Origin: Gammaproteobacteria bacterium
GTDB taxonomy: Bacteria > Pseudomonadota > Gammaproteobacteria > Eutrophobiales > Eutrophobiaceae
Reading direction: 5' to 3'
Assembly: GCA_947480335.1 (NCBI GenBank)
Contig: CANKCB010000006.1
Span: 13,148 to 77,147 of the forward strand
DNA length: 64,000 nt
The notes below the pieces were generated by a model. That model saw only the letters and a program-made list of their open reading frames with translations, made no database searches and had not been told where the DNA came from. The position numbers and the translations under genes are program-made. Within the stretch, counting starts at the first letter, position 1. The number at the start of each line of letters is the position of its first letter. This document shows positions 1 through 64,000 of the stretch, one piece after another.

Positions 1-936
1 GCTGCCATGTGGCCACAGTTGGGCGCACCGTTCGGATTTATTCTGGCCAATGGCTTCTTCCTGCTGCTAACCATTCATTTTAACTATGACTCGAAAACAG
101 CGACGCTGACGGATCCTTTCCTGGTCTGGGGCTGGCGCACGCCGTTTCTGTTATCGATCGTCATGGTGATATTCGGCCTGTATGTGCGCCTGAAGCTACA
201 TGAAACACCGGTGTTTGCCCGCGCCATTGCACGCGGCGAAAAACTGAAAACCCCGTTGACCCAGATCTTTCGTCATCATTTAAAAACGCTGACCATTGGT
301 ACCTTTATTATGGTGGCAACCTATGGCCTGTTTTATCTGATGACCACCTGGGTACTGTCATATGCGATAGGCAGTCCGAGTCTCGGTTTTCTGGGTATAG
401 GCTACCGCGAGTTTCTGGTGTTGCAGATAATATCCGTACTCTGCTTCGCCGGATTCATCCCCGTGTCTGGACTGCTGGCCGATCGGTTTGGACGTCGCAA
501 ATTTCTTCTGATCGTTACGTTTCTCATTATCCTGTTCGGCTTCAGCTTTAATCTGTTCATCTCGCCCGATGTCATAGGCACAGGCGCGAATGCGAACAAG
601 ACCATCATGCTGCTGTTTCTCAGTACCGGCATGACGCTGATGGGACTGACTTTTGGACCGATGTCCGCGCTGTTGCCCGAACTGTTTCCAACCAATATTC
701 GTTATACCGGATCCGGTGTTTCCTACAATCTGGCCTCGATACTGGGCGCGGCGCTGACACCGTTTGTCGCCGCCTGGCTGGTGAAAAACCATGGGCCGGG
801 ATCGGTCGGTTTTTATCTGGCTGCACTGGGAACGATGACATTCATCGCACTGTGGTTAAGCAAGGAAACTCGTGACCGGGATCTGGACACAATGTCAGAT
901 CTTGCTACGTCAGGAATCGAATCGACCTCACCTTGA
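1..936 (+). CDS. MFS transporter, metabolite:H+ symporter (MHS/ProP-like) family, C-terminal part; 5' end lies outside the window
   Basis: ORF 7..936 is hydrophobic and multi-TM. It carries the MHS-type motif LFPTNIRYTGSGVSYNLASILGAALTPFVAAWL. Its length corresponds to only the second half of a 12-TM MFS protein. Confidence 0.6.
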   Translation, partial: AAMWPQLGAPFGFILANGFFLLLTIHFNYDSKTATLTDPFLVWGWRTPFLLSIVMVIFGLYVRLKLHETPVFARAIARGEKLKTPLTQIFRHHLKTLTIGTFIMVATYGLFYLMTTWVLSYAIGSPSLGFLGIGYREFLVLQIISVLCFAGFIPVSGLLADRFGRRKFLLIVTFLIILFGFSFNLFISPDVIGTGANANKTIMLLFLSTGMTLMGLTFGPMSALLPELFPTNIRYTGSGVSYNLASILGAALTPFVAAWLVKNHGPGSVGFYLAALGTMTFIALWLSKETRDRDLDTMSDLATSGIESTSP

Positions 937-1219
937 GTTACCTCTGTTTTAACCATTTATAACAAAGGAGCCTCTGATTAAGTCAGCGCGTCCAACCGCA
1001 CAAGGATGTGCGGCCAAATTCAAAACAACATCTGTTTGATTTTGTGAGTAAAATAAACAATACGAATTTTCATACGCTGCAGACCAGCATCCACACAAAG
1101 AGTGAACACCCGGCCCAAAATGTCAAGTAATACAAAACCGGCTCAGGGCTTCTTATTTCGATTCATTTCAGCGAAAATCGCGTCCGTAAACCGATGTACC
1201 CAATATACGAGATAACAGC

Positions 1220-3487
1220 ATGTCAAAAAACCTGACCCTGGACTTCGAACAAAACGAATCGCGGCCCATCCACGTGTTTACCGAGCAGGCCTATCTGGAT
1301 TATTCCATGTACGTCATACTCGACCGCGCCTTGCCGCATATCGGTGACGGACTCAAACCGGTACAGCGCCGTATCATCTATGCGATGTCTGAACTTGGCC
1401 TGAAAGCCGGTGCCAAGTACAAGAAGTCTGCGCGTACCATCGGTGATGTTATCGGTAAATTTCATCCGCACGGCGATTCCGCCTGTTATGAAGCCATGGT
1501 GTTGATGGCGCAGGATTTTAGTTATCGCTATCCACTGGTAGATGGCCAAGGTAACTGGGGTTCCATGGATGATCCGAAATCATTTGCCGCCATGCGTTAC
1601 ACGGAAGCCAAACTGCGCGCGTATGCTGATGTACTGCTTGGTGAAGTCACCCAGGGTACGGTCGACTGGGTTCCGAATTTTGATGGCACACTGGATGAAC
1701 CGAAACTGTTACCCGCCCGGTTGCCCAATGTACTGCTAAATGGCACCACCGGTATTGCTGTCGGTATGGCTACCGATATTCCTCCGCACAATCTGCGTGA
1801 GGTTGCCACCGCCTGTATCCGCATGCTCGACGAACCAAAAAGCACAGTGAAAGAACTGTTCGAGCACATACAGGGTCCGGACTATCCGGTTGCCGCTGAA
1901 ATCATCACCCCGCGCGCCGAAATTCTGCAAATGTATGAAACCGGTTACGGTTCCATCAAGATGCGCGCTGTATGGGAAAAAGAAGAAGGCAATATCGTGA
2001 TCACGGCTTTGCCATACCAGTGTTCCGGAAACCGCATACTCGAACAAATCGCCGGACAGATGAATGCGAAGAAACTGCCGATGCTGGAAGATCTGCGTGA
2101 TGAGTCCGACCATGAAAACCCGACACGACTGGTATTGATTCCGCGTTCGAACCGCATCGATCTGGATGACCTGATGTCGCACCTGTTTGCGACCACGGAT
2201 CTGGAAAAGAGCTACCGCGTGAACCTGAACATGATCGGGCTGGACGGTCGTCCGCAAGTGAAGAACCTGCGCGATATTATTAAAGAGTGGCTGGAATACC
2301 GTACCGAGACCGTGCGTCGTCGTTTGCAGTATCGCCTGGACAAGGTTGAGGCCGACATCCATCTGCTGGAAGGCCTGATGATCGCCTATCTGAATATCGA
2401 TGAAGTGATCCGCATCATCCGCCAGGAAGATGATCCCAAAGCGGTAATGATGAAACGGTTCAAGTTGTCCGATTTACAGACCGAAGCGATCCTCAATCTG
2501 CGCTTGAGAAAATTGGCCAAGCTGGAAGAATTCCAGATCAAGGGCGAGCTGGACAATCTGAGTGAAGAAAGTAAAGCTCTGCAGCAAATCCTCGGCTCTG
2601 CCTCGCGTATGAAAACGCTGATCAAGAAAGAGATCATGGCTGATGCGGAAGCGCACGGAGACAAACGCCGCTCGCCATTGGTCAAACGCGAAGAAGCCAA
2701 AGCCATCAATGAAGCTGAACTGGTGCCAACAGAACCTGTGACCGTGGTGCTGTCACAGAAGGGCTGGGTACGTGCGGCAAAAGGACATGAAATCGAGGCG
2801 GAAGCTTTGACCTACCGCGCTGGCGACGAACTGAAACAGGCGGTAAAGGGCAAGAGTAATCAGTCTGCTGTGTTTATCGATTCAACCGGACGTAGTTATT
2901 CAATCCCGGCACACACCTTGCCCTCAGCACGCGGTAATGGTGAACCGATTGCCAGTCGCTTTACACCGCCAGATGGCGCGACCTTTGCTGGCGTGATGAT
3001 GGGAGAACCGGAAACCATTTATCTGGTGGCCAGTGATGCCGGATATGGTTTCAAGGTGAAGTTTGAAGAATTGCATACGCGTAACAAGAATGGCAAGGCG
3101 GTGCTCAGCGTGCCATCCGGGTCGAATGTGTTGATACCTTCACTTGTGTTTGATCCTGATCAGGATTTTGTCGCCGCCATTTCATCAATAGGCCGCATGT
3201 TGGTAATGGACATCAAGGAATTCCCGTTACTGGGTAAAGGCAAGGGTCTGAAGATTATCCAGATCCCGCCGGCTAAACTGAAAACACGCGAGGAGTACAT
3301 GAGTGCTATCGCCTGTTTTAGCGAAGGCGACTCCTTATTACTTCAGGCAGGCAAACGTCAAATCACACTGAAACCGGAAATCATCAATAATTTCTACGGC
3401 GAACGCGGACTGCGCGGCAACATGTTGCCACAGGGCTTCCGACAGATCAGTACCATGACAGTGGTCAAGGAACCGGTGAAGGAATAG
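1220..3487 (+). CDS. parC: DNA topoisomerase IV subunit A
   Basis: 755 aa. N-terminus [20 protein letters not shown]...[13 protein letters not shown] is a GyrA/ParC signature. It has ParC length and no GyrA-type acidic tail. Confidence 0.8.
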
Positions 3488-3757
3488 GTATCCAGACTAC
3501 CCGTCAGTCAAAAAATCTGACACTAAAGGCAGGGGCACAGTAACTTGTGCTCCTGCATAAATCATCCCTTGATATTCACCCAACAGACCTTACATTATCT
3601 ATATATAAAATTTACTTTGCCGTAGAGTGCAGGGAAGCTGGTGCAAATCCACATAACCCTAAAATATTTAGGCCTATTATTTAAGGACTCACGATAAAAC
3701 CAACTGCCTGACAGGTGGTCTAACAACGAGTTATTCACAATTGAGGATATAAATACC

Positions 3758-4642
3758 ATGAAACGTATATTACTGTTTCTTGCTACCAACCTTGCCATCA
3801 TGCTGGTGCTTGGTGTGGTCATCTCCGTGTTTGGTCTGGGCAATGTGTTGAATAAATCCGGCACGGGGCTGGATCTGACATCATTATTGATCCTGTCAGC
3901 AGTTGTCGGTATGACCGGTTCGTTCATCTCGTTGGCCTTGTCGAAAACGATGGCTATCCATGGCACGGGTGCACAGATCATCAAAGCACCTTCAAACCCG
4001 ACCGAAGTCTGGTTGGTGGATACAGTAAGCCGACAGGCAAGGGATGCCGGTATAGGTATGCCCGATGTGGCTATTTTCCCATCACCGGAAATGAATGCCT
4101 TTGCCACCGGTATGAACAAAAATAGTGCGCTGGTCGCCGTCAGCACCGGTCTGTTACAGAATATGGATCGCAGTCAGGCCGAAGCGGTACTTGGTCATGA
4201 AATCACCCACGTAGCCAACGGCGACATGATTACACTGACGCTGATCCAGGGCGTGGTAAATACCTTTGTGTTTTTCCTGTCACGTGTGATTGGTCATGTT
4301 ATCGACCGCGCTGTATTTAAAGTAGAGCGCGGCCATGGTCCAGCCTACTGGATCACCGTGTTTATCGCTCAAATGGTGCTCGGTATACTCGCCAGCATGA
4401 TCGTGATGTGGTTCAGCCGTTACCGTGAATTCAAGGCAGATGCGGGTGGCGCTAAACTGGCCGGTACCAACAAGATGATTTCCGCGCTGGAACGACTGAA
4501 GCAGGGACATCAACAGGTTGAATTACCCGATCAGCTGGCGGCTTTCGGAATATCTGGCGGCATCAAGGGTGGCATGACCAAGCTGTTCATGAGCCATCCG
4601 CCGTTGGAAGAACGCATCGCCGCCTTGCAGAAGCAGGGGTAA
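3758..4642 (+). CDS. htpX: Zinc metalloprotease HtpX (heat-shock membrane protease)
   Basis: 294 aa with N-terminal TM helices and an HEITHVANGD (HExxH) zinc motif. Closely resembles E. coli HtpX. Confidence 0.85.
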   Translation: MKRILLFLATNLAIMLVLGVVISVFGLGNVLNKSGTGLDLTSLLILSAVVGMTGSFISLALSKTMAIHGTGAQIIKAPSNPTEVWLVDTVSRQARDAGIGMPDVAIFPSPEMNAFATGMNKNSALVAVSTGLLQNMDRSQAEAVLGHEITHVANGDMITLTLIQGVVNTFVFFLSRVIGHVIDRAVFKVERGHGPAYWITVFIAQMVLGILASMIVMWFSRYREFKADAGGAKLAGTNKMISALERLKQGHQQVELPDQLAAFGISGGIKGGMTKLFMSHPPLEERIAALQKQG

Positions 4643-4801
4643 GCAACACTGGCCGTATCGACACAGCTGATCGCCGGGACACTGCATGCGGTGCCCCTAC
4701 CGGTTCGGATTCAAATGTCGTAATTCGTGAACGATCTTGTTTGTCGTACTGACACAAAAATTACCGTCGTCATACTGGCGTATGCCAGTATCTATGTGGT
4801 T

Positions 4802-4838
4802 AAAAAAAACGGGAGGCACCTTGCGGGACCTCCCGTTT
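4802..4838. terminator. Bidirectional rho-independent terminator (htpX / lipoprotein gene)
   Basis: A8-CGGGAGG-loop-CCTCCCG-TTT. The A-run and T-run flank a GC-rich hairpin between the convergent genes. Confidence 0.6.
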
Positions 4839-4860
4839 ATTCCAGAACTTTTTTAATCAG

Positions 4861-5100
4861 TTACTTCGAGGAGTCGATATCATCACACATATAGTAACCA
4901 ATAATACCACCTATAATGGCGCCACCGGCATAACCGGCACTTTCACCATTAATAGCTCCACCCACACCGGCACCGCCAGCGGTCGTCGCCAACATGCATA
5001 AAGCATCCTGGGAAATGGATGCGCTATTACCTGTTGTCGCACACCCGGACAGCAGAGAGCTGGCACATATTAATGCAATTACACTCTGTTTAATTTTCAT
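4861..5100 (-). CDS. Small glycine-zipper lipoprotein (signal peptide + lipobox LSGC, Gly-rich C-terminus)
   Basis: ORF 4861..5187 is best started at the internal MKIKQSV (ATG at 5100). It has lipobox SLLSGC and GGAGVGGAINGESAGYAGGAIIGGIIGYY, a glycine-zipper/YMGG-like motif. Confidence 0.5.
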   Translation of the reverse strand: MKIKQSVIALICASSLLSGCATTGNSASISQDALCMLATTAGGAGVGGAINGESAGYAGGAIIGGIIGYYMCDDIDSSK

Positions 5101-5301
5101 AAAGCTCCCCTGAAAGATAATTAAGATTATAAATAAACATGTTGAAGCATTGCCAATAACTTCGTTCTTTTTATCATACTTTATCAAGTTACAACAAGCG
5201 TCCGCAAATGGTCAAGCTTGAAAACAGGTTATTACAAAACCTGACTGGACAGAACAAAATCTGAAATTAGCCACTTACCCCGTATCCTGATCGACTGTCT
5301 A

Positions 5302-5868
5302 CTACGTCTTTGGCAACGTCACTCCGGTCTGGCCCTGATACTTGCCACCCCGATCCTTGTACGACGTCTCGCATACTTCATCGGATTCGAAGAAAATCAT
5401 CTGCGCCACACCTTCGTTCGCGTAGATTTTGGCGGGCAAGGTCGTGGTATTGGAAAATTCCAGTGTCACATGTCCTTCCCACTCCGGCTCCAGCGGCGTG
5501 ACATTGACGATGATGCCACAACGGGCGTAGGTGGATTTGCCCAGACAAATTGTCAGAATATTTCTCGGGATGCGAAAATATTCAACCGTACGTGCGAGTG
5601 CAAATGAATTCGGTGGAATGATGCAGACATCCGTATCCAGATTAACAAAGCTGTTTGAATCAAAGTTTTTTGGATCGACTATGGATGAATTGATATTGGT
5701 AAAGATACGAAACTCGGTAGCACAGCGAACATCATAACCGTAGCTCGATGTTCCGTAGGAAACCAGTTTTTTGTCGCCTTGCTGCTTGACCTGCCCCGGT
5801 TCAAACGGCTCGATCAAACCATGCTCTTTTGCCATACGGCGGATCCATTTGTCCGATTTAACGCTCAT
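5302..5868 (-). CDS. dcd: dCTP deaminase
   Basis: [24 protein letters not shown]... is typical of Dcd. Start taken at the second Met of the ORF. Confidence 0.85.
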
Positions 5869-5901
5869 GCTCCTCACCCATCCAAATTAATTAAACACAA
5901 T

Positions 5902-5947
5902 CCTACCACTCCCCTCACTCCTCTCCCCTCTCCCCTCTCCCCTCACA
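5902..5947. repeat. C/T-rich intergenic repeat, (CCCCTCT)3-containing; G4-capable on minus strand
   Basis: CCACTCCCCTCACTCCTCTCCCCTCTCCCCTCTCCCCTCAC between apbC and dcd. Confidence 0.5.
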
Positions 5948-5949
5948 TC

Positions 5950-7041
5950 TTATATATTCTCAACCACAATTTTTGGAAACCTGCCGCTGTAGTCTCTGGA
6001 CTTCAATGCGAGCTGGGCGGCGGCCTTGCGGGCGATGGCACGATAATTCAAGGTAATGGCCGATTCCGGCGCCAGAGCGACGGTTGGTTTACCAACATCC
6101 ATACCTTCACGTATAGAGATATCGAGCGGCAAAGATCCCAGTAAGTCGACACCGTATTGTCTGGCCATTTTATCGCCACCACCACTACCAAAGATATGTT
6201 CCTCGTGACCGCAGTTACTGCAAATGTGGGTACTCATGTTTTCAACAATACCCAACACAGCGACCTCAACCTTCTGGAACATCTTCAGTGCCTTGCGCGC
6301 ATCCAGCAAGGCAATATCCTGTGGTGTGGTTACTATAATTGCACCGCTCACGGGGATTTTCTGGCACAGGGTCAGTTGTATATCACCAGTACCCGGTGGT
6401 AGGTCAATAATCAGATAATCCAGATCCTGCCAGTTCGTATCTGCCAGCATTTGTTCCAGCGCGGAAGTCACCATCGGCCCACGCCAGATCATCGGCGTTT
6501 CCTCATCGATCAGGTATCCAATGGACATGGTTTGCAAACCATAGCTGATATTGGGTTCCAGCTTTTTACCGTCGATGCTTTCAGGTTTCTTGTAACAACC
6601 CAGCATTCTGGGCTGGCTGGGCCCGTAGATATCTGCATCCAGTATCCCGACTTTTGCCCCTTCGGCCTGTAGTGCCAGTGCCAGATTCGCTGCGGTAGTA
6701 GATTTGCCGACACCACCCTTACCGGAGGCAATCGCAATGGTATTTTTCACATTTGCGAGTGGTTTGACGCCTTTCTGTACAGCATGTGAAGTAATACTGG
6801 CATCCAGTTCAACCTGCACCTGCAGTCCACTTGCCAATGACTCTACGGCCCGGACAATATTGGCAGACAGCTCCTGGCGATACCCCTCTGCCGGGTAACC
6901 TAACCCTATCGAAATCAGTATCTGTCCAGACTGGATTCGAACATCATTGACGACCTTCGCGCTCATCAGGTCTTTACCCAGATTGGTATCGACTACTGTT
7001 GCCAGAACGGCTTCGATTTGTTCACGGTTTACTTCAGGCAT
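5950..7041 (-). CDS. apbC: Fe-S cluster carrier ATPase ApbC/Mrp (NBP35 family)
   Basis: 363 aa with Walker A GKGGVGKSTTAANLA and the CxxC of the Mrp family. It lies divergent from metG, as in E. coli mrp-metG. Confidence 0.85.
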   Translation of the reverse strand: MPEVNREQIEAVLATVVDTNLGKDLMSAKVVNDVRIQSGQILISIGLGYPAEGYRQELSANIVRAVESLASGLQVQVELDASITSHAVQKGVKPLANVKNTIAIASGKGGVGKSTTAANLALALQAEGAKVGILDADIYGPSQPRMLGCYKKPESIDGKKLEPNISYGLQTMSIGYLIDEETPMIWRGPMVTSALEQMLADTNWQDLDYLIIDLPPGTGDIQLTLCQKIPVSGAIIVTTPQDIALLDARKALKMFQKVEVAVLGIVENMSTHICSNCGHEEHIFGSGGGDKMARQYGVDLLGSLPLDISIREGMDVGKPTVALAPESAITLNYRAIARKAAAQLALKSRDYSGRFPKIVVENI

Positions 7042-7169
7042 CTTTCATCACGCTTGACTGTTAATTATGTGTTTATCTTACAACATTTTCAGGTATTAGT
7101 TTCACATGCTTGCTACACCGGGCCGGTCATTGGTGTAAACTGTCGCCTGAATCCTGATTTACGACACTT

Positions 7170-9209
7170 ATGACAGAAAACAAACGAAAAATCCTGGTCA
7201 CCAGTGCATTGCCGTATGCAAATGGTTCGATACATATCGGCCATCTGGTTGAATACATACAGACGGATATCTGGGTAAGGTTCCAGAAAATGTGCGGCAA
7301 TGACTGTCTGTATGTCTGCGCTGACGATGCGCATGGAACGCCCATCATGCTAAGGGCGGAACAGGAAGGTATTACCCCGGAACAATTGATCGCCAGAACG
7401 TTGGAAGAACACCGGGCAGATTTTGCCGGATTCAATATCGAATTTGACAACTACCATTCTACTCACAGTGCCGAGAACCGTGAGCTCTCGACCTGGATTT
7501 ATACCCGACTGCGTGACAATAACTACATTACCCAACGCAGCATCGAACAGCTTTATGATCCGGTAAAGGAAATGTTCCTGCCGGATCGGTTCATCCGTGG
7601 GGAATGCCCAACCTGCCATGCACAGGATCAGTACGGTGACCAGTGCGAGGTTTGCAACCGTACATATTCGCCTACCGATTTGCTTAATCCGGTCTCAGCA
7701 ATCTCGGGTGCCACACCTATAAAAAAGGAATCTTTGCATTTCTTTTTTGACCTGCCCGCATTTGAACCGAAGTTGCGAGAGTGGACCCGCAACACGCTGC
7801 AAGCTGAAATTGCCAACAAACTGGAAGAATGGTTTTTGGCGGGCTTGCAGCAGTGGGACATCTCGCGAGACAAACCCTATTTCGGATTTGAAATTCCCGA
7901 TGCGCCGGGAAAATATTTCTATGTGTGGCTGGATGCGCCTGTCGGATATTTTGCCAGTCTAAAAAACCTGTGCGAACGCCGCGGCCTCGATCTTGATTCC
8001 TATATACGCCATGACAGCCAGGCAGAGATGTATCACTTCATTGGCAAGGACATCATGTATTTTCATGCGCTGTTCTGGCCTGCCATGCTTGAAGGCTGCG
8101 GCCTGCGTAAACCGGACAATATATTCATACATGGTTTCCTCACCGTGAATGGCCAGAAAATGTCCAAGTCACGTGGAACCTTTATCAAGGCCGCCACTTA
8201 CCTGCAGCATTTGCACCCGGAATACCTGCGCTATTACTATGCCTCCAAACTGGGCTCTGGCATTGATGATATCGACTTGAATCTGGATGATTTTATTTTC
8301 CGTATCAATTCGGATCTGGTGGGCAAGATAGTGAATATCGCCAGTCGCTGTGCCGGATTCATTTCCAAACGATTTGACGGCAAACTTTCCGGCCAGCTGG
8401 CTGATCCGGAATTATTTGCCAGAATTACCTCTGGCGCAAATGAGTCGCTGAAACAATTGTACGAAAACCGTGAGTACAGCAAGGCGATGCGCGCCATCAT
8501 GGCAATTGCGGATGAGGTCAATCAATACATTGACGAGCACAAACCCTGGGTCATTGCCAAAGTGGAGGGCCGTGAACAGGAGTTGCAAGCAGTGTGCACG
8601 ATGGGACTGAACTGCTATCGGCTACTGGTACTGTACCTGAAACCGGTCTTACCGGAGCTGGCCAAAAATTCTGAACAGTTCCTGAATATCGCTCCACTGG
8701 TCTGGCAAGATGCTGACCATGCACTGCTCGACCATACGATTAACACCTTTAAACCCCTGATGACACGCGTAGAACAGGAGAAAGTTGACGCCATGATTGC
8801 TGACAGCAAGGACAACCTGCAGGCTTCCGCAGATACACCACCTGCAGTACAAAACACATTACTGACCGAAACACCGATTGCTCCTGTTATTTCTATCGAG
8901 GATTTTGGCAAGATTGATTTACGGGTGGCACGTATTCTCAAGGCAGAACAGGTTGAAGGCGCAGACAAACTGCTACAGTTGACGCTGGATCTTGGCGGAG
9001 AAACACGCAATGTATTTGCCGGCATCAAGTCTGCCTACGATCCGGCAACGCTGGAAGGTCGCTTGACTGTCATGGTAGCCAATCTGGCGCCACGCAAGAT
9101 GCGCTTTGGCGTATCTGAAGGAATGGTACTTGCGGCCGGTTCCGGTAAGGGTGATATATATATATTAAGCCCTGATAATGGCGCTGAACCGGGAATGCGC
9201 ATAAAATAA
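7170..9209 (+). CDS. metG: Methionine--tRNA ligase
   Basis: 679 aa. Has the HIGH motif ([13 protein letters not shown]), KMSKS, zinc knuckles CPTCH...CEVC, and a C-terminal tRNA-binding (EMAP-like) domain. Confidence 0.9.
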
Positions 9210-9215
9210 TGTAGC

Positions 9216-9800
9216 GTGAACGAAACCCTCCTCATCTTCCTCAGCGCAGGTCTGGTCAATAATCTGATCCTGGATCATATGCTGGGTGTGGATTCGGTCA
9301 TCGCCCTGTCCCGCAAGCCTGAAACTGCGCTGGACCTGACCCTGTTAATGCTGATACTTCTGCCAATCACAACCGCCTGTGGCTGGTTGCTCGCAACCAG
9401 CATGTTGCAACCCATGCGTTTGGAATATCTGCTGCTACCTGCACAGGTCTTGTTAATCTGCCTGCTGGTACCGGCGGCTGGCATGATCCTTCAACGTGTC
9501 AGGCCGCAACTTTTTACCAGACTCGTATTGTATTTTCCGCTGGTCATGGTCAACTGTACGATACTTGGCGTAACTCTTTTAAATCTGTCCGCATTACATA
9601 ACCTTTCTGCCTCAATAGCCTACGGTTTTGGTTCAGCGGCTTGTTTCGGTCTGGTGATGTTGCTCACCTCGGCCATACGTGACCGGATTTCCGCGGCGGA
9701 TGTACCGATTCCTTTCAAAGGTACGGCTATTTTATTCATTACACTCGGCCTGATGGCAATGGCGTTCATGGGCTTTACCGGACTCAGTCCTGTTCAATGA
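9216..9800 (+). CDS. rnfA: Rnf/Rsx electron transport complex subunit A
   Basis: GTG start. Polytopic membrane protein matching RsxA: [12 protein letters not shown]..., [11 protein letters not shown]. Confidence 0.85.
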
Positions 9801-10339
9801 CGGGACTGATACTACTGTTTTTGTTAGTAGGTCTGTTTATACCGGTCTGGTATTTATATTTGCAAAAACCTGTATCCCATACGGGCACGCACGCGCCGGA
9901 CACTACCGCCGATGCAATTGACAAACTCTTGCCTCAGACACAATGTGGGCAATGTGGTTATACCGGATGCCGACCTTATGCTGAAGCCATCACCAGAGGG
10001 ATGGCCGGGATCAACCAGTGTCCACCCGGTGGTGAACCCACACTGCGTGCCCTGGCCCGACTACTTGGACAGGACATACACGAACCGGTCAGGCTAGTCG
10101 CCACTCCAAAACAGGTTGCCGTGATCGATGAAGACTTGTGTATCGGATGCGTCAAGTGCATCAAGGCCTGTCCGGTAGACGCAATTATCGGTGCGCCAAA
10201 AAAAATGCATACGATTATCAGAAAGAACTGCACCGGTTGCGGCTTATGTATTGCTCCCTGCCCGGTCAATTGCATCAGTCTGGTTCCGGTACGGATGAAA
10301 ACCAGGGAATGGGTCTGGACCAAACCAAACCCGGCATGA
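9797..10339 (+). CDS. rnfB: Rnf complex subunit B (4Fe-4S ferredoxin-type)
   Basis: N-terminal TM helix, a CGQCGYTGC cluster motif and two CxxCxxCxxxCP ferredoxin motifs. Overlaps rnfA by 4 nt. Confidence 0.85.
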
Positions 10340-11883
10340 ACACACAGGTGACACGTCAGCTACATAATTTTCATGGCGGTCTCGTATTCGAGACTTACAA
10401 GGACATTACCAGCAAGATCGTTGCCATTCAGCATCCGCTCCCACAAAAAATTATTCTGCCACTACGACAACATATTGGTATCCCTGCCGTTCCAGTCGTT
10501 AAGATTGGTGATTACGTACTAAAAGGACAGTTGATTGCCAGGGCCGATGGTTACGTCAGCATTCCATTGCACGCCAGCACTTCTGGCAAGGTAATTGATA
10601 TAGGCGATTATCCGGTACCCCATGCCGGCAAAGCTGTAGCCACCTGTATCGTAATCAAACCGGATGGGGAAGAACGCTGGGCAGATATTGAGCCGACAGA
10701 AAATTTTCTGTCAATCGATCCGAAACAATTACAGGAAATCATCCGTTCCAGTGGAATTGCTGGTCTGGGTGGCGCGGGGTTCCCTGCCCATGTAAAGCTG
10801 AATGAAGGGGTCGTCAATGTAGTCGATACTCTGATTATCAATGGTGTGGAATGTGAACCCTATATTACCTGTGATGACAGACTGATACGGGAAAAAGCAC
10901 ATTATGTCGTTGCCGGGACACGCATGATTCGACATGCTGTACAAGCCAGACAGTGCGTCATTGCCGTGGAGGAAGATATGCCTGAAGCCTATGCGGCTTT
11001 GGCACAATGGATTGATGACGATATTGAACTGATCAAGGTGCCAACACGTTATCCGTCAGGCGGAGAAAAACAGCTGATCCAGGTCATCACCGGCAAGGAA
11101 GTACCCAGCGGCGGACTCGCAATTCACATCGGCATTGTCATGCATAACGTTGCAACAGCGGCGGCAGTCTATCGGGCAGTAACGCGTGGTGAACCGGTTA
11201 TCTCCCGCTATGTCACTATCACCGGCAAGGTCGGTACTCCGCGTAATTTGCAAGTGCTGTTAGGCACGCCGGTCAGCGATTGTTTAAGGGCCTGTGGTTA
11301 TGAACATAATGAGAATCATCGTGTCATTATGGGTGGTCCGATGATGGGTATTCATATCAACAATCCTGACATACCAGTCATCAAGACAACCAACTGTATT
11401 CTGGTTAAGGAAATCCAGCCTATACCGGCGGAAATGCCCTGCATACGTTGTGGCAACTGCGTCGATGTCTGTCCGATTAAACTATTACCGCAGCAATTGT
11501 ATTGGCATGCACGTTCAGAAAATCTGGAAGAAACCAAAAAATTTCATATATTTGACTGTATTGAGTGCGGCTGTTGTTCCTATGTCTGCCCCAGCCATAT
11601 TCCGCTCGTACAATACTATCGTTATGCCAAAACCCGTATCGCCGCAGAAGAACGCAAACGGGAGGGTGCCGATCATGCACGACAACGATTTATGCAACGA
11701 CAACACAGACTTGAAGAAGAAGCACAGGAAAAACTTTTACCACAAGTGTCGACAATATCTGAATCCGATTCGCTCATCGCCGATCCCGACATAATCAAAT
11801 CCTATATTGAAGCCGCCGTCGCCCGAACCCGGGATAAACGCCATCAGTCCAGAATCACCGATCTGGAGGACAAGGATGGCTGA
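10336..11883 (+). CDS. rnfC: Rnf complex subunit C (NADH-binding, 2x[4Fe-4S])
   Basis: The track ORF 10138.. begins out of frame inside rnfB. The homology-consistent start is the ATG at 10336 (ATGA overlap with the rnfB stop). Contains [12 protein letters not shown] and [12 protein letters not shown]. Confidence 0.8.
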
Positions 11884-12841
11884 TACTATTTTGCTCAGTT
11901 CACCTCACAAACATGATGGATCCACGATTAGGTCCATCATGTTCAAGGTATGTATGGCCTTGCTACCCGGGCTGCTTTGTAATATCTGGTATTTCGGGCC
12001 AGGAGTCATGTGGCAATGTCTGTATGCGACAGTCTTCGCCCTGCTGACTGAAGCCATCCTACTGACTGTGCGCAAACGTGATTTGCGATTGTTTCTGGGG
12101 GATGGTACAGCCATCGTAACAGCATGGCTTTTTGCCCTGATGATTAGCCCGCTGGTGCCCTGGTGGGTAAGCCTGACCGGAATCAGCTTTGGACTGGTGT
12201 TTGCCAAACATCTGTACGGTGGGCTGGGTCACAATCTGTTTAACCCTGCTGCAACCGGTTATATTTTCGTCCTGCTTTGTTTTCCAGTGATAATGAATCA
12301 CTGGCCAGTTATGCGTGAGTTATCGGCAGGTATCGATGTAATCAGTGGTGCCACCCCACTGGGTGATACTCAAACCCGACTCGCAGCCATGGACATGATT
12401 TCAGAAATTCAAATAGGCCCGCTTTACGGTATGTTTGCCGGGGCCGGTTGGGAATGGGTCAATCTGGCTTATCTGGCCGGAGGATGCTGGCTGGTGATCT
12501 CTGGAATTATCAGCTGGCGTATCCCGTTTGGTGTGGCTGGAGGTGTTTTTGTGGTCAGCACACTATTCAGTCTTTACAATCCGGATCTGTATGCATCGCC
12601 TCTGTTTCATCTGTTCAGTGGGGGAACCATGCTGGGTGCGTTTTTTATTGCCACCGATCCGGTGACCGCATCAACGACTCCCCGGGGTAAAATCATTTAT
12701 GGATGTTTGATTGGCTTGATTGCGTTTGTTCTCCGAACCTGGGGCGCCTACCCGGACGGTATCGCCTTTGCCGTCTTGATTGCCAATGCTGCCGTGCCCT
12801 TGATCGATCGGTATACCCGACCAAACATACTGGGCGAGTAA
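11876..12841 (+). CDS. rnfD: Rnf complex subunit D
   Basis: Start at [11 protein letters not shown].... Polytopic membrane protein of the RnfD/NqrB family. Overlaps the rnfC 3' end. Confidence 0.8.
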   Translation: MADTILLSSPHKHDGSTIRSIMFKVCMALLPGLLCNIWYFGPGVMWQCLYATVFALLTEAILLTVRKRDLRLFLGDGTAIVTAWLFALMISPLVPWWVSLTGISFGLVFAKHLYGGLGHNLFNPAATGYIFVLLCFPVIMNHWPVMRELSAGIDVISGATPLGDTQTRLAAMDMISEIQIGPLYGMFAGAGWEWVNLAYLAGGCWLVISGIISWRIPFGVAGGVFVVSTLFSLYNPDLYASPLFHLFSGGTMLGAFFIATDPVTASTTPRGKIIYGCLIGLIAFVLRTWGAYPDGIAFAVLIANAAVPLIDRYTRPNILGE

Positions 12842-12846
12842 CTACC

Positions 12847-13461
12847 ATGTCAGAAACTGAAAAAATCTCACCGTTAATGATTTTCAGCTGGCTGATACTC
12901 GTGGTTACACTGGTGGCTATTCTGGCTGTTATCAACCATCTGACACGCGACAGGATTGCAGAGAACAGGCATCTGGCCACCCGTAAAATCCTTCAGCAAA
13001 TCATACCAGGGGAACACAATAATGATGTGTTCGCAGATACCCTGATACGCAACGAACCGAACTACCTTGGTTCAGACCATCCCGTCACTGTTATCCGATC
13101 CCGCAAAGATTCCTTACCTCTGGGTGTGGTGATCTATCCTGTAATTGCTGAGGGTTACAAGGGGCCCATCGAACTTGCAATCGGTATAAACCTGCAAGGC
13201 CAACTCAGCGGCGTTAGAGTTCTACAGGAAAATGAAACTGAAGGACTGGGAGCACAGATACACCAGAACAAAAGTGACTGGATCCTGTCCTTTACCGGGC
13301 TCTCTTTTAAAACCGTACCGCCTGAACAATGGGACGTTCGGAGTGAAAACGGTTACTTCGACCAGATCAGCGGTGCTACAATCACGTCCCGTAGTGTCAT
13401 CAATGCTGTCAAAAATACGCTGAACTACCATGAACTCACTGGAGAAACACTTTATAAATAA
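12847..13461 (+). CDS. rnfG: Rnf complex subunit G (FMN-binding)
   Basis: Start at MSETEKIS (ATG 12847). Single N-terminal TM and the FMN-attachment motif SGATITSRSV. Confidence 0.8.
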   Translation: MSETEKISPLMIFSWLILVVTLVAILAVINHLTRDRIAENRHLATRKILQQIIPGEHNNDVFADTLIRNEPNYLGSDHPVTVIRSRKDSLPLGVVIYPVIAEGYKGPIELAIGINLQGQLSGVRVLQENETEGLGAQIHQNKSDWILSFTGLSFKTVPPEQWDVRSENGYFDQISGATITSRSVINAVKNTLNYHELTGETLYK

Positions 13462-13648
13462 TTAACGACAGTGGCATCAATTCAGCCAGCCTATCAGGGT
13501 GTGCGACCATATTTCAGACAAACGCCTGTCAAACCGGTTAAATACACCTGAAAAACTGTACAATTGACTGACAGACATTATCTTTTTGGCCCTAGCAATT
13601 GATAATTGCCTCTGTATCCTCTGTAGCAATCCATTTATTGAAGAAGAA

Positions 13649-13945
13649 ATGATGATAAGTAAAGACCAGAAGAAGTACCTACGTACCCTGTTACATACCC
13701 GCAACATAGTCATCTGGATTGGTCAGAACGGCCTGACTGAAAATGTGATGACAGAAGTTGAATCGGCTCTGGAACACCATGAATTGATCAAAATCAGGGT
13801 TCGCAGCAGTGACAGCTCCCAGAGGGATGTAATCCTAGAAAAGATTTGCGAAACAACCGGGGCTGAAGCAGTACAAAAAATCGGTAGCGTGGTTTCGGTA
13901 TACCGTCGCAACCCTGATAAGCCAGTAATCCGGTTTCCGCTCTGA
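13649..13945 (+). CDS. yhbY: Ribosome assembly RNA-binding protein YhbY (CRS1/YhbY domain)
   Basis: KKYLRTLLH...IGQNGLTENVMTEVESALEHHELIKIRV is near-identical in pattern to E. coli YhbY. Confidence 0.75.
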   Translation: MMISKDQKKYLRTLLHTRNIVIWIGQNGLTENVMTEVESALEHHELIKIRVRSSDSSQRDVILEKICETTGAEAVQKIGSVVSVYRRNPDKPVIRFPL

Positions 13946-13953
13946 TTACAAGC

Positions 13954-16293
13954 ATGCTGTTACAAAACTGTAACTTTTTAGATCCGAACGTTATGTGTCA
14001 ACGTAACCCATCGGGATTATTGCCACTGCTCGGTCTGACTCTGTTGCTGGTATCGCCTGTCACCCTGGCACAAATGACCTCGAATGCAAAATGGTCGTTT
14101 TGCCCGACAACCATCGACATACCCTCCCGCCCAATCCTGACAGATAAACTGGAACAGAATGATATTTACCTACGTGCCAACCGGGCTGAATCCATCGAAG
14201 GAGGTGTGTCTACCCTGACCGGTAATGCAGAGTTGTCCTATAACCAGCAACAGCTTACTGCAGGCAGAATCGATTATCACCAGCCTGAGGATAGCGTCGA
14301 CCTGCAAGGCAATGTGAACTATTGGGACAATGCAGTCTACCTGAACAGTCCAGATGCACATGTCGAACTTGCAGCCGATAATGGCCTTTTCAAAAACGTC
14401 AATTACTGGCTGCTTGACACCCGCGGACGAGGCAAGGCGGATAAGGTAACCGTCACAGCTGGCAGTCTGACGGTAGGCGAGAAAGTCGACTACACCACCT
14501 GTGACCCAGACACCATCAGCCCGTGGAATATAACGAACAATGTCTGGAAGATCAGTGCTGGCAAGCTGACCTTAAATCATGATACAGATACGGGCACAGC
14601 CAGAAATGTGTTTTTAAAAGTCAAAAATATTCCGGTGTTTTACACCCCCTATTTGTCCTTCCCAATCAGTGACAAACGTAAATCCGGTTTCCTGATGCCG
14701 AAATTCGGCACTTCAACCCGGAATGGCATGGAAATACGGACTCCCTACTACTGGAATATCGCCCCGGACATGGATGCAACGATTACACCGAGGCCCATGT
14801 CAAACATTGGCACAATGATGATGGGGGAATTCCGGTATTTACTTGCACGCGGGACAGGATTACTGGATGTTGAATACCTGCCAAATGATTCGAAGTTTGA
14901 AGACAAGTCACGTAACTCAGTTGCGTTTTACCATCAGCAATCGTTTCTTGATAGCGGCAGCCTGACGTTGTTGTATAACCGTGTATCAGATCAACATTAT
15001 CTCGAACATTTCAGCAGTTCCATTCTGGGAACCAGTATCCAGTTCCTTGAACAAAGCGCCACGGCTTCCTATGCATGGAATGTAGATGGTCATGCATTTA
15101 GCCTGTTAAATGTGGTGGGAAATTTCCAGACGGTAGACAGAAATCTACCCATTGCGGCAAGGCCCTATAAACGTCTGCCTTCAACCACGCTGGGCTATAG
15201 TAATCCTGTAAGAAACCATGAGCTGAATTATGCATTGACCGGTAAATTCGATTACTTTACCCGGGGGAATGATATTTCACTCAGCAGCGTCAACGGCACA
15301 CGCTATGACCTCGCGCCAGCTGTATCCTTTCCGTTGAACTCGCAGTCCTACTTCGTTGTACCGAAAGCCGGAGGCCGTTATACCCAGTATTCGCTCAATG
15401 ACAACACTTCATTCAGCGACACACAGCCCAACCGCTTGTTACCTTTTTTCAGCCTGGACAGTGGACTGTTTCTGGAGCGCAATACACGTTTATTTGACGA
15501 GGATGTACTACAAACTCTGGAACCTCGTCTGTATTATCTTTATGTGCCACAGGAAGATCAGACCGATTTACCCGTATTTGACACTGGTGCACAACCCCTA
15601 TCGTATGCGTCCCTGTTTTATGACAATCGCTTTAATGGGCCGGATCGAATCGGCGATGCCAACCAGATTACACTGGCGGCAACCTCGAATATCTACACTG
15701 AAGCTACAGGGCAGTACCTGGGTTATCTTAGTCTGGGACAAACTTATTATTTACGCGATCAGTCGGTCACCTTGCCCGGCACACCTATCTTGCCTGAAGA
15801 CCACTCTCCGCTGATCTCTGAATTCGGTGTAAACCCGTTTGAGCATCTTGAACTGCGTGGCCAGCTGCAATGGGACCCCAGTTTGCATGATTCAGAACTG
15901 AAAATGGCAATAAGTGCGATGTATCATCCGGGACCTGGCAAGGTACTCAATCTGGCTTACAGGGATACGTATTATCCGGATATCAACAATCCCATTCGGG
16001 AACCACAAACCGATATATCATTTCACTGGCCAATCAAGCCTGAACTCAGTGTGGTCGGCAAATGGAATTATGCAATTGAGTCTGACAGAACCGTGGACAT
16101 GTTTACCGGAATTGAATACGACAGCTGTTGCTGGGGAATACGCCTGATAGGTAGAAGGTTTCTCAGCAATATTGCCGGCGAATTCGAATCTGGAGTTTTT
16201 CTGCAATTTGAGCTAAAAGGACTGGCAGGAATGGGTGAAAAAACGTTAGACTTTCTCAGCAGGAGCATACCTGGATATGAGCGCGAGTTTTAA
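13954..16293 (+). CDS. lptD: LPS-assembly outer membrane protein LptD (OstA/Imp)
   Basis: 779 aa with a signal peptide, an OstA N-terminal domain and a large beta-barrel. Conserved lptD-surA-pdxA-rsmA synteny. Confidence 0.85.
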   Translation: MLLQNCNFLDPNVMCQRNPSGLLPLLGLTLLLVSPVTLAQMTSNAKWSFCPTTIDIPSRPILTDKLEQNDIYLRANRAESIEGGVSTLTGNAELSYNQQQLTAGRIDYHQPEDSVDLQGNVNYWDNAVYLNSPDAHVELAADNGLFKNVNYWLLDTRGRGKADKVTVTAGSLTVGEKVDYTTCDPDTISPWNITNNVWKISAGKLTLNHDTDTGTARNVFLKVKNIPVFYTPYLSFPISDKRKSGFLMPKFGTSTRNGMEIRTPYYWNIAPDMDATITPRPMSNIGTMMMGEFRYLLARGTGLLDVEYLPNDSKFEDKSRNSVAFYHQQSFLDSGSLTLLYNRVSDQHYLEHFSSSILGTSIQFLEQSATASYAWNVDGHAFSLLNVVGNFQTVDRNLPIAARPYKRLPSTTLGYSNPVRNHELNYALTGKFDYFTRGNDISLSSVNGTRYDLAPAVSFPLNSQSYFVVPKAGGRYTQYSLNDNTSFSDTQPNRLLPFFSLDSGLFLERNTRLFDEDVLQTLEPRLYYLYVPQEDQTDLPVFDTGAQPLSYASLFYDNRFNGPDRIGDANQITLAATSNIYTEATGQYLGYLSLGQTYYLRDQSVTLPGTPILPEDHSPLISEFGVNPFEHLELRGQLQWDPSLHDSELKMAISAMYHPGPGKVLNLAYRDTYYPDINNPIREPQTDISFHWPIKPELSVVGKWNYAIESDRTVDMFTGIEYDSCCWGIRLIGRRFLSNIAGEFESGVFLQFELKGLAGMGEKTLDFLSRSIPGYEREF

Positions 16294-17593
16294 TACCATG
16301 CAATATAATAATTGCTTTAAATTCATTATGTTACTAGGATTTTTCAGTATTACCATGCTGGCGAGAGCAGCTGACCCGGTAGACCGTATTGTTGCCGTGG
16401 TTGAAGATGATGTGGTACTGAGCAGTGAATTGGATGAACGTATACGTACGGTAAAGGGCCAATTGACGGAACAAGGCACCCCATTACCTCCGGATACAGT
16501 ACTGGAAAAACAGGTACTGGACAGACTGGTTCTGACCAAACTACAGATCCAGATGGCCAAGAAAACCGGCATTCGTGTCGATGATGAATCGCTGAATCAG
16601 ACCATCAGTAAAATTGCTGCCGAGAATCAGCTAACATTGGCCCAGTTCCGCGAAGTTCTGGAAAAAGACGGCTACAAGTATGATGATTTTCGTGAAGACA
16701 TCCGCAATGAAATTCTGGTATCACGTTTAAAACAACGCCAGGTAGACAACAGGGTCTTCATCAGCGATCGCGAAATTGATGACTTCCTGGCCAATATGGA
16801 ACATCAGGGCGGACTGGAAAAGGAATACCTTATTTCGCATGTGTTAATTGCCCTACCAGACTCCCCATCTGCAGAAGATATACAGCAAACCCAGCAACTG
16901 GCTGAAAAAGTTCAGAAAGAGTTGCAGGCTGGCGGCGATATTGCTGCCATTGCCGCCACCTATTCAGACGGCGATCAAAGTCTTGAAGGCGGAGATCTGG
17001 GATGGAGAAAATACAGTCAGGTTCCCTCCCTGTTTACTGATTTCATTGCCACCATGAATAAGGGTGACATCAGCGAACTGATCCGTAGTCCTAATGGCTA
17101 TCATATTATTAAATTAATGGATGTGCGGGATGGTGAAGCCCTCTCCGTGTCCCAGACCCATGCCCGTCATATATTAATCAAAACCAGTGAAATCGCGACT
17201 GAAGAACAGGTTATAGAAAGATTACACGCCCTGCGACAACGAATCGAAAATGGCGACGATTTTGCCGAACTGGCACGGGGAAACTCTGAAGATCTGGTCA
17301 GTGCGGCGGATGGTGGCGATCTGGGCTGGACCAGTCCAGGGGATATGGTGCCAGAATTCGACAATGAAATGAAAGCGCTGGCACCAAATCAGCTCAGTCA
17401 ACCTTTCGAGACCCAGTTTGGCTGGCACATTGTTCAGGTACTGGAACGTCGCGAATATAATAGTACTGATGATATTCGTCGCACACGTGCCCGCGAAGTA
17501 CTCCGCCAGAGAAAGATGGATGAGGCGCAGGAGACATGGTTACAACAGATGCGCGACGAGGCGTACGTAGAATATCGTCTGGAACAGAAATAA
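16277..17593 (+). CDS. surA: Periplasmic chaperone/PPIase SurA
   Basis: Signal peptide and two parvulin PPIase domains (GGDLGW motifs twice). Start may instead be the Met at 16298. Confidence 0.85.
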   Translation: MSASFNTMQYNNCFKFIMLLGFFSITMLARAADPVDRIVAVVEDDVVLSSELDERIRTVKGQLTEQGTPLPPDTVLEKQVLDRLVLTKLQIQMAKKTGIRVDDESLNQTISKIAAENQLTLAQFREVLEKDGYKYDDFREDIRNEILVSRLKQRQVDNRVFISDREIDDFLANMEHQGGLEKEYLISHVLIALPDSPSAEDIQQTQQLAEKVQKELQAGGDIAAIAATYSDGDQSLEGGDLGWRKYSQVPSLFTDFIATMNKGDISELIRSPNGYHIIKLMDVRDGEALSVSQTHARHILIKTSEIATEEQVIERLHALRQRIENGDDFAELARGNSEDLVSAADGGDLGWTSPGDMVPEFDNEMKALAPNQLSQPFETQFGWHIVQVLERREYNSTDDIRRTRAREVLRQRKMDEAQETWLQQMRDEAYVEYRLEQK

Positions 17594-17603
17594 TCCCCGA
17601 CCA

Positions 17604-18578
17604 CTGGTACTGACGCCGGGAGAACCTGCCGGCATTGGTCCGGACCTGGCGGTTTCACTCTCCCGGCAATCCTTTGGTTTCGGACTGATCGTTATTGCTG
17701 ATCCAGATCTGCTGCAAGAAAGAGCCGCACGCTTAAAAATCCCACTCGATATTTACCTGTACGATCAAAAACAGCCTGTTAAACATCAGCTGGCCGGCCG
17801 ACTGACTGTCTTGCCATCAGGCTTGATCACAGCTGTCACTACCGGCAAACCTGTAACAGAAAATGCCAGCTGTGTTTTATCCGCTATTGACAGGGCCACT
17901 GATGGATGTCTTTCTGGTGAATTTGCGGCTGTAGTCACCGGTCCTGTCAACAAGGCTGTAATCAATCAGGCCGGTATCCGGTTTAGTGGTCATACCGAAT
18001 ACATTGCTCAACGTTGCAATAATGCATTTCCGGTCATGATGCTGATGAACGATAATTTGCGTGTGGCCCTGGTCACAACCCACCTGCCCCTGTCAGAGGT
18101 ACCACAAGCCATTACCCGCCAGCTCGTAGAAACTGTCATCATGACTGTACATAATGATCTGGTTGCTCGCTTTGGTCTTTCTACCCCACGTATTCTGGTT
18201 TGCGGCCTGAATCCACATGCCGGTGAACAGGGATATCTTGGACGTGAGGAAATTGACACCATTATTCCGGCCATTCGCTACTTGCAAAATCAAGGTCTGT
18301 ACGTGACCGGGCCTATTCCGGCTGATACCGCATTCACTCCGACCTCGCTAAAAGAAGTAGATGTCGTGGTCAGTATGTTTCACGATCAAGGACTGCCCGT
18401 TTTAAAAGCCTCTGGATTTGGAGAAACTGTAAATGTCACACTGGGCCTGCCGATCATCCGAACCTCTGTAGACCATGGCACGGCACTGGATCTGGCCGGT
18501 ACCGGCAAGGCCAGTGACAGCAGTCTGATTGCGGCAATTAAGTGTGCGGCACGACTGTCCGGTCTGTCACCACGCTAG
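17604..18578 (+). CDS. pdxA: 4-hydroxythreonine-4-phosphate dehydrogenase PdxA; start codon uncertain (non-canonical)
   Basis: The in-frame translation from 17571 reads ...LVLTPGEPAGIGPDL..., matching the PdxA N-terminus. No ATG/GTG/TTG lies upstream of the track ORF start at 17811. Candidate CTG start at 17604. Confidence 0.7.
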   Translation: MVLTPGEPAGIGPDLAVSLSRQSFGFGLIVIADPDLLQERAARLKIPLDIYLYDQKQPVKHQLAGRLTVLPSGLITAVTTGKPVTENASCVLSAIDRATDGCLSGEFAAVVTGPVNKAVINQAGIRFSGHTEYIAQRCNNAFPVMMLMNDNLRVALVTTHLPLSEVPQAITRQLVETVIMTVHNDLVARFGLSTPRILVCGLNPHAGEQGYLGREEIDTIIPAIRYLQNQGLYVTGPIPADTAFTPTSLKEVDVVVSMFHDQGLPVLKASGFGETVNVTLGLPIIRTSVDHGTALDLAGTGKASDSSLIAAIKCAARLSGLSPR

Positions 18579-18605
18579 CCAGATCGAATAGCAAAGGTAA
18601 TACCT

Positions 18606-19388
18606 ATGACAGTCCGCGCCAGAAAACGATTTGGTCAGCACTTTTTACATGACAAAAATGTCATAACCCGAATTATTAATCAGATCAATTTACAACCTGC
18701 ACAAACAATGGTTGAAATAGGCCCCGGTACGGGTGCGCTAACTTTCCCATTGCTGGAACAGGTTGCCAAGTTACATGCCATTGAAATAGACAGGGATCTG
18801 GCTCAACTATTGCAAACCAGGGTTCCTGCAGACAGATTAACCATACACTGTGTAGATGTACTCAAATTTGAGTTTTGCAAACACTTTGAAAGCCGACTCA
18901 ATGTTGTCGGCAACCTGCCCTACAATATTTCCACACCTTTGATATTTCATCTGCTGGATCAGGCATCCTGTATTGATCAGATGATCTTCATGTTGCAGAA
19001 AGAGGTTGCAGAACGTATTTGCGCTGAACCGGGATCGAACGAGTATGGTCGACTGTCGATTATGGTTCAGTCCCAATGTCAGGTGGAATGGTTATTCAAT
19101 GTCAGTGCTGATTCCTTCAGTCCACCTCCGAAAGTGGAATCGGCCGTGATAAAACTGTATCCGGGAAAACACACCTGCAGTAGCATCAAGGACCGCAAGC
19201 TGTTCAATGAACTGGTTCGTACCGCTTTCAGCAAACGCCGCAAGACCATTCGTAATGCACTGAAATCACTTGTTCCCGAACAAATTTTGCTCGATTCAGG
19301 AATCACGCTTTCTTCACGACCGGAGGAATTGCCGGTCGAAACCTATATCAATCTTGCCAACGCGCTACAACAGGTTAGACAGTCCTGA
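18606..19388 (+). CDS. rsmA: 16S rRNA (adenine1518/1519-N6)-dimethyltransferase
   Basis: RFGQHFLHDKNVI...EIGPGTGALT SAM motif of the KsgA family. Confidence 0.85.
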   Translation: MTVRARKRFGQHFLHDKNVITRIINQINLQPAQTMVEIGPGTGALTFPLLEQVAKLHAIEIDRDLAQLLQTRVPADRLTIHCVDVLKFEFCKHFESRLNVVGNLPYNISTPLIFHLLDQASCIDQMIFMLQKEVAERICAEPGSNEYGRLSIMVQSQCQVEWLFNVSADSFSPPPKVESAVIKLYPGKHTCSSIKDRKLFNELVRTAFSKRRKTIRNALKSLVPEQILLDSGITLSSRPEELPVETYINLANALQQVRQS

Positions 19389-19418
19389 TTTACCTCCTCA
19401 CACCTGATACTGCTCCCT

Positions 19419-20255
19419 TCACTTGTCCGATTGACCACGTAGCATAGTGATGACCGACTCTGTCTCTGGTCGGATGCCACGCCAGAGGTAAAATGCCTCC
19501 GCCGCCTGTTCTACCAGCATACCCAGACCATCCAGTGCACAAAGTACTCCCTGACTTTTGGCCCACCCGACAAAGGCCGTTTCGCGCTCACCATAAACCA
19601 TGTCATAACAACTGGTCTGGTGGTTAACCAGGCTGGCAGGTAACGGTGGCAAGTCGCCCTGTAGACCGGAAGAAATGGCATTTATTACCAAATCGAATTG
19701 CCCTGCATCAGTCAGGGCATCCAGCGAGAGTGCCCTTAGATTTGAATATCCGCTCAATCCATCAACCAGTGTTTGCGCCCGAGCTAATGTTCTGTTTGCA
19801 ATCCACACGCTGTCCGGCTTTCTGTCCATTAACGGAGCAAGCACACCGCGAACGGCGCCACCGGCACCCAGTATGAGGATGCGCCGGTCGGTTAAAGAAA
19901 TCTGATTTCGATCCATGTCCCTGACAAGTCCCGCGCCATCGGTATTATCGCCATGAATAGTACCGCCAGACTCAAAGGTTAAGGTATTGACCGCACCGGC
20001 GATGCTGGCACGGGAAGTATGCTTAGTCGCAAGTTGCCAGGCCTGTTCCTTGAAAGGTACTGTAATATTCAGGCCTTTACCTCCTGCGTCGCGAAATGCC
20101 AGCGCTGCTTCCCTGAATTTATCCGGTGCAACCAGAATTGGTTGATAATGTATGGACTGCTTGGTTTGTCTGGCAAATGCTTGATGGATTCGGGGAGATT
20201 TACTATGGGCAATCGGATTGCCCATTACTGCGTAGTTATCAGTATTGGGCTCCAT
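19419..20255 (-). CDS. aroE: Shikimate dehydrogenase
   Basis: YAVMGNPIAHSKSPRIHQAF...NITVPFKEQAW is the AroE signature. Start trimmed to MEPNTDNYAV. Confidence 0.8.
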   Translation of the reverse strand: MEPNTDNYAVMGNPIAHSKSPRIHQAFARQTKQSIHYQPILVAPDKFREAALAFRDAGGKGLNITVPFKEQAWQLATKHTSRASIAGAVNTLTFESGGTIHGDNTDGAGLVRDMDRNQISLTDRRILILGAGGAVRGVLAPLMDRKPDSVWIANRTLARAQTLVDGLSGYSNLRALSLDALTDAGQFDLVINAISSGLQGDLPPLPASLVNHQTSCYDMVYGERETAFVGWAKSQGVLCALDGLGMLVEQAAEAFYLWRGIRPETESVITMLRGQSDK

Positions 20256-20312
20256 CCGAAAATCGAATGGAGCCGTGTCGACAGCTTTCATACCTTCGAC
20301 ACTGGCCGTATA

Positions 20313-21365
20313 TCAGCCAGAACCGCCCAGGCCACCTTTAAGACAGCAGGCCTGTATCCCTCTTTCGCTTAATAAAAATGCGGCGGCAGAACTGCGACGA
20401 CCGGTATCACAATAAAGTATGTGTGTCTTGCTGGCATCGAGTTTGTCGACTTTCATGCGCAGCATGAACAACGGAATATTGATACTGCCGGGTATGCCAT
20501 TGTTTTTATGTTCACTTTCCAACCTAACATCAATCCAGACAGCCGTGCCGCCTGCAACCATCTTGTCGGCATCAGCGCGACTTACCCAGCTCAACATCGG
20601 CTCTTTCAAGAGCGAATTAAAATCTTCCTTGGACAGACGCATCAGTGTGCCATCAGTCAACATAATGATATTGGCATTGCGTTTGGCTTCCGACAACAGC
20701 GCTTCTTCACCAAAGGCGTCGCCTTCATTCAAGGTGGCCAGTGTTAATTCTGTATTGGTTTTCGATGCGCGGGTTACCTTGCATTTGCCACTCTTGATGA
20801 TGTAATAATAATCGCCGTCATCACCCTGCTTGATAATCGCTTCACCGGTCTTTACGGCCATTTCCTGTATACGCATAAACATCGCCTGGATATTCGCGGG
20901 CGGAATCTGCAGGAAGGCTTTTGATTGCAGGATACGTGTCATCCAGTCGCCGTCCTCATCGCCCCCTTCCGATCCGTCATTGACAGAAATTTCATCCACT
21001 TCGATACCGGACATCTGATCCCAGGTAAGCAAAATATCAAGCAGATCACTATCTATACGCGTAATTTTGCACGGTACCTTGGCTATGCCAGTTTGCTTAC
21101 GTGGCTGAGAATTCCCCAGTGGATGTTTAGACTGCTCTGTCCCTGATTTCACAATAGAAACAGCACCGGCATCATTTTTCAACTCAACCTCACCCTCTAT
21201 CAGATAGACAGCTTTCTTATCTGTGTCGCCTGTCTTGAACAAGGCCGCACCCGTCGGGATTTCTTCAACAAACGTTTTCGCCGCCAGTTCTTCAAAATTG
21301 TCACGGTTCAACGCGCTGGGGGGTACGAACGATCTCAATACTGCTTTATCTACCAGATTTGCCAT
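20313..21365 (-). CDS. Tandem cyclic-nucleotide-binding (CAP_ED x2) protein with C-terminal rhodanese domain
   Basis: Two cNMP-binding domains (FGE...A-like motifs) and a rhodanese domain with catalytic loop CDTGRRS. Start at MANLVDK (ATG 21365, GAGGA Shine-Dalgarno). Confidence 0.7.
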   Translation of the reverse strand: MANLVDKAVLRSFVPPSALNRDNFEELAAKTFVEEIPTGAALFKTGDTDKKAVYLIEGEVELKNDAGAVSIVKSGTEQSKHPLGNSQPRKQTGIAKVPCKITRIDSDLLDILLTWDQMSGIEVDEISVNDGSEGGDEDGDWMTRILQSKAFLQIPPANIQAMFMRIQEMAVKTGEAIIKQGDDGDYYYIIKSGKCKVTRASKTNTELTLATLNEGDAFGEEALLSEAKRNANIIMLTDGTLMRLSKEDFNSLLKEPMLSWVSRADADKMVAGGTAVWIDVRLESEHKNNGIPGSINIPLFMLRMKVDKLDASKTHILYCDTGRRSSAAAFLLSERGIQACCLKGGLGGSG

Positions 21366-21523
21366 GTATATCCTCAAAAAAAACAGATGGGGTATCCCTA
21401 AAAAACCGTTACATTTTATGCCGAGATTCAATGGAATGGAACAATGTCTGTTTACAAGACAATCTACAGCCAGTGAACTAACCTGCTGTCATCATACCAT
21501 TTCAGACAGAAGATTATTACCGA

Positions 21524-21553
21524 CAAAAAAAACGGGTGCATGGCACCCGTTTT
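21524..21553 (-). terminator. Rho-independent terminator after amtB-1
   Basis: ACGGGTGC-ATG-GCACCCGT hairpin. On the minus strand it is followed by T8. Confidence 0.65.
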
Positions 21554-21580
21554 AGCTTGTTTCTGGCTGTTTTTTTACCG

Positions 21581-22879
21581 CTAGAAGTTATAGCCCCGTT
21601 CATCATGCGAGACCAGATCCAACCCCTCCATTTCCTGCTCATCTGTGACACGCAATCCTATCATCGCGTCAATTATTTTTAATAGTATGTAGGAAATCAC
21701 TCCACACCAGGCAGCGGTGGCAATAATTCCAGTTAACTGTGTTATCACTTGTGAACCCATGGAAACTTTCAAACCCAGACCACCGAACGTGTCAGCTGCA
21801 AATACACCTGTTAACAAGGTACCCAGAATTCCGCCAACACCGTGCACCGGAAAAACGTCCAGTGAATCATCTATGTGCAAACCACGTTTGACATATTGGG
21901 TAGAGTAATAACAAATTACTCCGGCCGAGATTCCGATTATCAATGCACCTGCAGGACCGACAAATCCGGAAGCCGGTGTAATCGTACCTAAACCGGCTAC
22001 CATGCCGGTGACAATTCCCAGTACACTGGGTTTGCCATGCTTGAGCCATTCACAACTCATCCAGGTGAGCGAACCGGCCGCTGCTGAGATATGGGTTACT
22101 GTCATGGCCATACCGGCATTCGCATTGGCCGCTAGCGCGCTACCGGCATTAAAACCAAACCAGCCAACCCACAACATCGAAGCTCCGGTTATCACAAGTG
22201 TCATATTGTGCGGGGGCATGGCCACCGACGGGAACCCTCTGCGTTTGCCCAGTATGACTGCAGCCACCAGCGCGGCTATACCGGCATTCACATGCACTAC
22301 GGCACCACCGGCAAAATCCAGAAAACCCATCTTACTGAGCCATCCGCCACCCCAAATCCAGTGACAAACCGGTGCATAGACCAACAGCATCCACAAGGAA
22401 GTAAACCACAACACGGCCGAAAATTTCATACGTTCTGCTGTTGCACCGATGATCAAGGCCGGAGTAATGATGGCAAAGGTCATCTGAAACATGAAAAACA
22501 CGGTTTCAGGTAAATCTCCCGTCATACTGTTCAGATTGACTGAGTCCATAAAGAATTTGCTAAGACCAATCATGTTATTGAGGCTGCCACCATTACCAAA
22601 TGCCAGCGCATAACCCGCCACCATCCACAGAATGGACATTAGGCATGCTATAGCAAAACATTGCATGGTAACGGACAACACGTTTTTGTGACGAACCAGT
22701 CCGCTATAAAATAATGCAAGACCCGGTAAGGTCATAAATAACACCAGCGCGGTTGAAGTCAGTATCCAGGCCGTATTGGCCCCGTTAATCGCGACATTCT
22801 GGGCAAAAGCAAACTGAGGAATCAAGATACTAATCAGGGCTATCATCCACAAAGGCTTGTTGAAATTTCCGATTTTCAT
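21581..22879 (-). CDS. amtB: Ammonium transporter (Amt family)
   Basis: 432 aa with a signal peptide and 11 TM helices of Amt/MEP type. Immediately downstream of glnK. Confidence 0.9.
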   Translation of the reverse strand: MKIGNFNKPLWMIALISILIPQFAFAQNVAINGANTAWILTSTALVLFMTLPGLALFYSGLVRHKNVLSVTMQCFAIACLMSILWMVAGYALAFGNGGSLNNMIGLSKFFMDSVNLNSMTGDLPETVFFMFQMTFAIITPALIIGATAERMKFSAVLWFTSLWMLLVYAPVCHWIWGGGWLSKMGFLDFAGGAVVHVNAGIAALVAAVILGKRRGFPSVAMPPHNMTLVITGASMLWVGWFGFNAGSALAANANAGMAMTVTHISAAAGSLTWMSCEWLKHGKPSVLGIVTGMVAGLGTITPASGFVGPAGALIIGISAGVICYYSTQYVKRGLHIDDSLDVFPVHGVGGILGTLLTGVFAADTFGGLGLKVSMGSQVITQLTGIIATAAWCGVISYILLKIIDAMIGLRVTDEQEMEGLDLVSHDERGYNF

Positions 22880-22896
22880 ATTTCTTTCTCCAGAGA

Positions 22897-23253
<357 letters not shown>

Positions 23254-23340
23254 CTAATATTTTTAGTGTTTTTTGATCTCTATTCAGGCACAAATAAAGT
23301 GCAAATTGCTCCAAAATTGCCCTGAATACGGCAAAAATAG

Positions 23341-23356
23341 TGCACGATATGTGCCA
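23341..23356 (-). promoter_or_regulatory. Sigma54-like -24/-12 element upstream of glnK-amtB
   Basis: The minus strand reads TGGCACATATCGTGCA (GG and GC correctly spaced). About 105 nt upstream of the glnK start. Also nearly palindromic, so identity is ambiguous. Confidence 0.4.
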
Positions 23357-23562
23357 CAAAATAATAGTGTAATAATAACAACAGGTTACAAGACTTCATT
23401 CGTCTGAATAGAGGGAAAAACATGCTGGAAATGCACCAAAATAAGACGTTTTTTAAGCACTACGCCCTGTTTTGGTTCAATTTAATTGATTATTAACGGG
23501 GAATTTAACCCGCTTGCGCTGGCAGGTTTGAAGTACAGTCAGGCCTAAGCTGAACCTGATGT

Positions 23563-23919
<357 letters not shown>

Positions 23920-23961
23920 TCATTTCGAGACTGCTATGCAATATAAGTATAACCCTTACTG

Positions 23962-24000
23962 ATAAAAAATGCAGGGTACACTTGTCAGTGTACCCTGCAT
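23962..24000 (-). terminator. Rho-independent terminator after second amt
   Basis: Perfect 13-bp stem ATGCAGGGTACAC-TTGTCA-GTGTACCCTGCAT. On the minus strand it is followed by TTTTTTAT. Confidence 0.7.
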
Positions 24001-24012
24001 GAATTTGGACTA

Positions 24013-25371
24013 TTACAGATTATAACCGCGCTCGTTATGCATGGAGACGTCCAGACCTTCCGTTTCCTGATCTTCGGTCACTCTTAGACCAATTATCACA
24101 TCAACCACTTTAAGGATGATGACAGTCAGGATACCAGTGTAAATCAGCGTGAATAACACACCTTTACATTGTGTCATTAACTGACCTACTATCGTTACAC
24201 CTTCAGCTAGACCTACACCACCCAGACTGGCATCAGCGCAAAGACCGGTCAGGATTGCACCGATGATACCGCCAACACAGTGCACACCGAATACATCCAG
24301 CGAATCATCATAACCAATGGCCTTCTTCAGCTTTACCGAGGCGAGGAAACAACCCACTCCCGCTGCAGCACCAATGATCAGCGCGCCAATAGGACCGGCT
24401 GTTCCAGATGCCGGTGTAATCGCCACCAGTCCGGCAACCGCACCCGAAGCAATACCAAGTACACTGGGCTTACCGTGCGAAAACCATTCTATCGTCATCC
24501 AGGTCAATGCAGCAGCAGCCGTCGCGATTTGTGTAACGGCCATCGCCATACCAGCAGTACCGTTTGCAGCAACAGCTGAACCGGCGTTGAAACCAAACCA
24601 GCCTACCCACAGCATACCCGCACCGATGATGGTGAAGTTCAGGTTATGCGGCATCATCGGGCTGGTCGGATAACCCTTGCGTTTACCCAGCATGATGGCA
24701 GCAATCAAACCGGCAATACCCGCATTGATGTGTACGACTGTACCACCAGCGAAATCAAGCACGCCCCAGTCCCACAACAGACCACCAGCACCACTCCAGA
24801 CCATATGTGCGATCGGGAAATAAACCAGCGTTACCCAGATACCCATGAACAGTAACATCGCAGAGAACTTCATACGTTCTGCAAAGGCACCGACGATAAG
24901 TGCCGGGGTAATAATCGCGAAGGTCATCTGGAATGTCATAAACACACTTTCCGGAATCGCGTAGGTCAGACTGGCATTAGTCATGCCGTTCAGAAATAAG
25001 CGGCTGGTACCACCGATGAACGAGTTAAAGTTGACCACACCTGACTCCATTCCTGTGACATCAAAGGCCAGACTGTAGCCATAAACCATCCACAGAATCG
25101 AGACCAGACAGGTAATGGCAAAACATTGCATCATTACTGACAGCACGTTTTTGCTTCTCACCATGCCGGCATAAAACAATGACAATCCGGGTATGGTCAT
25201 AAACAGCACCAGAGCAGTTGAAGTCAGCATCCAGGCTGTATCACCTGAATTCAGCACAGCATCTTGCGCCATTACCAGTGTAGGGCTTAACAAAGCAGAT
25301 AATGCCAGCAAGCTTTTGCCCATCCTGGATTTAAATGCATTGGTAAATGCATATTTAATTAAATGTGACAT
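24013..25371 (-). CDS. amtB: Ammonium transporter, second paralogue
   Basis: Amt family. Track ORF 24013..25551 was trimmed to the start MSHLIKY (ATG 25371, GAGG Shine-Dalgarno) followed by a signal peptide. Confidence 0.85.
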   Translation of the reverse strand: MSHLIKYAFTNAFKSRMGKSLLALSALLSPTLVMAQDAVLNSGDTAWMLTSTALVLFMTIPGLSLFYAGMVRSKNVLSVMMQCFAITCLVSILWMVYGYSLAFDVTGMESGVVNFNSFIGGTSRLFLNGMTNASLTYAIPESVFMTFQMTFAIITPALIVGAFAERMKFSAMLLFMGIWVTLVYFPIAHMVWSGAGGLLWDWGVLDFAGGTVVHINAGIAGLIAAIMLGKRKGYPTSPMMPHNLNFTIIGAGMLWVGWFGFNAGSAVAANGTAGMAMAVTQIATAAAALTWMTIEWFSHGKPSVLGIASGAVAGLVAITPASGTAGPIGALIIGAAAGVGCFLASVKLKKAIGYDDSLDVFGVHCVGGIIGAILTGLCADASLGGVGLAEGVTIVGQLMTQCKGVLFTLIYTGILTVIILKVVDVIIGLRVTEDQETEGLDVSMHNERGYNL

Positions 25372-25393
25372 AGTTATATTCCTCAATGCCTGA

Positions 25394-25732
<339 letters not shown>

Positions 25733-25800
25733 TTAAAATTCCTCCAGGTTTGGTTATTGCCCTGACCGACCCATGTCAATCAGGGCTTTTGATTACTATC

Positions 25801-26523
25801 TCAGAAACTTCCTGATACTGAGAAAACAACCGCTGTGTCACACAGATTGGTACCACTGAAACAATCCTTTTCTTTCAAATCAGTATCAGATGCTTTTATC
25901 GCAAAAGTGTAAGGACCGAGCACCTTGCTCAGGCTGACATTGTATTCAAGCCAGTCAGGGGTGCCCCAGGCGGCTTCATCTTTTACGCTCTGCTGACCAA
26001 TATGGAAGCCCAGACTGAAATCACTTGGCAGAGTAAAGCCCAAGTCACTGTATACCCACCAACCTGCACCGCTATTGAACGAGAAGTCGTCAGCATACAT
26101 AAAGCCGGCACCCAGTTTCGGAGCCAGATCCCCACCAAAGGTATAGCTCAAACTTGGACCTACTTCCCAATAATCTACGCCAACGCCATCACCACTCGAT
26201 GGATATTCATAATAAGTACCGAGTAATTTCCAGGCTAAACCACCATCCGTTTCACCGGCCAGGCCACCGTAATAATCGATTTCCAGTCCACCACCGAAAT
26301 TAATGTTGGATGCCCAGGTGCCGAGGAACAAACCGCTTTCATGTGCAAAATCAAAACCTCCTTGAATGGTCGGGTTATTGTCTGTCTGCGACTGGCCTCT
26401 GAATAAATAATCCGATGCCAGGGTCACATTGCCCGTGAACGAATAAGGTGAGTCCTGTGCGGACACAATTGCAGGAACCATCAGAACTACAGCTGAAAGG
26501 ATCAGGCTAAACAACTTTTTCAT
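25801..26523 (-). CDS. TorF-family putative outer-membrane porin (Gcw_chp/TIGR02001-like), copy 1
   Basis: Signal peptide. Conserved start SPYSFTGNVTLASDYLFRGQSQTDNNP and C-terminal Phe typical of this beta-barrel family. Confidence 0.65.
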   Translation of the reverse strand: MKKLFSLILSAVVLMVPAIVSAQDSPYSFTGNVTLASDYLFRGQSQTDNNPTIQGGFDFAHESGLFLGTWASNINFGGGLEIDYYGGLAGETDGGLAWKLLGTYYEYPSSGDGVGVDYWEVGPSLSYTFGGDLAPKLGAGFMYADDFSFNSGAGWWVYSDLGFTLPSDFSLGFHIGQQSVKDEAAWGTPDWLEYNVSLSKVLGPYTFAIKASDTDLKEKDCFSGTNLCDTAVVFSVSGSF

Positions 26524-26574
26524 GACTCTCTATCTCCATTGTTGATTGTATTGGTACTACTACGCTGAGAGATT

Positions 26575-26590
26575 GCATTAAGCGTGCCAT
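26575..26590 (-). promoter_or_regulatory. Sigma54 (-24/-12) promoter for porin copy 1
   Basis: The minus strand reads TGGCACGCTTAATGCA versus consensus TGGCACG-N4-TTGCA (one mismatch). About 50 nt upstream of the start at 26523. Confidence 0.55.
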
Positions 26591-26673
26591 TAATATTTTT
26601 ATTATTAATAACAATTAGATAGGGAATTAATTTGGTTGTAATATTTCAGAAAATCTTCTGGAAACACTGATAA

Positions 26674-26690
26674 CGCACCATAGTGATGCT
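26674..26690. promoter_or_regulatory. NtrC-like enhancer half-palindrome upstream of the porin sigma54 promoter
   Basis: cGCACCatagtGaTGCt versus TGCACC-N5-GGTGCA (14/17). About 100 bp upstream of the -24/-12 element. Confidence 0.35.
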
Positions 26691-26772
26691 CTAATTTACC
26701 GCGACGCACAAACATAGTGCCATGTTGGACGAAACAGTGTTTGTTTTATACAAAACATCCACTTTGACAAAT

Positions 26773-26806
26773 AAAAAAGCCCCGACCAATTTGCATCGAT
26801 CGGGGC
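26773..26806 (-). terminator. Rho-independent terminator after porin copy 2
   Basis: GCCCCGA...TCGGGGC hairpin. On the minus strand it is followed by TTTTTTATTTG. Confidence 0.6.
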
Positions 26807-26849
26807 TGATTGGTCAGATTACTGACCAGACTAAGTTTTACAGGATCTG

Positions 26850-27572
26850 TTAGAAACTACCAGATATTGATAAAATTACAGTCGTATCACAGGTATTGGC
26901 ACCACCAAAACACTCGGAAGGTTTCAAGTCAGTATCTGAAACCTTGATTCCCAAGTTATACGGACCAATTGCCTTGGTCAAACTGGCATTGTATTCCAGC
27001 CAATCCGGGGTACCCCAGGTTGCTTCATCCTGAATAGACTGCTGTCCAAGGTGGAAGCCCAGGCTGAAATCAGCTGGTAAGGTAAAGCCCAAATCACTGT
27101 ATACAAACCAACCTTCACCACTGTTATAGGAGAAGTCGTCGGCATACATGAAGCCGGCGCCCAGTGTTGGGGCCAATTCACCACCAAAGGTATAGGTCAG
27201 ACTTGGACCTGCTTCCCAGTAATCAGCGCCTACACCATCACCACTGGAAGGATACTGATAGTAGATACCATTCAGATCCCAAGACAGCCCATCAACTAAC
27301 TCACCGGTCATACCACCGTAGTAGTCAATTTCCAGACCACCAGCAAAATTGATATTGGATGCCCAGGTACCCAGATACAGGCCAGACTCATGAGAATAGT
27401 CAAAACCACCCTGAATTGTCGGGTTATTATCGGTCTGTGACTGGCCTCTGAACAGGTAATCGGACGCCAGGGTCACATTGCCAGTGAAACTGTATGGTGA
27501 GTCCTGCGCAATGGATGCAAGCGGTATGGCTGCAATGACTAATGTAGCTACTATCTTGGATAATTTATTCAT
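26850..27572 (-). CDS. TorF-family putative outer-membrane porin, copy 2 (tandem paralogue, ~75-80% aa identity to copy 1)
   Basis: Same length (240 aa) and motifs as copy 1. Confidence 0.65.
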   Translation of the reverse strand: MNKLSKIVATLVIAAIPLASIAQDSPYSFTGNVTLASDYLFRGQSQTDNNPTIQGGFDYSHESGLYLGTWASNINFAGGLEIDYYGGMTGELVDGLSWDLNGIYYQYPSSGDGVGADYWEAGPSLTYTFGGELAPTLGAGFMYADDFSYNSGEGWFVYSDLGFTLPADFSLGFHLGQQSIQDEATWGTPDWLEYNASLTKAIGPYNLGIKVSDTDLKPSECFGGANTCDTTVILSISGSF

Positions 27573-27797
27573 ATTTAATTTAACTCCTTGGTTTTAAAAA
27601 CAAATTTACTACTGCTGCAAATATAACACAGTTGTGTTGTATTTTATTCACAATGTAGTAAAAACACTATTTACTCTGTAAGTTCAAATATGGTGCATGA
27701 AAGGACGACTTCAGCATTAATAAGCTCAAATTCTCTATGTGGTCAGGTAGCATCAATATGCACTGCAACTTCATATGCCTGCTGATAACATAGCCGC

Positions 27798-28052
27798 ATG
27801 TTTAAACCTGAAAATTTCACTGACGCCGTACAGCAATTCTCAAAACTGTTGCCCGTTGATATACAACAGGCCAGATCAGACATTGAAAAAAATGTGAAAG
27901 CGGCCATGTCCGCTACTCTGGCAAAAATGGATCTGGTTACACGTGAGGAGTTCGATATACAGGTAGCATTGCTTGCCAAAACTCGTGCGCTGGTAAATGA
28001 GCTGGAAGACAAACTCAGCCAACTGGAAGTAAAATCAAACTCAGCGAAGTAA
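27798..28052 (+). CDS. ubiK: Ubiquinone biosynthesis accessory factor UbiK (YqiC/BMFP family)
   Basis: 84 aa coiled-coil. MDLVTREEFDIQVALLAKTRALVNELEDKL resembles E. coli YqiC. Confidence 0.7.
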   Translation: MFKPENFTDAVQQFSKLLPVDIQQARSDIEKNVKAAMSATLAKMDLVTREEFDIQVALLAKTRALVNELEDKLSQLEVKSNSAK

Positions 28053-28091
28053 CACCTCTTATAAGGAATTGTTAATCATGCATAAAGGAAT

Positions 28092-29614
28092 ATGCTCATG
28101 GACGTCGCCGTTGTATTTAGCCGCGCACTCGCCGGAATAAACTCACCTCAGGTCACCATCGAAGTCCATTTGTCACGTGGACTGCCCGGCATGTCAATTG
28201 TTGGGCTGCCAGAAACTGCCGTGAAGGAAAGTCGGGATAGAGTGCGCAGCGCCCTGCTCAATAATCATTTTGATTTTCCGCTACAACGTATAACCGTCAA
28301 CCTGGCGCCGGCCGATCTACCCAAGGAAGGTGGACGTTATGATTTACCGATTGCCATAGGAATACTCGCCGCGTCGAGTCAGATTCCAATCAATCAATTG
28401 CAACACTATGAGTTTGTCGGCGAACTAGCCCTGACCGGTGAATTAAGAGCAGTCCATGGTTGCCTGCCCATGGCCAATTCAACCCGCTCTACAGGACGTA
28501 GTCTGATTTTACCAAGAACCAATGCGGAAGAAGCGGCGTTGATACCCGACTTGGCGATTTACCCGGCAACGCATTTGTTACAGGTCTGCACCATTTGACC
28601 GGTAGCCATCCGCTTGCAGAATTCCATTGCACGCACACGAGGCAGACTCGCCAATATCCGAACCTGGTTGATATACGCGGCCAACATCAAGCCAAACGAG
28701 CGATCGAAATTGCCGCAGCGGGCAGTCATAACCTGCTGATGATAGGGCCTCCTGGTACGGGCAAAACCATGCTCGCAGAAAGATTGCCAGGACTACTGCC
28801 ACCCATGAGTGAGACCCAATCACTGGAATCGGCGGCTATCTGCTCGATTAGCAATCAGGGATTTAATATTCAAAGCTGGGGCCAGCGTCCGTTCCGCAGT
28901 CCACACCATACATCGTCTGCAATCGCACTGGTCGGAGGTGGCAGTCATCCACGACCAGGAGAGATTTCACTCGCGCATCAGGGTGTGCTGTTTCTGGATG
29001 AGTTACCGGAATTTGATCGCAAGGTACTCGAAGTGTTACGTGAACCGCTGGAATCGGGAAAGATCACCATCTCCCGAGCAGCACATCAGGCAGAGTTTCC
29101 AGCACGCTTCCAGTTGGTTGCCGCAATGAATCCCTGCCCGTGTGGATATTACACCGATACCTCTGGCCGTTGTGAATGTACCGCCGAACAAATCCGACGT
29201 TACCGTTCCCGCATTTCAGGCCCATTATTGGATCGTATCGACATGCAAATTGAAGTACCCAACATGACCCGTCAGATAATCACCGGCGCAGATACCGGCA
29301 AACGGGAAACCAGTGCCGAAGTACATGAACGCGTGGTGGTGGCCTACCAGCTGCAATTACAACGCGCCGGGAAACCCAATAACTGGCTGGACAATAGTGA
29401 AGTGGAACGCTACTGCCCACTTGATACGCAACAGCGACAACTGCTGGAAAAAATAATCGTTAAATACAATCTGTCTGCCAAAGCGTTGCATCGCATCCTG
29501 AAAGTAGCCAGGACCATTGCAGACCTTGCCCAATCCGATTCCATACTCACTCCCCATCTGCAAGAAGCTATAAATTACCGACGACTTGATCGTTTGCAAC
29601 GTCAGCAAAATTAA
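28092..29614 (+). pseudogene. comM: Mg-chelatase-like ATPase ComM/YifB, split by a -1 frameshift near 28588-28595 (genuine pseudogene or sequencing error)
   Basis: ORF 28092..28598 matches the YifB N-terminus and Lon-like domain. ORF 28595..29614 matches the AAA+ module (Walker A GPPGTGKTM) and C-terminus. Restoring one base in ACCATTTG gives the continuous ...LQVCTHLTGSHPLAE. Confidence 0.7.
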
Positions 29615-29718
29615 TAGTAAACCTGATCCAAATCAAAATTTTTCAGTTGTTTTTGAACAATAATCACCATGAGAGTGATTCTCAAGTAAATCTTCTACTC
29701 AGCATTATAAATCTGTAT

Positions 29719-29738
29719 TTGTAATGCGAATCATTATC
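29719..29738 (+). promoter_or_regulatory. Fur box overlapping the promoter of the TonB-dependent receptor
   Basis: tGTAATGcGAATCATTATC versus consensus GATAATGATAATCATTATC. The 3' 10-mer is an exact match. A TATAAT-like -10 follows at 29741-29747. Confidence 0.55.
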
Positions 29739-29799
29739 ATTTATAATATTAAAAGTAGGTAAGATATTGTTTTATTTGACTAATATAAAGAGGCCATCA

Positions 29800-31947
29800 A
29801 TGAACAGACAAAATCTAGGCAAAATGGTTAATCCATTATTACTGAAACTGCTTGGTGGTGTTCTGTCCTGTTTGCTCCTGACTGAAGCCTATGCCCAATC
29901 CCCGGCACACATCGAAGAAATTATCGTGAACGGTGAAGCTGGTCATGCCTACAAAATCCAGCAAACCAGCTCGGCCACAAAAACTGACACCTTGCTGCGT
30001 GATATTCCCCAGTCCATATCCGTCGTGACATCGGAACAAACCCGTGACCAGTCTGCACAGGGTCTGGCTGAAGCGTTACGTTATATTCCTGGCGTTAGTT
30101 TTGCCCAGGGCGAAGGTAATCGGGAAACACCGATCTTTCGTGGTATTTCCACGACCGGCGATTTTTTTGTCGATGGGGTACGCGATGACGTCCAGTATTA
30201 CCGCGATCTGTACAACATCGAACGTGTCGAAGTGTTTCGCGGACCGAATGCGATGATCTTTGGTCGTGGTGCAACAGGTGGGCTAATTAACCGTGTCACC
30301 AAAACACCGTCCAGCCTGCCCCACCAGTCCGGTTCACTGACCTTTGGTTCACATACGAATCGTCGTGTCATTGCAGACATCAATCAACCAGTGAACGACA
30401 CTCTGGCCGTTCGTGTGAATGGTTTATACGAAAATTCCGAAAGTTATCGCGAGGGTGTCTGGTTAAAACGCAAAGGCATTGCCCCCTCCGCTTCCTGGCA
30501 AGCGAATGCGAACACCATGCTACAGATGAACTATGAACACTTTGAAGATGATCGCATTGCTGATCGCGGCATCAGCTCGTATCAGGGTAAACCGCTCAAG
30601 ACTAGCGCATCGACTTTTTTTGGAAACGCAGAAGCCAGCCCGACCTGGTCCAGACTGGACGCGGTATCTGGCCTGATTGAACACGACTTTGCCAACGGCC
30701 TTACCCTGCGTAATCGCAGCCGTTGGGCCATACAGGACAAGTTTTACCAGAATGTGTTTGCCGGCAATGTGAATGCGACAGGCACCAGCGTGGCCATTTC
30801 TGCCTATAACAATGCCATGTCGCGCAAAAACCTGTTTAACCAGACGGACCTCATCTTGCCGGTACACACTGGCAAGATTGAACACACTTTACTGGCCGGC
30901 GTTGAACTCGGCGAACAGGATACGAAAAATTTACGTACTACCGGTTTCTTTGCTGGCAATCTCGCTACTGTTAATGTCCCGCTGTCCAACCCGGTTACGC
31001 CGCCGCCAATTACTTACAGACCCAATGCCACCGATGCGAACAACAATGGCACATCGCAGCTAGCCGCTGTCTATGCACAGAACCAGGTCAGAATCAGTAG
31101 CCATTTCCAGATTGTGGCCGGTCTGCGCTATGACCGCTTCAAAATGAACTTTAAAAACAACCCTACTAGCCAGTCATTCAATATCACAGACGAGTTCGTC
31201 TCTCCACGTGTGGGCATAATCTACAACCCGCTCGCCACCCTGTCGCTGTATGCCAACTACAGCCTGGCAAACCAGCCGCGCGCCGGAGACCAGTTGTCTT
31301 CGTTGACCCTGACCAACGCAAATCTGAAACCGGAGAAGTTCAATAACTATGAACTCGGTGCAAAGTGGGACATCGCCGATGATATGGCCGCTACCGCATC
31401 TGTGTTCCGATTGGATCGCACCAATGTGATCGTACTGGACCCAACCGACCCGACCAACACGCGTACCATTTTAAGTGATGGCCAGCGTACCAAAGGCGTC
31501 GAACTCGATTTAACCGGTCAGCTCAGTCCAAACTGGAGTATTGCGGGCGGTTATGCCTACAGCGATGCGCGATTCACCGCCAACACCAGCACAAGCTTGC
31601 GGGCAGGAGCGCGGGTTCGTCAAACACCCGAACACACGTTCAGTTTGTGGAACCGCTATGATGTGCTGCCAAGGCTGGGAGCCGGGCTGGGTATCGTGCA
31701 TATTGCGTCCCGGTTCGCGGCAAATGAATTGATTGCGACTGTCGATGCGCCAATCCCGAATGTGACACTGCCGGCATACACGCGGGTGGATGCCGCCTTG
31801 TTCTTCAAAATCAACGAATCCTGGCAGGCCCAGCTGAATGTTGAAAACGTGCTGAACGAAAACTATTTCATCAGCGCAAACAGCAATACCAATATCACGC
31901 CCGGCTCGCCACGCAGTCTGCGTGCCAGTGTGAACGTCCATTTCTGA
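29800..31947 (+). CDS. TonB-dependent outer-membrane receptor (siderophore-type)
   Basis: Signal peptide, plug-domain motifs (TonB box region EEIIVNGE, DTLLRDIPQSISVVT) and a 22-strand barrel ending ...SVNVHF. Start ATG 29800 with AAAGAGG Shine-Dalgarno. Confidence 0.85.
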   Translation: MNRQNLGKMVNPLLLKLLGGVLSCLLLTEAYAQSPAHIEEIIVNGEAGHAYKIQQTSSATKTDTLLRDIPQSISVVTSEQTRDQSAQGLAEALRYIPGVSFAQGEGNRETPIFRGISTTGDFFVDGVRDDVQYYRDLYNIERVEVFRGPNAMIFGRGATGGLINRVTKTPSSLPHQSGSLTFGSHTNRRVIADINQPVNDTLAVRVNGLYENSESYREGVWLKRKGIAPSASWQANANTMLQMNYEHFEDDRIADRGISSYQGKPLKTSASTFFGNAEASPTWSRLDAVSGLIEHDFANGLTLRNRSRWAIQDKFYQNVFAGNVNATGTSVAISAYNNAMSRKNLFNQTDLILPVHTGKIEHTLLAGVELGEQDTKNLRTTGFFAGNLATVNVPLSNPVTPPPITYRPNATDANNNGTSQLAAVYAQNQVRISSHFQIVAGLRYDRFKMNFKNNPTSQSFNITDEFVSPRVGIIYNPLATLSLYANYSLANQPRAGDQLSSLTLTNANLKPEKFNNYELGAKWDIADDMAATASVFRLDRTNVIVLDPTDPTNTRTILSDGQRTKGVELDLTGQLSPNWSIAGGYAYSDARFTANTSTSLRAGARVRQTPEHTFSLWNRYDVLPRLGAGLGIVHIASRFAANELIATVDAPIPNVTLPAYTRVDAALFFKINESWQAQLNVENVLNENYFISANSNTNITPGSPRSLRASVNVHF

Positions 31948-32082
31948 CCATCCGTTCGCTGCGTGGCAAACGGGAGCAATCAGACTCTGTTTGCCCGCAG
32001 AAAGGGTTGGTATCAGAAGAGGCTAAACTGGCGATGGCTGAACTGACTTGCATCAAGGTTGGCTATCCTGTCAAATAAGGGC

Positions 32083-32466
32083 ATGACAAAAAAACGCCAT
32101 CAGGAAATCCGCATCACCATCGAAACGTCCTACATCGAGGAGCAATCGGTACCCGAGCAGGCTCGGTTCGTGTTCTCGTATACGATCCATATCCAGAATG
32201 GCACCAGTGAACCGGTCAAACTGTTGCGGCGTCACTGGATCATTACCGACGCGAATAACAAAATCCAGGAAGTACGTGGTGAAGGTGTCGTCGGCGTCCA
32301 GCCGTATCTGAATCCGGAACAGTCGTTCACCTACACCAGCGGCGCCATACTGGAAACCCCGGTTGGTTGCATGCAAGGCAGCTATTACTTTATTACCGAT
32401 GACGGTATCGAATTCGAAGCGCCTATCCCGGTGTTTCGATTGTCTACCTCGGTCACCATGCACTAG
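32083..32466 (+). CDS. apaG: Protein ApaG (DUF525)
   Basis: ITIETSYIEEQSVPEQARFVFSYTIHIQN...GEGVVGVQP resembles E. coli ApaG. Confidence 0.8.
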   Translation: MTKKRHQEIRITIETSYIEEQSVPEQARFVFSYTIHIQNGTSEPVKLLRRHWIITDANNKIQEVRGEGVVGVQPYLNPEQSFTYTSGAILETPVGCMQGSYYFITDDGIEFEAPIPVFRLSTSVTMH

Positions 32467-32479
32467 CAGTACAGCAGCT

Positions 32480-33316
32480 ATGCCAACCTATGTCATAGGC
32501 GACGTACAGGGCTGCTTTCAGGAATTACAGGATCTGCTGAGCAAGATCCGTTTCAATGAAAGTAAAGATCAGCTTTGGTTCACCGGCGATCTGGTCAACC
32601 GCGGTCCCGATTCACTGTCCACTCTGCGTTTCGTTAAAGAACTCAATGCAGTTACCGTGCTGGGCAATCATGATTTGCACCTGTTGGCGATCGCCGAACG
32701 CATACGCAAGCCTGCCAGACTCGACACGCTGGATACGATACTCAAAGCGAAAGATCGCGATGAACTATTGCACTGGCTGAGACACCGACCCCTGTTACAT
32801 CATGATCTGGCGTCGGGTTACACAATGGTCCATGCCGGACTACCTCCGCAATGGGATTTGCACACAGCCCAGACGCTCGCGCGTGAAGTCGAACAGGCTT
32901 TGCAATCTCGACACTACCGCGGCCTGCTGGAACAGATGTATGGCAACCAGCCCGACCAATGGAACAAACAGTTAACAGGCATTGATCGGCAGCGCTTCAT
33001 TATCAATGCGTTTACACGCATACGGTTTTGCGACAAACATGGCGTGATGGACTTTGCCCACAAAGGTGCACCCGGCAGCGAGCCAGACTCATTACAACCC
33101 TGGTTCAGTCTGCCAAAACGTAAAACCCGAGATAACCCCATCCTGTTTGGCCACTGGGCCGCCATCTATTCCGGCAACATCAAGGACTTCAAGCCATTCA
33201 ATGTTTACCCGCTCGATACCGGTTGTGTTTGGGGCGACAAATTGACCGCGCTGCGTCTGGAAGACGGCAAACTGTTCCAGGTTGCATCTCGTCAGCAACA
33301 ATTGGCGTCAGACTAG
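32480..33316 (+). CDS. apaH: Bis(5'-nucleosyl)-tetraphosphatase, symmetrical
   Basis: MPTYVIGDVQGC...GDLVNRGPDS...GNHD metallophosphatase motifs. Confidence 0.85.
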   Translation: MPTYVIGDVQGCFQELQDLLSKIRFNESKDQLWFTGDLVNRGPDSLSTLRFVKELNAVTVLGNHDLHLLAIAERIRKPARLDTLDTILKAKDRDELLHWLRHRPLLHHDLASGYTMVHAGLPPQWDLHTAQTLAREVEQALQSRHYRGLLEQMYGNQPDQWNKQLTGIDRQRFIINAFTRIRFCDKHGVMDFAHKGAPGSEPDSLQPWFSLPKRKTRDNPILFGHWAAIYSGNIKDFKPFNVYPLDTGCVWGDKLTALRLEDGKLFQVASRQQQLASD

Positions 33317-33433
33317 GCTTTCAGGAGTATACTTTTCCCTATAGCTACTTATGGAATCATTGCTCTGACTTCGTTTACTGAAACTGCCATCGTCTCCTTT
33401 ACCACGTTCTTCGCAACGGTTGCACCGCTGGAC

Positions 33434-34009
33434 GTGGCAGCGATGTTTGCCGCCCTCACGCCAAACGCCACGCTCGAAGCAAAACGGTCAATGGCATTTC
33501 GTGGCACGTTCATCAGCGCTATCATCCTGTTGTGCTTTGCAATGGTCGGTGATGCTGCGCTTGCAACTCTGGGCATATCATTGGCGGCATTTAAAGTCTC
33601 GGGTGGCATTCTATTATTACTGATTGGTATTGAGATGGTGTTTGCCCGCAGCTCCGGCGGCACCTCGACCACGCAGGAAGAAGATGACGAAGCCATTATG
33701 CGGCCCGATATCGCCGTCTTCCCGCTCGCCACACCGTTGATCGCCGGCCCCGGAACAATGGGTGCCACCGTGCTATTAATGGCCGATGTAAAAGGCGACC
33801 TGTTGGGTGAAGCCGTTGTTATCGTTGCGCTGTTACTGGTATTACTGTTAACACTGATCCTGTTATTGCTAACATCCCGCGTACAAAAACTGTTCGGCGT
33901 CACCGCGATGTATGTGATCAGCCGCGTGTTCGGCGTATTGTTGTCTGCACTCGCTGTGCAATTCATGTTTGACGGACTGGCACAAAGCGGCCTGCTGGGA
34001 AATCTGTAA
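33434..34009 (+). CDS. marC: MarC-family (UPF0056) integral membrane protein; N-terminus probably longer (possible frameshift near 33366)
   Basis: Multi-TM protein with MarC-like motifs. The in-frame region is open back to 33317 without a canonical start. ATG 33351 (MESLL*) would fuse in-frame with a 1-nt insertion, giving MESLLLTSFTETAIVSF.... Confidence 0.6.
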   Translation: MAAMFAALTPNATLEAKRSMAFRGTFISAIILLCFAMVGDAALATLGISLAAFKVSGGILLLLIGIEMVFARSSGGTSTTQEEDDEAIMRPDIAVFPLATPLIAGPGTMGATVLLMADVKGDLLGEAVVIVALLLVLLLTLILLLLTSRVQKLFGVTAMYVISRVFGVLLSALAVQFMFDGLAQSGLLGNL

Positions 34010-34285
34010 ACACAGCCTCGTTGCAGCACAACAAATTGCTTAGGCTGTCGAATAGATAAAGCTGGATAGAGGCGTACTGTTTTAATTCACCCCGATTCGT
34101 CGTATGCTGCTATCAACTCAGTGATTTCAGGACTATCGAATGGTTAACCTGGACTACCCCAAACTTCCCTACACCGCCTTTGCACGGTTATCCAGTTATT
34201 TGTTAGATATCCGTGCATCTCATGCACACTATATAAGAAAAATAACTTGCATCATCCCTGTCACGTTAATACATAGTTATGCCTC

Positions 34286-34777
34286 ATGAGAATCACCCTT
34301 GATCACAACTGCATCATCCATATTGAGAATGGCACAGACGTTGGAAATGCTGTTCAGGTCATCGTTTCGAGTGTGAATAATGAATGTTTCGTTGTGAACA
34401 TTGGTGCTTCTGAAATGCGCAAATATGGCGTACGGCCTGACAAGTACGAAAAATTCGAAGAGCTCTTGAGCCAAACTGGTCTCGCACATTTGCCAAGACT
34501 CAATCCAATGATGATTTTTGATGTTACCTTTTGGGATCGGTGTGTTTGGGGAGGCGACGACACTATAAAACTCGCGAGCAATATCGAAGAGGTATTATTT
34601 GGTGAGTCAGAAAAGATCGATATTGCTTCAGTTGGTCTTGATTCAGCCGAGGGTAGAAAATGGTTAAATAGGATCTGCGATATCCACGGCATGTGGTGCC
34701 ACATTAAAATAAAAATGATATTTTCCTCACCACAGATGGTAATTTCAGCAAAGAGACTAAGTTACCAAAACTTTTAG
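34286..34777 (+). CDS. Hypothetical protein (possible PIN-like N-terminus ITLDHNCII); islet gene
   Basis: 163 aa, no confident family. Weak resemblance to VapC N-terminal hh-D-x-N motif and downstream acidic residues. Low GC. Confidence 0.4.
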   Translation: MRITLDHNCIIHIENGTDVGNAVQVIVSSVNNECFVVNIGASEMRKYGVRPDKYEKFEELLSQTGLAHLPRLNPMMIFDVTFWDRCVWGGDDTIKLASNIEEVLFGESEKIDIASVGLDSAEGRKWLNRICDIHGMWCHIKIKMIFSSPQMVISAKRLSYQNF

Positions 34778-34895
34778 CATTGGTGTCTCGCCGCATCTGT
34801 CATCCACAGGAGCTTTTACATGAGGCATAACAAGGCACCCAAATCGGACGGCTTCGCCGCCGCTTGGCTTGGTCGTTAGCAAAAATCAAAAACCT

Positions 34896-35321
34896 ATGAA
34901 TATTCAATATAGAAATACATTTGAAGAAGTTGATTGGAATCAAGTATCTAAAATATTTGAGGTAAATGGATGGGGCGCAAGACCTCCTGAGAAAGTTAAG
35001 GCTGCATTTCAAAAAAGTTCTTTCATGCGCTTTGCGTATATTGAAGGCCAACTGGTTGGTATGGGCAGAACTATTGATGACGGCGTCTACTATGCTTGGG
35101 TGGTCGATCTAGCTATATTGCCAGAGTTTCAAGGCCTTGGTATTGGCTCTACTATTCTTAAAGAACTCGAAAAAGATCTAGAGCCTTTTATAAGTACAAT
35201 GTTAACGGCAGCACCTGGCAAAAGTGGGTTTTATGAGAAACTTGGCTGGATTAAACAATCTGCTGCATACATCTGGCCGCGTTCAGAAAAGCAAAAACGT
35301 GAATTTACTGACAATTGCTAA
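34896..35321 (+). CDS. GNAT-family N-acetyltransferase
   Basis: Acetyl-CoA binding motif ...VVDLAILPEFQGLGIGSTILKELE.... Start taken at MNIQYRN. Confidence 0.7.
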   Translation: MNIQYRNTFEEVDWNQVSKIFEVNGWGARPPEKVKAAFQKSSFMRFAYIEGQLVGMGRTIDDGVYYAWVVDLAILPEFQGLGIGSTILKELEKDLEPFISTMLTAAPGKSGFYEKLGWIKQSAAYIWPRSEKQKREFTDNC

Positions 35322-35446
35322 TAAGTCGTTGCAGCATCGTTCCGCTTCGATGCACTGGATAGTTTGTAAGTCGCAATATTATGATTTTGCTGCGCAATAT
35401 AATTCTATAAAACCACAGCTTTAATACTACCGCTAAACTCGGCGTT

Positions 35447-35803
35447 ATGGAGAAACAAATGGCCAAAGAACGAGCTGACTTCAAGAATACTATTGCGGCA
35501 GGAGAAAAAGTCTTTGGTCAGGATCTCTGGAGAGATTCTAAATTCTTTGGCGTGAAAACATTGATTGGGCATACGCAATCTTGGCCGTGTCAGCTTCTTC
35601 TGTGGTGGTTGTTTATCTGCTGGGGTTACGTTATGTACGACGTGGTAATAAAAAATATCGGTTGGTTATACGGATTGATAATTCTCGCTCCAATTCATTT
35701 TCTAATTTTCAAATTACCAGTAGTACATATTATAGAACCACTATCCGAAAGTGAATTGCAGGAATATCTAGGCAAGACTAGTGCCCCCGAAAATAAGGAA
35801 TAA
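35447..35803 (+). CDS. Hypothetical small membrane protein (2 TM)
   Basis: 118 aa with two hydrophobic helices (LLLWWLFICWGYVMY, IGWLYGLIILAPIHFLIF). No known family recognised. Confidence 0.35.
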   Translation: MEKQMAKERADFKNTIAAGEKVFGQDLWRDSKFFGVKTLIGHTQSWPCQLLLWWLFICWGYVMYDVVIKNIGWLYGLIILAPIHFLIFKLPVVHIIEPLSESELQEYLGKTSAPENKE

Positions 35804-35917
35804 GAATTTAAGTATGTCACTCAAGGAATTACAAGGAATTAGGGTCAGAGTAACAATTAGAAACAATAACGAGTCAAAGCCCTTTTTGAAATTGCACTAG
35901 TTAAGGGATCGAAGATA

Positions 35918-36367
35918 ATGTCTGAACCCGCCAGGCCCATAAGCAAATCGACCCTGACTGCGTGGGTAAATGAAAAGATCCGAAACGGAACGCCTCGGTG
36001 TGTCTTGTATCACATACTAATTTCAATGCAATCCGAAACCAACGACCTGAAAGAGATGCAAATATTAGCGGCCGTTGCTGATGAACAAGAAGAAATAATG
36101 GTTGATAGGAATACGAAAGGAATGGCGCTCGAAAAGCAAGGAAAGGAAGATAGCGCGATCGTTCTCTACGAAGCCAATGTCGCAGATCAATTCGATGGAA
36201 GCCATCCATACAATCGATTGCGCATACTTTACATGGATCGCGGGAGCTACATCGACACCATCCGGGTGTGTGAGGCATACATTGCAAATTCCAGTCAGGA
36301 TCAGAAGTTGTGTGAATCGTTCCGTACCGAGATTACGAAACTTACGGCAAAGGCTTCCGGTTCTTGA
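35918..36367 (+). CDS. Hypothetical protein, predicted alpha-helical/TPR-like
   Basis: 149 aa. Central region GMALEKQGKEDSAIVLYEANVADQFDGSHPYNRLRILYMDRGSYIDTIRVCEAYI has a TPR-like periodicity. No known family. Confidence 0.4.
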   Translation: MSEPARPISKSTLTAWVNEKIRNGTPRCVLYHILISMQSETNDLKEMQILAAVADEQEEIMVDRNTKGMALEKQGKEDSAIVLYEANVADQFDGSHPYNRLRILYMDRGSYIDTIRVCEAYIANSSQDQKLCESFRTEITKLTAKASGS

Positions 36368-36472
36368 CCACGACGCGACATTTCCCCCTTACTCATCATT
36401 CCCGGAACTGCGCGAAAAGCCGCGCAGGCCGTTGAATTCAGACTTTATGCTGCCTGCAAACCATCAGCGCCA

Positions 36473-37330
36473 ATGATCGAACAGAGATCGAAATATAGAA
36501 GTACCATCACTATGTCCGAGCTTGGACGGCGGGCTAGTGAAATTCGTGAGCTTTATGAGGGGGAAGGCATACGGCTTCACTCGCAGTCTGGCATGGCCGA
36601 GCTTATTAATGGCGCCATGGAGTTGGCGTCTAATAGTGGGCCTCATGGAACGGAGGGTAACATCTATCTTGGGCTGCATTTAGACAGAGTATATAAAGCT
36701 GTGGTTCCCTTAAAACAGCATCCGAATAGAAGTGAGTATCTAAAAAAACTTCGTGCTGGCAATCTTCGGTTCCTGAACAGAACTCCGTCAAAAGCCAGAG
36801 ATTGTCTTTTTGAACTGGAGATATGGCGATCTATAAACGATCTAAGAAAGAATGCCGGGAGCCTTTCCGAGCCTGACGTAGTTCTTGACCTTCCTTCCCT
36901 GAAAATCGGAATTGCTTGTAAAAAAATTTATTCAACCCATAATGTTGAAAAGACACTTTCAAATGCCGTTAAGCAAATCAGATCGAATTGCCAAGGCTTT
37001 GGCGTTGTCGCCTTCAGTATTGAAGATATCTTTCCAGAAGGGAAAGCTGTTGGGGCAAAGACCTTTGACGGTGCGTCAGATTTCCTTTCACGTCAATGTC
37101 AAAATTTCTTGGCAGAACATGAGAAATTGTTCATCAAGTATTTCAAGGGAAGCGATATCGTCGGAGCCTTAGCTGTCGCATCAAGCATTGTTGAAACTAC
37201 TCAAGAGCGTCTGCGCTATTCAAATATGCAGCAGTGGTTCCTATGGTCCGCCCCTGAGCTCAACAAAAATGCTCAGATATCTGTGATTCACTTTAGAAAC
37301 CTACTTGGAAAAAATGCGTCCGAAAAATAA
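36473..37330 (+). CDS. Hypothetical protein (285 aa) with possible PD-(D/E)xK-like motifs; candidate effector of an uncharacterised module
   Basis: No recognisable family. Motif order E (FELEIW), PD (EPDVVLDL) and xK (GIACKK) is weakly reminiscent of a restriction-endonuclease fold. Alternative start MSELG at 36512. Confidence 0.4.
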   Translation: MIEQRSKYRSTITMSELGRRASEIRELYEGEGIRLHSQSGMAELINGAMELASNSGPHGTEGNIYLGLHLDRVYKAVVPLKQHPNRSEYLKKLRAGNLRFLNRTPSKARDCLFELEIWRSINDLRKNAGSLSEPDVVLDLPSLKIGIACKKIYSTHNVEKTLSNAVKQIRSNCQGFGVVAFSIEDIFPEGKAVGAKTFDGASDFLSRQCQNFLAEHEKLFIKYFKGSDIVGALAVASSIVETTQERLRYSNMQQWFLWSAPELNKNAQISVIHFRNLLGKNASEK

Positions 37331-37388
37331 ATAACGGGTCAAATCCCTTTTGAAATTGTATCTGGCCGCCACAGATGAGCCACGATCA

Positions 37389-37691
37389 TTATGGGTTTAT
37401 CAATTTTGAATCAACATCCATGCTTTTATGAAGAATGCGCACAATTTCAATGTCGCCGTCATTTATTCTTCTATAGAAAACAAGATGACTGCCTTGGGGA
37501 ATTTTTCTGTAACCCTCTCTAATGTAATCACACACCTTTCCTGTTAAGGGTTCGTCTGCCAGTCGGCGAAAAGCCTCATCCATCTGTTTAATGTATAAAT
37601 TGCGTTGCTCTTTCCCCCAACGATTTTCCGTGTAGCTGGCAATGCTTTTTAAATCCGCTTTCGCTTTAACCGTTAAAACAAATGACCTCAT
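37389..37691 (-). CDS. parE: Type II toxin ParE (RelE/ParE superfamily)
   Basis: 100 aa. FVLTVKAKADLKSIASYTENRWGKEQRNLYIKQMDEAF...IREGYRKIPQGSHLVFYR...IVRILHKSMDV is a canonical ParE. Confidence 0.85.
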   Translation of the reverse strand: MRSFVLTVKAKADLKSIASYTENRWGKEQRNLYIKQMDEAFRRLADEPLTGKVCDYIREGYRKIPQGSHLVFYRRINDGDIEIVRILHKSMDVDSKLINP

Positions 37692-37927
37692 TTACCGGTT
37701 TCGTCCAGCTCACGAATAAACGTTTCGTAGCTGTAGTCAGCCCGACCACTGCGCTCGCCTTCTTCCAGCAGTTGGCGTAAGGCGTTCAGCTTGTTTTCCG
37801 AATCCTCGAGCAATCTCAACCCCGCTCGCATCACTTCACTCGCAGAGCCGTACCGACCGCTGTTGATTTGCTCATTAATGAAGCCTTCAAAATGGTCACC
37901 CAGAGTGATACTCGTATTTTTAGCCAT
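37688..37927 (-). CDS. parD: Type II antitoxin ParD (RHH/CopG-like)
   Basis: 79 aa. MAKNTSITLGDHFEGFINEQINSGRYGSASEVMRAGLRLLE is a canonical ParD. 4-nt overlap with parE. Confidence 0.85.
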   Translation of the reverse strand: MAKNTSITLGDHFEGFINEQINSGRYGSASEVMRAGLRLLEDSENKLNALRQLLEEGERSGRADYSYETFIRELDETGK

Positions 37928-38154
37928 AATTCACCTCAAAAGTACCAAAATATACCTAATATTGGTATAAATTGCAGTAGATGTCAATTAACAGGGCGTC
38001 TTACAAAAGCCGGTAATTTCATTACAAATAGAAATAATGGGCAAAGTTTTTTTGAGTAATGTTGCTGCCGTGTTGACTGAACAAGTCCAATTAATTTAAC
38101 GAATCAATTACACTATCATCAACTTCCATATCCCCATTACATCAGAAACTGACC

Positions 38155-38373
38155 ATGAAAAAATCACTTGTCATTCTACTCTGTTCCACTGTGTTACCCG
38201 CTTGTTCCTCACAGCAATTATTCGGATCGCTGTACAGTTCTGCCCAGAACTGGCAGCGCGATCAATGTGTGCGGATAGCAGATCATCAGGAACGCGAGCG
38301 CTGCATGGCCAGCACCAGCAAAACCTATGAAGAATATAAAGCGCAGTCCGGCGCAGCGAAGAAGGATGAGTAA
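38155..38373 (+). CDS. Small putative lipoprotein
   Basis: 72 aa with a signal peptide and lipobox LPACS. No known family. Confidence 0.4.
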   Translation: MKKSLVILLCSTVLPACSSQQLFGSLYSSAQNWQRDQCVRIADHQERERCMASTSKTYEEYKAQSGAAKKDE

Positions 38374-38410
38374 CCCTTAAGCCGGGCGAAAACACAGAGC
38401 AGGTGGATAC

Positions 38411-38806
38411 ATGAATCTACACATACGCAGACTGATGCTACTCTCGCTGCTGCTTGTTCCATTCTCGCTTAATGCCGCCGAGAGTGTGGATAGCCGCATT
38501 GCCGGTAAATACGCAGGTCAGGTCTATAACGGTGATGATATGGATCCTGTCGTCACGGTGTTTGTCGCATTACCGAACGGCAGGATACGCGGAAATTACG
38601 TCGCGGAAGATGAGGTTGAAACCGTCAACGGCACCATCTCAAACGCGGTCAAGATTGAAGGCAACACCTATTCGTTTGAGTGGACGGATAAATACGGCGA
38701 AGGCAAGGCGGTGCTGGTGTTTTCCAGTGACTTTTCCAGCTTCAAGGGATTCTGGACGAATAATATTGAACGCAATCAGTTTGAATGGACAGGAACACGG
38801 TTATGA
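38411..38806 (+). CDS. Secreted hypothetical protein
   Basis: 131 aa with an N-terminal signal peptide (LLLVPFSLNAAE). No family recognised. Confidence 0.45.
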   Translation: MNLHIRRLMLLSLLLVPFSLNAAESVDSRIAGKYAGQVYNGDDMDPVVTVFVALPNGRIRGNYVAEDEVETVNGTISNAVKIEGNTYSFEWTDKYGEGKAVLVFSSDFSSFKGFWTNNIERNQFEWTGTRL

Positions 38807-39357
38807 CCATAAAAAGCTCTTCGACGATAGTCTGCTTATCACTACTCTTGCTATTAAGTTCCAGCGTACGCGTGGCACTGGCGCAGGACAGGGATCTGGA
38901 TGATTTCGAGGACCTCGGACGCAACGTGGCTGACGCCATCGCATCCGATACGCAGTTTGATATTACCAAACTCGGTAATTACAAAAATCTGAGGCTGGCA
39001 CTGTTAAAACAGGCCTGTCAGTATATTGACTATGGCTACTACCGGATTAAAGATGTGGTTTACATGATCGGTAGCAGTAAACAGGGTGTGGTCATCGGTC
39101 GCCATGCGAAATTCAATGTGATCAAAAACGAAGCGAACATTGAGTCTGTTACTGCCTCGGCTGAGGACTGTCTCGTGATTCCAAACCATCCTTCATCACT
39201 GGGCATCACGGTGACCGAGAAACAGTCCGAGACGCCTACCGAGTTTCATGTGATAACCAATCTGGTCAACGGCAAGGCTTTGTATGTCGGCACGACCAAG
39301 GGTAACTGGCGCGTGGTTGAAGGCAGGATTTCACTGTTGGAAACACATCGACTTTAA
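38803..39357 (+). CDS. Secreted hypothetical protein
   Basis: Start MTIKSSS, which overlaps the upstream stop (ATGA). Signal peptide ...VALAQD. No family recognised. Confidence 0.45.
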   Translation: MTIKSSSTIVCLSLLLLLSSSVRVALAQDRDLDDFEDLGRNVADAIASDTQFDITKLGNYKNLRLALLKQACQYIDYGYYRIKDVVYMIGSSKQGVVIGRHAKFNVIKNEANIESVTASAEDCLVIPNHPSSLGITVTEKQSETPTEFHVITNLVNGKALYVGTTKGNWRVVEGRISLLETHRL

Positions 39358-39396
39358 CAGAACACGGAATGACCGGATCAACCGTGACGTAGTTAA

Positions 39397-39888
39397 TCAG
39401 CCGCGCGCTCGTTCCAGTACACTAAACGTGAACGGATACTGGTTCTTCTCGTCGGCCGCAAAATCCTGTTGTGATAGTTGATGCCATTCGGTACGGTCAA
39501 ACACCGGAAACCAGGTGTCACCTTCCACATCCGCATGCACATCGGTTAGATAGAGCACATCGGCCTGGGCAAGCGCAGAATGGAAAATATCGTGCCCACC
39601 GATGATGACCACTTCTGGCATATTTGCATAACGCTGCAAGGCTTCCTCCAGACTATGACAGACGATACAACCGTCAGAGCGATAATCCAGATTTCGAGTA
39701 ATGATGACATTGTCGCGTCCCGGTAATGGCTTGCCGATGGATTCCCAGGTCTTGCGACCCATGATGACCGGCTTGCCCATCGTCAAAGCCTTGAAGTTTT
39801 TCAGGTCGGCAGATAAACGCCAGGGCAAGGCATTGTTTAGCCCTATCACGCCTTTTTGATCCATGGCCACGATGATAGACAGTTTCAT
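39397..39888 (-). CDS. folA: Dihydrofolate reductase
   Basis: MKLSIIVAMDQKGVIGLNNALPWRLSADLKNFK...GRKTWESIG is the classic DHFR. Confidence 0.9.
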   Translation of the reverse strand: MKLSIIVAMDQKGVIGLNNALPWRLSADLKNFKALTMGKPVIMGRKTWESIGKPLPGRDNVIITRNLDYRSDGCIVCHSLEEALQRYANMPEVVIIGGHDIFHSALAQADVLYLTDVHADVEGDTWFPVFDRTEWHQLSQQDFAADEKNQYPFTFSVLERARG

Positions 39889-39906
39889 ATCAGGAAATTA
39901 CGCATA

Positions 39907-40701
39907 CTAAATTGCCACCGGAGCGGCGATATGTGCCTGTGGCTGGTAATTGACCAGTTCAAAATCTTCAAATTTAAATTCAAAAATCGATTTGACCTGC
40001 TCATTAATTTTCATTTGTGGCAATGCTGTCGGTTGCCGTTGTAATTGCAAGTCCGTCTGCTCCAGATGATTGATATACAGGTGCGCATCGCCGAGCGTAT
40101 GCACAAAATCGCCATAGCCCAATCCAGTGACCCGAGCGATCATCATCGTCAGCAATGCATACGAAGCAATATTGAACGGCACGCCAAGAAATATATCTGC
40201 ACTGCGTTGATACAGCTGACAGGACAATTTTCCGTCAGCGACATAGAACTGGAACATGGTATGACAAGGCGCCAGCGCCATTTTGTCGATATCGGCAACA
40301 TTCCAGGCACTGACAATTAAACGTCTGGAGTCCGGTGTCTTGCGAATTTGATCAATCACCATACTGATCTGGTCAATTACCTTGCCGTCCTTGCCCTGCC
40401 AGGAACGCCATTGCGCACCATAGACCGGGCCCAAATCACCGTTCACGTCAGCCCATTCGTCCCAGATGCGAACCCCGTGCTGTTTCAGATAGGCAATATT
40501 GGTGTCGCCCTGCAAGAACCAGAGCAATTCGTGGATGATTGATTTGACGTGCAACTTCTTGGTGGTCACTAACGGAAAGCCTTCATTCAGATCAAACCGC
40601 ATCTGGTAACCGAACACGCTCAAGGTACCGGTACCGGTACGATCGGTTTTGCGGGTACCGTGTTCGCGCACATGGCGCATCAGCTCGAGGTATTGTTTCA
40701 T
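39907..40701 (-). CDS. thyA: Thymidylate synthase
   Basis: [36 protein letters not shown]... 264 aa ThyA. Confidence 0.9.
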
Positions 40702-41486
40702 GCCTTGGGGACTCGTTTATATGCCAGCACCAGCAGTATACCACCGACCAGAATCATCGGCGTGGACAGCACCTGCCCCATGGTCAACCAGCCACCGGCC
40801 AGATAACCAATGTTCGCATCCGGCTCACGCACAAATTCGACCAGAAACCGGAAAATGCCATATAACAACAGGAACAAGCCAGACACGGCCATGGTCGGGC
40901 GTGGCCGCGAGGAAAACAACCATAGCACCGTAAACAGCACCACGCCTTCAAGAAAACATTCATATAACTGCGAGGGATGACGCGGCAGATCCCCGGCTCC
41001 CGGAAACACCATCGCCCAGGGTACGGTTGATGGAGCGCCCCACAGTTCCGCATTGATGAAATTACCGATACGGCCAAAACCCAACCCTATCGGCACGACC
41101 GGGATCATGAAATCACTGATATGAAAATAACGTTTCGAATAGGTACGTCCAAACAGAAAAAGAGCCACCGCAACGCCGAGCAGACCACCGTGAAACGACA
41201 TGCCGCCATGCCAGATTTTGAATACGTCGAGTGGATGATCCAGATAATATGGCAGGTTATAAAACAATACAGAACCGAGCCTGCCACCGAGGATCAGACC
41301 AACCGCGCAATTAAAGACCAGATCGGATACCTGCTCACTGGTCCAGCTACCGGCAGAGGCTCTGGCACGACGTTCCAGCAAAAACCAGGCTGTGCTCAAA
41401 CCGGCCAGGTAGGTCAGACCATACCAGCGTATCTGGACGAGGCCCAGATCCAGCGCAATCGGGTTTATTTGGGGATAGTCGATCAT
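40698..41486 (-). CDS. lgt: Prolipoprotein diacylglyceryl transferase
   Basis: Polytopic membrane protein. Lgt signature GRxGNFINxELWG and the folA-thyA-lgt neighbourhood. Confidence 0.9.
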
Positions 41487-41523
41487 CGTGGTGTCAGTTT
41501 AACACGGGAAGGTGCATAAACGT

Positions 41524-41560
41524 GTGAAGGGTAAGGTGTGAGGTGAGAGGGGTAAGGTGA
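41524..41560. repeat. Member of the same CTCAC/TTACCCCTC repeat family (G-rich on plus strand)
   Basis: GTGAAGGGTAAGGTGTGAGGTGAGAGGGGTAAGGTGA between lgt and the DUF255 gene. A GCCCCGGGGC palindrome lies adjacent. Confidence 0.45.
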
Positions 41561-41621
41561 AACGTCCGCCCCGGGGCTGAATCGTGTAGAATTCACCCAT
41601 GAATACATACAAAGAGTCTCC

Positions 41622-43715
41622 ATGAACGATTCCCGAAATCCGAATCCCGATGCCAGTGTGAACGCACTGATCAACGAAACCAGTCCGTACCTGCTGCAAC
41701 ATGCACATAATCCCGTGCACTGGTATCCCTGGTCACCCGAGGCACTGGCACTGGCCAAACGTGAAAACAAGCCAATCCTGCTGTCGATCGGCTATTCCGC
41801 CTGCCACTGGTGTCATGTGATGGCGCATGAATCGTTTGAGGACGAGGACACGGCCGCCCTGATGAACCAGCATTTCATCAACATCAAGGTGGACCGCGAA
41901 GAGCGCCCGGACATCGACAAGATTTACCAGACCGCGCAATACCTGCTGACCAATCGCAGCGGTGGTTGGCCGTTGACCATGTTCCTGACCCACGACGATC
42001 AGGTGCCTTTTTTTGGCGGTACCTACTTTCCACCCGAACCGCGTTATGGCATGCCTGGCTTTAAAAATATTCTTGGCCGGGTGGTTGATTACTACACCGA
42101 TCAACAGGATGCCGTGCGCAAGCAAAATCAGGCGTTCATGCAAGCGCTGCAGCAAACCCAACGCGCTGCACCCGCAGGCAAAAAACAACCGGACCCGGCC
42201 ATCATTCTGCAAGGTGTGCACGGGCTGGCCGGAAATTTTGATGTTACTCACGGTGGTTTTGGTGGCGCACCCAAGTTTCCCCATGTGACCAATCTGGAAT
42301 TGTTGATGGCGTTCAACGAACTGGATGACACGGATACCGGTGAAACCGCGTTACAAATGAGTACGCTGACGCTGGAGAAAATGGCCAGCGGGGGAATTTA
42401 TGATCATCTGGGCGGGGGCTTTTGTCGCTATTCCGTTGATGATCAATGGACCATCCCCCATTTTGAAAAAATGCTGTACGACAATGGCCCGCTGTTGTGG
42501 ATTTATCTACAGGCCTGGCACGTTACCGGCGACCCTTCGTTTAAAACCATCGCCACCGAAACCGCTGACTGGATCCTGCGCGATATGCAAAATCCGCAAG
42601 GTGGATACTATTCCTCGCTCGATGCGGATTCAGAAGGTGTGGAAGGCAAGTTTTACGCCTGGGCACCGGATCAGGTTCAATCGCTGCTTGGCGCTGACGA
42701 ATATGCTCTGTTTGCAGCGTATTACGGACTGGAGGGGCCGCCCAACTTTGAACATCAGTGGCATTTGCGCACACGAGCGCCGTTGGCAGAGATTGCCTCC
42801 AAACAAAATCTGGCGATAACACAAGCTACCCTGCAGCTGAATACCGCCAGACACAAACTACTGGAAACCCGTCGTTTGCGCATCTGGCCCGGACGCGATG
42901 AAAAAATTCTGCCGTCCTGGAATGCCCTGGTGATCAAGGCGATGGCGTTGGCGTCCATCCGGCTTGAGCATGAGCCGTATTATCAGTCTGCCGAACAGGC
43001 GCTCGTGTTTATCCACACGCATCTGTGGCGGAATGGTCGTTTGATTGCGTGTTACAAGGACGGTAAGGGACATTTGAATGCCTATCTGGATGATTATGCA
43101 TTTTTGCTGGACGCGATCTTGACGATGCTCAGTGTGCGCTGGAACAGTCAGTGGTTTGATTTTGCGCAGCAACTGGCCGCGGTACTGATTGAGCAGTTTG
43201 AAGACAAGACAAGTGGTGGCTTCTACTTCACCTCACACGACCATGAACCGCTGTTGCAGCGCCGCCGTGACTTTGCCGACGAGGCAACACCGTCGGGCAA
43301 TGGTATTGCCGCACAGGCTTTATTACGTATTGGCTACCTGACGGGCAACCTGGACTGGATTGTTGCCTCAGAAAACACGCTTAAAGCGGCCTGGCCCTCA
43401 ATACAGCAGTTGCCGCATGCACATCCAACCTTGTTGTTGGCGCTGGCCGATTTGGCCAATCCGCCCCGCCAAATCATTATTCGAGGACTGGAGCCGGAAT
43501 TGGGACGCTGGGCGAAACGTTGTCATCAGGCAACCGGATTGCGTACGGCAATTTATGCGATTCCGACCGAAATAGTCGACTTGCCGGGTGCACTGGCTCT
43601 ACGCGCGCCTGCCACTGCAACACTGGCGTATGTTTGCGAGGGACATCAGTGCAAATTACCGGAATTTAACCTCGAAAACCTGATCTCCGACTTGAAGCCA
43701 CAAGCCCCGGGATGA
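41622..43715 (+). CDS. Thioredoxin-domain protein of the DUF255/YyaL family (N-acylglucosamine-epimerase-like C-terminal domain)
   Basis: 697 aa. N-terminus [47 protein letters not shown] is the DUF255 signature. Confidence 0.75.
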
Positions 43716-43895
43716 CATAATAACGACCTTACCTGATGCAGGATTTCAATCTTGATTCTAAACCCGATAGCCAGTTGTTCAGACCCCGGTTTTTTATCAT
43801 AGTTTTCAATTATTTAATGGATTGAATTTATCAATTTTTCTATTGTATTGGTTATTACTATAGTAGCTCCATAGACTGATGAGACGAGTGAATAC

Positions 43896-45698
43896 ATGAC
43901 AAAGCATAAAAAATTACAGGATTGGGTCAACCAGATGACGGCACTCTGCCAGCCCGCACAGGTGGTCTGGTGTGACGGCAGTGAGCGCGAATACAGCGCG
44001 ATGTGGGACATCCTGATCAAATCCGGAACCGCCAAAAAACTGAACGAAAGCAAACGTCCCAACAGCTATCTGGTCCGCTCTGATCCGAACGATGTGGCCA
44101 GAGTAGAAGACCGTACTTTTATCTGCTCACAGAAGAAGGAAGATGCTGGCCCGACCAATAACTGGATGGACCCGGCGCAAATGCGCACCACGCTGAATGG
44201 CCTGTTCAAGGGCTGTATGCAGGGACGCACCATGTATGTGATTCCGTTCAGCATGGGTCCGATAGGCTCTCCGATTGCCCATATCGGTGTAGAGCTGACT
44301 GATTCTCCCTATGTCGTGACCAATATGCACATCATGGCCCGTGTGGGTCAGGCCGTGCTCGATTTTCTGGGTACAGACGGTGAGTTTGTCCCCTGTATGC
44401 ATTCCACCGGTATGCCGCTGACAGCAGGCACGAAGGACGTCGCCTGGCCATGTAACCCGGCCAATACCTACATCGTGCATTATCCTGAAACCCGCGAAAT
44501 CTGGTCGTTCGGTTCCGGTTATGGTGGCAATGCGTTGCTCGGCAAGAAATGTCTGGCACTGCGTATCGCTTCTGTCATGGCCAGAGATCAGGGTTGGCTG
44601 GCTGAACACATGCTGATTCTGAAAATTACCAATCCGCAGGGCAAGGTCCGTTATATCGCCGGCGCGTTCCCAAGTGCCTGCGGCAAAACTAATCTGGCAA
44701 TGCTGACACCGTCCATTCCCGGCTGGAAAGTGGAAACGGTCGGTGATGATATTTGCTGGATGAAGTTCGGTGCTGATGGCCAGCTGTATGCGATCAATCC
44801 GGAAGCCGGATTCTTTGGCGTGGCTCCGGGTACCAGCCTGGATTCAAACGCGAATGCGATCAAGACACTGTACGCAAATTGCATCTTCACCAACGTGGCA
44901 GAAACCGACGATGGCGATGTGTGGTGGGAAGACATGAGCAAGGAACCGCCTGCGCATTTGATCGACTGGAAAGGCAAGGACTGGACACCGGCTTCCGGCA
45001 CGCCAGCCGCCCATCCTAACGCCCGCTTCACCGTGGCAGCACGTCAATGCCCGGTAGTAGCCAGCGAATGGGAAGATTTAAAAGGCGTGCCTATCAGCGC
45101 CATCCTGTTTGGTGGACGTCGTGCCACCGTGGTGCCACTGGTCAATGAAGCACGTGACTGGTTACAGGGCACGTTCTTCGGTTCGATTGTGTCTTCCGAA
45201 AAAACGGCTGCGGCAACCGGCAAGATCGGTGAATTGCGCCGTGACCCGATGGCAATGTTGCCCTTCTGCGGCTACAACATGGCCTCGTACTGGCAACACT
45301 GGATCAACATTGGCAAAAAACAGGGTGCACGTTTGCCCAGAGTGTTTTATGTCAACTGGTTCCGCAAGAACGATGCGGGCAAATTCATGTGGCCCGGCTT
45401 TGGCGACAACAGCCGAGTACTGAAATGGGTATTTGAACGATGCGAAGGAACCGGAGCGGCAGTAGAAACACCGATTGGTATGTTGCCGACAATGGACGCG
45501 CTGGACTTTTCTGGTCTGAATCTGGACAAAGCGGCTATCGCCTTGTTGCTACGGGTTGAAGTAGACGGTTGGTTACAGGAAATCCCGATGATCCGTGAAT
45601 ACTACAAATCGTTCGGAGATCGTATGCCGGCTGAACTGATGAGTGAACTGGATCAGCTTGAATCCAAACTGCGCGCTGCCAAACCCGCCGCAGCCTAG
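43896..45698 (+). CDS. pckG: Phosphoenolpyruvate carboxykinase (GTP)
   Basis: 600 aa. GTP-PEPCK motifs (kinase-1a [12 protein letters not shown]-loop region) and typical N-terminus. Confidence 0.9.
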
Positions 45699-45720
45699 TC
45701 AGTTAATTGCGAGGGGCAGG

Positions 45721-45792
45721 ATTAACGTCCTGCCTCTCCACCTTACTCCTCACCCCTCGCTCCTCACTCCTCACCCCGTAAGGTATCTATAC
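45721..45792. repeat. Member of the same C/T-rich repeat family, preceded by a hairpin
   Basis: CCTGCCTCTCCACCTTACTCCTCACCCCTCGCTCCTCACTCCTCACCCC between convergent pckG and pgi. Hairpin GAGGGGCAGGA-TTAACG-TCCTGCCTCTC at 45704-45730. Confidence 0.5.
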
Positions 45793-45794
45793 CC

Positions 45795-47438
45795 CTACGA
45801 TCTATTTCCGTTTACCTTTCGATACAGGCTGATTAATGCCTCGGTAGACGCATCAAACCGGTCAGCGTAGTCATCTTCGGTCAGGCGGCTGTAGATTCGG
45901 TTGCCGATGACCTTGCCCAGTTCAACGCCGTATTGATCAAACGCATTGATGTTCCAGATCACGCTTTGCACGTAGACCTTGTGTTCATATAGCGCAATCA
46001 GCGCACCGAGCGATTCAGGCGTGACTTGTTCCATCACGATCATATTGCTAGGGCGATTACCGGGCATCTGCATATGCTCGGCCAGTTCAGCGGCCCTGGC
46101 CAGCTTCTGGCCCGCAACAATTAAATCTGCCTGGGCCTGCTCGCGGGTTTTACCGGTCATCAATACGTTCGATTGAGCCAGACAATTGGCGACCAGATAC
46201 GGATGGTGGCTGTCATTCGCCGAATCCGGTGTCAGCGCCAGAATAAAATCGGTCGGGATAAATTGTGTCCCCTGATGCAACATCTGGTGAAACGAATGCT
46301 GACCGTTGGTTTCTACCGTTCCCCACAATACGCTTGCCGTCTGGTAATCCACCGGACGGTTGTCGATACGAATCGATTTGCCGTTGCTTTCCATGTCCAG
46401 CTGTTGCAGGAATTCCTGCAGGTAACGCAGATGATGTATATACGTCAAGACAGCCAGCGTACGGGTGTCCCAGAAATTGATATACCAGATTCCGAGCAGT
46501 CCCAGTAATACTGGCAAGTTTTGCAAAAACGGAGTGGTCAAAAAATGCTGATCCATTCTCGACGCGCCACGACGCAAGCGGTTGAAGTTGTCCATACCAA
46601 TACTGAACGCAATCGGCAGACCAATCGCTGACCAGAGCGAATAACGACCCCCGACCCAGTCCCACATCGGCAGGATGTTCTGCCGTGACACACCGAATTT
46701 TACCGCCTTGTCCGGACGCGACGTGACCGCGATAAAATGACGACCAAAATCCGCTTCCGTTTTGGCAATGCTGGCAGTCCACTCTCTGGCCGTTTTCGCA
46801 TTCTGCAGTGTTTCCTGCGTCGTGAAAGATTTCGAGGCGATGATGAATAATGTCGTGTCCGGCAACAATGCGCTGAGCACGCTGGACAAGTCTTCACTGT
46901 CAATATTGGAAACGAAATGACAGTTTACGGAACCATCATTAAATGCAGCCAGCGCCTCGGTGGCGAACATGGGCCCCAGATGTGAACCACCAATACCCAG
47001 ATTGACAATATCGGTGATCGCCTTGCCGGTACATCCTTTCCACTCACCGGAATGGACCTGCTCTACCAGTGATTTCATCTGCGCCATCACAGCTTCGATT
47101 TCTGCCAGATGGGGTGAACGCCCGGTAAAATCCCGCAAGGCTGTATGCAGTGCCGGACGGTCTTCCGTCGTGTTGACATGCGCACCGCTAAACAATGCCG
47201 CGATTTTGTCCTGCAGCCCGCTGCTTCTGGCTGCACCAGTCAACAGATCCAGCGTTGTAGAATTGATCAGGTTTTTGGAATAATCCAGCGTCAGTCCTGC
47301 GGCACTCGCGTGCATACGGGCATAGCGATCTGTATCTTGCGCAAACAGCTCGGATAGACTGGTCTGTTGTAACAGATCGCGCTGTCTGGCCAGTTCCTGC
47401 CAGATGGCAGAATCGTTTGGTTTAAACGGATTACTCAT
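45795..47438 (-). CDS. pgi: Glucose-6-phosphate isomerase
   Basis: 547 aa with PGI family signatures (..GGRYSLWSAIG..). Confidence 0.9.
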   Translation of the reverse strand: MSNPFKPNDSAIWQELARQRDLLQQTSLSELFAQDTDRYARMHASAAGLTLDYSKNLINSTTLDLLTGAARSSGLQDKIAALFSGAHVNTTEDRPALHTALRDFTGRSPHLAEIEAVMAQMKSLVEQVHSGEWKGCTGKAITDIVNLGIGGSHLGPMFATEALAAFNDGSVNCHFVSNIDSEDLSSVLSALLPDTTLFIIASKSFTTQETLQNAKTAREWTASIAKTEADFGRHFIAVTSRPDKAVKFGVSRQNILPMWDWVGGRYSLWSAIGLPIAFSIGMDNFNRLRRGASRMDQHFLTTPFLQNLPVLLGLLGIWYINFWDTRTLAVLTYIHHLRYLQEFLQQLDMESNGKSIRIDNRPVDYQTASVLWGTVETNGQHSFHQMLHQGTQFIPTDFILALTPDSANDSHHPYLVANCLAQSNVLMTGKTREQAQADLIVAGQKLARAAELAEHMQMPGNRPSNMIVMEQVTPESLGALIALYEHKVYVQSVIWNINAFDQYGVELGKVIGNRIYSRLTEDDYADRFDASTEALISLYRKVNGNRS

Positions 47439-47440
47439 TA

Positions 47441-48373
47441 TCAGAGGGAATAGCCAAACTCTCTGGTGAACCTTGCTTTAAAGGTGTCCAGGGTATATTT
47501 GTGATTCTGGGTTCCGGGATGTTCAATCTTGGTCGAACCCATCAACGAAGCAATGCGTCCGGTTGTATCCCAGTCCATATTATTCATCAGACCATAGAGT
47601 AAGCCGGCGCGAAACGCATCACCGCATCCGGTTGGATCGGCAATCGTGACCGGCTTCACTGCCGGAATATCATAGCGCTTGTTTCGGGTATAGATGACCG
47701 AACCATCCGCGCCACGAGTAATGATCAAGGCCTTAACCCGTTCGGTGACTTCGTGCGGCGACAAATTGGTACGCTGTTGCATCATTTGCCACTCGTAATC
47801 ATTGACGCTGAGCCAACTGGCCTGATCGATGAATTTAATCAAATCATCGCCATCAAACATGGGCATACCCTGACCCGGATCAAAAATAAACGGGATGTCC
47901 GCTTCTGCAAACTGTATGGCGTGCTCGATCATGCCATCACGTCCATCAGGAGAAATAATACCCAGCGTAATGCCTTTTGCATCCGTCACTTTATTCTGGT
48001 GTGAATAGGACATCGCGCCCGGGTGAAATGCGGTGATCTGGTTGTCGTCCAGATCGGTGGTAATAAATGCCTGTCCGGTGAACACATCCGGAATGACTTT
48101 CACATGTGCACGGGAAATGCCGTTGCTGTCCATCCAGTCTGCATACACACCAAAATCATTACCTACGGTTCCCATCGGCAAACCCTTACCCTGTAACAGA
48201 TGCAGGTTATAGGCAATGTTGCCGGCACAACCACCAAACTCGCGCCGCATTTGTGGAACCATGAAGGACACATTCAACATATGGACCTTCTCCGGAAGGA
48301 TATGGTTTTTAAAATGGTCCGGGAAAACCATGATATGGTCATAGGCAAAGGATCCGCAGATCAGCGCTGTCAT
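47441..48373 (-). CDS. PfkB-family carbohydrate/nucleoside kinase (possible adenosine kinase)
   Basis: Ribokinase-like fold with C-terminal DPTGCGDAF motif. Start at MTALICG (ATG 48373, GGAG Shine-Dalgarno). Confidence 0.7.
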   Translation of the reverse strand: MTALICGSFAYDHIMVFPDHFKNHILPEKVHMLNVSFMVPQMRREFGGCAGNIAYNLHLLQGKGLPMGTVGNDFGVYADWMDSNGISRAHVKVIPDVFTGQAFITTDLDDNQITAFHPGAMSYSHQNKVTDAKGITLGIISPDGRDGMIEHAIQFAEADIPFIFDPGQGMPMFDGDDLIKFIDQASWLSVNDYEWQMMQQRTNLSPHEVTERVKALIITRGADGSVIYTRNKRYDIPAVKPVTIADPTGCGDAFRAGLLYGLMNNMDWDTTGRIASLMGSTKIEHPGTQNHKYTLDTFKARFTREFGYSL

Positions 48374-48464
48374 GTAACTGTTACTCCGTGTGTTATTATT
48401 GATTTTTTTTCGGGATATTATCTTACCTGTGTTCATCGCAGGCCGATACCATCCTGTTTAATGA

Positions 48465-51350
48465 TTAGTCCTGATTTACCAGTGCCAGCTTCTTCGCCGC
48501 TTTTTTAACGGGTTTATCTGTGCTGTATTGTTGCAGTACCCTGGCAAGAAACTGACCGGTATAGGAGCGGGTGTTGGCAGCTACAGTTTCAGGCGTGCCG
48601 ATAGCGATCACTTCACCACCCTTGTCGCCGCCTTCCGGCCCCAGATCAATGATCCAGTCGGCCGTTTTAATCACGTCCAGATTGTGCTCTATCACCACAA
48701 TCGTGTTTCCATGATCGCGTAATCGATGCAGTACCTGCAACAACTGGTTGATGTCATGAAAATGCAGTCCAGTAGTAGGTTCATCGAGTATATATAATGT
48801 CTGACCGGTATCACGCTTGGAAAGCTCACGCGATAACTTGATACGTTGGGCCTCGCCTCCGGACAGTGTCGTCGCATTCTGGCCCAGGCGGATGTAGGAC
48901 AATCCCACGTCCAGCAGTGTTTGCAATTTTCTGGCAATCGACGGCACCGCATCGAAAAACTGACGCGCATCCTCTACCGTCATTTCCAGAATTTCATGAA
49001 TGTTCTTGCCCTTGTAGCGGATATCCAATGTCTCGCGATTGTAGCGTTTGCCCTTGCACACATCACAAACCACATAGATGTCTGGTAGAAAATGCATTTC
49101 AACCTTGATCAGGCCATCGCCCTGACAGGCTTCACAACGTCCGCCCTTCACATTGAAACTGAAGCGTCCCGGATTATAGCCACGCGAACGGGCTTCCTGG
49201 GTGGCGGCAAACATATCGCGTATCGGTGTGAACAAACCAGTGTAAGTCGCCGGATTCGAACGCGGTGTCCTGCCGATTGGGCTCTGGTCGATGTCGACAA
49301 TTTTGTCCATCTGTTCCAGACCACGGATGGTTTTGTGTGCGGACGGACTCAGATTACTGCCGTTGAGTTCACGCGCAACCGCACGATAAAGCGTGTCATT
49401 GATCAATGTGGATTTACCGGAACCGGACACACCAGTAATACAGGTCATCAGCCCAACCGGTATTTCGATGGAAATATCTTTCAGGTTATTCCCGGTGGCA
49501 CCGATGATTTCCAGCATCTGCTTGCGGTTAAACGGTGTACGCACATCCGGTATCTCAATACGGTTACGTCCAGACAGGTATCTGCCAGTCAACGATTCCG
49601 GATGGCGACAGATCGCGGCCGGCGTACCTTGTACCACAACCTTGCCACCGTGTACGCCTGCACCCGGGCCCATATCAATCACGTGATCGGCCGCATTGAT
49701 CGCTTCTTCATCGTGTTCGACCACAATGACCGAGTTACCCATGTCACGCAGGCGCTTTAACGTATCCAGCAAGCGACTGTTATCACGTTGATGCAAACCA
49801 ATCGACGGCTCATCCAGCACATACATCACTCCGACAAGACCTGCACCAATCTGGCTTGCCAGACGAATACGTTGGGCTTCACCACCGGACAAGGTTTCAG
49901 CACTGCGATTTAATGTCAGATAATCCAGACCGACATTGACGAGAAACAACAATCGCTCCCGTACTTCCTTCAGTATCTTGTCGGCAATCTCACCGCGTTT
50001 ACCCGGTAGTTTAAATGCCGTGAAGTAATCATGTATCTGGGTAATTGGCATGGCCGTCAGTGCCGGCAGCGATTTGTCACGGATAAACACATTCCTGGCT
50101 GCCAGATTCAGCCGCGTGCCTTCACAATCCGGACAGGGTTTGCTGCTTCGGTATTTAAGCAACTCTTCCCTGACCATAATCGAGTCCGTTTCACGGAAAC
50201 GGCGCTCCATGTTCGGGATAATGCCTTCAAAGCTGTGTTTACGTTTTACATGGCCCTTGCCACCACTAATATACCGGAACTCAATCTGTTCATCCTTGCT
50301 GCCAAACAGGATGATTTTCTGTATGCGCTTGGGTATGTCCTTGAACTTGCAATCGATATCAAATTCATAATGACTGGCCAACCCTTTAATGAGCTGGAAG
50401 TAGTAAGCATTGCGGCGGTCCCAACCGCGTACCGCACCACCGGGTAGACTCAGCTCTGGTTCCTGCACGACCAGATCCGGATCAAAAAACTGGATCACAC
50501 CCAACCCATCACATTTTGGACAAGCCCCTGTCGGATTATTAAAGGAAAAGAGTCTGGGTTCCAGTTCGCTCAGGCTGTATCCACAGTGTGAGCAGGCAAA
50601 ACGGGCAGAGTAGATAATGTCGGCCTGGGCAGGATTATCCATCGAGGCAATAATAGCCAGTCCACCGGACAACCGGGTGGCTGTTTCCACCGATTCGGCC
50701 AGTCGCAGACTGATATCCTCCCGAACCTTGAACCGATCGACTACCACTTCAATCGTGTGTTTTTTGTGTAGTTCCAGTTCCGGAACCTGATCCAGTTCAA
50801 TAACCTTGCCATTGATACGGGCGCGGATAAATCCTTCACTGCGCAGTCTGTCGAGCAGTTGCAAATGTTCACCCTTGCGCTCCTGGATCACCGGCGCCAG
50901 TAACATCAGCCGTTCTTCGCCGGGTATAGCCATAATCAGGTCCACCATCTGGCTGATCGTCTGTGCTTCCAGCACGATACCGTGCTCCGGGCAACGTGGC
51001 TCCCCTACTCTGGCGTACAGCAAGCGTAAATAATCGTAGATTTCCGTGATCGTGCCAACCGTGGAACGCGGATTATGCGAGGTGGACTTCTGTTCAATGG
51101 AAATGGCGGGGGACAGGCCGTCAATATGGTCCACATCCGGTTTTTCCATCATCGACAGGAACTGTCTGGCATAGGCGGACAAGGACTCCACATAACGCCT
51201 TTGCCCTTCGGCATAAATGGTATCAAACGCCAGAGAGGACTTGCCAGAACCGGATAAACCGGTGATTACGACCAGTTTGTCGCGTGGCACATCTACATCA
51301 ATGTTCTTGAGATTATGCGTCCTTGCGCCACGTATATGTATCGTATCCAT
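48465..51350 (-). CDS. uvrA: Excinuclease ABC subunit A
   Basis: 961 aa. [53 protein letters not shown]..., two ABC modules and zinc fingers. Divergent from ssb. Confidence 0.95.
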
Positions 51351-51451
51351 TAAACCTTTTCGCCAACTGAAATAAACTGCTAATATTAAATCGATTCTCT
51401 CATGTTACGCAAAAGAGAGTTTGATAATTTACACAGGAAAAGGAGAAAACC

Positions 51452-51925
51452 ATGGCAAGAGGCATAAACAAAGTCATTCTGGTAGGAAACCTGGGAAATG
51501 ACCCGGATGTGCGATACACCGCAGGAGGCGCAGCCATTAGTAATATCAGCATTGCGACCAGTGAATCCTGGAAGGACAAGGAATCCGGCGAAATGCAGGA
51601 GAAAACCGAATGGCACCGGGTGGTATTTTTTGGAAAACTGGCTGAAATTGTCGCCGAGTATCTGAAAAAAGGTTCACAGGTATACGTAGAGGGCAGACTG
51701 CAAACACGTAAATGGCAGGACAAGGAAGGTAATGACAAATATACGACCGAAATTGTCGCCAATGAAATGCAGATGCTGGGCGGCAAGCCCGGCGGCGGTG
51801 GGGGTAATTATGACAAGTCCTCCGCGCCACCCTCCGAATCCGGCAGTTCACGCCCCGGCAAGGCCGCTTCAGCACCCCGTCCGGCGGCGGACGAAAACTT
51901 CGTCGACGACGATATTCCTTTCTAG
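51452..51925 (+). CDS. ssb: Single-stranded DNA-binding protein
   Basis: [23 protein letters not shown]... OB fold, Gly-rich tail, C-terminal DDDIPF. Confidence 0.9.
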
Positions 51926-51934
51926 CTAATTGTT

Positions 51935-51963
51935 CCGGGACGGACTTATGTCCGTCCCGGTTT
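51935..51963. terminator. Bidirectional terminator between ssb and MFS gene
   Basis: Perfect 11-bp stem CCGGGACGGAC-TTAT-GTCCGTCCCGG followed by TTTT. Confidence 0.65.
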
Positions 51964-53268
51964 TCTGAGCAAGTCTGAAAACCTCTGCATATACTCCGGG
52001 AATTTTATAAAAATTATGCTTGTAATAATCAGATTGAGCACGCCGAGGACCAGATAAATCTGCGGTATGGTCAATGCCAGTTTAATCAGCACGATTACCA
52101 GCAGTGCAGATGCCACCATAAATATCGCATTAAGTATATTGTTCGCGGCAATGATACGTGCCTGATACTCCGGACTGGATCGATGCTGCACCATTGCATA
52201 TAACGGCACAATATAAATACCGCCAAAAAAACCGATTGCTGTCAGTGCAAACAGAATACGCCAGTGCACAAAATAGGTGAGAAACTCGGACGCTCCCATT
52301 GCGACAGCGCCCTGATGCACGTGCGGCGTTCCAGTGATAAACAAATCGATGGCAAACAGGGTGAGTCCCAATGCACCTATCGGCACCAGACCTGGCTCAA
52401 TGCCTCCTTTCGATAATCGTTCACACAACAGTGACCCTGCACCTATACCAAGAGAGAATGCAGTCAGCAAGATAGTAGCCACCCGTTCATCCCCCATCAG
52501 CACATCACGGGTGTAGGTTGGCACCAGCGACAGATAGGTTGCGCCCAGAAACCAGAACCAGGAAACCGCAATGATGGCGATAAACACATTTTTGTCCGCG
52601 CAGGAATAACGAAGGATATGCCAGGTCTGTCTGGCCATATTCCAGTCTATTCGTATGCAGTCATCGGAAGCCGGTGCCAAGGGAATATACCAGCTGGCAA
52701 TCCAGGCAGCAGCAGCAACCGTCACAGCGAGTAATGAAACCAGATAGATACCATACCCATCAATTGCGACCAGCATGCCACCAATAATGGTACCGATCAG
52801 GATAGCGAGAAACGTACCCATCTGAATCATCCCGTTGCCCCCGGTTAACTCCTCCACACGCAAATGCTGCGGCAGTATCGCGTATTTGAGCGGTCCGAAA
52901 AAGGCCGACTGGATTCCAGTGAGAAACAGTACTGTCATTAATATGACCACACTCTGTGAAATGAACCCGGTTAACGCGAACGCCATGATCATCACTTCGG
53001 AAAAGGTAATCCGGCGGATCAAGTACGACTTCTCGTATTTATCCGCCACCTGTCCTGCTGTCGCGGAAACCAGAAAGTACGGCAGGATAAATACACCGCC
53101 GGACAGGGCAACCAGAATACTGCTGTTAACAGCCAGTGTGTCGGAGAGTGTAAAGGTAATAAAGATTATGAGCGCATTTTTGAAAATATTGTCTTCCATG
53201 GCGCCCAGAAACTGCACACAGAAAAGTGGCAGAAACCGCCTGCTCTTCATCAAGGTATATTGGCTCAT
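51946..53268 (-). CDS. MFS transporter (LplT-like lysophospholipid transporter family)
   Basis: 440 aa with 12 TM helices. The N-terminal region RFLPLFCVQFLGAMEDNIFKNAL resembles LplT. Confidence 0.6.
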   Translation of the reverse strand: MSQYTLMKSRRFLPLFCVQFLGAMEDNIFKNALIIFITFTLSDTLAVNSSILVALSGGVFILPYFLVSATAGQVADKYEKSYLIRRITFSEVMIMAFALTGFISQSVVILMTVLFLTGIQSAFFGPLKYAILPQHLRVEELTGGNGMIQMGTFLAILIGTIIGGMLVAIDGYGIYLVSLLAVTVAAAAWIASWYIPLAPASDDCIRIDWNMARQTWHILRYSCADKNVFIAIIAVSWFWFLGATYLSLVPTYTRDVLMGDERVATILLTAFSLGIGAGSLLCERLSKGGIEPGLVPIGALGLTLFAIDLFITGTPHVHQGAVAMGASEFLTYFVHWRILFALTAIGFFGGIYIVPLYAMVQHRSSPEYQARIIAANNILNAIFMVASALLVIVLIKLALTIPQIYLVLGVLNLIITSIIFIKFPEYMQRFSDLLRKPGRT

Positions 53269-53343
53269 GGACTTGTCAATTCTTTAATGCCATATTGATC
53301 GGTATAGCCATTTCATCAGGTCATTGGTTCGGGAGAAATCAAT

Positions 53344-53875
53344 ATGCCGATTGTGTCACAAATCAACCTGTTAAAGAAACGTCGTACCAAAATTGTGGCC
53401 ACACTGGGGCCGGCTTCATCAACACCGGAAATCATCACACAACTGGTGCTATCCGGCGTCAATGTGTTTCGTCTGAATATGTCACACGGCGACCATGATT
53501 TTCATCGCAAAAGTTACAAGCATATCCGTTCGATAGCTGAAACTACCGGCCTGCCAATCGCTATACTCGCCGATTTATGCGGCCAGTTGCTGTGCCCAGT
53601 TTACCGCACTGCTAGGCGGGCCTGAAATCGACGTGCCGGCTGGCTATAACCAGATTGTGTACGAACCAAAATATCCGCTTAGCAAGGACAAGAAGCGGTA
53701 TATCACCGTTACCGGCACTGAAAAATCCATGCTGCCAGTACCCATGCCTGTCAGCATGATGATCTGGAGTGGACCGGGTTCTGATGCTGACGTAATCAAG
53801 ATTGGTTCTGCTTATGAGGCGGCCACCAAACATCGTATACCGCCACCGGACTTCGGACCACTGGCAACAGAATAA
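53344..53875 (+). pseudogene. pyk: Pyruvate kinase remnant (N-terminal ~75 aa intact, then frameshift and unrelated sequence)
   Basis: RRTKIVATLGPASSTPEIITQLVLSGVNVFRLNMSHGDHDFHRKSYKHIRSIAETTGLPIAILADL matches the Pyk N-terminus. The next frame gives GGPEI... and then shows no Pyk similarity. Total coding potential is under 180 aa versus about 480 expected. Confidence 0.6.
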
Positions 53876-53884
53876 TCGATAGGT

Positions 53885-53925
53885 ATCTCCCCATCAGGGA
53901 CATCCTTGATGGGGAGATTTATAAT
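53885..53925 (+). terminator. Rho-independent terminator downstream of pyk remnant
   Basis: 12-bp stem ATCTCCCCATCA / TGATGGGGAGAT with a 9-nt loop, followed by TTTATAAT. Confidence 0.55.
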
Positions 53926-54044
53926 AGGGGACTTCAAGGGGTCAGAGAACTTGATGTGTGGAATAAATAAATTGCCCTGCGAGCGTTCATGTCAAACTGG
54001 ATTCCCGCCCTCGCGGTAATGATGCCTTGAAGAAAAGTGCTGTA

Positions 54045-54074
54045 TCTCCTCACTCCTTACCCCTCACCTTAACC
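54045..54074. repeat. Member of the same C/T-rich repeat family
   Basis: TCTCCTCACTCCTTACCCCTCACCTTAACC at the 3' end of the DUF934 gene. Shares CTCACTCCT and TTACCCCTC with the other copies. Confidence 0.45.
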
Positions 54075-54552
54075 TATACACCGGCAAGGCGCCATCCGCG
54101 GCAGTCTGATATTTGACAGTAAAGTCATTGAAAGCCTTCAATGCATCTTCGATATCCTTGTCCTTGCGGATAAAGAACGAATTGAAACCACAGCGCTTCA
54201 TATAGAACAACTGATCCCGCAAGACATCACCAACCGCGCGCAGGTCGCCTTTAAATCCATAACGGTCACGCAACAATCTTGCATGACTATAACAACGTCC
54301 GTCCTTGAAGGCGGGGAAATCGAGAGCAATCAGGTTGAACTTGCCAATATGAGTGGCGATATCTTCAATCTTGTCTTCACCATTCAGGCATACCGCAAGC
54401 TTGCCGCGATGATTCGCCAGCTTGTCCTGGTTTTGTTGCCAGTATTTAAATGGCAGAATCAAGTCACCGTCTGGAATTGGCTGATCCGCTGTTACGGTAT
54501 CCACTCTGGTCCAGCTATCTTCAAGAATCTGATTATCCTTAATCACGCGCAT
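54064..54552 (-). CDS. DUF934-domain protein (sulfite-reductase-associated)
   Basis: 162 aa and conserved DUF934 architecture. Sits immediately downstream of the nitrite/sulfite reductase gene, as in many proteobacteria. Confidence 0.65.
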   Translation of the reverse strand: MRVIKDNQILEDSWTRVDTVTADQPIPDGDLILPFKYWQQNQDKLANHRGKLAVCLNGEDKIEDIATHIGKFNLIALDFPAFKDGRCYSHARLLRDRYGFKGDLRAVGDVLRDQLFYMKRCGFNSFFIRKDKDIEDALKAFNDFTVKYQTAADGALPVYRLR

Positions 54553-54554
54553 GG

Positions 54555-56231
54555 CTATTCTCCTTCTGCCTGTGCAACACTGCCGTTATAGATCCGTTGT
54601 TTGAACGGTTCTATTCCGATACGTCGGTAGGTATCGAGAAAGCGCTCATCTTCATGACGCTTTTCAACATAGACATCCAGTAACTTGCCGATGGTATCAG
54701 CGACTTCCTTCTGGGCTATGGCTGGCCCCAGACGATCACCCAGAGCCGCATCCTCGGCAGGCGAACCGCCGAGCGTTAACTGGTAAAACTCCTCGCCTTT
54801 CTTGTCTACACCCAGTATACCGATATGGCCAACATGGTGATGACCACAGGCATTCATACAACCGGACATCTTGATCTGGATATCACCAATATCATGCAGA
54901 TAATCCATATCATTAAACTTGCTGTTGATCTGGTTGGCTATCGGAATTGAACCTGCATTTGCCAGTGAACAAAAATCCAGTCCCGGGCAACAAATCATGT
55001 CTGTCAGTAATCCGATATTCGGTGTAGCCAGATTCTGTGTTTTCAGCGCGGTCCACAAGGCATATAAGTCTCCCTGTTTAACATGGGCAAACACCAGATT
55101 CTGATCGTGGGTGGCGCGAATTTCACTGGCGCTATATTTATCTGCCAGATCCGCAATAAATTCCATCTGAGTATCGGTCACATCGCCCGGGGGAATACCC
55201 GGCATCTTCAGTGAAATATACACCCCCCGGTAACCGGCCACCTTGTGTGGTTTGACATTGCGTTTGACCCAGTTGGCAAAGCCGGTATCTGTGGACAGTT
55301 TTTGTCCAAAGCTGGTATCGGCTGCGGCCTTACTGTCATAGGGTGGATCCAGAAAATATTTTTTCACCCGGTCAATTTCTTTCTGATCCAGCAACAATAC
55401 AGAATCTCTAATCTGCAGCCATTCCTGCTCGACCATTTCAGCAAATTTTTCCGGCCCAATCGCTTTTACCAGTATCTTGATACGCGCCTTGTGGATATTG
55501 TCACGTCGTCCGAACAGGTTATAGACACGCAGTATCGCTTCCAGATAGGACAACAGATACTTTTTCTCCAGAAACTCCTTGATGAAAGCGCCGATGTACG
55601 GCAAGCGACCCAGACCGCCCCCGACAAGAATACGAAAACCGACTTCACCCTGATCATTTTTTACTACGTAAATACCGATATCGTGTACCTGCACAGCAGC
55701 CCGATCTTTTACTGCACCGGAGACAGCAATCTTGAACTTACGCGGCAAATAGGAGAATTCCGGGTGGAAAGTCGACCATTGACGAATAATTTCACAATAG
55801 GATCTGGGATCTTCAATTTCATCTTCGGCCACCCCGGCAAAATGATCGGAGGTGATATTGCGTATGCAGTTGCCACTGGTCTGGATGGCGTGCATTTCAA
55901 CACTGGCCAGATCCGCGAGGATATCCGGCACCGTTTCCAGTCTCGGCCAGTTGTACTGGATATTCTGGCGGGTACTGAAATGACCATAACCCTTGTCATA
56001 TTTACGGGCAATATGGCCCAGCATGCGCAACTGGTCAGACGACAACAGTCCGTAGGGTATCGACACCCTCAGCATGGGAGCATAACGCTGGATATAAAGA
56101 CCATTCATCAGGCGTAAGGGCCTGAATTCGTCTTCAGATAACTCTCCGGTCAGAAAGCGACGGGTCTGGTCACGAAACTGCTCTACCCTTTCGTTTACGA
56201 TAGTTCTGTCATATTCGTCGTATATATACAT
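54555..56231 (-). CDS. Assimilatory nitrite/sulfite reductase hemoprotein (ferredoxin/CysI-like, siroheme-[4Fe-4S])
   Basis: 558 aa. Cysteine cluster CPGLDFC...SGCMNACGHHH typical of the siroheme-4Fe4S site, and NiR/SiR ferredoxin-like half domains. Confidence 0.8.
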   Translation of the reverse strand: MYIYDEYDRTIVNERVEQFRDQTRRFLTGELSEDEFRPLRLMNGLYIQRYAPMLRVSIPYGLLSSDQLRMLGHIARKYDKGYGHFSTRQNIQYNWPRLETVPDILADLASVEMHAIQTSGNCIRNITSDHFAGVAEDEIEDPRSYCEIIRQWSTFHPEFSYLPRKFKIAVSGAVKDRAAVQVHDIGIYVVKNDQGEVGFRILVGGGLGRLPYIGAFIKEFLEKKYLLSYLEAILRVYNLFGRRDNIHKARIKILVKAIGPEKFAEMVEQEWLQIRDSVLLLDQKEIDRVKKYFLDPPYDSKAAADTSFGQKLSTDTGFANWVKRNVKPHKVAGYRGVYISLKMPGIPPGDVTDTQMEFIADLADKYSASEIRATHDQNLVFAHVKQGDLYALWTALKTQNLATPNIGLLTDMICCPGLDFCSLANAGSIPIANQINSKFNDMDYLHDIGDIQIKMSGCMNACGHHHVGHIGILGVDKKGEEFYQLTLGGSPAEDAALGDRLGPAIAQKEVADTIGKLLDVYVEKRHEDERFLDTYRRIGIEPFKQRIYNGSVAQAEGE

Positions 56232-56443
56232 CGTTGCTCTTTACGGATTCCGTATGTGGTGAATTTCAGGGCTGCAAAAGATAACAATAATTTGATATTC
56301 ATCAAAGTAATATATCTTGCTAAGAATATAACAATATTGCGGAAATCAGGATTTCAGTCCATTCCGGCAGGAATTTAGAGGAAAACGGTCTGAAATCCGG
56401 GTGATTCAGAACCGCCAATACAGCCGTACTACGCTATTAAAGT

Positions 56444-56662
56444 TCAGAGATATTTGTATTGGGCAATCAGGGCACGTCCCTTGCGGGTAACATAACCTTC
56501 AGTATCGATAAAACCGCGCAACTTTGCTTCGGAATATAACGTACCCGATTTGTTATGCTTGGGCAAATACACCAGACCATCACCATAACGGTATTGCAGT
56601 ATCATGGCGATTTGCGATTCCGGTGCTTCCGGCTCTAACGAACTTTGTAATAATGCTGACAT
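56444..56662 (-). CDS. Hypothetical small protein
   Basis: 72-aa ORF with a plausible promoter-distal position. No family recognised. Confidence 0.3.
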   Translation of the reverse strand: MSALLQSSLEPEAPESQIAMILQYRYGDGLVYLPKHNKSGTLYSEAKLRGFIDTEGYVTRKGRALIAQYKYL

Positions 56663-56897
56663 AGTGGTGCTTCCCCGCCTCCAGACTACTTAAACAATTT
56701 TCTTAGTAATAACAGTAAATTACCTTATTACATGAAGTTATATAATTCATCTTATATTTAATGTCAATAGAATCAGCTAAATCATTGTTCATTAAAAACA
56801 AGCTGACAGTTGCTCCCCTCTCTTCCAGGCTTATCTCCCGGAGCAGAAACAGGATGATTTTCAGGTATTAGGACAGATCAGAACGCTAACTGGTTCA

Positions 56898-58007
56898 TTA
56901 ATCGGATAAATGTTCCAGTGCGAGGAATTCACGACTTTGCATCTCGATCAAACGACTACTGGTACGTTCGAAACTACCCACCAGACGCTTGCCCTGATAC
57001 AAATCACTGGCGGGTACAGCTGCTGTTAAAATCAACTTTACATTACGATCATAAAATTCATCCACCAGGGTAATAAACCGTCTGACCTGATCATTCTGCT
57101 CCTCCCCCATTTGTGGTACGTTTGCTATCAGCACCGTCTGGAACTGCCTGGCCAGTTCAATATAGTCTGCCGGTCCTCTGGGTCCATCACAGATCGCCTT
57201 AAAGTCAAACCAGACCACACCTTCTGCACAACGCACCACCTGAATCTTGCGCTTCTCTATCTCAATCGTTCCACCCGACCTGCCAGGATTTGGCGCTATA
57301 TGCTCAAAATTGGTGGCCAACATGCTGTCAGCATGTTGGTCGAGCGGATAATGATAGATTTCTGCACTGTCGAGATAGCGCAGGCGGTAATCAATTCCGG
57401 AATCGAGATTAAATACCTGACAATGGGTCTTGATGAGTTCTATCGCAGGCAGAAACCGATCCCGCTGCAAGCCACCCGCATAAAGATTATCCGGAGGCTG
57501 ATTTGAAGTGGCCACCAGTGTCACCCCCCGTGCATACAGGGCGTCGAGCAGTCCACTGAGCAACATCGCATCGGTAATATCGGACACATGGAATTCATCA
57601 AAACAAATCACGCAGGCCTGTCTGGCAAAGTCATCCGCCACCTTATGCAAGGGATATTCAATATCATGTAACTGCTTTAGTTCATGATGCACACGTTGCA
57701 TGAAACGGTGAAAATGAATGCGCAGCTTGTTATCAAATGGCAGGCTTTCATAGAATGAATCCACAATGCGGGTCTTGCCTCGTCCGACACCGCCCCAGAA
57801 GTAAATTCCCCTGACCGTTTCTGTAGCATGACCGGATAGTTTCTGTTTAATCCGTGCAAACAAACCCTGGCGTTGACTGGCTGATTTTAGCAACTGTTCA
57901 TATAAAGACTGGGTCAACATCACCGCCTGATACTGGTTGGGATCATCCATGATTTCAGAGCGATCCAGATCGTGTTGATAGCGTTCCAGTGGGGTAAGTT
58001 TACTCAT
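56898..58007 (-). CDS. zapE: Cell-division protein ZapE (AFG1-like ATPase)
   Basis: 369 aa with Walker A GGVGRGKTRIVD. YhcM/AFG1 family. Confidence 0.8.
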   Translation of the reverse strand: MSKLTPLERYQHDLDRSEIMDDPNQYQAVMLTQSLYEQLLKSASQRQGLFARIKQKLSGHATETVRGIYFWGGVGRGKTRIVDSFYESLPFDNKLRIHFHRFMQRVHHELKQLHDIEYPLHKVADDFARQACVICFDEFHVSDITDAMLLSGLLDALYARGVTLVATSNQPPDNLYAGGLQRDRFLPAIELIKTHCQVFNLDSGIDYRLRYLDSAEIYHYPLDQHADSMLATNFEHIAPNPGRSGGTIEIEKRKIQVVRCAEGVVWFDFKAICDGPRGPADYIELARQFQTVLIANVPQMGEEQNDQVRRFITLVDEFYDRNVKLILTAAVPASDLYQGKRLVGSFERTSSRLIEMQSREFLALEHLSD

Positions 58008-58190
58008 GTCTAATAAATTCAGCTATTTACAACTTTTATCCCGTTGGTACGTTTGTCTCTTGATGTAATACTGACCACCGTTGGCAATCAGCGGATCGTC
58101 CCCCTGCTAGTTCACAGAGATGTATTGAGTTTACAACATAGCCCATCGTTACGCAGCTTCATTACCATCGTCAAAAGCGCCAACAGACGC

Positions 58191-59384
58191 TCATGAACCC
58201 ACATCTAACGCAGGACTGATTTTGCGCATCAACACCAGCAACAGGGAGATGGCGGCAAACCCGGCGCCGCAATAAAACGTCATGGCCGCGCCAAACATGT
58301 CCCACACCACTCCGGCGACCAGGCTGGCCAGTAACATGGCAATACCACTGACCAGATAAAACAGACCAAAACCGGATCCACGCAATTTTTTCGGTGAGGC
58401 ATCCGCTACCATGGTTGCCAGCAAACCCTGGGTAATACCCATATGCAGTCCCCATAACACCACTCCGGCAAAAATACTGGTTAGTGTGTGTGCCTGTGCC
58501 AGCAACAAGTCGGCAGCCAGTAATACCAGCAAACCTGCCACCATCAGGTAATTTCGATCGATTCGGTCGGCCAGTTTGCCAGCGGGATAAGCCGAAAGTG
58601 CATAGAGGATATTCATTATAATAAGAATGACAGGCGCATAGGTATCCGGTAAACCCGCTGCCCGGGCGCGAAGAATCAAAAACGCTTCACTAAAACGCGC
58701 CAGGGTAAAAAAACCGCCCATCACTACGACCCACCAGAACGCCGGAGAGAACTGCCTCAGTGTAGAATATTGCAGTGGCGGGGCCAGCTCACCCTGCTCA
58801 CGAATTGAATTCGGCTCACTGATCCCGACAAACAGTAAGATGACTGACAGAATGGCCGGTAGCGTGGCAAACCAGAACACCTGCCTGAAATCCCCTTCGT
58901 AGTAAAGCATTAACAGAATGGCCAGCCCAGGTCCTACAAATGCGCCGATGGTATCCAATGACTGACGCAAGCCATATGCCGCTCCGCGAATATTGCTCGA
59001 CACCATGTCAGCTACCAACGCATCTCTTGGGGCACCCCGTATTCCCTTGCCGATTCGGTCCATAAACCGCGCAAAGAAGGCCCAGTAAACGGTGGTTGCA
59101 AGTGCAAAGGCCGGTTTTGACAAGGCACTCAGACCATATCCAAAAACAGCCAATCCCTTGCGACGTCCCAGCCAGTCACTGAGTACGCCTGAAAAAATCT
59201 TGATGATTAGTGCAGCAGCTTCTGCAATCCCTTCAATCATACCGACCATCATCACACTGGCACCGAGTGATGAGACCATAAACACAGGCAACAGACTGTG
59301 TATCAGTTCGGAAGACATATCCATGAACATGCTGACAAAGCCCAGCACCCACACCCCTCGCGGAATTTTATGCAACGGACTCAT
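58191..59384 (-). CDS. MFS transporter
   Basis: 397 aa and 12 TM helices. MFS motif GxLaDrxGrR-like (LSDWLGRRKG). Confidence 0.7.
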   Translation of the reverse strand: MSPLHKIPRGVWVLGFVSMFMDMSSELIHSLLPVFMVSSLGASVMMVGMIEGIAEAAALIIKIFSGVLSDWLGRRKGLAVFGYGLSALSKPAFALATTVYWAFFARFMDRIGKGIRGAPRDALVADMVSSNIRGAAYGLRQSLDTIGAFVGPGLAILLMLYYEGDFRQVFWFATLPAILSVILLFVGISEPNSIREQGELAPPLQYSTLRQFSPAFWWVVVMGGFFTLARFSEAFLILRARAAGLPDTYAPVILIIMNILYALSAYPAGKLADRIDRNYLMVAGLLVLLAADLLLAQAHTLTSIFAGVVLWGLHMGITQGLLATMVADASPKKLRGSGFGLFYLVSGIAMLLASLVAGVVWDMFGAAMTFYCGAGFAAISLLLVLMRKISPALDVGS

Positions 59385-59406
59385 ATACGAATGTCCATAT
59401 AAACTT

Positions 59407-60510
59407 TCAGAATAACTCCATCTGGCTTTTTTGCTTGCCGGGGCGCTGGAACCGAGTGGTATCCAGCTGGATACGACTCCGGTTCAATCCGAGTCGCTCA
59501 CAAATTTTGCGAAACCGTTGGTCAATAATGGCGGCATAGATACCTGTGCCACGCATACGAGACATAAATTGCGGATCATTGTCCTTGCCACTACGAATAT
59601 CCATGATCCGGTTCATTACATGCCCCGCTTTTAACGGGTAATGCGTTTGCAGCCATTCACGAAACAACAATTTCACCTCATGGGGCAATCGCAGCATAAC
59701 ATAGCCGGCCGTGATTGCTCCGGCTTCTGCCGCCTGTGTCAGTACTGCTTCAATTTCAGAATCGTTCAATACGGGAATAATGGGTGCAAACATCACTCCA
59801 ACCGGGATACCCGCCTGTTTCAGGCATGCAATTGTTTGTAACCTTCGTCGCGGTGCAGTGGCACGAGGTTCCATTTTACGGGCCAGTTCATTATCAAAGG
59901 TGGTAATCGAGATAAACACCTGCACCAGATTGTTTCTGGCCATCTCTGTGAGGATATCCAGATCCCTTTCTACCAGTGATGACTTGGTCACAATCGTCAA
60001 GGGGTGCGAGGTTTCATGCAATACTTCCAGCAGCTGGCGCGTAATCTGCCACTCTCGTTCTATCGGTTGATACGGATCTGTATTGCTACCAAATGCTATT
60101 GGCGTGCACTGGTAGTTACGCTTGCTGATTTCCGCTCTGAGCAATTTTGCCGCATCTGGTTTGGCAAACAACCGTGTTTCAAAATCAATTCCGGGAGACA
60201 AATCCATGTACGCATGGGTCGGGCGGGCGTAACAATAGATACAGCCATGCTCACAACCACGGTAGGGATTGATCGAGGCATCAAACGGTATGTCAGGTGA
60301 CTGGTTACGACTGATGATCGTGAGCGGATGTTCAACTGTAACGGTAGTTGCCAGCGGTGGCAGATCCTCCTCCATATCCCAGCCGTCATTAACCTTTTCT
60401 TTTGTGGTGGCCAAATAGCGCGAGCCCACCTTATTGGTGGTTCCCCTGCCGCGCACAAACTTGTCTGTCTTGTCTTTTTCCACCGATGAGGGTTCCAGCT
60501 GTATTGCCAC
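59407..60510 (-). CDS. Radical SAM protein, PA0069/SplB-like (DNA-repair-photolyase-like) family
   Basis: CEHGCIYCYARP is a CxxxCxYC-type radical-SAM motif in a ~360-aa protein of this family. Confidence 0.65.
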   Translation of the reverse strand: MAIQLEPSSVEKDKTDKFVRGRGTTNKVGSRYLATTKEKVNDGWDMEEDLPPLATTVTVEHPLTIISRNQSPDIPFDASINPYRGCEHGCIYCYARPTHAYMDLSPGIDFETRLFAKPDAAKLLRAEISKRNYQCTPIAFGSNTDPYQPIEREWQITRQLLEVLHETSHPLTIVTKSSLVERDLDILTEMARNNLVQVFISITTFDNELARKMEPRATAPRRRLQTIACLKQAGIPVGVMFAPIIPVLNDSEIEAVLTQAAEAGAITAGYVMLRLPHEVKLLFREWLQTHYPLKAGHVMNRIMDIRSGKDNDPQFMSRMRGTGIYAAIIDQRFRKICERLGLNRSRIQLDTTRFQRPGKQKSQMELF

Positions 60511-60696
60511 TTCCGGGTTTTAATGACGTTTATTGTTAAAAGCAGGGAAATATTCCATGATTCCGGCATGTACTATTGCTATGCTTGCCAGCAGGAGTAT
60601 GGTCAACGAGCCAGCCCTATAGGCTGTACGGGAATACAACACACCGCGACTCATTAAATAATAGACCTGATAAGCTGCATCCATTATAAATAATAT

Positions 60697-62022
60697 ATGT
60701 TTCCACCCATAGTATCTGAAATCATCCTGCTGGCCGTGTTGCTGTTGCTGATCTGGCAACTGTTGAGGCAATCACCGTCTGACAAGACCGATCTGACCAG
60801 ACTGGATACCCGTCTGGAAGAACAGGGTAGACGGCTGGGCCAGCTGGAAGAACGGCTGGGTGACCTGAAGCTGTCACAACAGGATGCACAAGCCCAGTTA
60901 AGAGAGCGACTAACCAGCTCTTTTGCAGAATTTCGTGAAGAGTTACGTAGCATCCTCTCTGAACACAATACCCGCTTCGAACAGCGGCAGGCAGAGACCA
61001 CCAAAGCCCTGTCCGAATCAATGCAATCCGGAATTACCAACCTGCAAAAACAAATCGGTGATTACCTGAACCGCTACAGTGAGGATCTGGGTAAGCGCAT
61101 GGAAGTTCTGACCAGCAAGACGGATGAACGACTACAGCAAATTTCCGGTCAGGTTGAAAAACGCCTGACTGAAGGCTTTGAAAAGACTACCGCTACCTTT
61201 GCCGATATTCTCAAACGTCTGGCACTGATTGATGAAGCCCAGAAAAAGATTACGGAATTATCAACCAATGTGGTCAGTTTGCAAGAAATCCTGGCAGACA
61301 AACGCTCGCGCGGTGCATTTGGTGAAGTACAGCTGAATGCACTGGTTGCCAATGTCATGCCGGAACATACCTGGCAGACACAATATACGCTACCCAATAA
61401 CAGTATTGCCGATTGTGTGCTGTTTTTACCTGAACCTACCGGCATGTTGGCAATCGATTCGAAATTCCCGCTCGAATCCTATAAACGCATGACGGACATT
61501 TCCACACCGGATAGCGATAGAAAAATGGCCGAGCGACAGTTCCGTCAGGACATCAGCAAGCATATACAGGATATTTCTTCCAAATATATACTGCCCGGCA
61601 TCACCTCGGACGGCGCGATGATGTTCATACCTGCTGAGGCGGTATTTGCAGAGATTCACGCCCACTATCCCGATTTGGTCGACAAGGCACATGCGGCAAG
61701 GGTCTGGATGGTCTCTCCGACTACCCTTTGGGCCGTGCTCAATACCTCACGCAGTGTATTGCGTGACGCCGCCACGCGGGAACAGGTGCACATTATCCAG
61801 GAACATCTTGGTTTGTTGGGCAAGGATTTCGGACGTTTCCAGAAACGCATGGATGATCTGGAAAAACACATCAAGCAGGCACATGAAGACGTGGAAAACG
61901 TCAATATCTCGGCACGCAAAATCTCGGCACGCTTTGAAAAAATAGAACGCGTTGAACTGACAAATGATAAGGACATCACAACAGCGGTTTTGTCTGTAGA
62001 CGATGATGACAAAATCCCCTAG
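60697..62022 (+). CDS. rmuC: DNA recombination protein RmuC
   Basis: N-terminal TM and a long coiled-coil with repeated LxxLEERL. C-terminal RmuC nuclease-like domain. Confidence 0.8.
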   Translation: MFPPIVSEIILLAVLLLLIWQLLRQSPSDKTDLTRLDTRLEEQGRRLGQLEERLGDLKLSQQDAQAQLRERLTSSFAEFREELRSILSEHNTRFEQRQAETTKALSESMQSGITNLQKQIGDYLNRYSEDLGKRMEVLTSKTDERLQQISGQVEKRLTEGFEKTTATFADILKRLALIDEAQKKITELSTNVVSLQEILADKRSRGAFGEVQLNALVANVMPEHTWQTQYTLPNNSIADCVLFLPEPTGMLAIDSKFPLESYKRMTDISTPDSDRKMAERQFRQDISKHIQDISSKYILPGITSDGAMMFIPAEAVFAEIHAHYPDLVDKAHAARVWMVSPTTLWAVLNTSRSVLRDAATREQVHIIQEHLGLLGKDFGRFQKRMDDLEKHIKQAHEDVENVNISARKISARFEKIERVELTNDKDITTAVLSVDDDDKIP

Positions 62023-62121
62023 CATTCCTTAAAGACAGAACACCTGATTACTGCTGCATACCCAGAAACCCCATATACGGACACACCCGCCTTCCCCGGA
62101 CGGACATTCCCGGCACCTGAA

Positions 62122-62928
62122 ATGAAAAAACTGAAAGCAATTATTTTCGATATGGACGGCACCCTTGCGGATACCGAGGAAATCCATCGCCAGTCGTTTA
62201 ATACGGCATTCAGTGAATTCGGTATAGCTTGTCATTGGGACCAGCATGAATATAAACAGTTGCTTGCCATATCCGGTGGACGTGAACGCTTGACCCAATA
62301 CCTGCAAATTCATACTCACCTCGGGGTACGTCCCGAAGCCTTGACAGAGATCGTCGACAAACTGCATAAACGTAAATCGGCGATATACAGACAAAATCTG
62401 ATCAACGGTCATGTCGGACTGCGTCCAGGCGTACGTCGGTTAATTGACGATGCCAAAAGTCAGGGTGTCAATCTGGCGATCGCGACCAGCTCTTCTTCCA
62501 GAAATGTCGATACGCTGTTAAAAGTGGTATTGGGTGAAAATGCACTGGATCTGTTCAGTGCAATTGTTACCAGCGACGAGGTCGATGAGAAGAAACCATC
62601 CCCTGCGGTTTATCTTTATGCACTCGAAACGCTTGGACTGGAGGCTGAAAACTGCGTTGCCCTGGAAGATACCTGCAATGGCAATCTCGCTGCCTTGACC
62701 GCCGGGCTTAGAACAATTGTAACTACCCATTTCTTTACGGCAGACGATGATTTCAGTGGCGCATCGCTGATTGTCAATCATCTCGGCGACCCCGGCAATC
62801 TGCCAATAATGACTCCTGCCACTGTCTTTGGACAGCAGTATGTTGATGTCAGCCTGCTCGAACGAATACTTGATCAGGAACCCGTGATTATTCAACCCGT
62901 AAAGACAGAAACGATTATTGTCGTTTAG
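62122..62928 (+). CDS. cbbY: HAD-superfamily hydrolase, CbbY-like (subfamily IA)
   Basis: MKKLKAIIFDMDGTLADTEEIHRQSFNTAF... is a DxDGT motif I. Overall pattern resembles CbbY of autotrophs. Confidence 0.6.
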   Translation: MKKLKAIIFDMDGTLADTEEIHRQSFNTAFSEFGIACHWDQHEYKQLLAISGGRERLTQYLQIHTHLGVRPEALTEIVDKLHKRKSAIYRQNLINGHVGLRPGVRRLIDDAKSQGVNLAIATSSSSRNVDTLLKVVLGENALDLFSAIVTSDEVDEKKPSPAVYLYALETLGLEAENCVALEDTCNGNLAALTAGLRTIVTTHFFTADDDFSGASLIVNHLGDPGNLPIMTPATVFGQQYVDVSLLERILDQEPVIIQPVKTETIIVV

Positions 62929-62998
62929 AAAGCCGGCATAGCCGTACTCTATTACTTTGGTGCTATAATCAGGCCATCATTTTCAGAATATTGAATCC

Positions 62999-63913
62999 AT
63001 GACGCTGACAGAACTACGCTATATTGTCGCCGTGGCCCGCGAACTGCATTTTGGTCGTGCGGCTACAGCCTGTTTTGTCAGTCAGCCTACGCTCAGTGTG
63101 GCCATCAAGAAACTGGAAGATGAACTGGGCATCGCCCTGTTTGAACGTCACAAACATGATGTCACTGTCACTCCAGTCGGGGAAAAAATAGTCGAGCAGG
63201 CCCAGCGTGTACTGGAACAGGCGAGAACCATCCGTTTGTTGGCCGAAGAAGGCAAGGATCCACTCAAGGGCAGTCTGAAACTCGGGGCGATCTATACCAT
63301 TGGTCCTTATTTGCTTCCCAAGATCATTCCGTTGTTGCATCAAAGCGCACCGGATTTAACCCTGATTATTGATGAAGATTACACCGCCAATCTTGCCAAT
63401 AAACTCAGTCAGGGTGATCTGGACATGGTCATTGTGTCCACGCCGTTTAACGTACCGGGCATCATTACAGAAGTACTATATAAGGAACCGTTTGTCGTCG
63501 TACTGCCGAAACACCATCCACTGGCACAAAAAAAATCCATCAAGGCAGAAGATCTGACGGACGAAACACTGTTACTACTCAAATCGGGAAACTGTTTCAG
63601 GGATCAGGTGATGGAAGTGTGTCCAGCCTGCCGGACGGATGTATTTACACGTAACAGCATTCAGCAGACACTCGAAGGTAGTTCGATTGAAACCATACGC
63701 CAGATGGTAATGGCAGGCACCGGAATAACCGTGCTTCCGAACAGTTCGGTTAACTACACCAGTAAGGAAAACTCACTGCTGGAGTATCGACCCTTTGCAC
63801 GACCTGTGCCAAAACGTGAAGTTGCACTCGCCTGGCGTGAAAGTTATCCACGTACGAAACTGATTCAGTTAATGATCGATACGATCTCCCGCTGTAAGTT
63901 TCCAGTGCTCTAA
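62999..63913 (+). CDS. oxyR: LysR-family transcriptional regulator, OxyR-like
   Basis: HTH LRYIVAVARELHFGRAATACFVSQPTLSVAIKKLEDELG resembles OxyR. Redox cysteines are present in conserved context (GNCFRDQ...VCPAC). Confidence 0.7.
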   Translation: MTLTELRYIVAVARELHFGRAATACFVSQPTLSVAIKKLEDELGIALFERHKHDVTVTPVGEKIVEQAQRVLEQARTIRLLAEEGKDPLKGSLKLGAIYTIGPYLLPKIIPLLHQSAPDLTLIIDEDYTANLANKLSQGDLDMVIVSTPFNVPGIITEVLYKEPFVVVLPKHHPLAQKKSIKAEDLTDETLLLLKSGNCFRDQVMEVCPACRTDVFTRNSIQQTLEGSSIETIRQMVMAGTGITVLPNSSVNYTSKENSLLEYRPFARPVPKREVALAWRESYPRTKLIQLMIDTISRCKFPVL

Positions 63914-64000
63914 GCTGTCTGTGGTAATTGTTTAGCGTATCACCAGAAACGCGGCAGAATCTCCTCGAACAATCCTCAGTAACAATGGACCATCATACTG

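Follow-up and report, generated by a model that had tools for sequence, protein, structure and literature searches.

RGTRAGG arrays in an uncultured gammaproteobacterium: a further unit of the G-rich heptanucleotide repeats of bacteria

The STRR (short tandemly repeated repetitive) heptanucleotides of heterocystous cyanobacteria, reportedly described by Mazel and colleagues in 1990, have the units CCCCAGT, TTGGTCA and CAACAGT. Three heptanucleotides of this type, found in Calothrix PCC 7601, are known here as cited by Rehm et al. (PMC4692102). The same authors (Rehm et al. 2015, PLoS One 10:e0144275, PMC4692102) described the G-rich heptanucleotide repeats GGGAATC in Xanthomonas and GGGGA(C/T)T in Nostoc PCC 7120. 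These are made of heterogeneous units, are present in about 185 copies per genome, 89-93% of which are intergenic, and lie "almost exclusively" nearer to the ORF at their 5' side, whatever the orientation of that ORF (28 nt, versus 160 nt to the downstream ORF). They overlap stop codons, show a preference for four units and form convergent inverted pairs. Their length varies between species, neighbours are housekeeping genes with no bias for a functional class, and no function has been identified. GGGAATC repeats form G-quadruplexes (G4) in vitro, and repeats unable to form G4 feature an equal positional bias (PMC4692102). Transcript starts or ends were more frequent at repeats that form G4 than at controls, a finding of the same study that hints at some activity.

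Direct repeats of the heptamer TAACTGA have been identified in marine Beggiatoaceae, cyanobacteria and Bacteroidetes (MacGregor 2015, PMC4679880), where an inclination towards translational regulation was proposed. The general category is that of the LSSRs, long simple sequence repeats with units of 5-11 nt of which heptanucleotides are the most abundant, as reported by Mrazek et al. 2007 in the form cited in PMC4679880 and PMC4692102. In the same secondary accounts, the proposed cause of LSSRs is a polymerase slippage that favours 7-nt units.

The DNA analysed here, called the window, is a 64-kb stretch from an uncultured gammaproteobacterium whose GC content is about 49%. It is matched exactly by metagenome contigs and by one MAG. 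The placement of the host draws on protein hits to MAGs labelled "Gammaproteobacteria bacterium" and on identities of 52-57% to proteins of Pseudomonas and Cellvibrionaceae. An earlier note on this DNA had singled out four C/T-rich sites as related through the motifs CTCACTCCT, CTCACCCC and TTACCCCTC. The relationship holds. In the window the three motifs are confined to these sites: CTCACTCCT is found only at 5914, 45763 and 54049, CTCACCCC only at 45749 and 45770, and TTACCCCTC only at 54057 (+ strand) and 41547 (- strand). The period-7 tandem structure of the sites had been missed. All four are made of a 7-nt unit repeated head-to-tail, which fits the consensus CCTYACY, corresponding to RGTRAGG on the G-rich strand. 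Each site was resolved into 3-6 degenerate heptamers in one register. TRF assigns a period of 7 to site 1 (5909-5944, unit CTCCCCT, 5.1 copies) and to site 3 (45741-45774, unit CCTCACT, 4.9 copies), and only these two sites stand out in a lag-7 autocorrelation scan of the window, in which no other short tandem period scored higher than 7.

Enrichment beyond what base composition would produce by chance is also found within the window. The 14-mer CCTYACYCCTYACY, searched with up to 2 mismatches, has 16 matches, 14 of which fall at the four sites, versus 2.64 expected from shuffled sequences; the maximum in 100 shuffles was 7. Four arrays of at least 21 nt were observed, whereas 300 simulations under a first-order Markov model gave 0.017 on average. 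Arrays of this size were absent from 804 kb of unselected bacterial DNA, a control made of metagenome DNA retrieved in a PckG search, in which relatives are at most 77% identical and useless for orthologous comparison. A chance origin from low-complexity C/T-rich sequence was rejected on these counts, and its probability is negligible; in its favour there is nothing else than the shortness of site 4 (21 nt). Long ORFs leave 13.9% of the window uncovered, and all four sites are located there, site 4 sharing 5 nt with the end of an ORF. Rfam 15 yielded no match at the gathering score in the whole window. Within the part of the genome surveyed, which amounts to the 64-kb window plus about 15 kb, the four sites very probably make up one genome-specific family, consisting of simple-sequence repeats with a G-rich heptanucleotide unit.

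Array 1 (5906-5947, pyrimidine strand +, G-rich strand -) is found between apbC (5950-7041, - strand; NCBIfam NF008669, E = 5.8e-129), its 5' neighbour on the G-rich strand, and dcd (5302-5868, - strand; TIGR02274), its 3' neighbour. It lies 2 nt past the apbC stop codon at one end and 37 nt ahead of the dcd ATG at the other. As stated earlier, the G-rich strand corresponds to the sense, RNA-like strand between the two genes. Its about six units read, on this strand, GTGAGGG, GAGAGGG, GAGAGGG, GAGAGGA, GTGAGGG and GAGTGGT; most of them, being of the GAGAGGG type, carry no stop codon. The dcd ribosome-binding region, GGGTGAGGAG, is itself one unit of the RGTRAGG family. Array 1 also holds the window's longest homopurine run (27 nt, 5918-5944), with a 22-nt mirror repeat. 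The apbC-dcd spacer measures 81 nt, array included; about 33 nt are non-repeat sequence, and slippage of the array thus does not account for the whole spacer.

Array 2 (41523-41564, pyrimidine strand -, G-rich strand +), made of about five or six degenerate units, lies within the 135-nt spacer separating lgt from a divergent gene encoding a DsbH-like thioredoxin, 36 nt from the ATG of the former and 57 nt from the ATG of the latter. lgt (40698-41486, - strand; TIGR00544) is the 5' neighbour on the G-rich strand, and is oppositely oriented; no Shine-Dalgarno (SD) motif is visible in the sequence ahead of its ATG. The copies had been described as sitting at 3' ends or between convergent genes. 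This is correct for three of the four, which are found just 3' of a gene, and fails at site 2, because array 2 is flanked by divergent 5' ends.

The pyrimidine strand of array 3 (45741-45775, pyrimidine strand +, G-rich strand -) is made of the five units CCTTACT, CCTCACC, CCTCGCT, CCTCACT and CCTCACC. The array separates the convergent pckG and pgi genes, at 42 nt from the pckG and 19 nt from the pgi stop codon. pgi (45795-47438, - strand; NF001211) is its 5' neighbour on the G-rich strand, which is the pgi sense strand. A 12-bp stem-loop (45711-45738) is also located between the two genes, and its 3' arm runs into array 3. The region 45696-45797 (+ strand) folds with an MFE of -27.7 kcal/mol (z = -3.8). 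The pckG-pgi hairpin is not followed by a U-tract, and was not called by a consensus terminator scan.

Array 4 (54048-54068, pyrimidine strand +, G-rich strand -) has three units, GGTGAGG, GGTAAGG and AGTGAGG. Its 5' neighbour is a DUF934 gene (54064-54552, - strand; PF06073), located downstream of a NirA/sulfite-reductase-like gene, and the DUF934 stop codon is the TGA of the first array unit (54064-54066). The array is identical in L211, a strain with the ancestral gene order. The idea that array 4 marks a rearrangement breakpoint was discarded: the junction of a 7.3-kb deletion lies about 470 nt away, and the undeleted strain already hosts the array.

The family had been reported as not recognised. 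It belongs instead to the known class of G-rich heptanucleotide simple-sequence repeats (PMC4692102), from which it differs only in the sequence of the unit. The window arrays and the repeats of Rehm et al. are both tandem arrays of degenerate 7-nt units with a G-rich strand bias, both dispersed and about 90% intergenic, at a density of about 1 per 27 kb in the described genomes and 1 per 16 kb in the window. The period-7 tandem organization, intergenic over-representation (assessed in the 64-kb window), polarity towards the 5' ORF and variation between genomes are all found in the RGTRAGG arrays. Also common to the two are the overlap with stop codons, convergent inverted pairs, four units as the modal size, variation between related species and housekeeping neighbours. 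The RGTRAGG arrays depart from the class in their unit, which is neither GGGAATC nor GGGGA(C/T)T, and in the lack of four tracts of at least three Gs, found at site 1 only and there with a 10-nt third loop. Most units contain only GG or a single GGGG run, and most arrays are therefore unable to form a three-tetrad G4. The hosts differ as well, an uncultured gammaproteobacterium in this case, with the same unit present in many phyla. The strings GGTGAGG, GGGGTGA, GAGGAGT and CCTCAC are absent from the text of Rehm et al. 2015 (PMC4692102); RGTRAGG is thus a new unit within the class rather than the same repeat.

STRRs are also intergenic tandem heptamers, are found in many copies per genome and have no known function, but their units are different, and the window features one unit family only. 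TAACTGA and RGTRAGG repeats are both intergenic, are found in 2-6 copies, spread patchily across phyla, carry stop codons in the unit and are often located right upstream of start codons lacking an SD motif. TAACTGA is however not G-rich, and in the window three of the four arrays come after stop codons. The LSSRs, in the form in which they are cited, are a general category that covers the window arrays, but one defined statistically, with no given unit or positional rule. Phase-variable loci, such as those formed by tetranucleotides in Haemophilus and Neisseria, share with the window arrays a short and slippage-prone tandem structure. In contrast, the window arrays are invariant in conspecific contigs, are degenerate, have housekeeping neighbours and are not located in 5' coding regions.

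A scan of 185,579 species genomes with three strict units identified at least 120 loci. Those among the matches listed belong to Planctomycetota, Cyanobacteria, Bacteroidota, Firmicutes, Campylobacterota, Actinobacteria and several proteobacterial classes, and include arrays of 3 to 26 units; none is related to the window. Carriers of CCTCACT arrays among them are, for instance, Oceanisphaera litoralis, Bowmanella denitrificans, Halomonas olivaria and Pseudoxanthomonas gei. In the same set the most common unit is AGTGAGG, in which the only G runs are GG, and the modal array has 4 units. Inverted partner arrays are ordered as purine array followed by pyrimidine array in 15 cases versus 1.

Position relative to the flanking ORFs is polar. 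Measured along the G-rich strand, array 1 is 2 nt from its 5' ORF and 37 nt from its 3' ORF; the distances are 36 and 57 nt for array 2, 19 and 42 nt for array 3, and -5 and 172 nt for array 4, and the 5' ORF is hence the nearer one in all four. Elsewhere ORF calling was crude, with strand errors in high-GC loci (as in locus L082, in which fpg is probably the real gene), and polarity and orientation counts are therefore approximate: among 132 arrays from many phyla in the matches listed, the 5' ORF is nearer in 61 and the 3' ORF in 22, at median distances of 19 and 95 nt, respectively, and a set of viral contigs retrieved by an identical pattern contributes 104 arrays, with 49 and 24 as the corresponding figures. 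The polarity towards the 5' ORF thus holds for RGTRAGG across many phyla and in two independent collections. When arrays are oriented by the pyrimidine strand, the 3' edge (where the G-rich strand has its 5' end) is flush with a gene in most of the arrays among the matches listed, and beyond the opposite edge the next gene is typically found 40-160 nt away. Genes on the G-rich strand that end at or within the array have the stop codon within 10 nt in 35 of 60 cases, the stop often being a TGA or TAA that belongs to the first units; genes on the pyrimidine strand located beyond the array start 0-20 nt away in 16 of 41. Orientation to the flanking genes is mixed in the matches listed (++ 35, -- 25, +- 20, -+ 19). 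Being independent of ORF orientation, the polarity goes beyond simple slippage plus neutral drift, and could reflect either selection or a polar mutational process. Ten array-adjacent genes were confirmed as real by a Pfam check. Some of the encoded proteins (CYTH, CarA, NosL, HisS, FtsX permease, YrdC) end within arrays as ...SEE*, ...SKE* or ...GEEA*, and others (CarB, DinB, a formyltransferase, an epimerase) start 2-6 nt past a pyrimidine-sense array, with no SD motif.

Within the species the arrays are stable. All four are identical in the 4-5 conspecific contigs available per site (four for array 2), and no copy-number polymorphism was seen at any of them, a point against the slippage account. 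In a relative with 98.1% nucleotide identity the length of array 1 is kept, but 3 changes are found in 21 nt of the array, each of which is a swap between unit types of the family, and the displayed flanking spacer is identical. Between species the arrays turn over, in a clade whose retrieved genomes have ApbC proteins 72-100% identical. In two sister lineages, in which ApbC is 83-84% identical, the apbC stop codon and the dcd ATG are separated by 0-1 nt, with no array. Similarly, in a sister species in which Pgi is 81% identical, the pgi-pckG spacer lacks the array, and measures 54 nt versus 96 nt in the window. The relative carrying P0020 was compared by gene coordinates. In a relative with an ApbC 78% identical, six family units start from the cysG stop codon (GAT GGG TGA GGAGTGAGGAGTGAGG...; GAT GGG TGA GGAGTGAGGAGTGAGGTGTAAGGGGTGAGGGG), and the orthologous cysG site of another lineage hosts the seed GATGGGTGAGG only. 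Comparison of the two cysG sequences, along with the lack of arrays in the sister lineages, points to an expansion in situ by slippage from a G-TGA-GG stop context, and to turnover between species.

We infer that RGTRAGG arrays arise in place, replication slippage duplicating a 7-nt unit. The seed of the expansion would be a few G-rich nucleotides bordering an ORF, in the typical case the stop-codon context G-TGA-GG; gain, loss or conversion of units, together with point mutations, would make the arrays differ between species. As with the GGGAATC and GGGGA(C/T)T repeats, the arrays are nearly confined to intergenic DNA and sit up against the ORF 5' of their G-rich strand; plausibly they are tolerated only in that position. 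Their effects in cis are most likely incidental. At site 4 the stop codon comes from the array. At sites 1 and 3 a G-rich, C-free and presumably unstructured stretch follows right after the apbC and pgi stop codons; at site 1 the array is part of what separates apbC from dcd, 0-1 nt apart in the sister lineages, and at site 3 it abuts the hairpin between the convergent pckG and pgi. On the whole, a family of heptamer repeats, originated in situ by slippage and exerting incidental effects, is probably the best explanation for the data. That the arrays lack a dedicated function altogether is a more guarded statement, towards which we lean on balance.

It could be argued that the arrays are kept as functional G4s (or as H-DNA or i-motifs), which would modulate transcription boundaries, translation or mRNA decay nearby. 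On its minus, RNA-like strand, site 1 contains four runs of GGGG with intervening loops of 3, 3 and 10 nt; the candidate G4 oligonucleotide from this site is GAGGGGAGAGGGGAGAGGGGAGAGGAGTGAGGGG. Its G4Hunter score, 2.24, is the highest in the window, and the MFE predicted for the RNA G4 is -22.3 kcal/mol. The homopurine run and mirror repeat noted above would suit H-DNA. The four-unit mode across phyla, as gauged from the matches listed, the G4s formed in vitro by GGGAATC and the enrichment of transcript ends at G4-capable repeats (Rehm et al., PMC4692102) all fit. The description of site 1 as a textbook G4 with short loops was however only partly accurate: the four runs are there, but the third loop, being of 10 nt, violates the strict rule (four G3+ runs, loops of 1-7 nt), which has no match on either strand of the window, and the site fits a G4 motif only if loops up to 12 nt are allowed. 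The further suggestion that the entire family has G4 capability is not supported. At sites 2-4 there are at most two runs of three or more Gs and no predicted G4, one of the four site 1 GGGG runs is lost in the 98.1% relative, and AGTGAGG, the commonest unit across phyla among the matches listed, has GG runs only; G4 formation is hence not a family property. On sequence grounds the G4 motif is a feature of the site 1 copy alone, not conserved in the close relative. G4 predictions at heptamer arrays are no evidence of function by themselves, and non-G4 repeats share the same positional bias (Rehm et al., PMC4692102). Maintenance of the arrays as G4s is unlikely.

Under a different explanation the arrays would work in translation. 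RGTRAGG is a cyclic permutation of TRAGGRG, and the G-rich strand offers stops in three frames (TGA/TAA), each followed by an SD-like GGAG or GGGG; in the sense orientation stray ribosomes would be terminated and 30S subunits held for re-initiation, and in the opposite orientation a pyrimidine leader free of Gs, starts and stops would replace the SD motif. Genes ending inside arrays or starting just past them, as described, agree with this, as does the location of sites 1, 3 and 4 after stop codons on the sense strand. In spite of this, most site 1 units have no stop codon, the orthologous junctions of the sister lineages do without arrays, and the GGGAATC repeats are equally polar yet contain no stops (Rehm et al., PMC4692102). 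In addition, in viral contigs 79 stretches were found for the unit versus 61 and 46 for composition-matched permuted heptamers and 21 and 16 for mixed-composition ones, a weak test of unit preference, given that the permuted control heptamers also resemble SD motifs and overlap one another in part. The unit being only modestly commoner than its permutations, the notion that TRAGGRG is a universal unit uniquely favoured as "stop codon plus SD" was dropped, and the translational role looks rather improbable. A role of the arrays in Rho utilisation may also be envisaged, in which the C-rich, G-free pyrimidine transcript would load Rho and stop antisense transcription entering the adjacent ORF, or attenuate sense transcription. 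The pyrimidine strand is about 57% C, has no G and is unstructured, the ORF into which such a transcript would run lies right against the array, and the site 3 array directly follows the pckG hairpin lacking a U-tract. Typical rut sites are however longer than the 21-42 nt of the arrays, and the mixed orientation to flanking genes among the matches listed is also at odds with a Rho-loading role, which we regard as improbable. REP elements are imperfect palindromes of about 35 bp forming stable stem-loops, and are linked to RAYT transposases. The likeness to REP/BIME elements put forward in the earlier note extends to the short size, the dispersed intergenic location and the frequent placement at gene 3' ends, as in enterobacteria, and about 12% of the arrays in other genomes, among the matches listed, have an inverted partner with which a hairpin could form. 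It does not extend to structure. The window arrays are tandem direct heptamers with no internal palindrome, and the sole strong hairpin (45711-45738) is adjacent to array 3 rather than inside it. Sites 1, 2 and 4 fold no more stably than shuffled sequences (z = -0.26 for site 1, +0.49/+0.83 for site 2, -1.27/+0.09 for site 4), and with no Rfam match a structured RNA was likewise set aside. A MITE or other mobile element was rejected because the four copies share no flanks beyond the heptamers, and the cysG-stop array has grown in place. A mobile palindromic origin, REP/BIME-like or MITE-like, is thus highly improbable.

The slippage account takes the placement of the arrays as a matter of tolerance. 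A bolder proposal, which we consider doubtful, is that RGTRAGG and other G-rich heptamers are polar "ORF-edge" elements common to many phyla, seeded by stop codons and retained for a function, or else the footprint of polar mutation. The function might be the marking of transcript or translation boundaries by three-frame stops and SD-like ribosome capture, or might be exerted through R-loops or the G-rich pausing of transcription leaving the ORF. A polar mutational process, for instance deletion of DNA located 5' of G-rich repeats, might alternatively leave the flush position as its footprint. Either ORF-edge function or polar mutation, if true, would explain why arrays are placed against the 5' ORF whatever its orientation.

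With RGTRAGG/CCTYACY, the bacterial G-rich heptanucleotide repeats, a class that is poorly understood, gain a new unit and, as a further host, a lineage of uncultured Gammaproteobacteria. The cysG example offers a concrete picture of how an array may originate, by growth out of a G-TGA-GG stop context. Annotators should expect C-termini such as ...SEE*, stop codons supplied by arrays, and contig breaks at long arrays. The loci among the matches listed also hold about 64 further RGTRAGG-family arrays and about 50 arrays of other heptamers, none of which were found in control DNA; some genomes are therefore rich in heptamers in general. In a setting reminiscent of STRRs, cyanobacterial loci among the matches listed feature CCTCACT arrays adjoining arrays of other heptamers.

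The apbC-dcd gap hosting array 1 (5906-5947) is 81 nt long (5869-5949), and has the same length in the relative whose contig is 98.1% identical to the window; 33 nt of the window spacer are not made of repeats. In two sister lineages (L426 and L427) the two genes are separated by only 0-1 nt. The 76% relative L429 features a gap of 92 nt, AT-rich and unrelated in sequence. Short versions of the arrays, made of two units, are found next to stop codons in contigs of sister species. One, AGTGAGGAGTAAAA, is located immediately 3' of the dcd TAG (L427, 2201-2214), and another, AGTGAGGCGTGAGC, lies 3 nt past the pckG TAG at the L209 locus (4474-4487). These two-unit proto-arrays may be seeds of future arrays.

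In a Sulfuricellaceae MAG (L023, ~820-1380, carA-carB spacer), the carA terminus (...VRSEE and stop) falls within one array. About 500 nt beyond this array is found an inverted pair, in which a purine array precedes a pyrimidine array. The pair stops 6 nt 5' of the carB ATG, and this start codon is not preceded by a Shine-Dalgarno motif. In the window, no Shine-Dalgarno-like motif is visible 5' of the lgt ATG (41487-41522). In the divergent spacer next to lgt a perfect GC palindrome, GCCCCGGGGC, is located just past array 2 (41568-41577).

The loci L005-L124, taken from the matches listed by a heptamer scan and distributed in many phyla, host about 50 perfect arrays (at least three copies) of other heptamer units, such as CCTATCT, TTAACTA, CCCAACT, CAGCACT and CATTCAC, as well as 17 arrays with a period of 8. 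No heptamer arrays of any kind were found in 804 kb of unselected control DNA. Several of the long arrays in L005-L124 are located at contig ends, which suggests that assemblies break at these sequences.

No Rfam family (tRNA, rRNA, riboswitch or others) was detected at gathering score in the window (1-64000). A strong stem-loop with a 12-bp stem is found at 45711-45738, between the convergent pckG and pgi genes. In folding analyses the 102-nt spacer has an MFE of -27.7 kcal/mol (z = -3.8). Neither strand has a U-tract after the stem-loop, which may act as a non-canonical terminator in both directions or stabilise RNA 3' ends.

Comparison with a contig of the conspecific strain ERZ1079234 (loci L211 and L205) revealed that ~7.3 kb have been lost from the window lineage close to array 4. 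The deletion junction, marked by an 8-nt microhomology, maps at ~53577-53584, within 53344-53875. The deletion removed most of the amidase and pyruvate kinase genes, together with a sigma-70 family gene and a TonB-dependent receptor. An N-terminal pyk remnant is now joined to a C-terminal amidase remnant, the remnant ORFs spanning 53344-53625 and 53633-53875.

Follow-up and report, generated by a model that had tools for sequence, protein, structure and literature searches.

The two open reading frames singled out in an earlier note on this DNA, encoding proteins of 149 and 285 aa, are both present on the plus strand, 105 bp apart. They lie in an island of the window (the whole 64-kb stretch of DNA that was analyzed) that extends from about 34.0 to 38.2 kb, between marC and a folA-thyA-lgt block. 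According to the GC profile of the window the GC content of the island is 0.40-0.45 versus ~0.52 outside. Its 4.1 kb contain five small co-oriented genes plus an inverted parDE toxin-antitoxin pair. The five genes encode, in order, a 163-aa ORF product, a GNAT acetyltransferase, a small protein that is probably a membrane protein, the 149-aa TPR-like protein, and the 285-aa protein. Behind each gene lies an attC site or a putative remnant of one, and the five units are referred to here as cassettes A to E. No integrase is listed among the genes within ~10 kb of the island on either side, and the remaining ORFs of integrase size in the window (290-372 aa) all carry other Pfam domains and no integrase domain, although a short intI fragment could have been missed. 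An Rfam search of the island, including the hairpin between the two genes, returned nothing meaningful.

Features of the 34.0-38.2 kb island (window coordinates; a slash marks a cassette boundary)
Feature	Position	Strand	Remarks
Cassette A	34276..34875	+	Starts G/TTATGCC; 163-aa ORF 34286-34777
attC of cassette A, GCATAAC ... GGTCGTTAGCA	34825..34881	+	Best R1 match in window, 23.4 bits, E 0.003
Cassette B gene, GNAT acetyltransferase	34896..35321	+	141 aa as called; ORF from 34869
attC of cassette B, TGCTAAT ... GGCGTTATGG	35316..35450	+	Second-best R1 match, 13.3 bits, E 0.87
Cassette C gene, small hydrophobic protein	35447..35803	+	118-aa ORF, 114 aa as called
Short attC-like site 3' of cassette C	35864..35906	+	CAATAAC-GAG-TCAAAG...TTTGA...GTTAAGG
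149-aa protein, TPR-like C-terminal half, cassette D	35918..36367	+	ORF list and homologues
Probable degenerate attC remnant of 149-aa cassette	36362..36450	+	Hairpin 36398-36437; GTTGAAT 36431-36437; TTTATGC 36444-36450
285-aa protein, cassette E	36473..37330	+	272 aa from ATG at 36512
R''-like AAATAAC, then 33-nt repeat copy 2 (AATAACGGGTCAAATCCCTTTTGAAATTG)	37329..37362	+	GCATAAC here in homologues
parE toxin gene	37389..37691	-	Pfam ParE_toxin, E 1.4e-22
parD antitoxin gene	37688..37927	-	Pfam ParD_antitoxin, E 2.2e-35

Recombination sites were sought with an attC covariance model (R1) made from 14 attC sites of a single array, L009. As RNAalifold gave no consensus structure for the attC alignment, the R1 structure was set by hand and verified by pair counts, which showed that the R''/R' and L''/L' helices of the L009 sites co-vary. 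When both strands of the window were searched (128 kb of strand), the two best matches, the attC sites of cassettes A and B, both fell in intergenic spacers of the 4-kb island and on the coding strand, thus forming a same-strand cluster of at least two attC sites, the feature by which CALINs (integrase-less integron arrays) are recognized. The match at cassette A is the single clearly significant one. No match was obtained at E<=10 at the three sites that flank the 149-aa and 285-aa genes (35864-35906, 36362-36450, and from 37329). These have recognizable boxes and small stems that fit the attC plan only partly and, with the exception of the central hairpin, fold no better than shuffled sequences. 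An energy-based scan in which every AAC...GTT pair 35-140 nt apart was folded with the boxes forced to pair did not pick out the island. GC-rich core-genome regions led its ranking, and it was judged uninformative.

Each cassette start was also compared with the R'' box of the attC belonging to that cassette. In cassette A the complementarity is 13/13, between GTTATGCCTCATG (34276-34288) and CATGAGGCATAAC (34819-34831), and it is 6/7 in both B and C. The values for D (5/7) and E (4/7 as now read, 5/7 with the ancestral GTTATGC restored) are, taken singly, within chance. The 163-aa ORF of cassette A and the cassette C protein had no match in Pfam, PADLOC, or NCBIfam; the cassette B product matched Pfam Acetyltransf_10/7/1 (E ~1e-10 to 1e-11). 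The 149-aa cassette begins at the R' box of the short site 3' of cassette C, and the TAAC-GAG-TCAAAGC of this site is similar to the 5' half of an L009 attC, TAACAAGTCAAAGC. This site also holds the first copy of a 33-nt direct repeat, the second copy of which follows the 285-aa gene, such that the repeat brackets exactly the two genes. A metagenome scan for the repeat pattern TAACRRGTCAAAKCCCTTTT gave 16 matches, all apparently inside unrelated coding sequences when inspected by eye, indicating that the repeat is not a widespread element.

The spacer between the two genes contains the hairpin CTGCGCG-AAAAGC-CGCGCAG that had been noticed earlier, at 36408-36427. It extends to ATTC.CGG..stem..CCG..GAAT (36398-36437), and as single-stranded DNA this structure has a folding energy of -14 kcal/mol (z = -2.0), which was equaled by 6 of 200 shuffles and is thus modestly above chance. 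An intrinsic terminator was considered and rejected, no terminator-like site being called there. The GC-rich hairpin is probably left over from the attC of cassette D, and the decayed core TTTATGC that follows it is where the 285-aa cassette begins.

That a cassette boundary separates the two genes is indicated by homologues of the 285-aa gene. In three of these, having 77% (L015/16), 69% (L007/8), and 68% (L017/18) identity, upstream similarity starts exactly at G/TTATGCGGCC, and the sequences 5' of that point are unrelated GC-rich palindromes. At their ends the same three genes read GCATAAC, which is GTTATGC in reverse complement, and the boundary G/TTATGC ... GCATAAC is exact. An R1 attC match lies directly 3' of the L015/L016 gene (E 0.018). 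A more distant homologue (52% identity) belongs to a long array that adjoins a truncated intI (Phage_int_SAM_4, E 1.8e-27), and is flanked there by two strong attC matches (51.8 and 29.1 bits). Judged from these sequences, the homologues are single-gene cassettes with sharp boundaries. In the window the AAATAAC and repeat copy that follow the 285-aa gene are the probable 5' half of its attC; no GTT core was found after this half-site. Note that gene callers in public assemblies start the protein at the internal ATG (36512), giving 272 aa. The 13-residue N-terminal extension is conserved in three homologues (P0004, P0005, and P0006), two of which lack the internal Met, which makes the longer, 285-aa reading plausible.

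The 285-aa protein belongs to a family of 1039 cluster representatives at E<=1e-3. No Pfam match was found for 108 members, a profile search of the PDB gave no sequence match, a PHROGs search gave nothing meaningful, and phages yielded no homologue. The earlier note had pointed to the motifs FELEIW, EPDVV, and GIACKK as being in an order that recalls PD-(D/E)xK nucleases. All three are present and contain residues that are invariant over the 108 members (E101, P121-D122, and C136-K137-K138, with Q155 also invariant). The AlphaFold2 model is a confident one (pLDDT 92.9, pTM 0.91) and predicts an N-terminal helical domain followed by a C-terminal alpha-beta-beta-beta-alpha-beta domain, with the conserved residues on helix 94-111, strand 122-126, strand 131-138, and helix 142-159. 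As in PD-(D/E)xK proteins, the Glu is on helix 1 of the predicted core, the Pro-Asp pair opens strand 2, the Lys ends strand 3, and the Gln is on helix 2. The N-terminal helical domain is a difference.

Foldseek searches of the PDB and BFVD with the full-length model gave no significant match, and the C-terminal domain alone was no more decisive. The best matches were to the acetyl-CoA carboxylase central domain (TM 0.33-0.37), and known PD-(D/E)xK nucleases appeared only at E 0.02-1, and many such proteins (EcoRV, HincII, bunyavirus endonuclease, Can1, UL24, and Vsr) were among these weak matches. The strict D...(D/E)xK motif is not present in the 285-aa protein: an Asp or Glu never occupies the place two residues ahead of the Lys, which is taken by Ala135 or Cys136 (within IACKK). 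Members of the PD-(D/E)xK superfamily in which the acid has been relocated are known, however, and a nuclease mechanism is still possible. The nuclease-like idea thus keeps the invariant E..PD..xK order on a suitable predicted core and loses the (D/E)xK acid, and on the basis of the model a nuclease fold is plausible.

A further clue to function is given by PADLOC. The defence candidate PDC-M15A (PDLC04456) was matched at E<=0.1 by 48 of the 108 family members (best 4.5e-6), with the matches spanning the E..PD..CKK core (profile positions 35-104 of 260). These are local and weak matches, of 14-21 bits in the ten members individually examined, and PDC-M15 is itself a candidate rather than a validated system. 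Moreover, it is a multi-gene candidate, whereas the 285-aa family lacks a conserved neighbour. The window proteins themselves gave no match to PADLOC at E<=1, PDC-M15A included, nor did the 149-aa family match any PDC model, partner models included. Vibrio integrons have been described as carrying single-gene defence nucleases on cassettes, such as Mrr_cat and DUF4365-type proteins (10.1101/2024.07.02.601686), and the 285-aa protein resembles these in being cassette-borne and apparently stand-alone. By analogy with cassettes that confer phage defence or abortive infection through one gene, it most likely serves as a stand-alone metal-dependent nuclease.

It is a real, if lesser, possibility that the family is not composed of nucleases and instead carries out some other Cys-Lys-Lys/Glu chemistry, binds a ligand without catalysis, or serves as a plasmid-borne anti-defence or maintenance factor. 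The invariance of Cys136 where a second catalytic acid is expected would fit such a protein, as would the lack of a significant structural neighbour, the failure to find phage homologues, and the distant family members, which lie among small hypothetical genes on conjugative megaplasmids. The fit of the secondary-structure order and of the E, PD, K, and Q placement to the PD-(D/E)xK core argues against it, together with the many PD-(D/E)xK proteins among the weak Foldseek matches and the local matches to PDC-M15A. More specifically, the family could be a new type of stand-alone anti-phage or anti-plasmid nuclease having an E/PD/C-K-K/Q site, with Cys in place of the second acid and no close solved relative, a proposal that we regard as rather unlikely in this full form. 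In either case the proteins, of ~300 aa and falling into at least 1000 sequence clusters, are carried by integron cassettes and conjugative plasmids and form a sizeable unannotated family with a confident model, a conserved catalytic-looking motif, and no solved relative found by Foldseek. These features and their carriage on mobile single-gene cassettes make the family a cheap one-gene candidate for the defence screens to which integron cassettes are now being subjected.

The 149-aa protein has 31 homologous clusters, in which the N-terminus MSEPARP is conserved. The claim that it is TPR-like is weakly and indirectly supported, through its relatives, TPR_7 being matched at E<=0.1 by 19 of 27 family members (best 2.1e-6). 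The window protein itself had no Pfam match even at E<=1, and its NCBIfam match to MamA (E 0.02) is far below the cut-off. It is probably a small helical protein with one or two TPR-like repeats, unrelated to the 285-aa protein. The gene is taken to be a cassette mainly because of its position in the array and because GTTAAG or GTTAGC cores precede it in homologues. R1 found no attC match in the contexts of the homologues, some of which are not cassette-like (gene orientation is mixed in L024, and L026 and L027 have housekeeping neighbours). A 79-aa protein encoded beside one homologue (L028) was tried as a ParD or ParE, a match that would have made the 285-aa gene an insertion, and is neither.

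Taken together, these data make it probable that the two genes are independent cassettes of a decayed integrase-less integron array (CALIN), that their adjacency is accidental, and that the 285-aa protein is stand-alone. Site-specific recombination at G/TT cores would have stacked the cassettes one by one, bringing the 149-aa gene next to the 285-aa gene as a by-product. The attC of the 149-aa cassette would have decayed to the GC-rich hairpin, the core of the 285-aa cassette would have mutated from GTTATGC to TTTATGC, and the inverted parDE with its own promoter-like site would close the array. Because the core is mutated and the window yielded no integrase, the array is probably frozen. The 285-aa protein would act alone.

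The array resembles CALINs and sedentary chromosomal integrons in consisting of short single-gene units that face the same way, each with an attC-type or attC-like imperfect palindrome behind it that has RYYYAAC and GTTRRRY boxes, in having cassette starts complementary to their own R'', in its GNAT, small-ORF, and toxin-antitoxin cargo, and in having no integrase found nearby. It differs in its small size (five cassettes and parDE), in the degeneracy of three or more of its attC sites, in one core that has changed from G to T, and in having been called with R1 rather than with the reference IntegronFinder model. CALINs are a recognized class, and cassettes typically carry toxin-antitoxin systems, defence genes, and single-gene nucleases (10.1101/2024.07.02.601686). 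The earlier proposal that linked the pair with a toxin-antitoxin system and with defence-type genes consequently stands, for a reason other than the module on which it was based. The locus itself is ordinary. It teaches that neighbouring genes within an integron array are not evidence of a functional module, and that an intergenic hairpin may be explained as the remnant of a recombination site.

Three other explanations of the locus were weighed. There is a slight chance that the island is no integron but an ordinary islet gained by horizontal transfer, its palindromes and AAC/GTT boxes being due to chance or REP-like. The failure to find an integrase in the window, the one clearly significant attC match, and the failure of the energy-based scan to pick out the island are consistent with such an islet. 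However, the placement of the two best R1 matches and the 13/13 complementarity of cassette A are against it, as are the cassette-typical cargo and the finding that the 285-aa gene is attC-bounded in a genuine integron and in other arrays, with the boundary sequence kept in the window.

Similarly improbable is that the two cassettes arrived separately and, after attC decay, became fused, co-transcribed, and functionally linked in this organism only. The G to T change in the core between the genes, the degenerate attC remnant, and the similar 33-nt attC-like halves on both sides of the pair could be read as such a lineage-specific operon. The arrangement is also identical in ~24 contigs from different samples, but these are all the same sequence and carry no independent evolutionary signal. 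Evidence of co-adaptation was none, and functionally unrelated neighbours are routine in cassette arrays (10.1101/2024.07.02.601686).

The least probable explanation, and a very unlikely one, is the two-gene abortive-infection unit of the earlier note, in which the 149-aa protein would be a TPR-like sensor or scaffold and the 285-aa protein its nuclease effector: co-orientation across 105 bp with no terminator-like site called in between, conservation of the motif order, the bracketing 33-nt repeat, and a decayed core that now would let the genes move or vanish only as a pair are outweighed by the cassette boundary between the genes, also found in three homologues, by the lack of PADLOC and PDC partner matches, and by the failure of the two families to occur together at any other locus examined. 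By tblastn the families are adjacent only in the organism of the window (L001-L006, identical sequence), and the pair thus fails the co-occurrence check that the earlier note had itself proposed. The 149-aa gene is missing from the five further distinct contexts in which close homologues of the 285-aa gene lie and from 53 genome loci of the wider family, and when neighbours within 3 kb were clustered over these 58 loci from other organisms (~57 distinct) no recurrent partner emerged. Conversely, the 285-aa gene was not found at six loci of 149-aa homologues (~4 distinct contexts), in one of which the contig ends ~150 bp downstream.

The pair had also been placed directly upstream of parDE. The identity of parDE is confirmed by Pfam. 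Its position is not as described, since parDE is on the minus strand, tail to tail with the 285-aa gene, and being convergent it is not transcriptionally downstream of the pair. The antitoxin gene comes first and the two genes overlap by 4 nt, the organization of a type II system. The canonical ParE and ParD domains, the overlap, the promoter-like site, and the inverted position at the array end are all shared with array-stabilizing parDE cassettes, from which the window genes differ in that no clear attC was found flanking them. By analogy with those cassettes, parDE most likely stabilizes the array by addiction. The promoter-like site of parD, at 37987-37958, reads TTGACA-18-AATATT and has 10/12 matches.

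The two genes were recovered as the earlier note had described them, as ORFs of 149 and 285 codons in the same orientation and 105 bp apart. In public gene calls the second gene begins at an internal ATG (36512), giving a 272-aa protein; residue numbers here follow this form. Because the 13 extra N-terminal residues are kept in homologues, two of which lack the internal Met, the 285-aa start seems credible. The pair had been read as a defence module, a TPR-like sensor or scaffold plus a nuclease-like effector beside parDE. When both proteins and all 31 members of the 149-aa family were compared by tblastn with every locus fetched, the only loci that held both families were L001-L006, copies of the window sequence obtained from other samples. 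By this measure of gene neighbourhood the pair is not a module. Close homologues of the 285-aa protein have as upstream neighbours a 4HBT gene plus a 64-aa ORF, an IS91 transposase, reverse-strand small ORFs or another cassette, and the 3' neighbours of 149-aa homologues are a 187-aa ORF, a 59-aa ORF or a reverse-strand gene. When every ORF up to 3 kb from a family member was clustered (58 loci), no neighbour family was common to more than three loci.

A different arrangement is given by P0005, a protein 52% identical to the 285-aa protein, which is encoded in a lengthy run of small genes sharing one orientation (GNATs, BrnT, HigBA, GFA and HTH proteins). Reading of the DNA showed, 3' of nearly every gene, a classic attC, the cassette recombination site with boxes R'', L'', L' and R', here yTAACAAG, a GC-rich imperfect palindrome and GGCGTTAgg. 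At the corresponding genome locus, L030 of the Pseudomonadales MAG HK-STAS-PROT-146, a truncated integron-integrase gene (Phage_int_SAM_4, E 1.8e-27) stands divergently ahead of the array, which makes the locus a genuine integron with the 285-aa homologue as a single-gene cassette. Note that the integrase gene (L030:1-1191, minus strand) is broken off after about 130 residues and that the remnant abuts sequence resembling, by eye, the N-terminal PHP domain of a DnaE2-type polymerase.

An attC covariance model, R1, was built from an alignment of 14 attC sites, all from one array (L009), in which the R''/R' helix is invariant and compensatory changes in the L''/L' helix exceed those of shuffled and slid controls. 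R1 was run without filters over both strands of the whole 64 kb, and its three best matches are listed in the table. The third, a palindrome GCATAACAAA-7 nt-CGTTATAT, is probably due to chance, as it is distant from the island and made of two boxes only. Outside the window, R1 matched directly 3' of a 77%-identical homologue (L015/L016, E 0.018) and weakly just upstream of a 68%-identical homologue, and matches adjoin 285-aa-family genes in several other taxa (GTDB loci).

Cassette boundaries were read from the three closest homologues outside the window's organism. Their upstream similarity to the window begins exactly at G|TTATGCGGCCTAGCGACC, further upstream of which each has a separate, unrelated GC-rich palindrome, and the 3' end of each gene reads CGCATAACAA. 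GCATAAC and GTTATGC are exact reverse complements, a pairing that marks a circularisable cassette. The boundary can still be recognised in the window (36444-36450) but reads TTTATGC, the essential G having been lost. Within the window, the start of every cassette pairs with the R'' box of the attC that belongs to it, to the extent given in the table. The 13-nt perfect inverted repeat of cassette A (34276-34288 and 34819-34831) is the cleanest cassette signature of the window. It implies a recombination site with its end at 34275, although upstream of this position neither an integrase nor an attI was recognised. The attC of the window's 285-aa gene differs from that conserved in homologues L015 and L018.

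These cassettes lie in an island (about 34.0-38.2 kb of the window) in which GC falls from about 0.52 to 0.40-0.45, bordered by marC on one side and a lipoprotein/folA/thyA/lgt block on the other. It holds five small co-oriented genes and then inverted parDE; the cassette sizes, about 450-950 bp, are typical. The 163-aa and ~114-aa products had no match in Pfam, NCBIfam or PADLOC. The GNAT gene is called as 98 aa in some metagenome copies rather than 141 aa (L003, L004 and L005 vs L001, L002 and L006), which suggests strain-level variation or a frameshift in cassette B.

Features of the window and predicted secondary structure of the 285-aa protein
Feature	Position	Strand	Description	Start (R')	Own R''	Match
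Cassette A	34286-34777	+	163-aa ORF, function unknown	GTTATGCCTCATG (34276)	CATGAGGCATAAC (34819)	13/13
Cassette B	34896-35321	+	GNAT acetyltransferase	GTTAGCA	TGCTAAT	6/7
Cassette C	35447-35803	+	~114-aa hydrophobic protein	GTTATGG	CAATAAC	6/7
Cassette D	35918-36367	+	149-aa protein	GTTAAGG	TCTTGAC	5/7, not significant alone
Cassette E	36473-37330	+	285-aa protein	TTTATGC (ancestral GTTATGC)	AAATAAC	4/7 (5/7), not significant alone
parE	37389-37691	-	Pfam
parD	37688-37927	-	Pfam
R1 best match	34825-34881	+	23.4 bits, E 0.003; spacer after 163-aa gene
R1 second match	35316-35450	+	13.3 bits, E 0.87; spacer after GNAT gene
R1 third match	56534-56558	-	12.7 bits, E 1.2
Direct repeat, copy 1	35865-35897
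Direct repeat, copy 2	37330-37361
Hairpin	36408-36427		extends to 36398-36437
Sigma-70-like site	37958-37987	-	TTGACA-18-AATATT
Model helix	residues 94-111		E101
Model strand	residues 116-119		no conserved residue listed
Model strand	residues 122-126		D122 at its start
Model strand	residues 131-138		C-K-K at its end
Model helix	residues 142-159		Q155
Model strand	residues 163-169		no conserved residue listed

The attC sites directly flanking the 149-aa and 285-aa genes are degenerate. The hairpin noted earlier between the genes, CTGCGCG-AAAAGC-CGCGCAG, is present, and its folding energy as single-stranded DNA is -14 kcal/mol (z = -2.0; 6 of 200 shuffles were as good). A terminator scan called no terminator-like site there, so that an intrinsic terminator was rejected, and there was no Rfam match. 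The hairpin lies within the stretch that separates the 149-aa stop codon from the 285-aa cassette, the expected place of the 149-aa cassette's attC. Similar GC-rich stems form the centre of the L009 attCs, e.g. GCTGCGG-TTTCACC-GCCGCAGC, and the hairpin is followed by GTTGAAT, which fits GTTRRRY; it lacks a matching AAC box, and R1 did not score it. We infer that the hairpin is an attC remnant. A 33-nt direct repeat with one indel, AATAACGrGTCAAAkCCCTTTT(T)GAAATTG, unique in the 64 kb, brackets exactly the two genes. At the start of each copy there is an R''-like ATAAC together with a TCAAA/TTTGA mini-stem; copy 1 ends at the GTTAAGG core and copy 2 lacks the GTT. In appearance the two copies are related 5' halves of attC sites, of partly unexplained origin.

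No integrase was present in the gene list within 10 kb on each side, nor was an integrase domain found on integrase-sized ORFs in the remainder of the window. Because cassette boundaries are present and no integrase was found, the locus is classed as a cassette array lacking an integrase (CALIN, as IntegronFinder uses the term; 10.1101/2024.07.02.601686). CALIN is an accepted class of locus; toxin-antitoxin (TA) systems are over-represented in integron cassettes, as are small defence systems, most of which consist of one gene and several of which are nucleases; and TA cassettes have been shown to stabilise arrays (10.1101/2024.07.02.601686). The locus fits this picture as a small, partly fossilised example. 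The Pfam matches bear out the earlier identification of parDE. Both genes are encoded on the minus strand and converge with the 285-aa gene. The best sigma-70-like site of the island is just upstream of parD, which would be compatible with a self-transcribed TA cassette; none of the five plus-strand cassette genes is preceded by a promoter-like site as good.

Neither the 149-aa nor the 285-aa window protein gave anything above noise in Pfam, PADLOC or NCBIfam. A direct search found 31 clusters related to the 149-aa protein, which align over a conserved C-terminal block, RN..G..LEK.G....AI.LYEAN..D.FDGSHPY.RLRILY......Y..AIRVCEAY. The TPR-like assignment has weak support through relatives (TPR_7 at E<=0.1 in 19 of 27 members, and relatives called TPR proteins in JGI annotation); the window member falls below threshold. 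There was no PADLOC relative. The 149-aa protein is probably a small protein of one or two TPR-like repeats. A palindromic element, GCGTAGGATGGGTnGAGCGnAGCGA...CCCATC, is common to L027:4500-4560 and L028:5720-5760, downstream of two 149-aa homologues, and is closer in appearance to a REP-type repeat than to an attC.

The real discovery potential of the locus lies only in the uncharacterised 285-aa family. Direct search gave only 7 related clusters, a profile search 308 matches in the word-indexed database, and the exhaustive library 1039 cluster representatives at E<=1e-3 (351 at E<=1e-10). Members are mostly about 305 aa and occur in many phyla and also on conjugative megaplasmids; none was found in phages, and the family has no sequence relative in the PDB. 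Among 108 members Pfam gave nothing meaningful (three unrelated single-member matches, E 0.0025-0.009). The motif residues proposed earlier are indeed conserved, E101, W105, P121, D122, C136, K137, K138, Y140, S150 and Q155 being among the invariant residues. In an AlphaFold2 model (108 sequences; pLDDT 92.9, pTM 0.91) a helical N-terminal domain (residues 1-81) precedes a C-terminal domain with the predicted element order of PD-(D/E)xK nucleases, but the acid of (D/E)xK is Ala or Cys in this family. Foldseek against PDB and BFVD found no significant neighbour for the full-length model or the isolated C-terminal domain; the top matches were to the acetyl-CoA carboxylase central domain (TM 0.33-0.37), and scattered PD-(D/E)xK proteins (EcoRV, HincII, bunyaviral endonuclease, Can1, UL24 and Vsr) appeared at E 0.02-1. 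The PADLOC candidate PDC-M15A gave weak local matches in 48 of the 108 members over exactly the E..PD..CKK core, and none in the window protein itself. Our best guess, put forward tentatively at even chances or a little less, is a putative stand-alone PD-(D/E)xK-like nuclease. Distant relatives (24-30% identity) are found on the large conjugative plasmids p716811-VIM of Pseudomonas putida (L099, 35714-36559) and byi_2p of Burkholderia sp. YI23 (L100), within runs of small co-oriented hypothetical genes.

Follow-up and report, generated by a model that had tools for sequence, protein, structure and literature searches.

A probable deletion scar of a pyruvate kinase gene and an amidase gene in an uncultured gammaproteobacterial clade

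The window analysed here, by which we mean the whole stretch of 64,000 nucleotides, carries at 53344-53875 what is very probably a deletion scar without function, composed of the remnants of two genes, namely the first codons of a pyruvate kinase gene (pyk) and the last codons of a gene for a secreted amidase. As a pseudogene, the scar belongs to a familiar class of features, and it reflects ordinary gene loss, recent and repeated. Judged by its sequence, the pyk copy at this locus is dead, with 80 of 484 codons left, and the alleles found in related populations suggest that pyk was functional until recently and would have been destroyed independently at least three times in the clade, with one further relative (L181) as a possible fourth case.

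Two gene remnants in one scar

The pyk 5′ remnant (53344-53583, + strand) comprises codons 1-80 of a 484-codon gene and retains its start codon, a GGGAGA ribosome-binding site (RBS) 5′ of it and the N-terminal motifs RRTKIVATLGP, NMSHG and ILADLCG, the last of which forms its end. Gene callers see a 93-aa ORF (53344-53625, + strand), which consists of the 80 Pyk codons and 13 out-of-frame codons of amidase DNA, read as QLLCPVYRTARRA, followed by a TGA at 53623-53625. Residues 13-80 of this ORF match the pyruvate kinase barrel family PF00224 in Pfam (profile positions 2-69 of 328, E 8.6e-19), and no Pfam match to the C-terminal alpha/beta domain PF02887 was found in the remnant. A tblastn search with the full-length Pyk of the relative L011 (484 aa) aligned residues 1-80 to 53344-53583 at 66% identity, with nothing past residue 80 and no match elsewhere in the 64-kb window. 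The first-pass annotation had described a truncated Pyk with about 75 intact residues; the truncation is real, as both PF00224 and tblastn confirm, but 80 residues survive, through ILADLCG. Compared with 116 intact Pyks, the remnant differs at 2 of 32 highly conserved columns, both mildly. Among the best 120 full-length Pyk matches, ranked by similarity to L011, none was more than 72.5% identical to the remnant, and the best match in a genome scan with the Pyk fragment was 65% (L011).

Catalysis by pyruvate kinases depends on the arginine of GPKIR and on catalytic and metal-binding residues further along the chain. The break in the remnant falls after ADLCG, directly before PKIR, and the (beta/alpha)8 barrel is incomplete. 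Relative to the 484-aa gammaproteobacterial pyruvate kinases with PF00224 and PF02887 (L011:10001-11455, OZ271833.1; P0172), the remnant occupies the same position, from ssb to DUF934-cysI, and its first 80 residues are 66-72% identical, whereas 84% of the gene is absent, including the barrel from the GPKIR arginine on, the B domain and the entire C-terminal domain. The predicted product cannot be an active kinase.

The remainder of the scar (53585-53875, + strand) lies in the +1 frame relative to pyk and represents the last 96-97 codons and the stop codon of a 767-codon gene for a secreted amidase-signature protein. The translation from about 53582 to the stop at 53873-53875 runs (A)ASCCAQFTALLGGPEIDVPAGYNQ...KHRIPPPDFGPLATE; the same +1-frame reading (about 53582-53875) is also given as AASCCAQFTALLGGPEIDVPAGYNQ...PPPDFGPLATE before the stop. 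Its 22 protein matches (E down to 4e-51) all share the block ..CC.QFTALLGGPEIDVPAGYN.., and they include several JGI-named amidases and one with PF01425. At the DNA level, the tail is 77% identical to the 3′-terminal part of the intact amidase gene of the relative L172 (L172:4450-4733), and 84 of 98 C-terminal residues are identical. When the tail is set against the large signal-peptide subfamily of PF01425, whose full-length members have 760-810 aa (here L172:2445-4748), its last 97 residues are 86% identical, the stop codon is at the same place and a hairpin follows in both, whereas the first ~670 residues, the amidase core, and the gene's own ancestral start codon and RBS are absent. The tail corresponds to L172 residues ~671-767 and lacks the amidase-signature core with its catalytic triad, the family matches of the L172 protein (NCBIfam, Pfam) being at residues ~200-510; Pfam returned no family for an 88-aa translation of the tail. 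An 80-aa ORF in the tail (53633-53872, GTG start at 53633) has no exact record, and no assembly annotates it as a gene. As predicted proteins, neither remnant can be an enzyme.

A metagenome scan with the amidase tail gave 80 loci, none of which had pyk, MFS, DUF934 or cysI nearby, and no ancestor-like contig was among them. The contexts of P0009, P0016, P0020 and P0008 were uninformative, since they are unrelated loci, several from noisy assemblies with a frameshift-split amidase. Metagenomes also contain many ORFs of 146-153 aa that cover the amidase C-terminal region alone (P0003, P0004, P0007, P0008; L010:4601-5050; L092:5438-5878). Those of P0004, P0007, P0008 and L092 share a start methionine (MSYLKMQT...), and the ORF of L010 lies on a 6.3-kb contig, 3′ of two M16 peptidase genes and without an amidase core. 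Such ORFs may be remnants, effects of contig edges or a small protein in its own right.

Downstream of the amidase stop, a hairpin (53885-53918, + strand) with a 15-bp stem and a 4-nt loop is followed by UUAUAAU. Folding of 80 nt gave a minimum free energy of -30.8 kcal/mol (z = -4.1). What had been described as a strong terminator is indeed a strong, G+C-rich stem-loop, but its tail, UUAUAAUAGG, lacks the proper U-tract of a Rho-independent terminator. The consensus terminator scan of the + strand did not report this hairpin, the promoter/terminator scan gave nothing relevant to the locus above shuffle background, and Rfam found no RNA family in 52900-54300. The hairpin is kept in the relatives L175 and L176, whereas the L172 amidase has a different hairpin at the same place, with a proper T run (TTTTT). 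The window hairpin is the structure that trailed the amidase gene.

The locus in relatives and its alleles

Comparison of the locus in relatives, which had been proposed alongside the first reading, located intact pyk at the same position in the more distant relatives L011 and L179/L180, and cut alleles in the closer L172, L175 and L176. L011, a 2.85-Mb Gammaproteobacteria MAG chromosome whose UvrA and CysI are 75% and 76% identical to those of the window, has uvrA, ssb, intact pyk (484 aa), convergent DUF934, cysI and zapE, without an amidase; L179/L180 show the same layout, with an intact Pyk that is 72.5% identical to the remnant. In the window, the DUF934 gene (Pfam E 1.9e-41) and a CysI/NirA-type sulfite reductase gene (together 54064-56231, − strand) are convergent with pyk and form the conserved right-hand anchor of the locus, with 79% DNA identity to L172. 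On the other side, a gene for an LplT-like MFS transporter (51946-53268, − strand; Pfam MFS_1/MFS_3, NCBIfam) is divergent from the pyk remnant; by synteny, it is found in the window clade and L181 and is absent from the L011 and L179 layout. In L181, a more distant relative known from a single JGI contig, ssb and pyk flank this gene, just as they do in the window, and there is no amidase. Its pyk (L181:3984-5410) is nearly full length, with one small frameshifting deletion at codons ~96-105 that adjoins codon 99, where the L172 pyk remnant ends; this lesion may represent a fourth independent event, a fragile site common to both or an error in sequencing.

In L172, L173 and L174 (GCA_947498955.1 and two other assemblies) the order is MFS, a pyk remnant with 99 codons that resemble Pyk, a 767-aa amidase gene that is intact and has its own RBS and a signal-peptide sequence, DUF934 and cysI. 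As expected of deletion remnants, both parts of the scar have intact syntenic orthologues, pyk in L011 and L179/L180 and the amidase in L172-L174; no genome was found with both intact, the state predicted for the common ancestor. The most promising lead to such a genome is the 548-nt contig behind P0024, which is 83% identical and reads through GPKIR. By blastn, the window aligns to L172 in three blocks (52051-53528 to 770-2218; 53577-53860 to 4450-4733, 77% identity; 54068-56300 to 4866-7101, 79% identity), which indicates that roughly 2.2 kb between them is missing from the window. In L171, of the same species as L172 (98-99.7% identity), the amidase is split into several ORFs (L171:8357-10667 versus L172:2390-4748, where all 767 aa are intact), and the amidase is therefore also decaying or being lost in the L171/L172 lineage.

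At the deletion junction (53579-53585), GGCC(A) at 53581-53585 is assignable to either parent, which corresponds to 0-5 nt of microhomology. On the 5′ side, the window tracks L175 pyk up to ...tatg[c/t]ggcc, and on the 3′ side, it tracks the L172 amidase from ...g[c/g]gagttgctg, i.e. GGC[C/G]AGTTGCTG. A second GGCCA motif lies at 53397-53401, and the 184 nt between the two motifs are lost in the sister strains L176-L178 (GCA_947467065.1 and others), which are otherwise almost base-identical to the window; this loss creates an in-frame 115-aa fusion of Pyk residues 1-19 with the amidase tail, MPIVTQINLLKKRRTKIVA followed directly by SCCAQF... (also present in P0001). In L175 (Logan ERR2681670, one contig), whose flanking proteins are 97-98% identical to those of the window, pyk codons 1-137 run at GGCCA into what is left of the amidase, its final ~55 nt, and the fusion is a 185-aa ORF that passes through the hairpin. 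GGCC(A) is present at 3/3 junctions of the window/L176/L175 group, a pattern that would fit illegitimate recombination at short repeats; we infer the parental sequences at the window and L175 junctions, while the window itself shows the two repeat copies behind the L176 junction. A repeat search of the window found the scar sequence only once, which leaves no IS or repeat explanation. Three independent assemblies with the 93-aa ORF (L003, L005 and L006) break inside the amidase remnant, at window equivalents 53729, 53713 and 53758, 88-133 nt past the ORF stop and not coincident with known junctions; these are probably graph breaks from co-occurring deletion alleles.

The alleles form a series in which L175 holds pyk codons that lie beyond the window and L172 remnants, the window holds amidase codons that are absent from L175, and L172 holds the entire amidase. 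Because the three are mutually underivable, at least three deletions hit pyk independently. On this reading of the alleles, neither pyk codons 1-137 nor the amidase can have been missing from the ancestor that the window, L175 and L172 share.

The order of events that we propose begins with the ancestral layout seen in relatives, that is ssb and a 484-codon pyk, convergent with DUF934 and cysI. In the organism's lineage, the MFS gene would have arrived 5′ of pyk, and the 767-codon secreted amidase gene between pyk and DUF934. A single ~2.2 kb deletion in the window lineage, probably at short GGCC microhomology, would then have taken out pyk from codon 81 to codon 484, the spacer between the genes and the first ~670 codons of the amidase. 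Following this event, the pyk promoter, RBS and 80 codons would run out of frame into the amidase tail and reach a stop 13 codons on, and the amidase tail would retain its stop codon and hairpin without a catalytic core.

Selection, timing and competing explanations

Selection was assessed as dN/dS from Nei-Gojobori counts, with the pyk comparison covering 80 codons only. Between the window and L175, pyk codons 1-80 differ by 6 nonsynonymous and 16 synonymous changes (dN/dS 0.105; binomial p = 3.9e-6 versus neutrality), and the DUF934 control for the same pair gave 0.048. Between the window and L172, dN/dS is 0.19 for the same pyk codons, and 19 of 72 changes in the amidase tail are nonsynonymous (p = 1e-19). 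This signature of purifying selection in both remnants indicates that pyk and the amidase were constrained for most of the time since the lineages split, and in the surviving pyk codons it implies that the losses are recent; alternatively, continuing selection on the N-terminal fragment could keep dN/dS low. Substitutions in conserved columns are R84W in L175, in the GPKIR arginine, and G22R in L172.

The break in pyk had at first been explained by a frameshift after ILADL, with the motif resuming as GGPEI in the +1 frame and the remainder decaying in place. GGPEI does occur 31 nt past ADLCG in that frame and superficially resembles GPKIR, but we find this explanation hardly credible. The +1 frame is the amidase C-terminus, as its 22 matches and its DNA identity of 77% to the end of the intact L172 gene demonstrate, and its sequence, GGPEI included, is conserved in amidases (..CCAQFTALLGGPEIDVPAGYN.. 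in P0002-P0012). Moreover, 290 nt follow the break where about 1,210 nt of pyk are missing, and the true pyk continuation in L175, GPKIWAGKFANGEILL..., is unrelated to the window sequence. Instead of decay in place, the ~2.2 kb deletion would account for the fusion of the amidase's final 97 codons to codon 80 of pyk. Even closer to nil is the chance that a chimeric join or an indel, introduced by assembly or sequencing, conceals a gene that is really intact. The source is apparently a metagenome assembly, and the three contigs mentioned above end in the amidase remnant (window 53713-53758); however, the exact 93-aa product is encoded on 22 contigs from different samples (ENA, NCBI and Logan assemblies), two of which are 249 kb and 113 kb long, and over 370-900 nt spanning the junction six independent assemblies match the window base for base, which together argue that the lesion is not an assembly artefact, and the 5 nt or fewer shared at the junction are too short for a k-mer chimera.

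A single ancestral event, either the amidase insertion or a first deletion, could have truncated pyk before the window, L175 and L172 split, with later deletions widening the gap. This would require fewer inactivations and agrees with the absence of the pyk 3′ end from all alleles, with the L172 pyk remnant abutting the amidase upstream region and with the GGCC(A) at each window/L175/L176 junction. We consider it improbable, because a dead pyk predicts about 75% nonsynonymous changes among the 22 window-L175 differences where 6 were seen, because the window-L172 value of dN/dS is likewise low, and because L175 has codons 100-137, which L172 lacks, so that truncation at codon 99 is not ancestral. 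Very improbable, in turn, is the retention of the remnants as useful new small proteins made from the pyk promoter (the 93-aa product, the 80-aa product from GTG 53633 and the 115-aa fusion). In its favour are a promoter region, RBS and start codon that are intact and identical across strains, the low dN/dS of the pyk fragment, the reading frame restored by the 184-nt deletion and the recurrence of 146-153 aa amidase C-terminal ORFs in metagenomes. Against it, the alleles delete one another's products, with L176 losing 61 of 80 Pyk codons and L175 losing all amidase-tail codons but 18; the 80 residues cover roughly one quarter of a TIM barrel and include neither the catalytic Arg and Lys nor the metal ligands; gene callers pass over the 80-aa ORF in every assembly; and recent inactivation explains the low dN/dS equally well. 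The scar is best read as two dead remnants, whose lack of expression or function we infer indirectly, from alleles that delete each other's ORFs.

It is a tentative and rather unlikely proposition that pyk loss has been adaptive and parallel in this uncultured gammaproteobacterial clade, with at least three recent deletions (the window type, L175 and L172) and maybe L181, the last known from one contig, as is L175. Calling the clade 'freshwater' would be a guess from run accessions and sample codes. If the proposition were true, it would suggest that the clade recently shifted, for instance to growth by gluconeogenesis alone with GTP-PEPCK, where a Pyk without regulation would drain the PEP pool, or else that it gained another PEP-to-pyruvate route, which made pyk loss neutral or advantageous. 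In Bacillus subtilis, unregulated Pyk drains PEP and impairs gluconeogenic growth (PMC11834443), and by analogy PEP drain is a possible selective rationale for pyk loss. Some autotrophs are reported to lack pyk, and Nitrospina gracilis has been proposed to use PPDK instead (PMC8026999). Nothing found ties the window organism to either case.

Genomic surroundings and significance

The first-pass annotation had placed the broken pyk in the setting of an obligate autotroph, and the neighbouring genes give that idea no support. The pckG (43896-45698) and pgi (45795-47438) genes that it named are real. The supposed CbbY-like HAD gene (62122-62928) matches only generic HAD-IA/bPGM-family models, all below the NCBIfam cutoffs, and the LysR gene adjacent to it scores 243 bits as OxyR versus 116 bits as CbbR, which speaks against a cbb context. 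Assimilatory sulfite reduction had also been taken as a sign of lifestyle; in L011 and L179, the sulfite reductase and DUF934 genes have an intact pyk beside them, so the genes nearby are no predictor of pyk loss. No identifiable gene in the window is specific to autotrophy, and the other genes serve housekeeping or nutrient uptake (parC, htpX, apbC, metG, rnfC, lptD-surA-pdxA-rsmA, aroE, amtB, glnK, a TonB siderophore receptor, folA, thyA, lgt, uvrA and ssb).

Several other features of the window deserve mention. A nitrogen-uptake cluster at 21581-27572 (− strand) contains paralogues that are the source of the repeat families D1-D3, namely two amtB genes (21581-22879 and 24013-25551), two confirmed glnK-like P-II genes (22897-23235 and 23563-23901) and two TorF-family porin genes (25801-26523 and 26850-27572), all on the − strand; a further copy of the repeat (25394-25693, 70% identity) probably represents another P-II gene, the third. 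A gene at 20313-21431 (− strand), adjacent to aroE and the amtB cluster, encodes a 372-aa protein with a cyclic-nucleotide-binding domain and a C-terminal rhodanese domain. Between 33349 and 39357, ORFs without a Pfam or NCBIfam family (33349-34029, 34286-34777, 35918-36367, 36473-37330 and 38785-39357) are interrupted only by a GNAT acetyltransferase gene (34869-35321), and this run may be an island of unknown genes. The HAD-IA hydrolase gene is followed, within 62122-63913, by the OxyR-like LysR gene, whose 243 bits compare with an OxyR cutoff of 329 bits.

Taken alone, the scar is chiefly a matter of annotation. Metabolic reconstructions of these MAGs should not assume a functional pyk on the strength of the 93-aa 'pyruvate kinase' ORF, and the 'motif' in the +1 frame should not be taken for Pyk. 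The population genetics are more interesting, in that four alleles of one locus record successive independent deletions that hit a central glycolytic gene and a recently acquired amidase gene, and short GGCC(A) motifs mark the junctions. If the genome has no other pyk or PPDK, the clade would be a natural example of very recent and repeated rewiring of the PEP-pyruvate node.

The scar can be compared with known deletion pseudogenes and with lineage-specific absence of pyk, as in Nitrospina gracilis (PMC8026999). Unlike in autotrophs without pyk, no link to autotrophy has been shown for the window clade. As in the known cases, a free-living environmental bacterium has lost a gene central to glycolysis and kept a remnant at the ancestral locus; what sets the window clade apart is that several independent deletion alleles occur in closely related populations.
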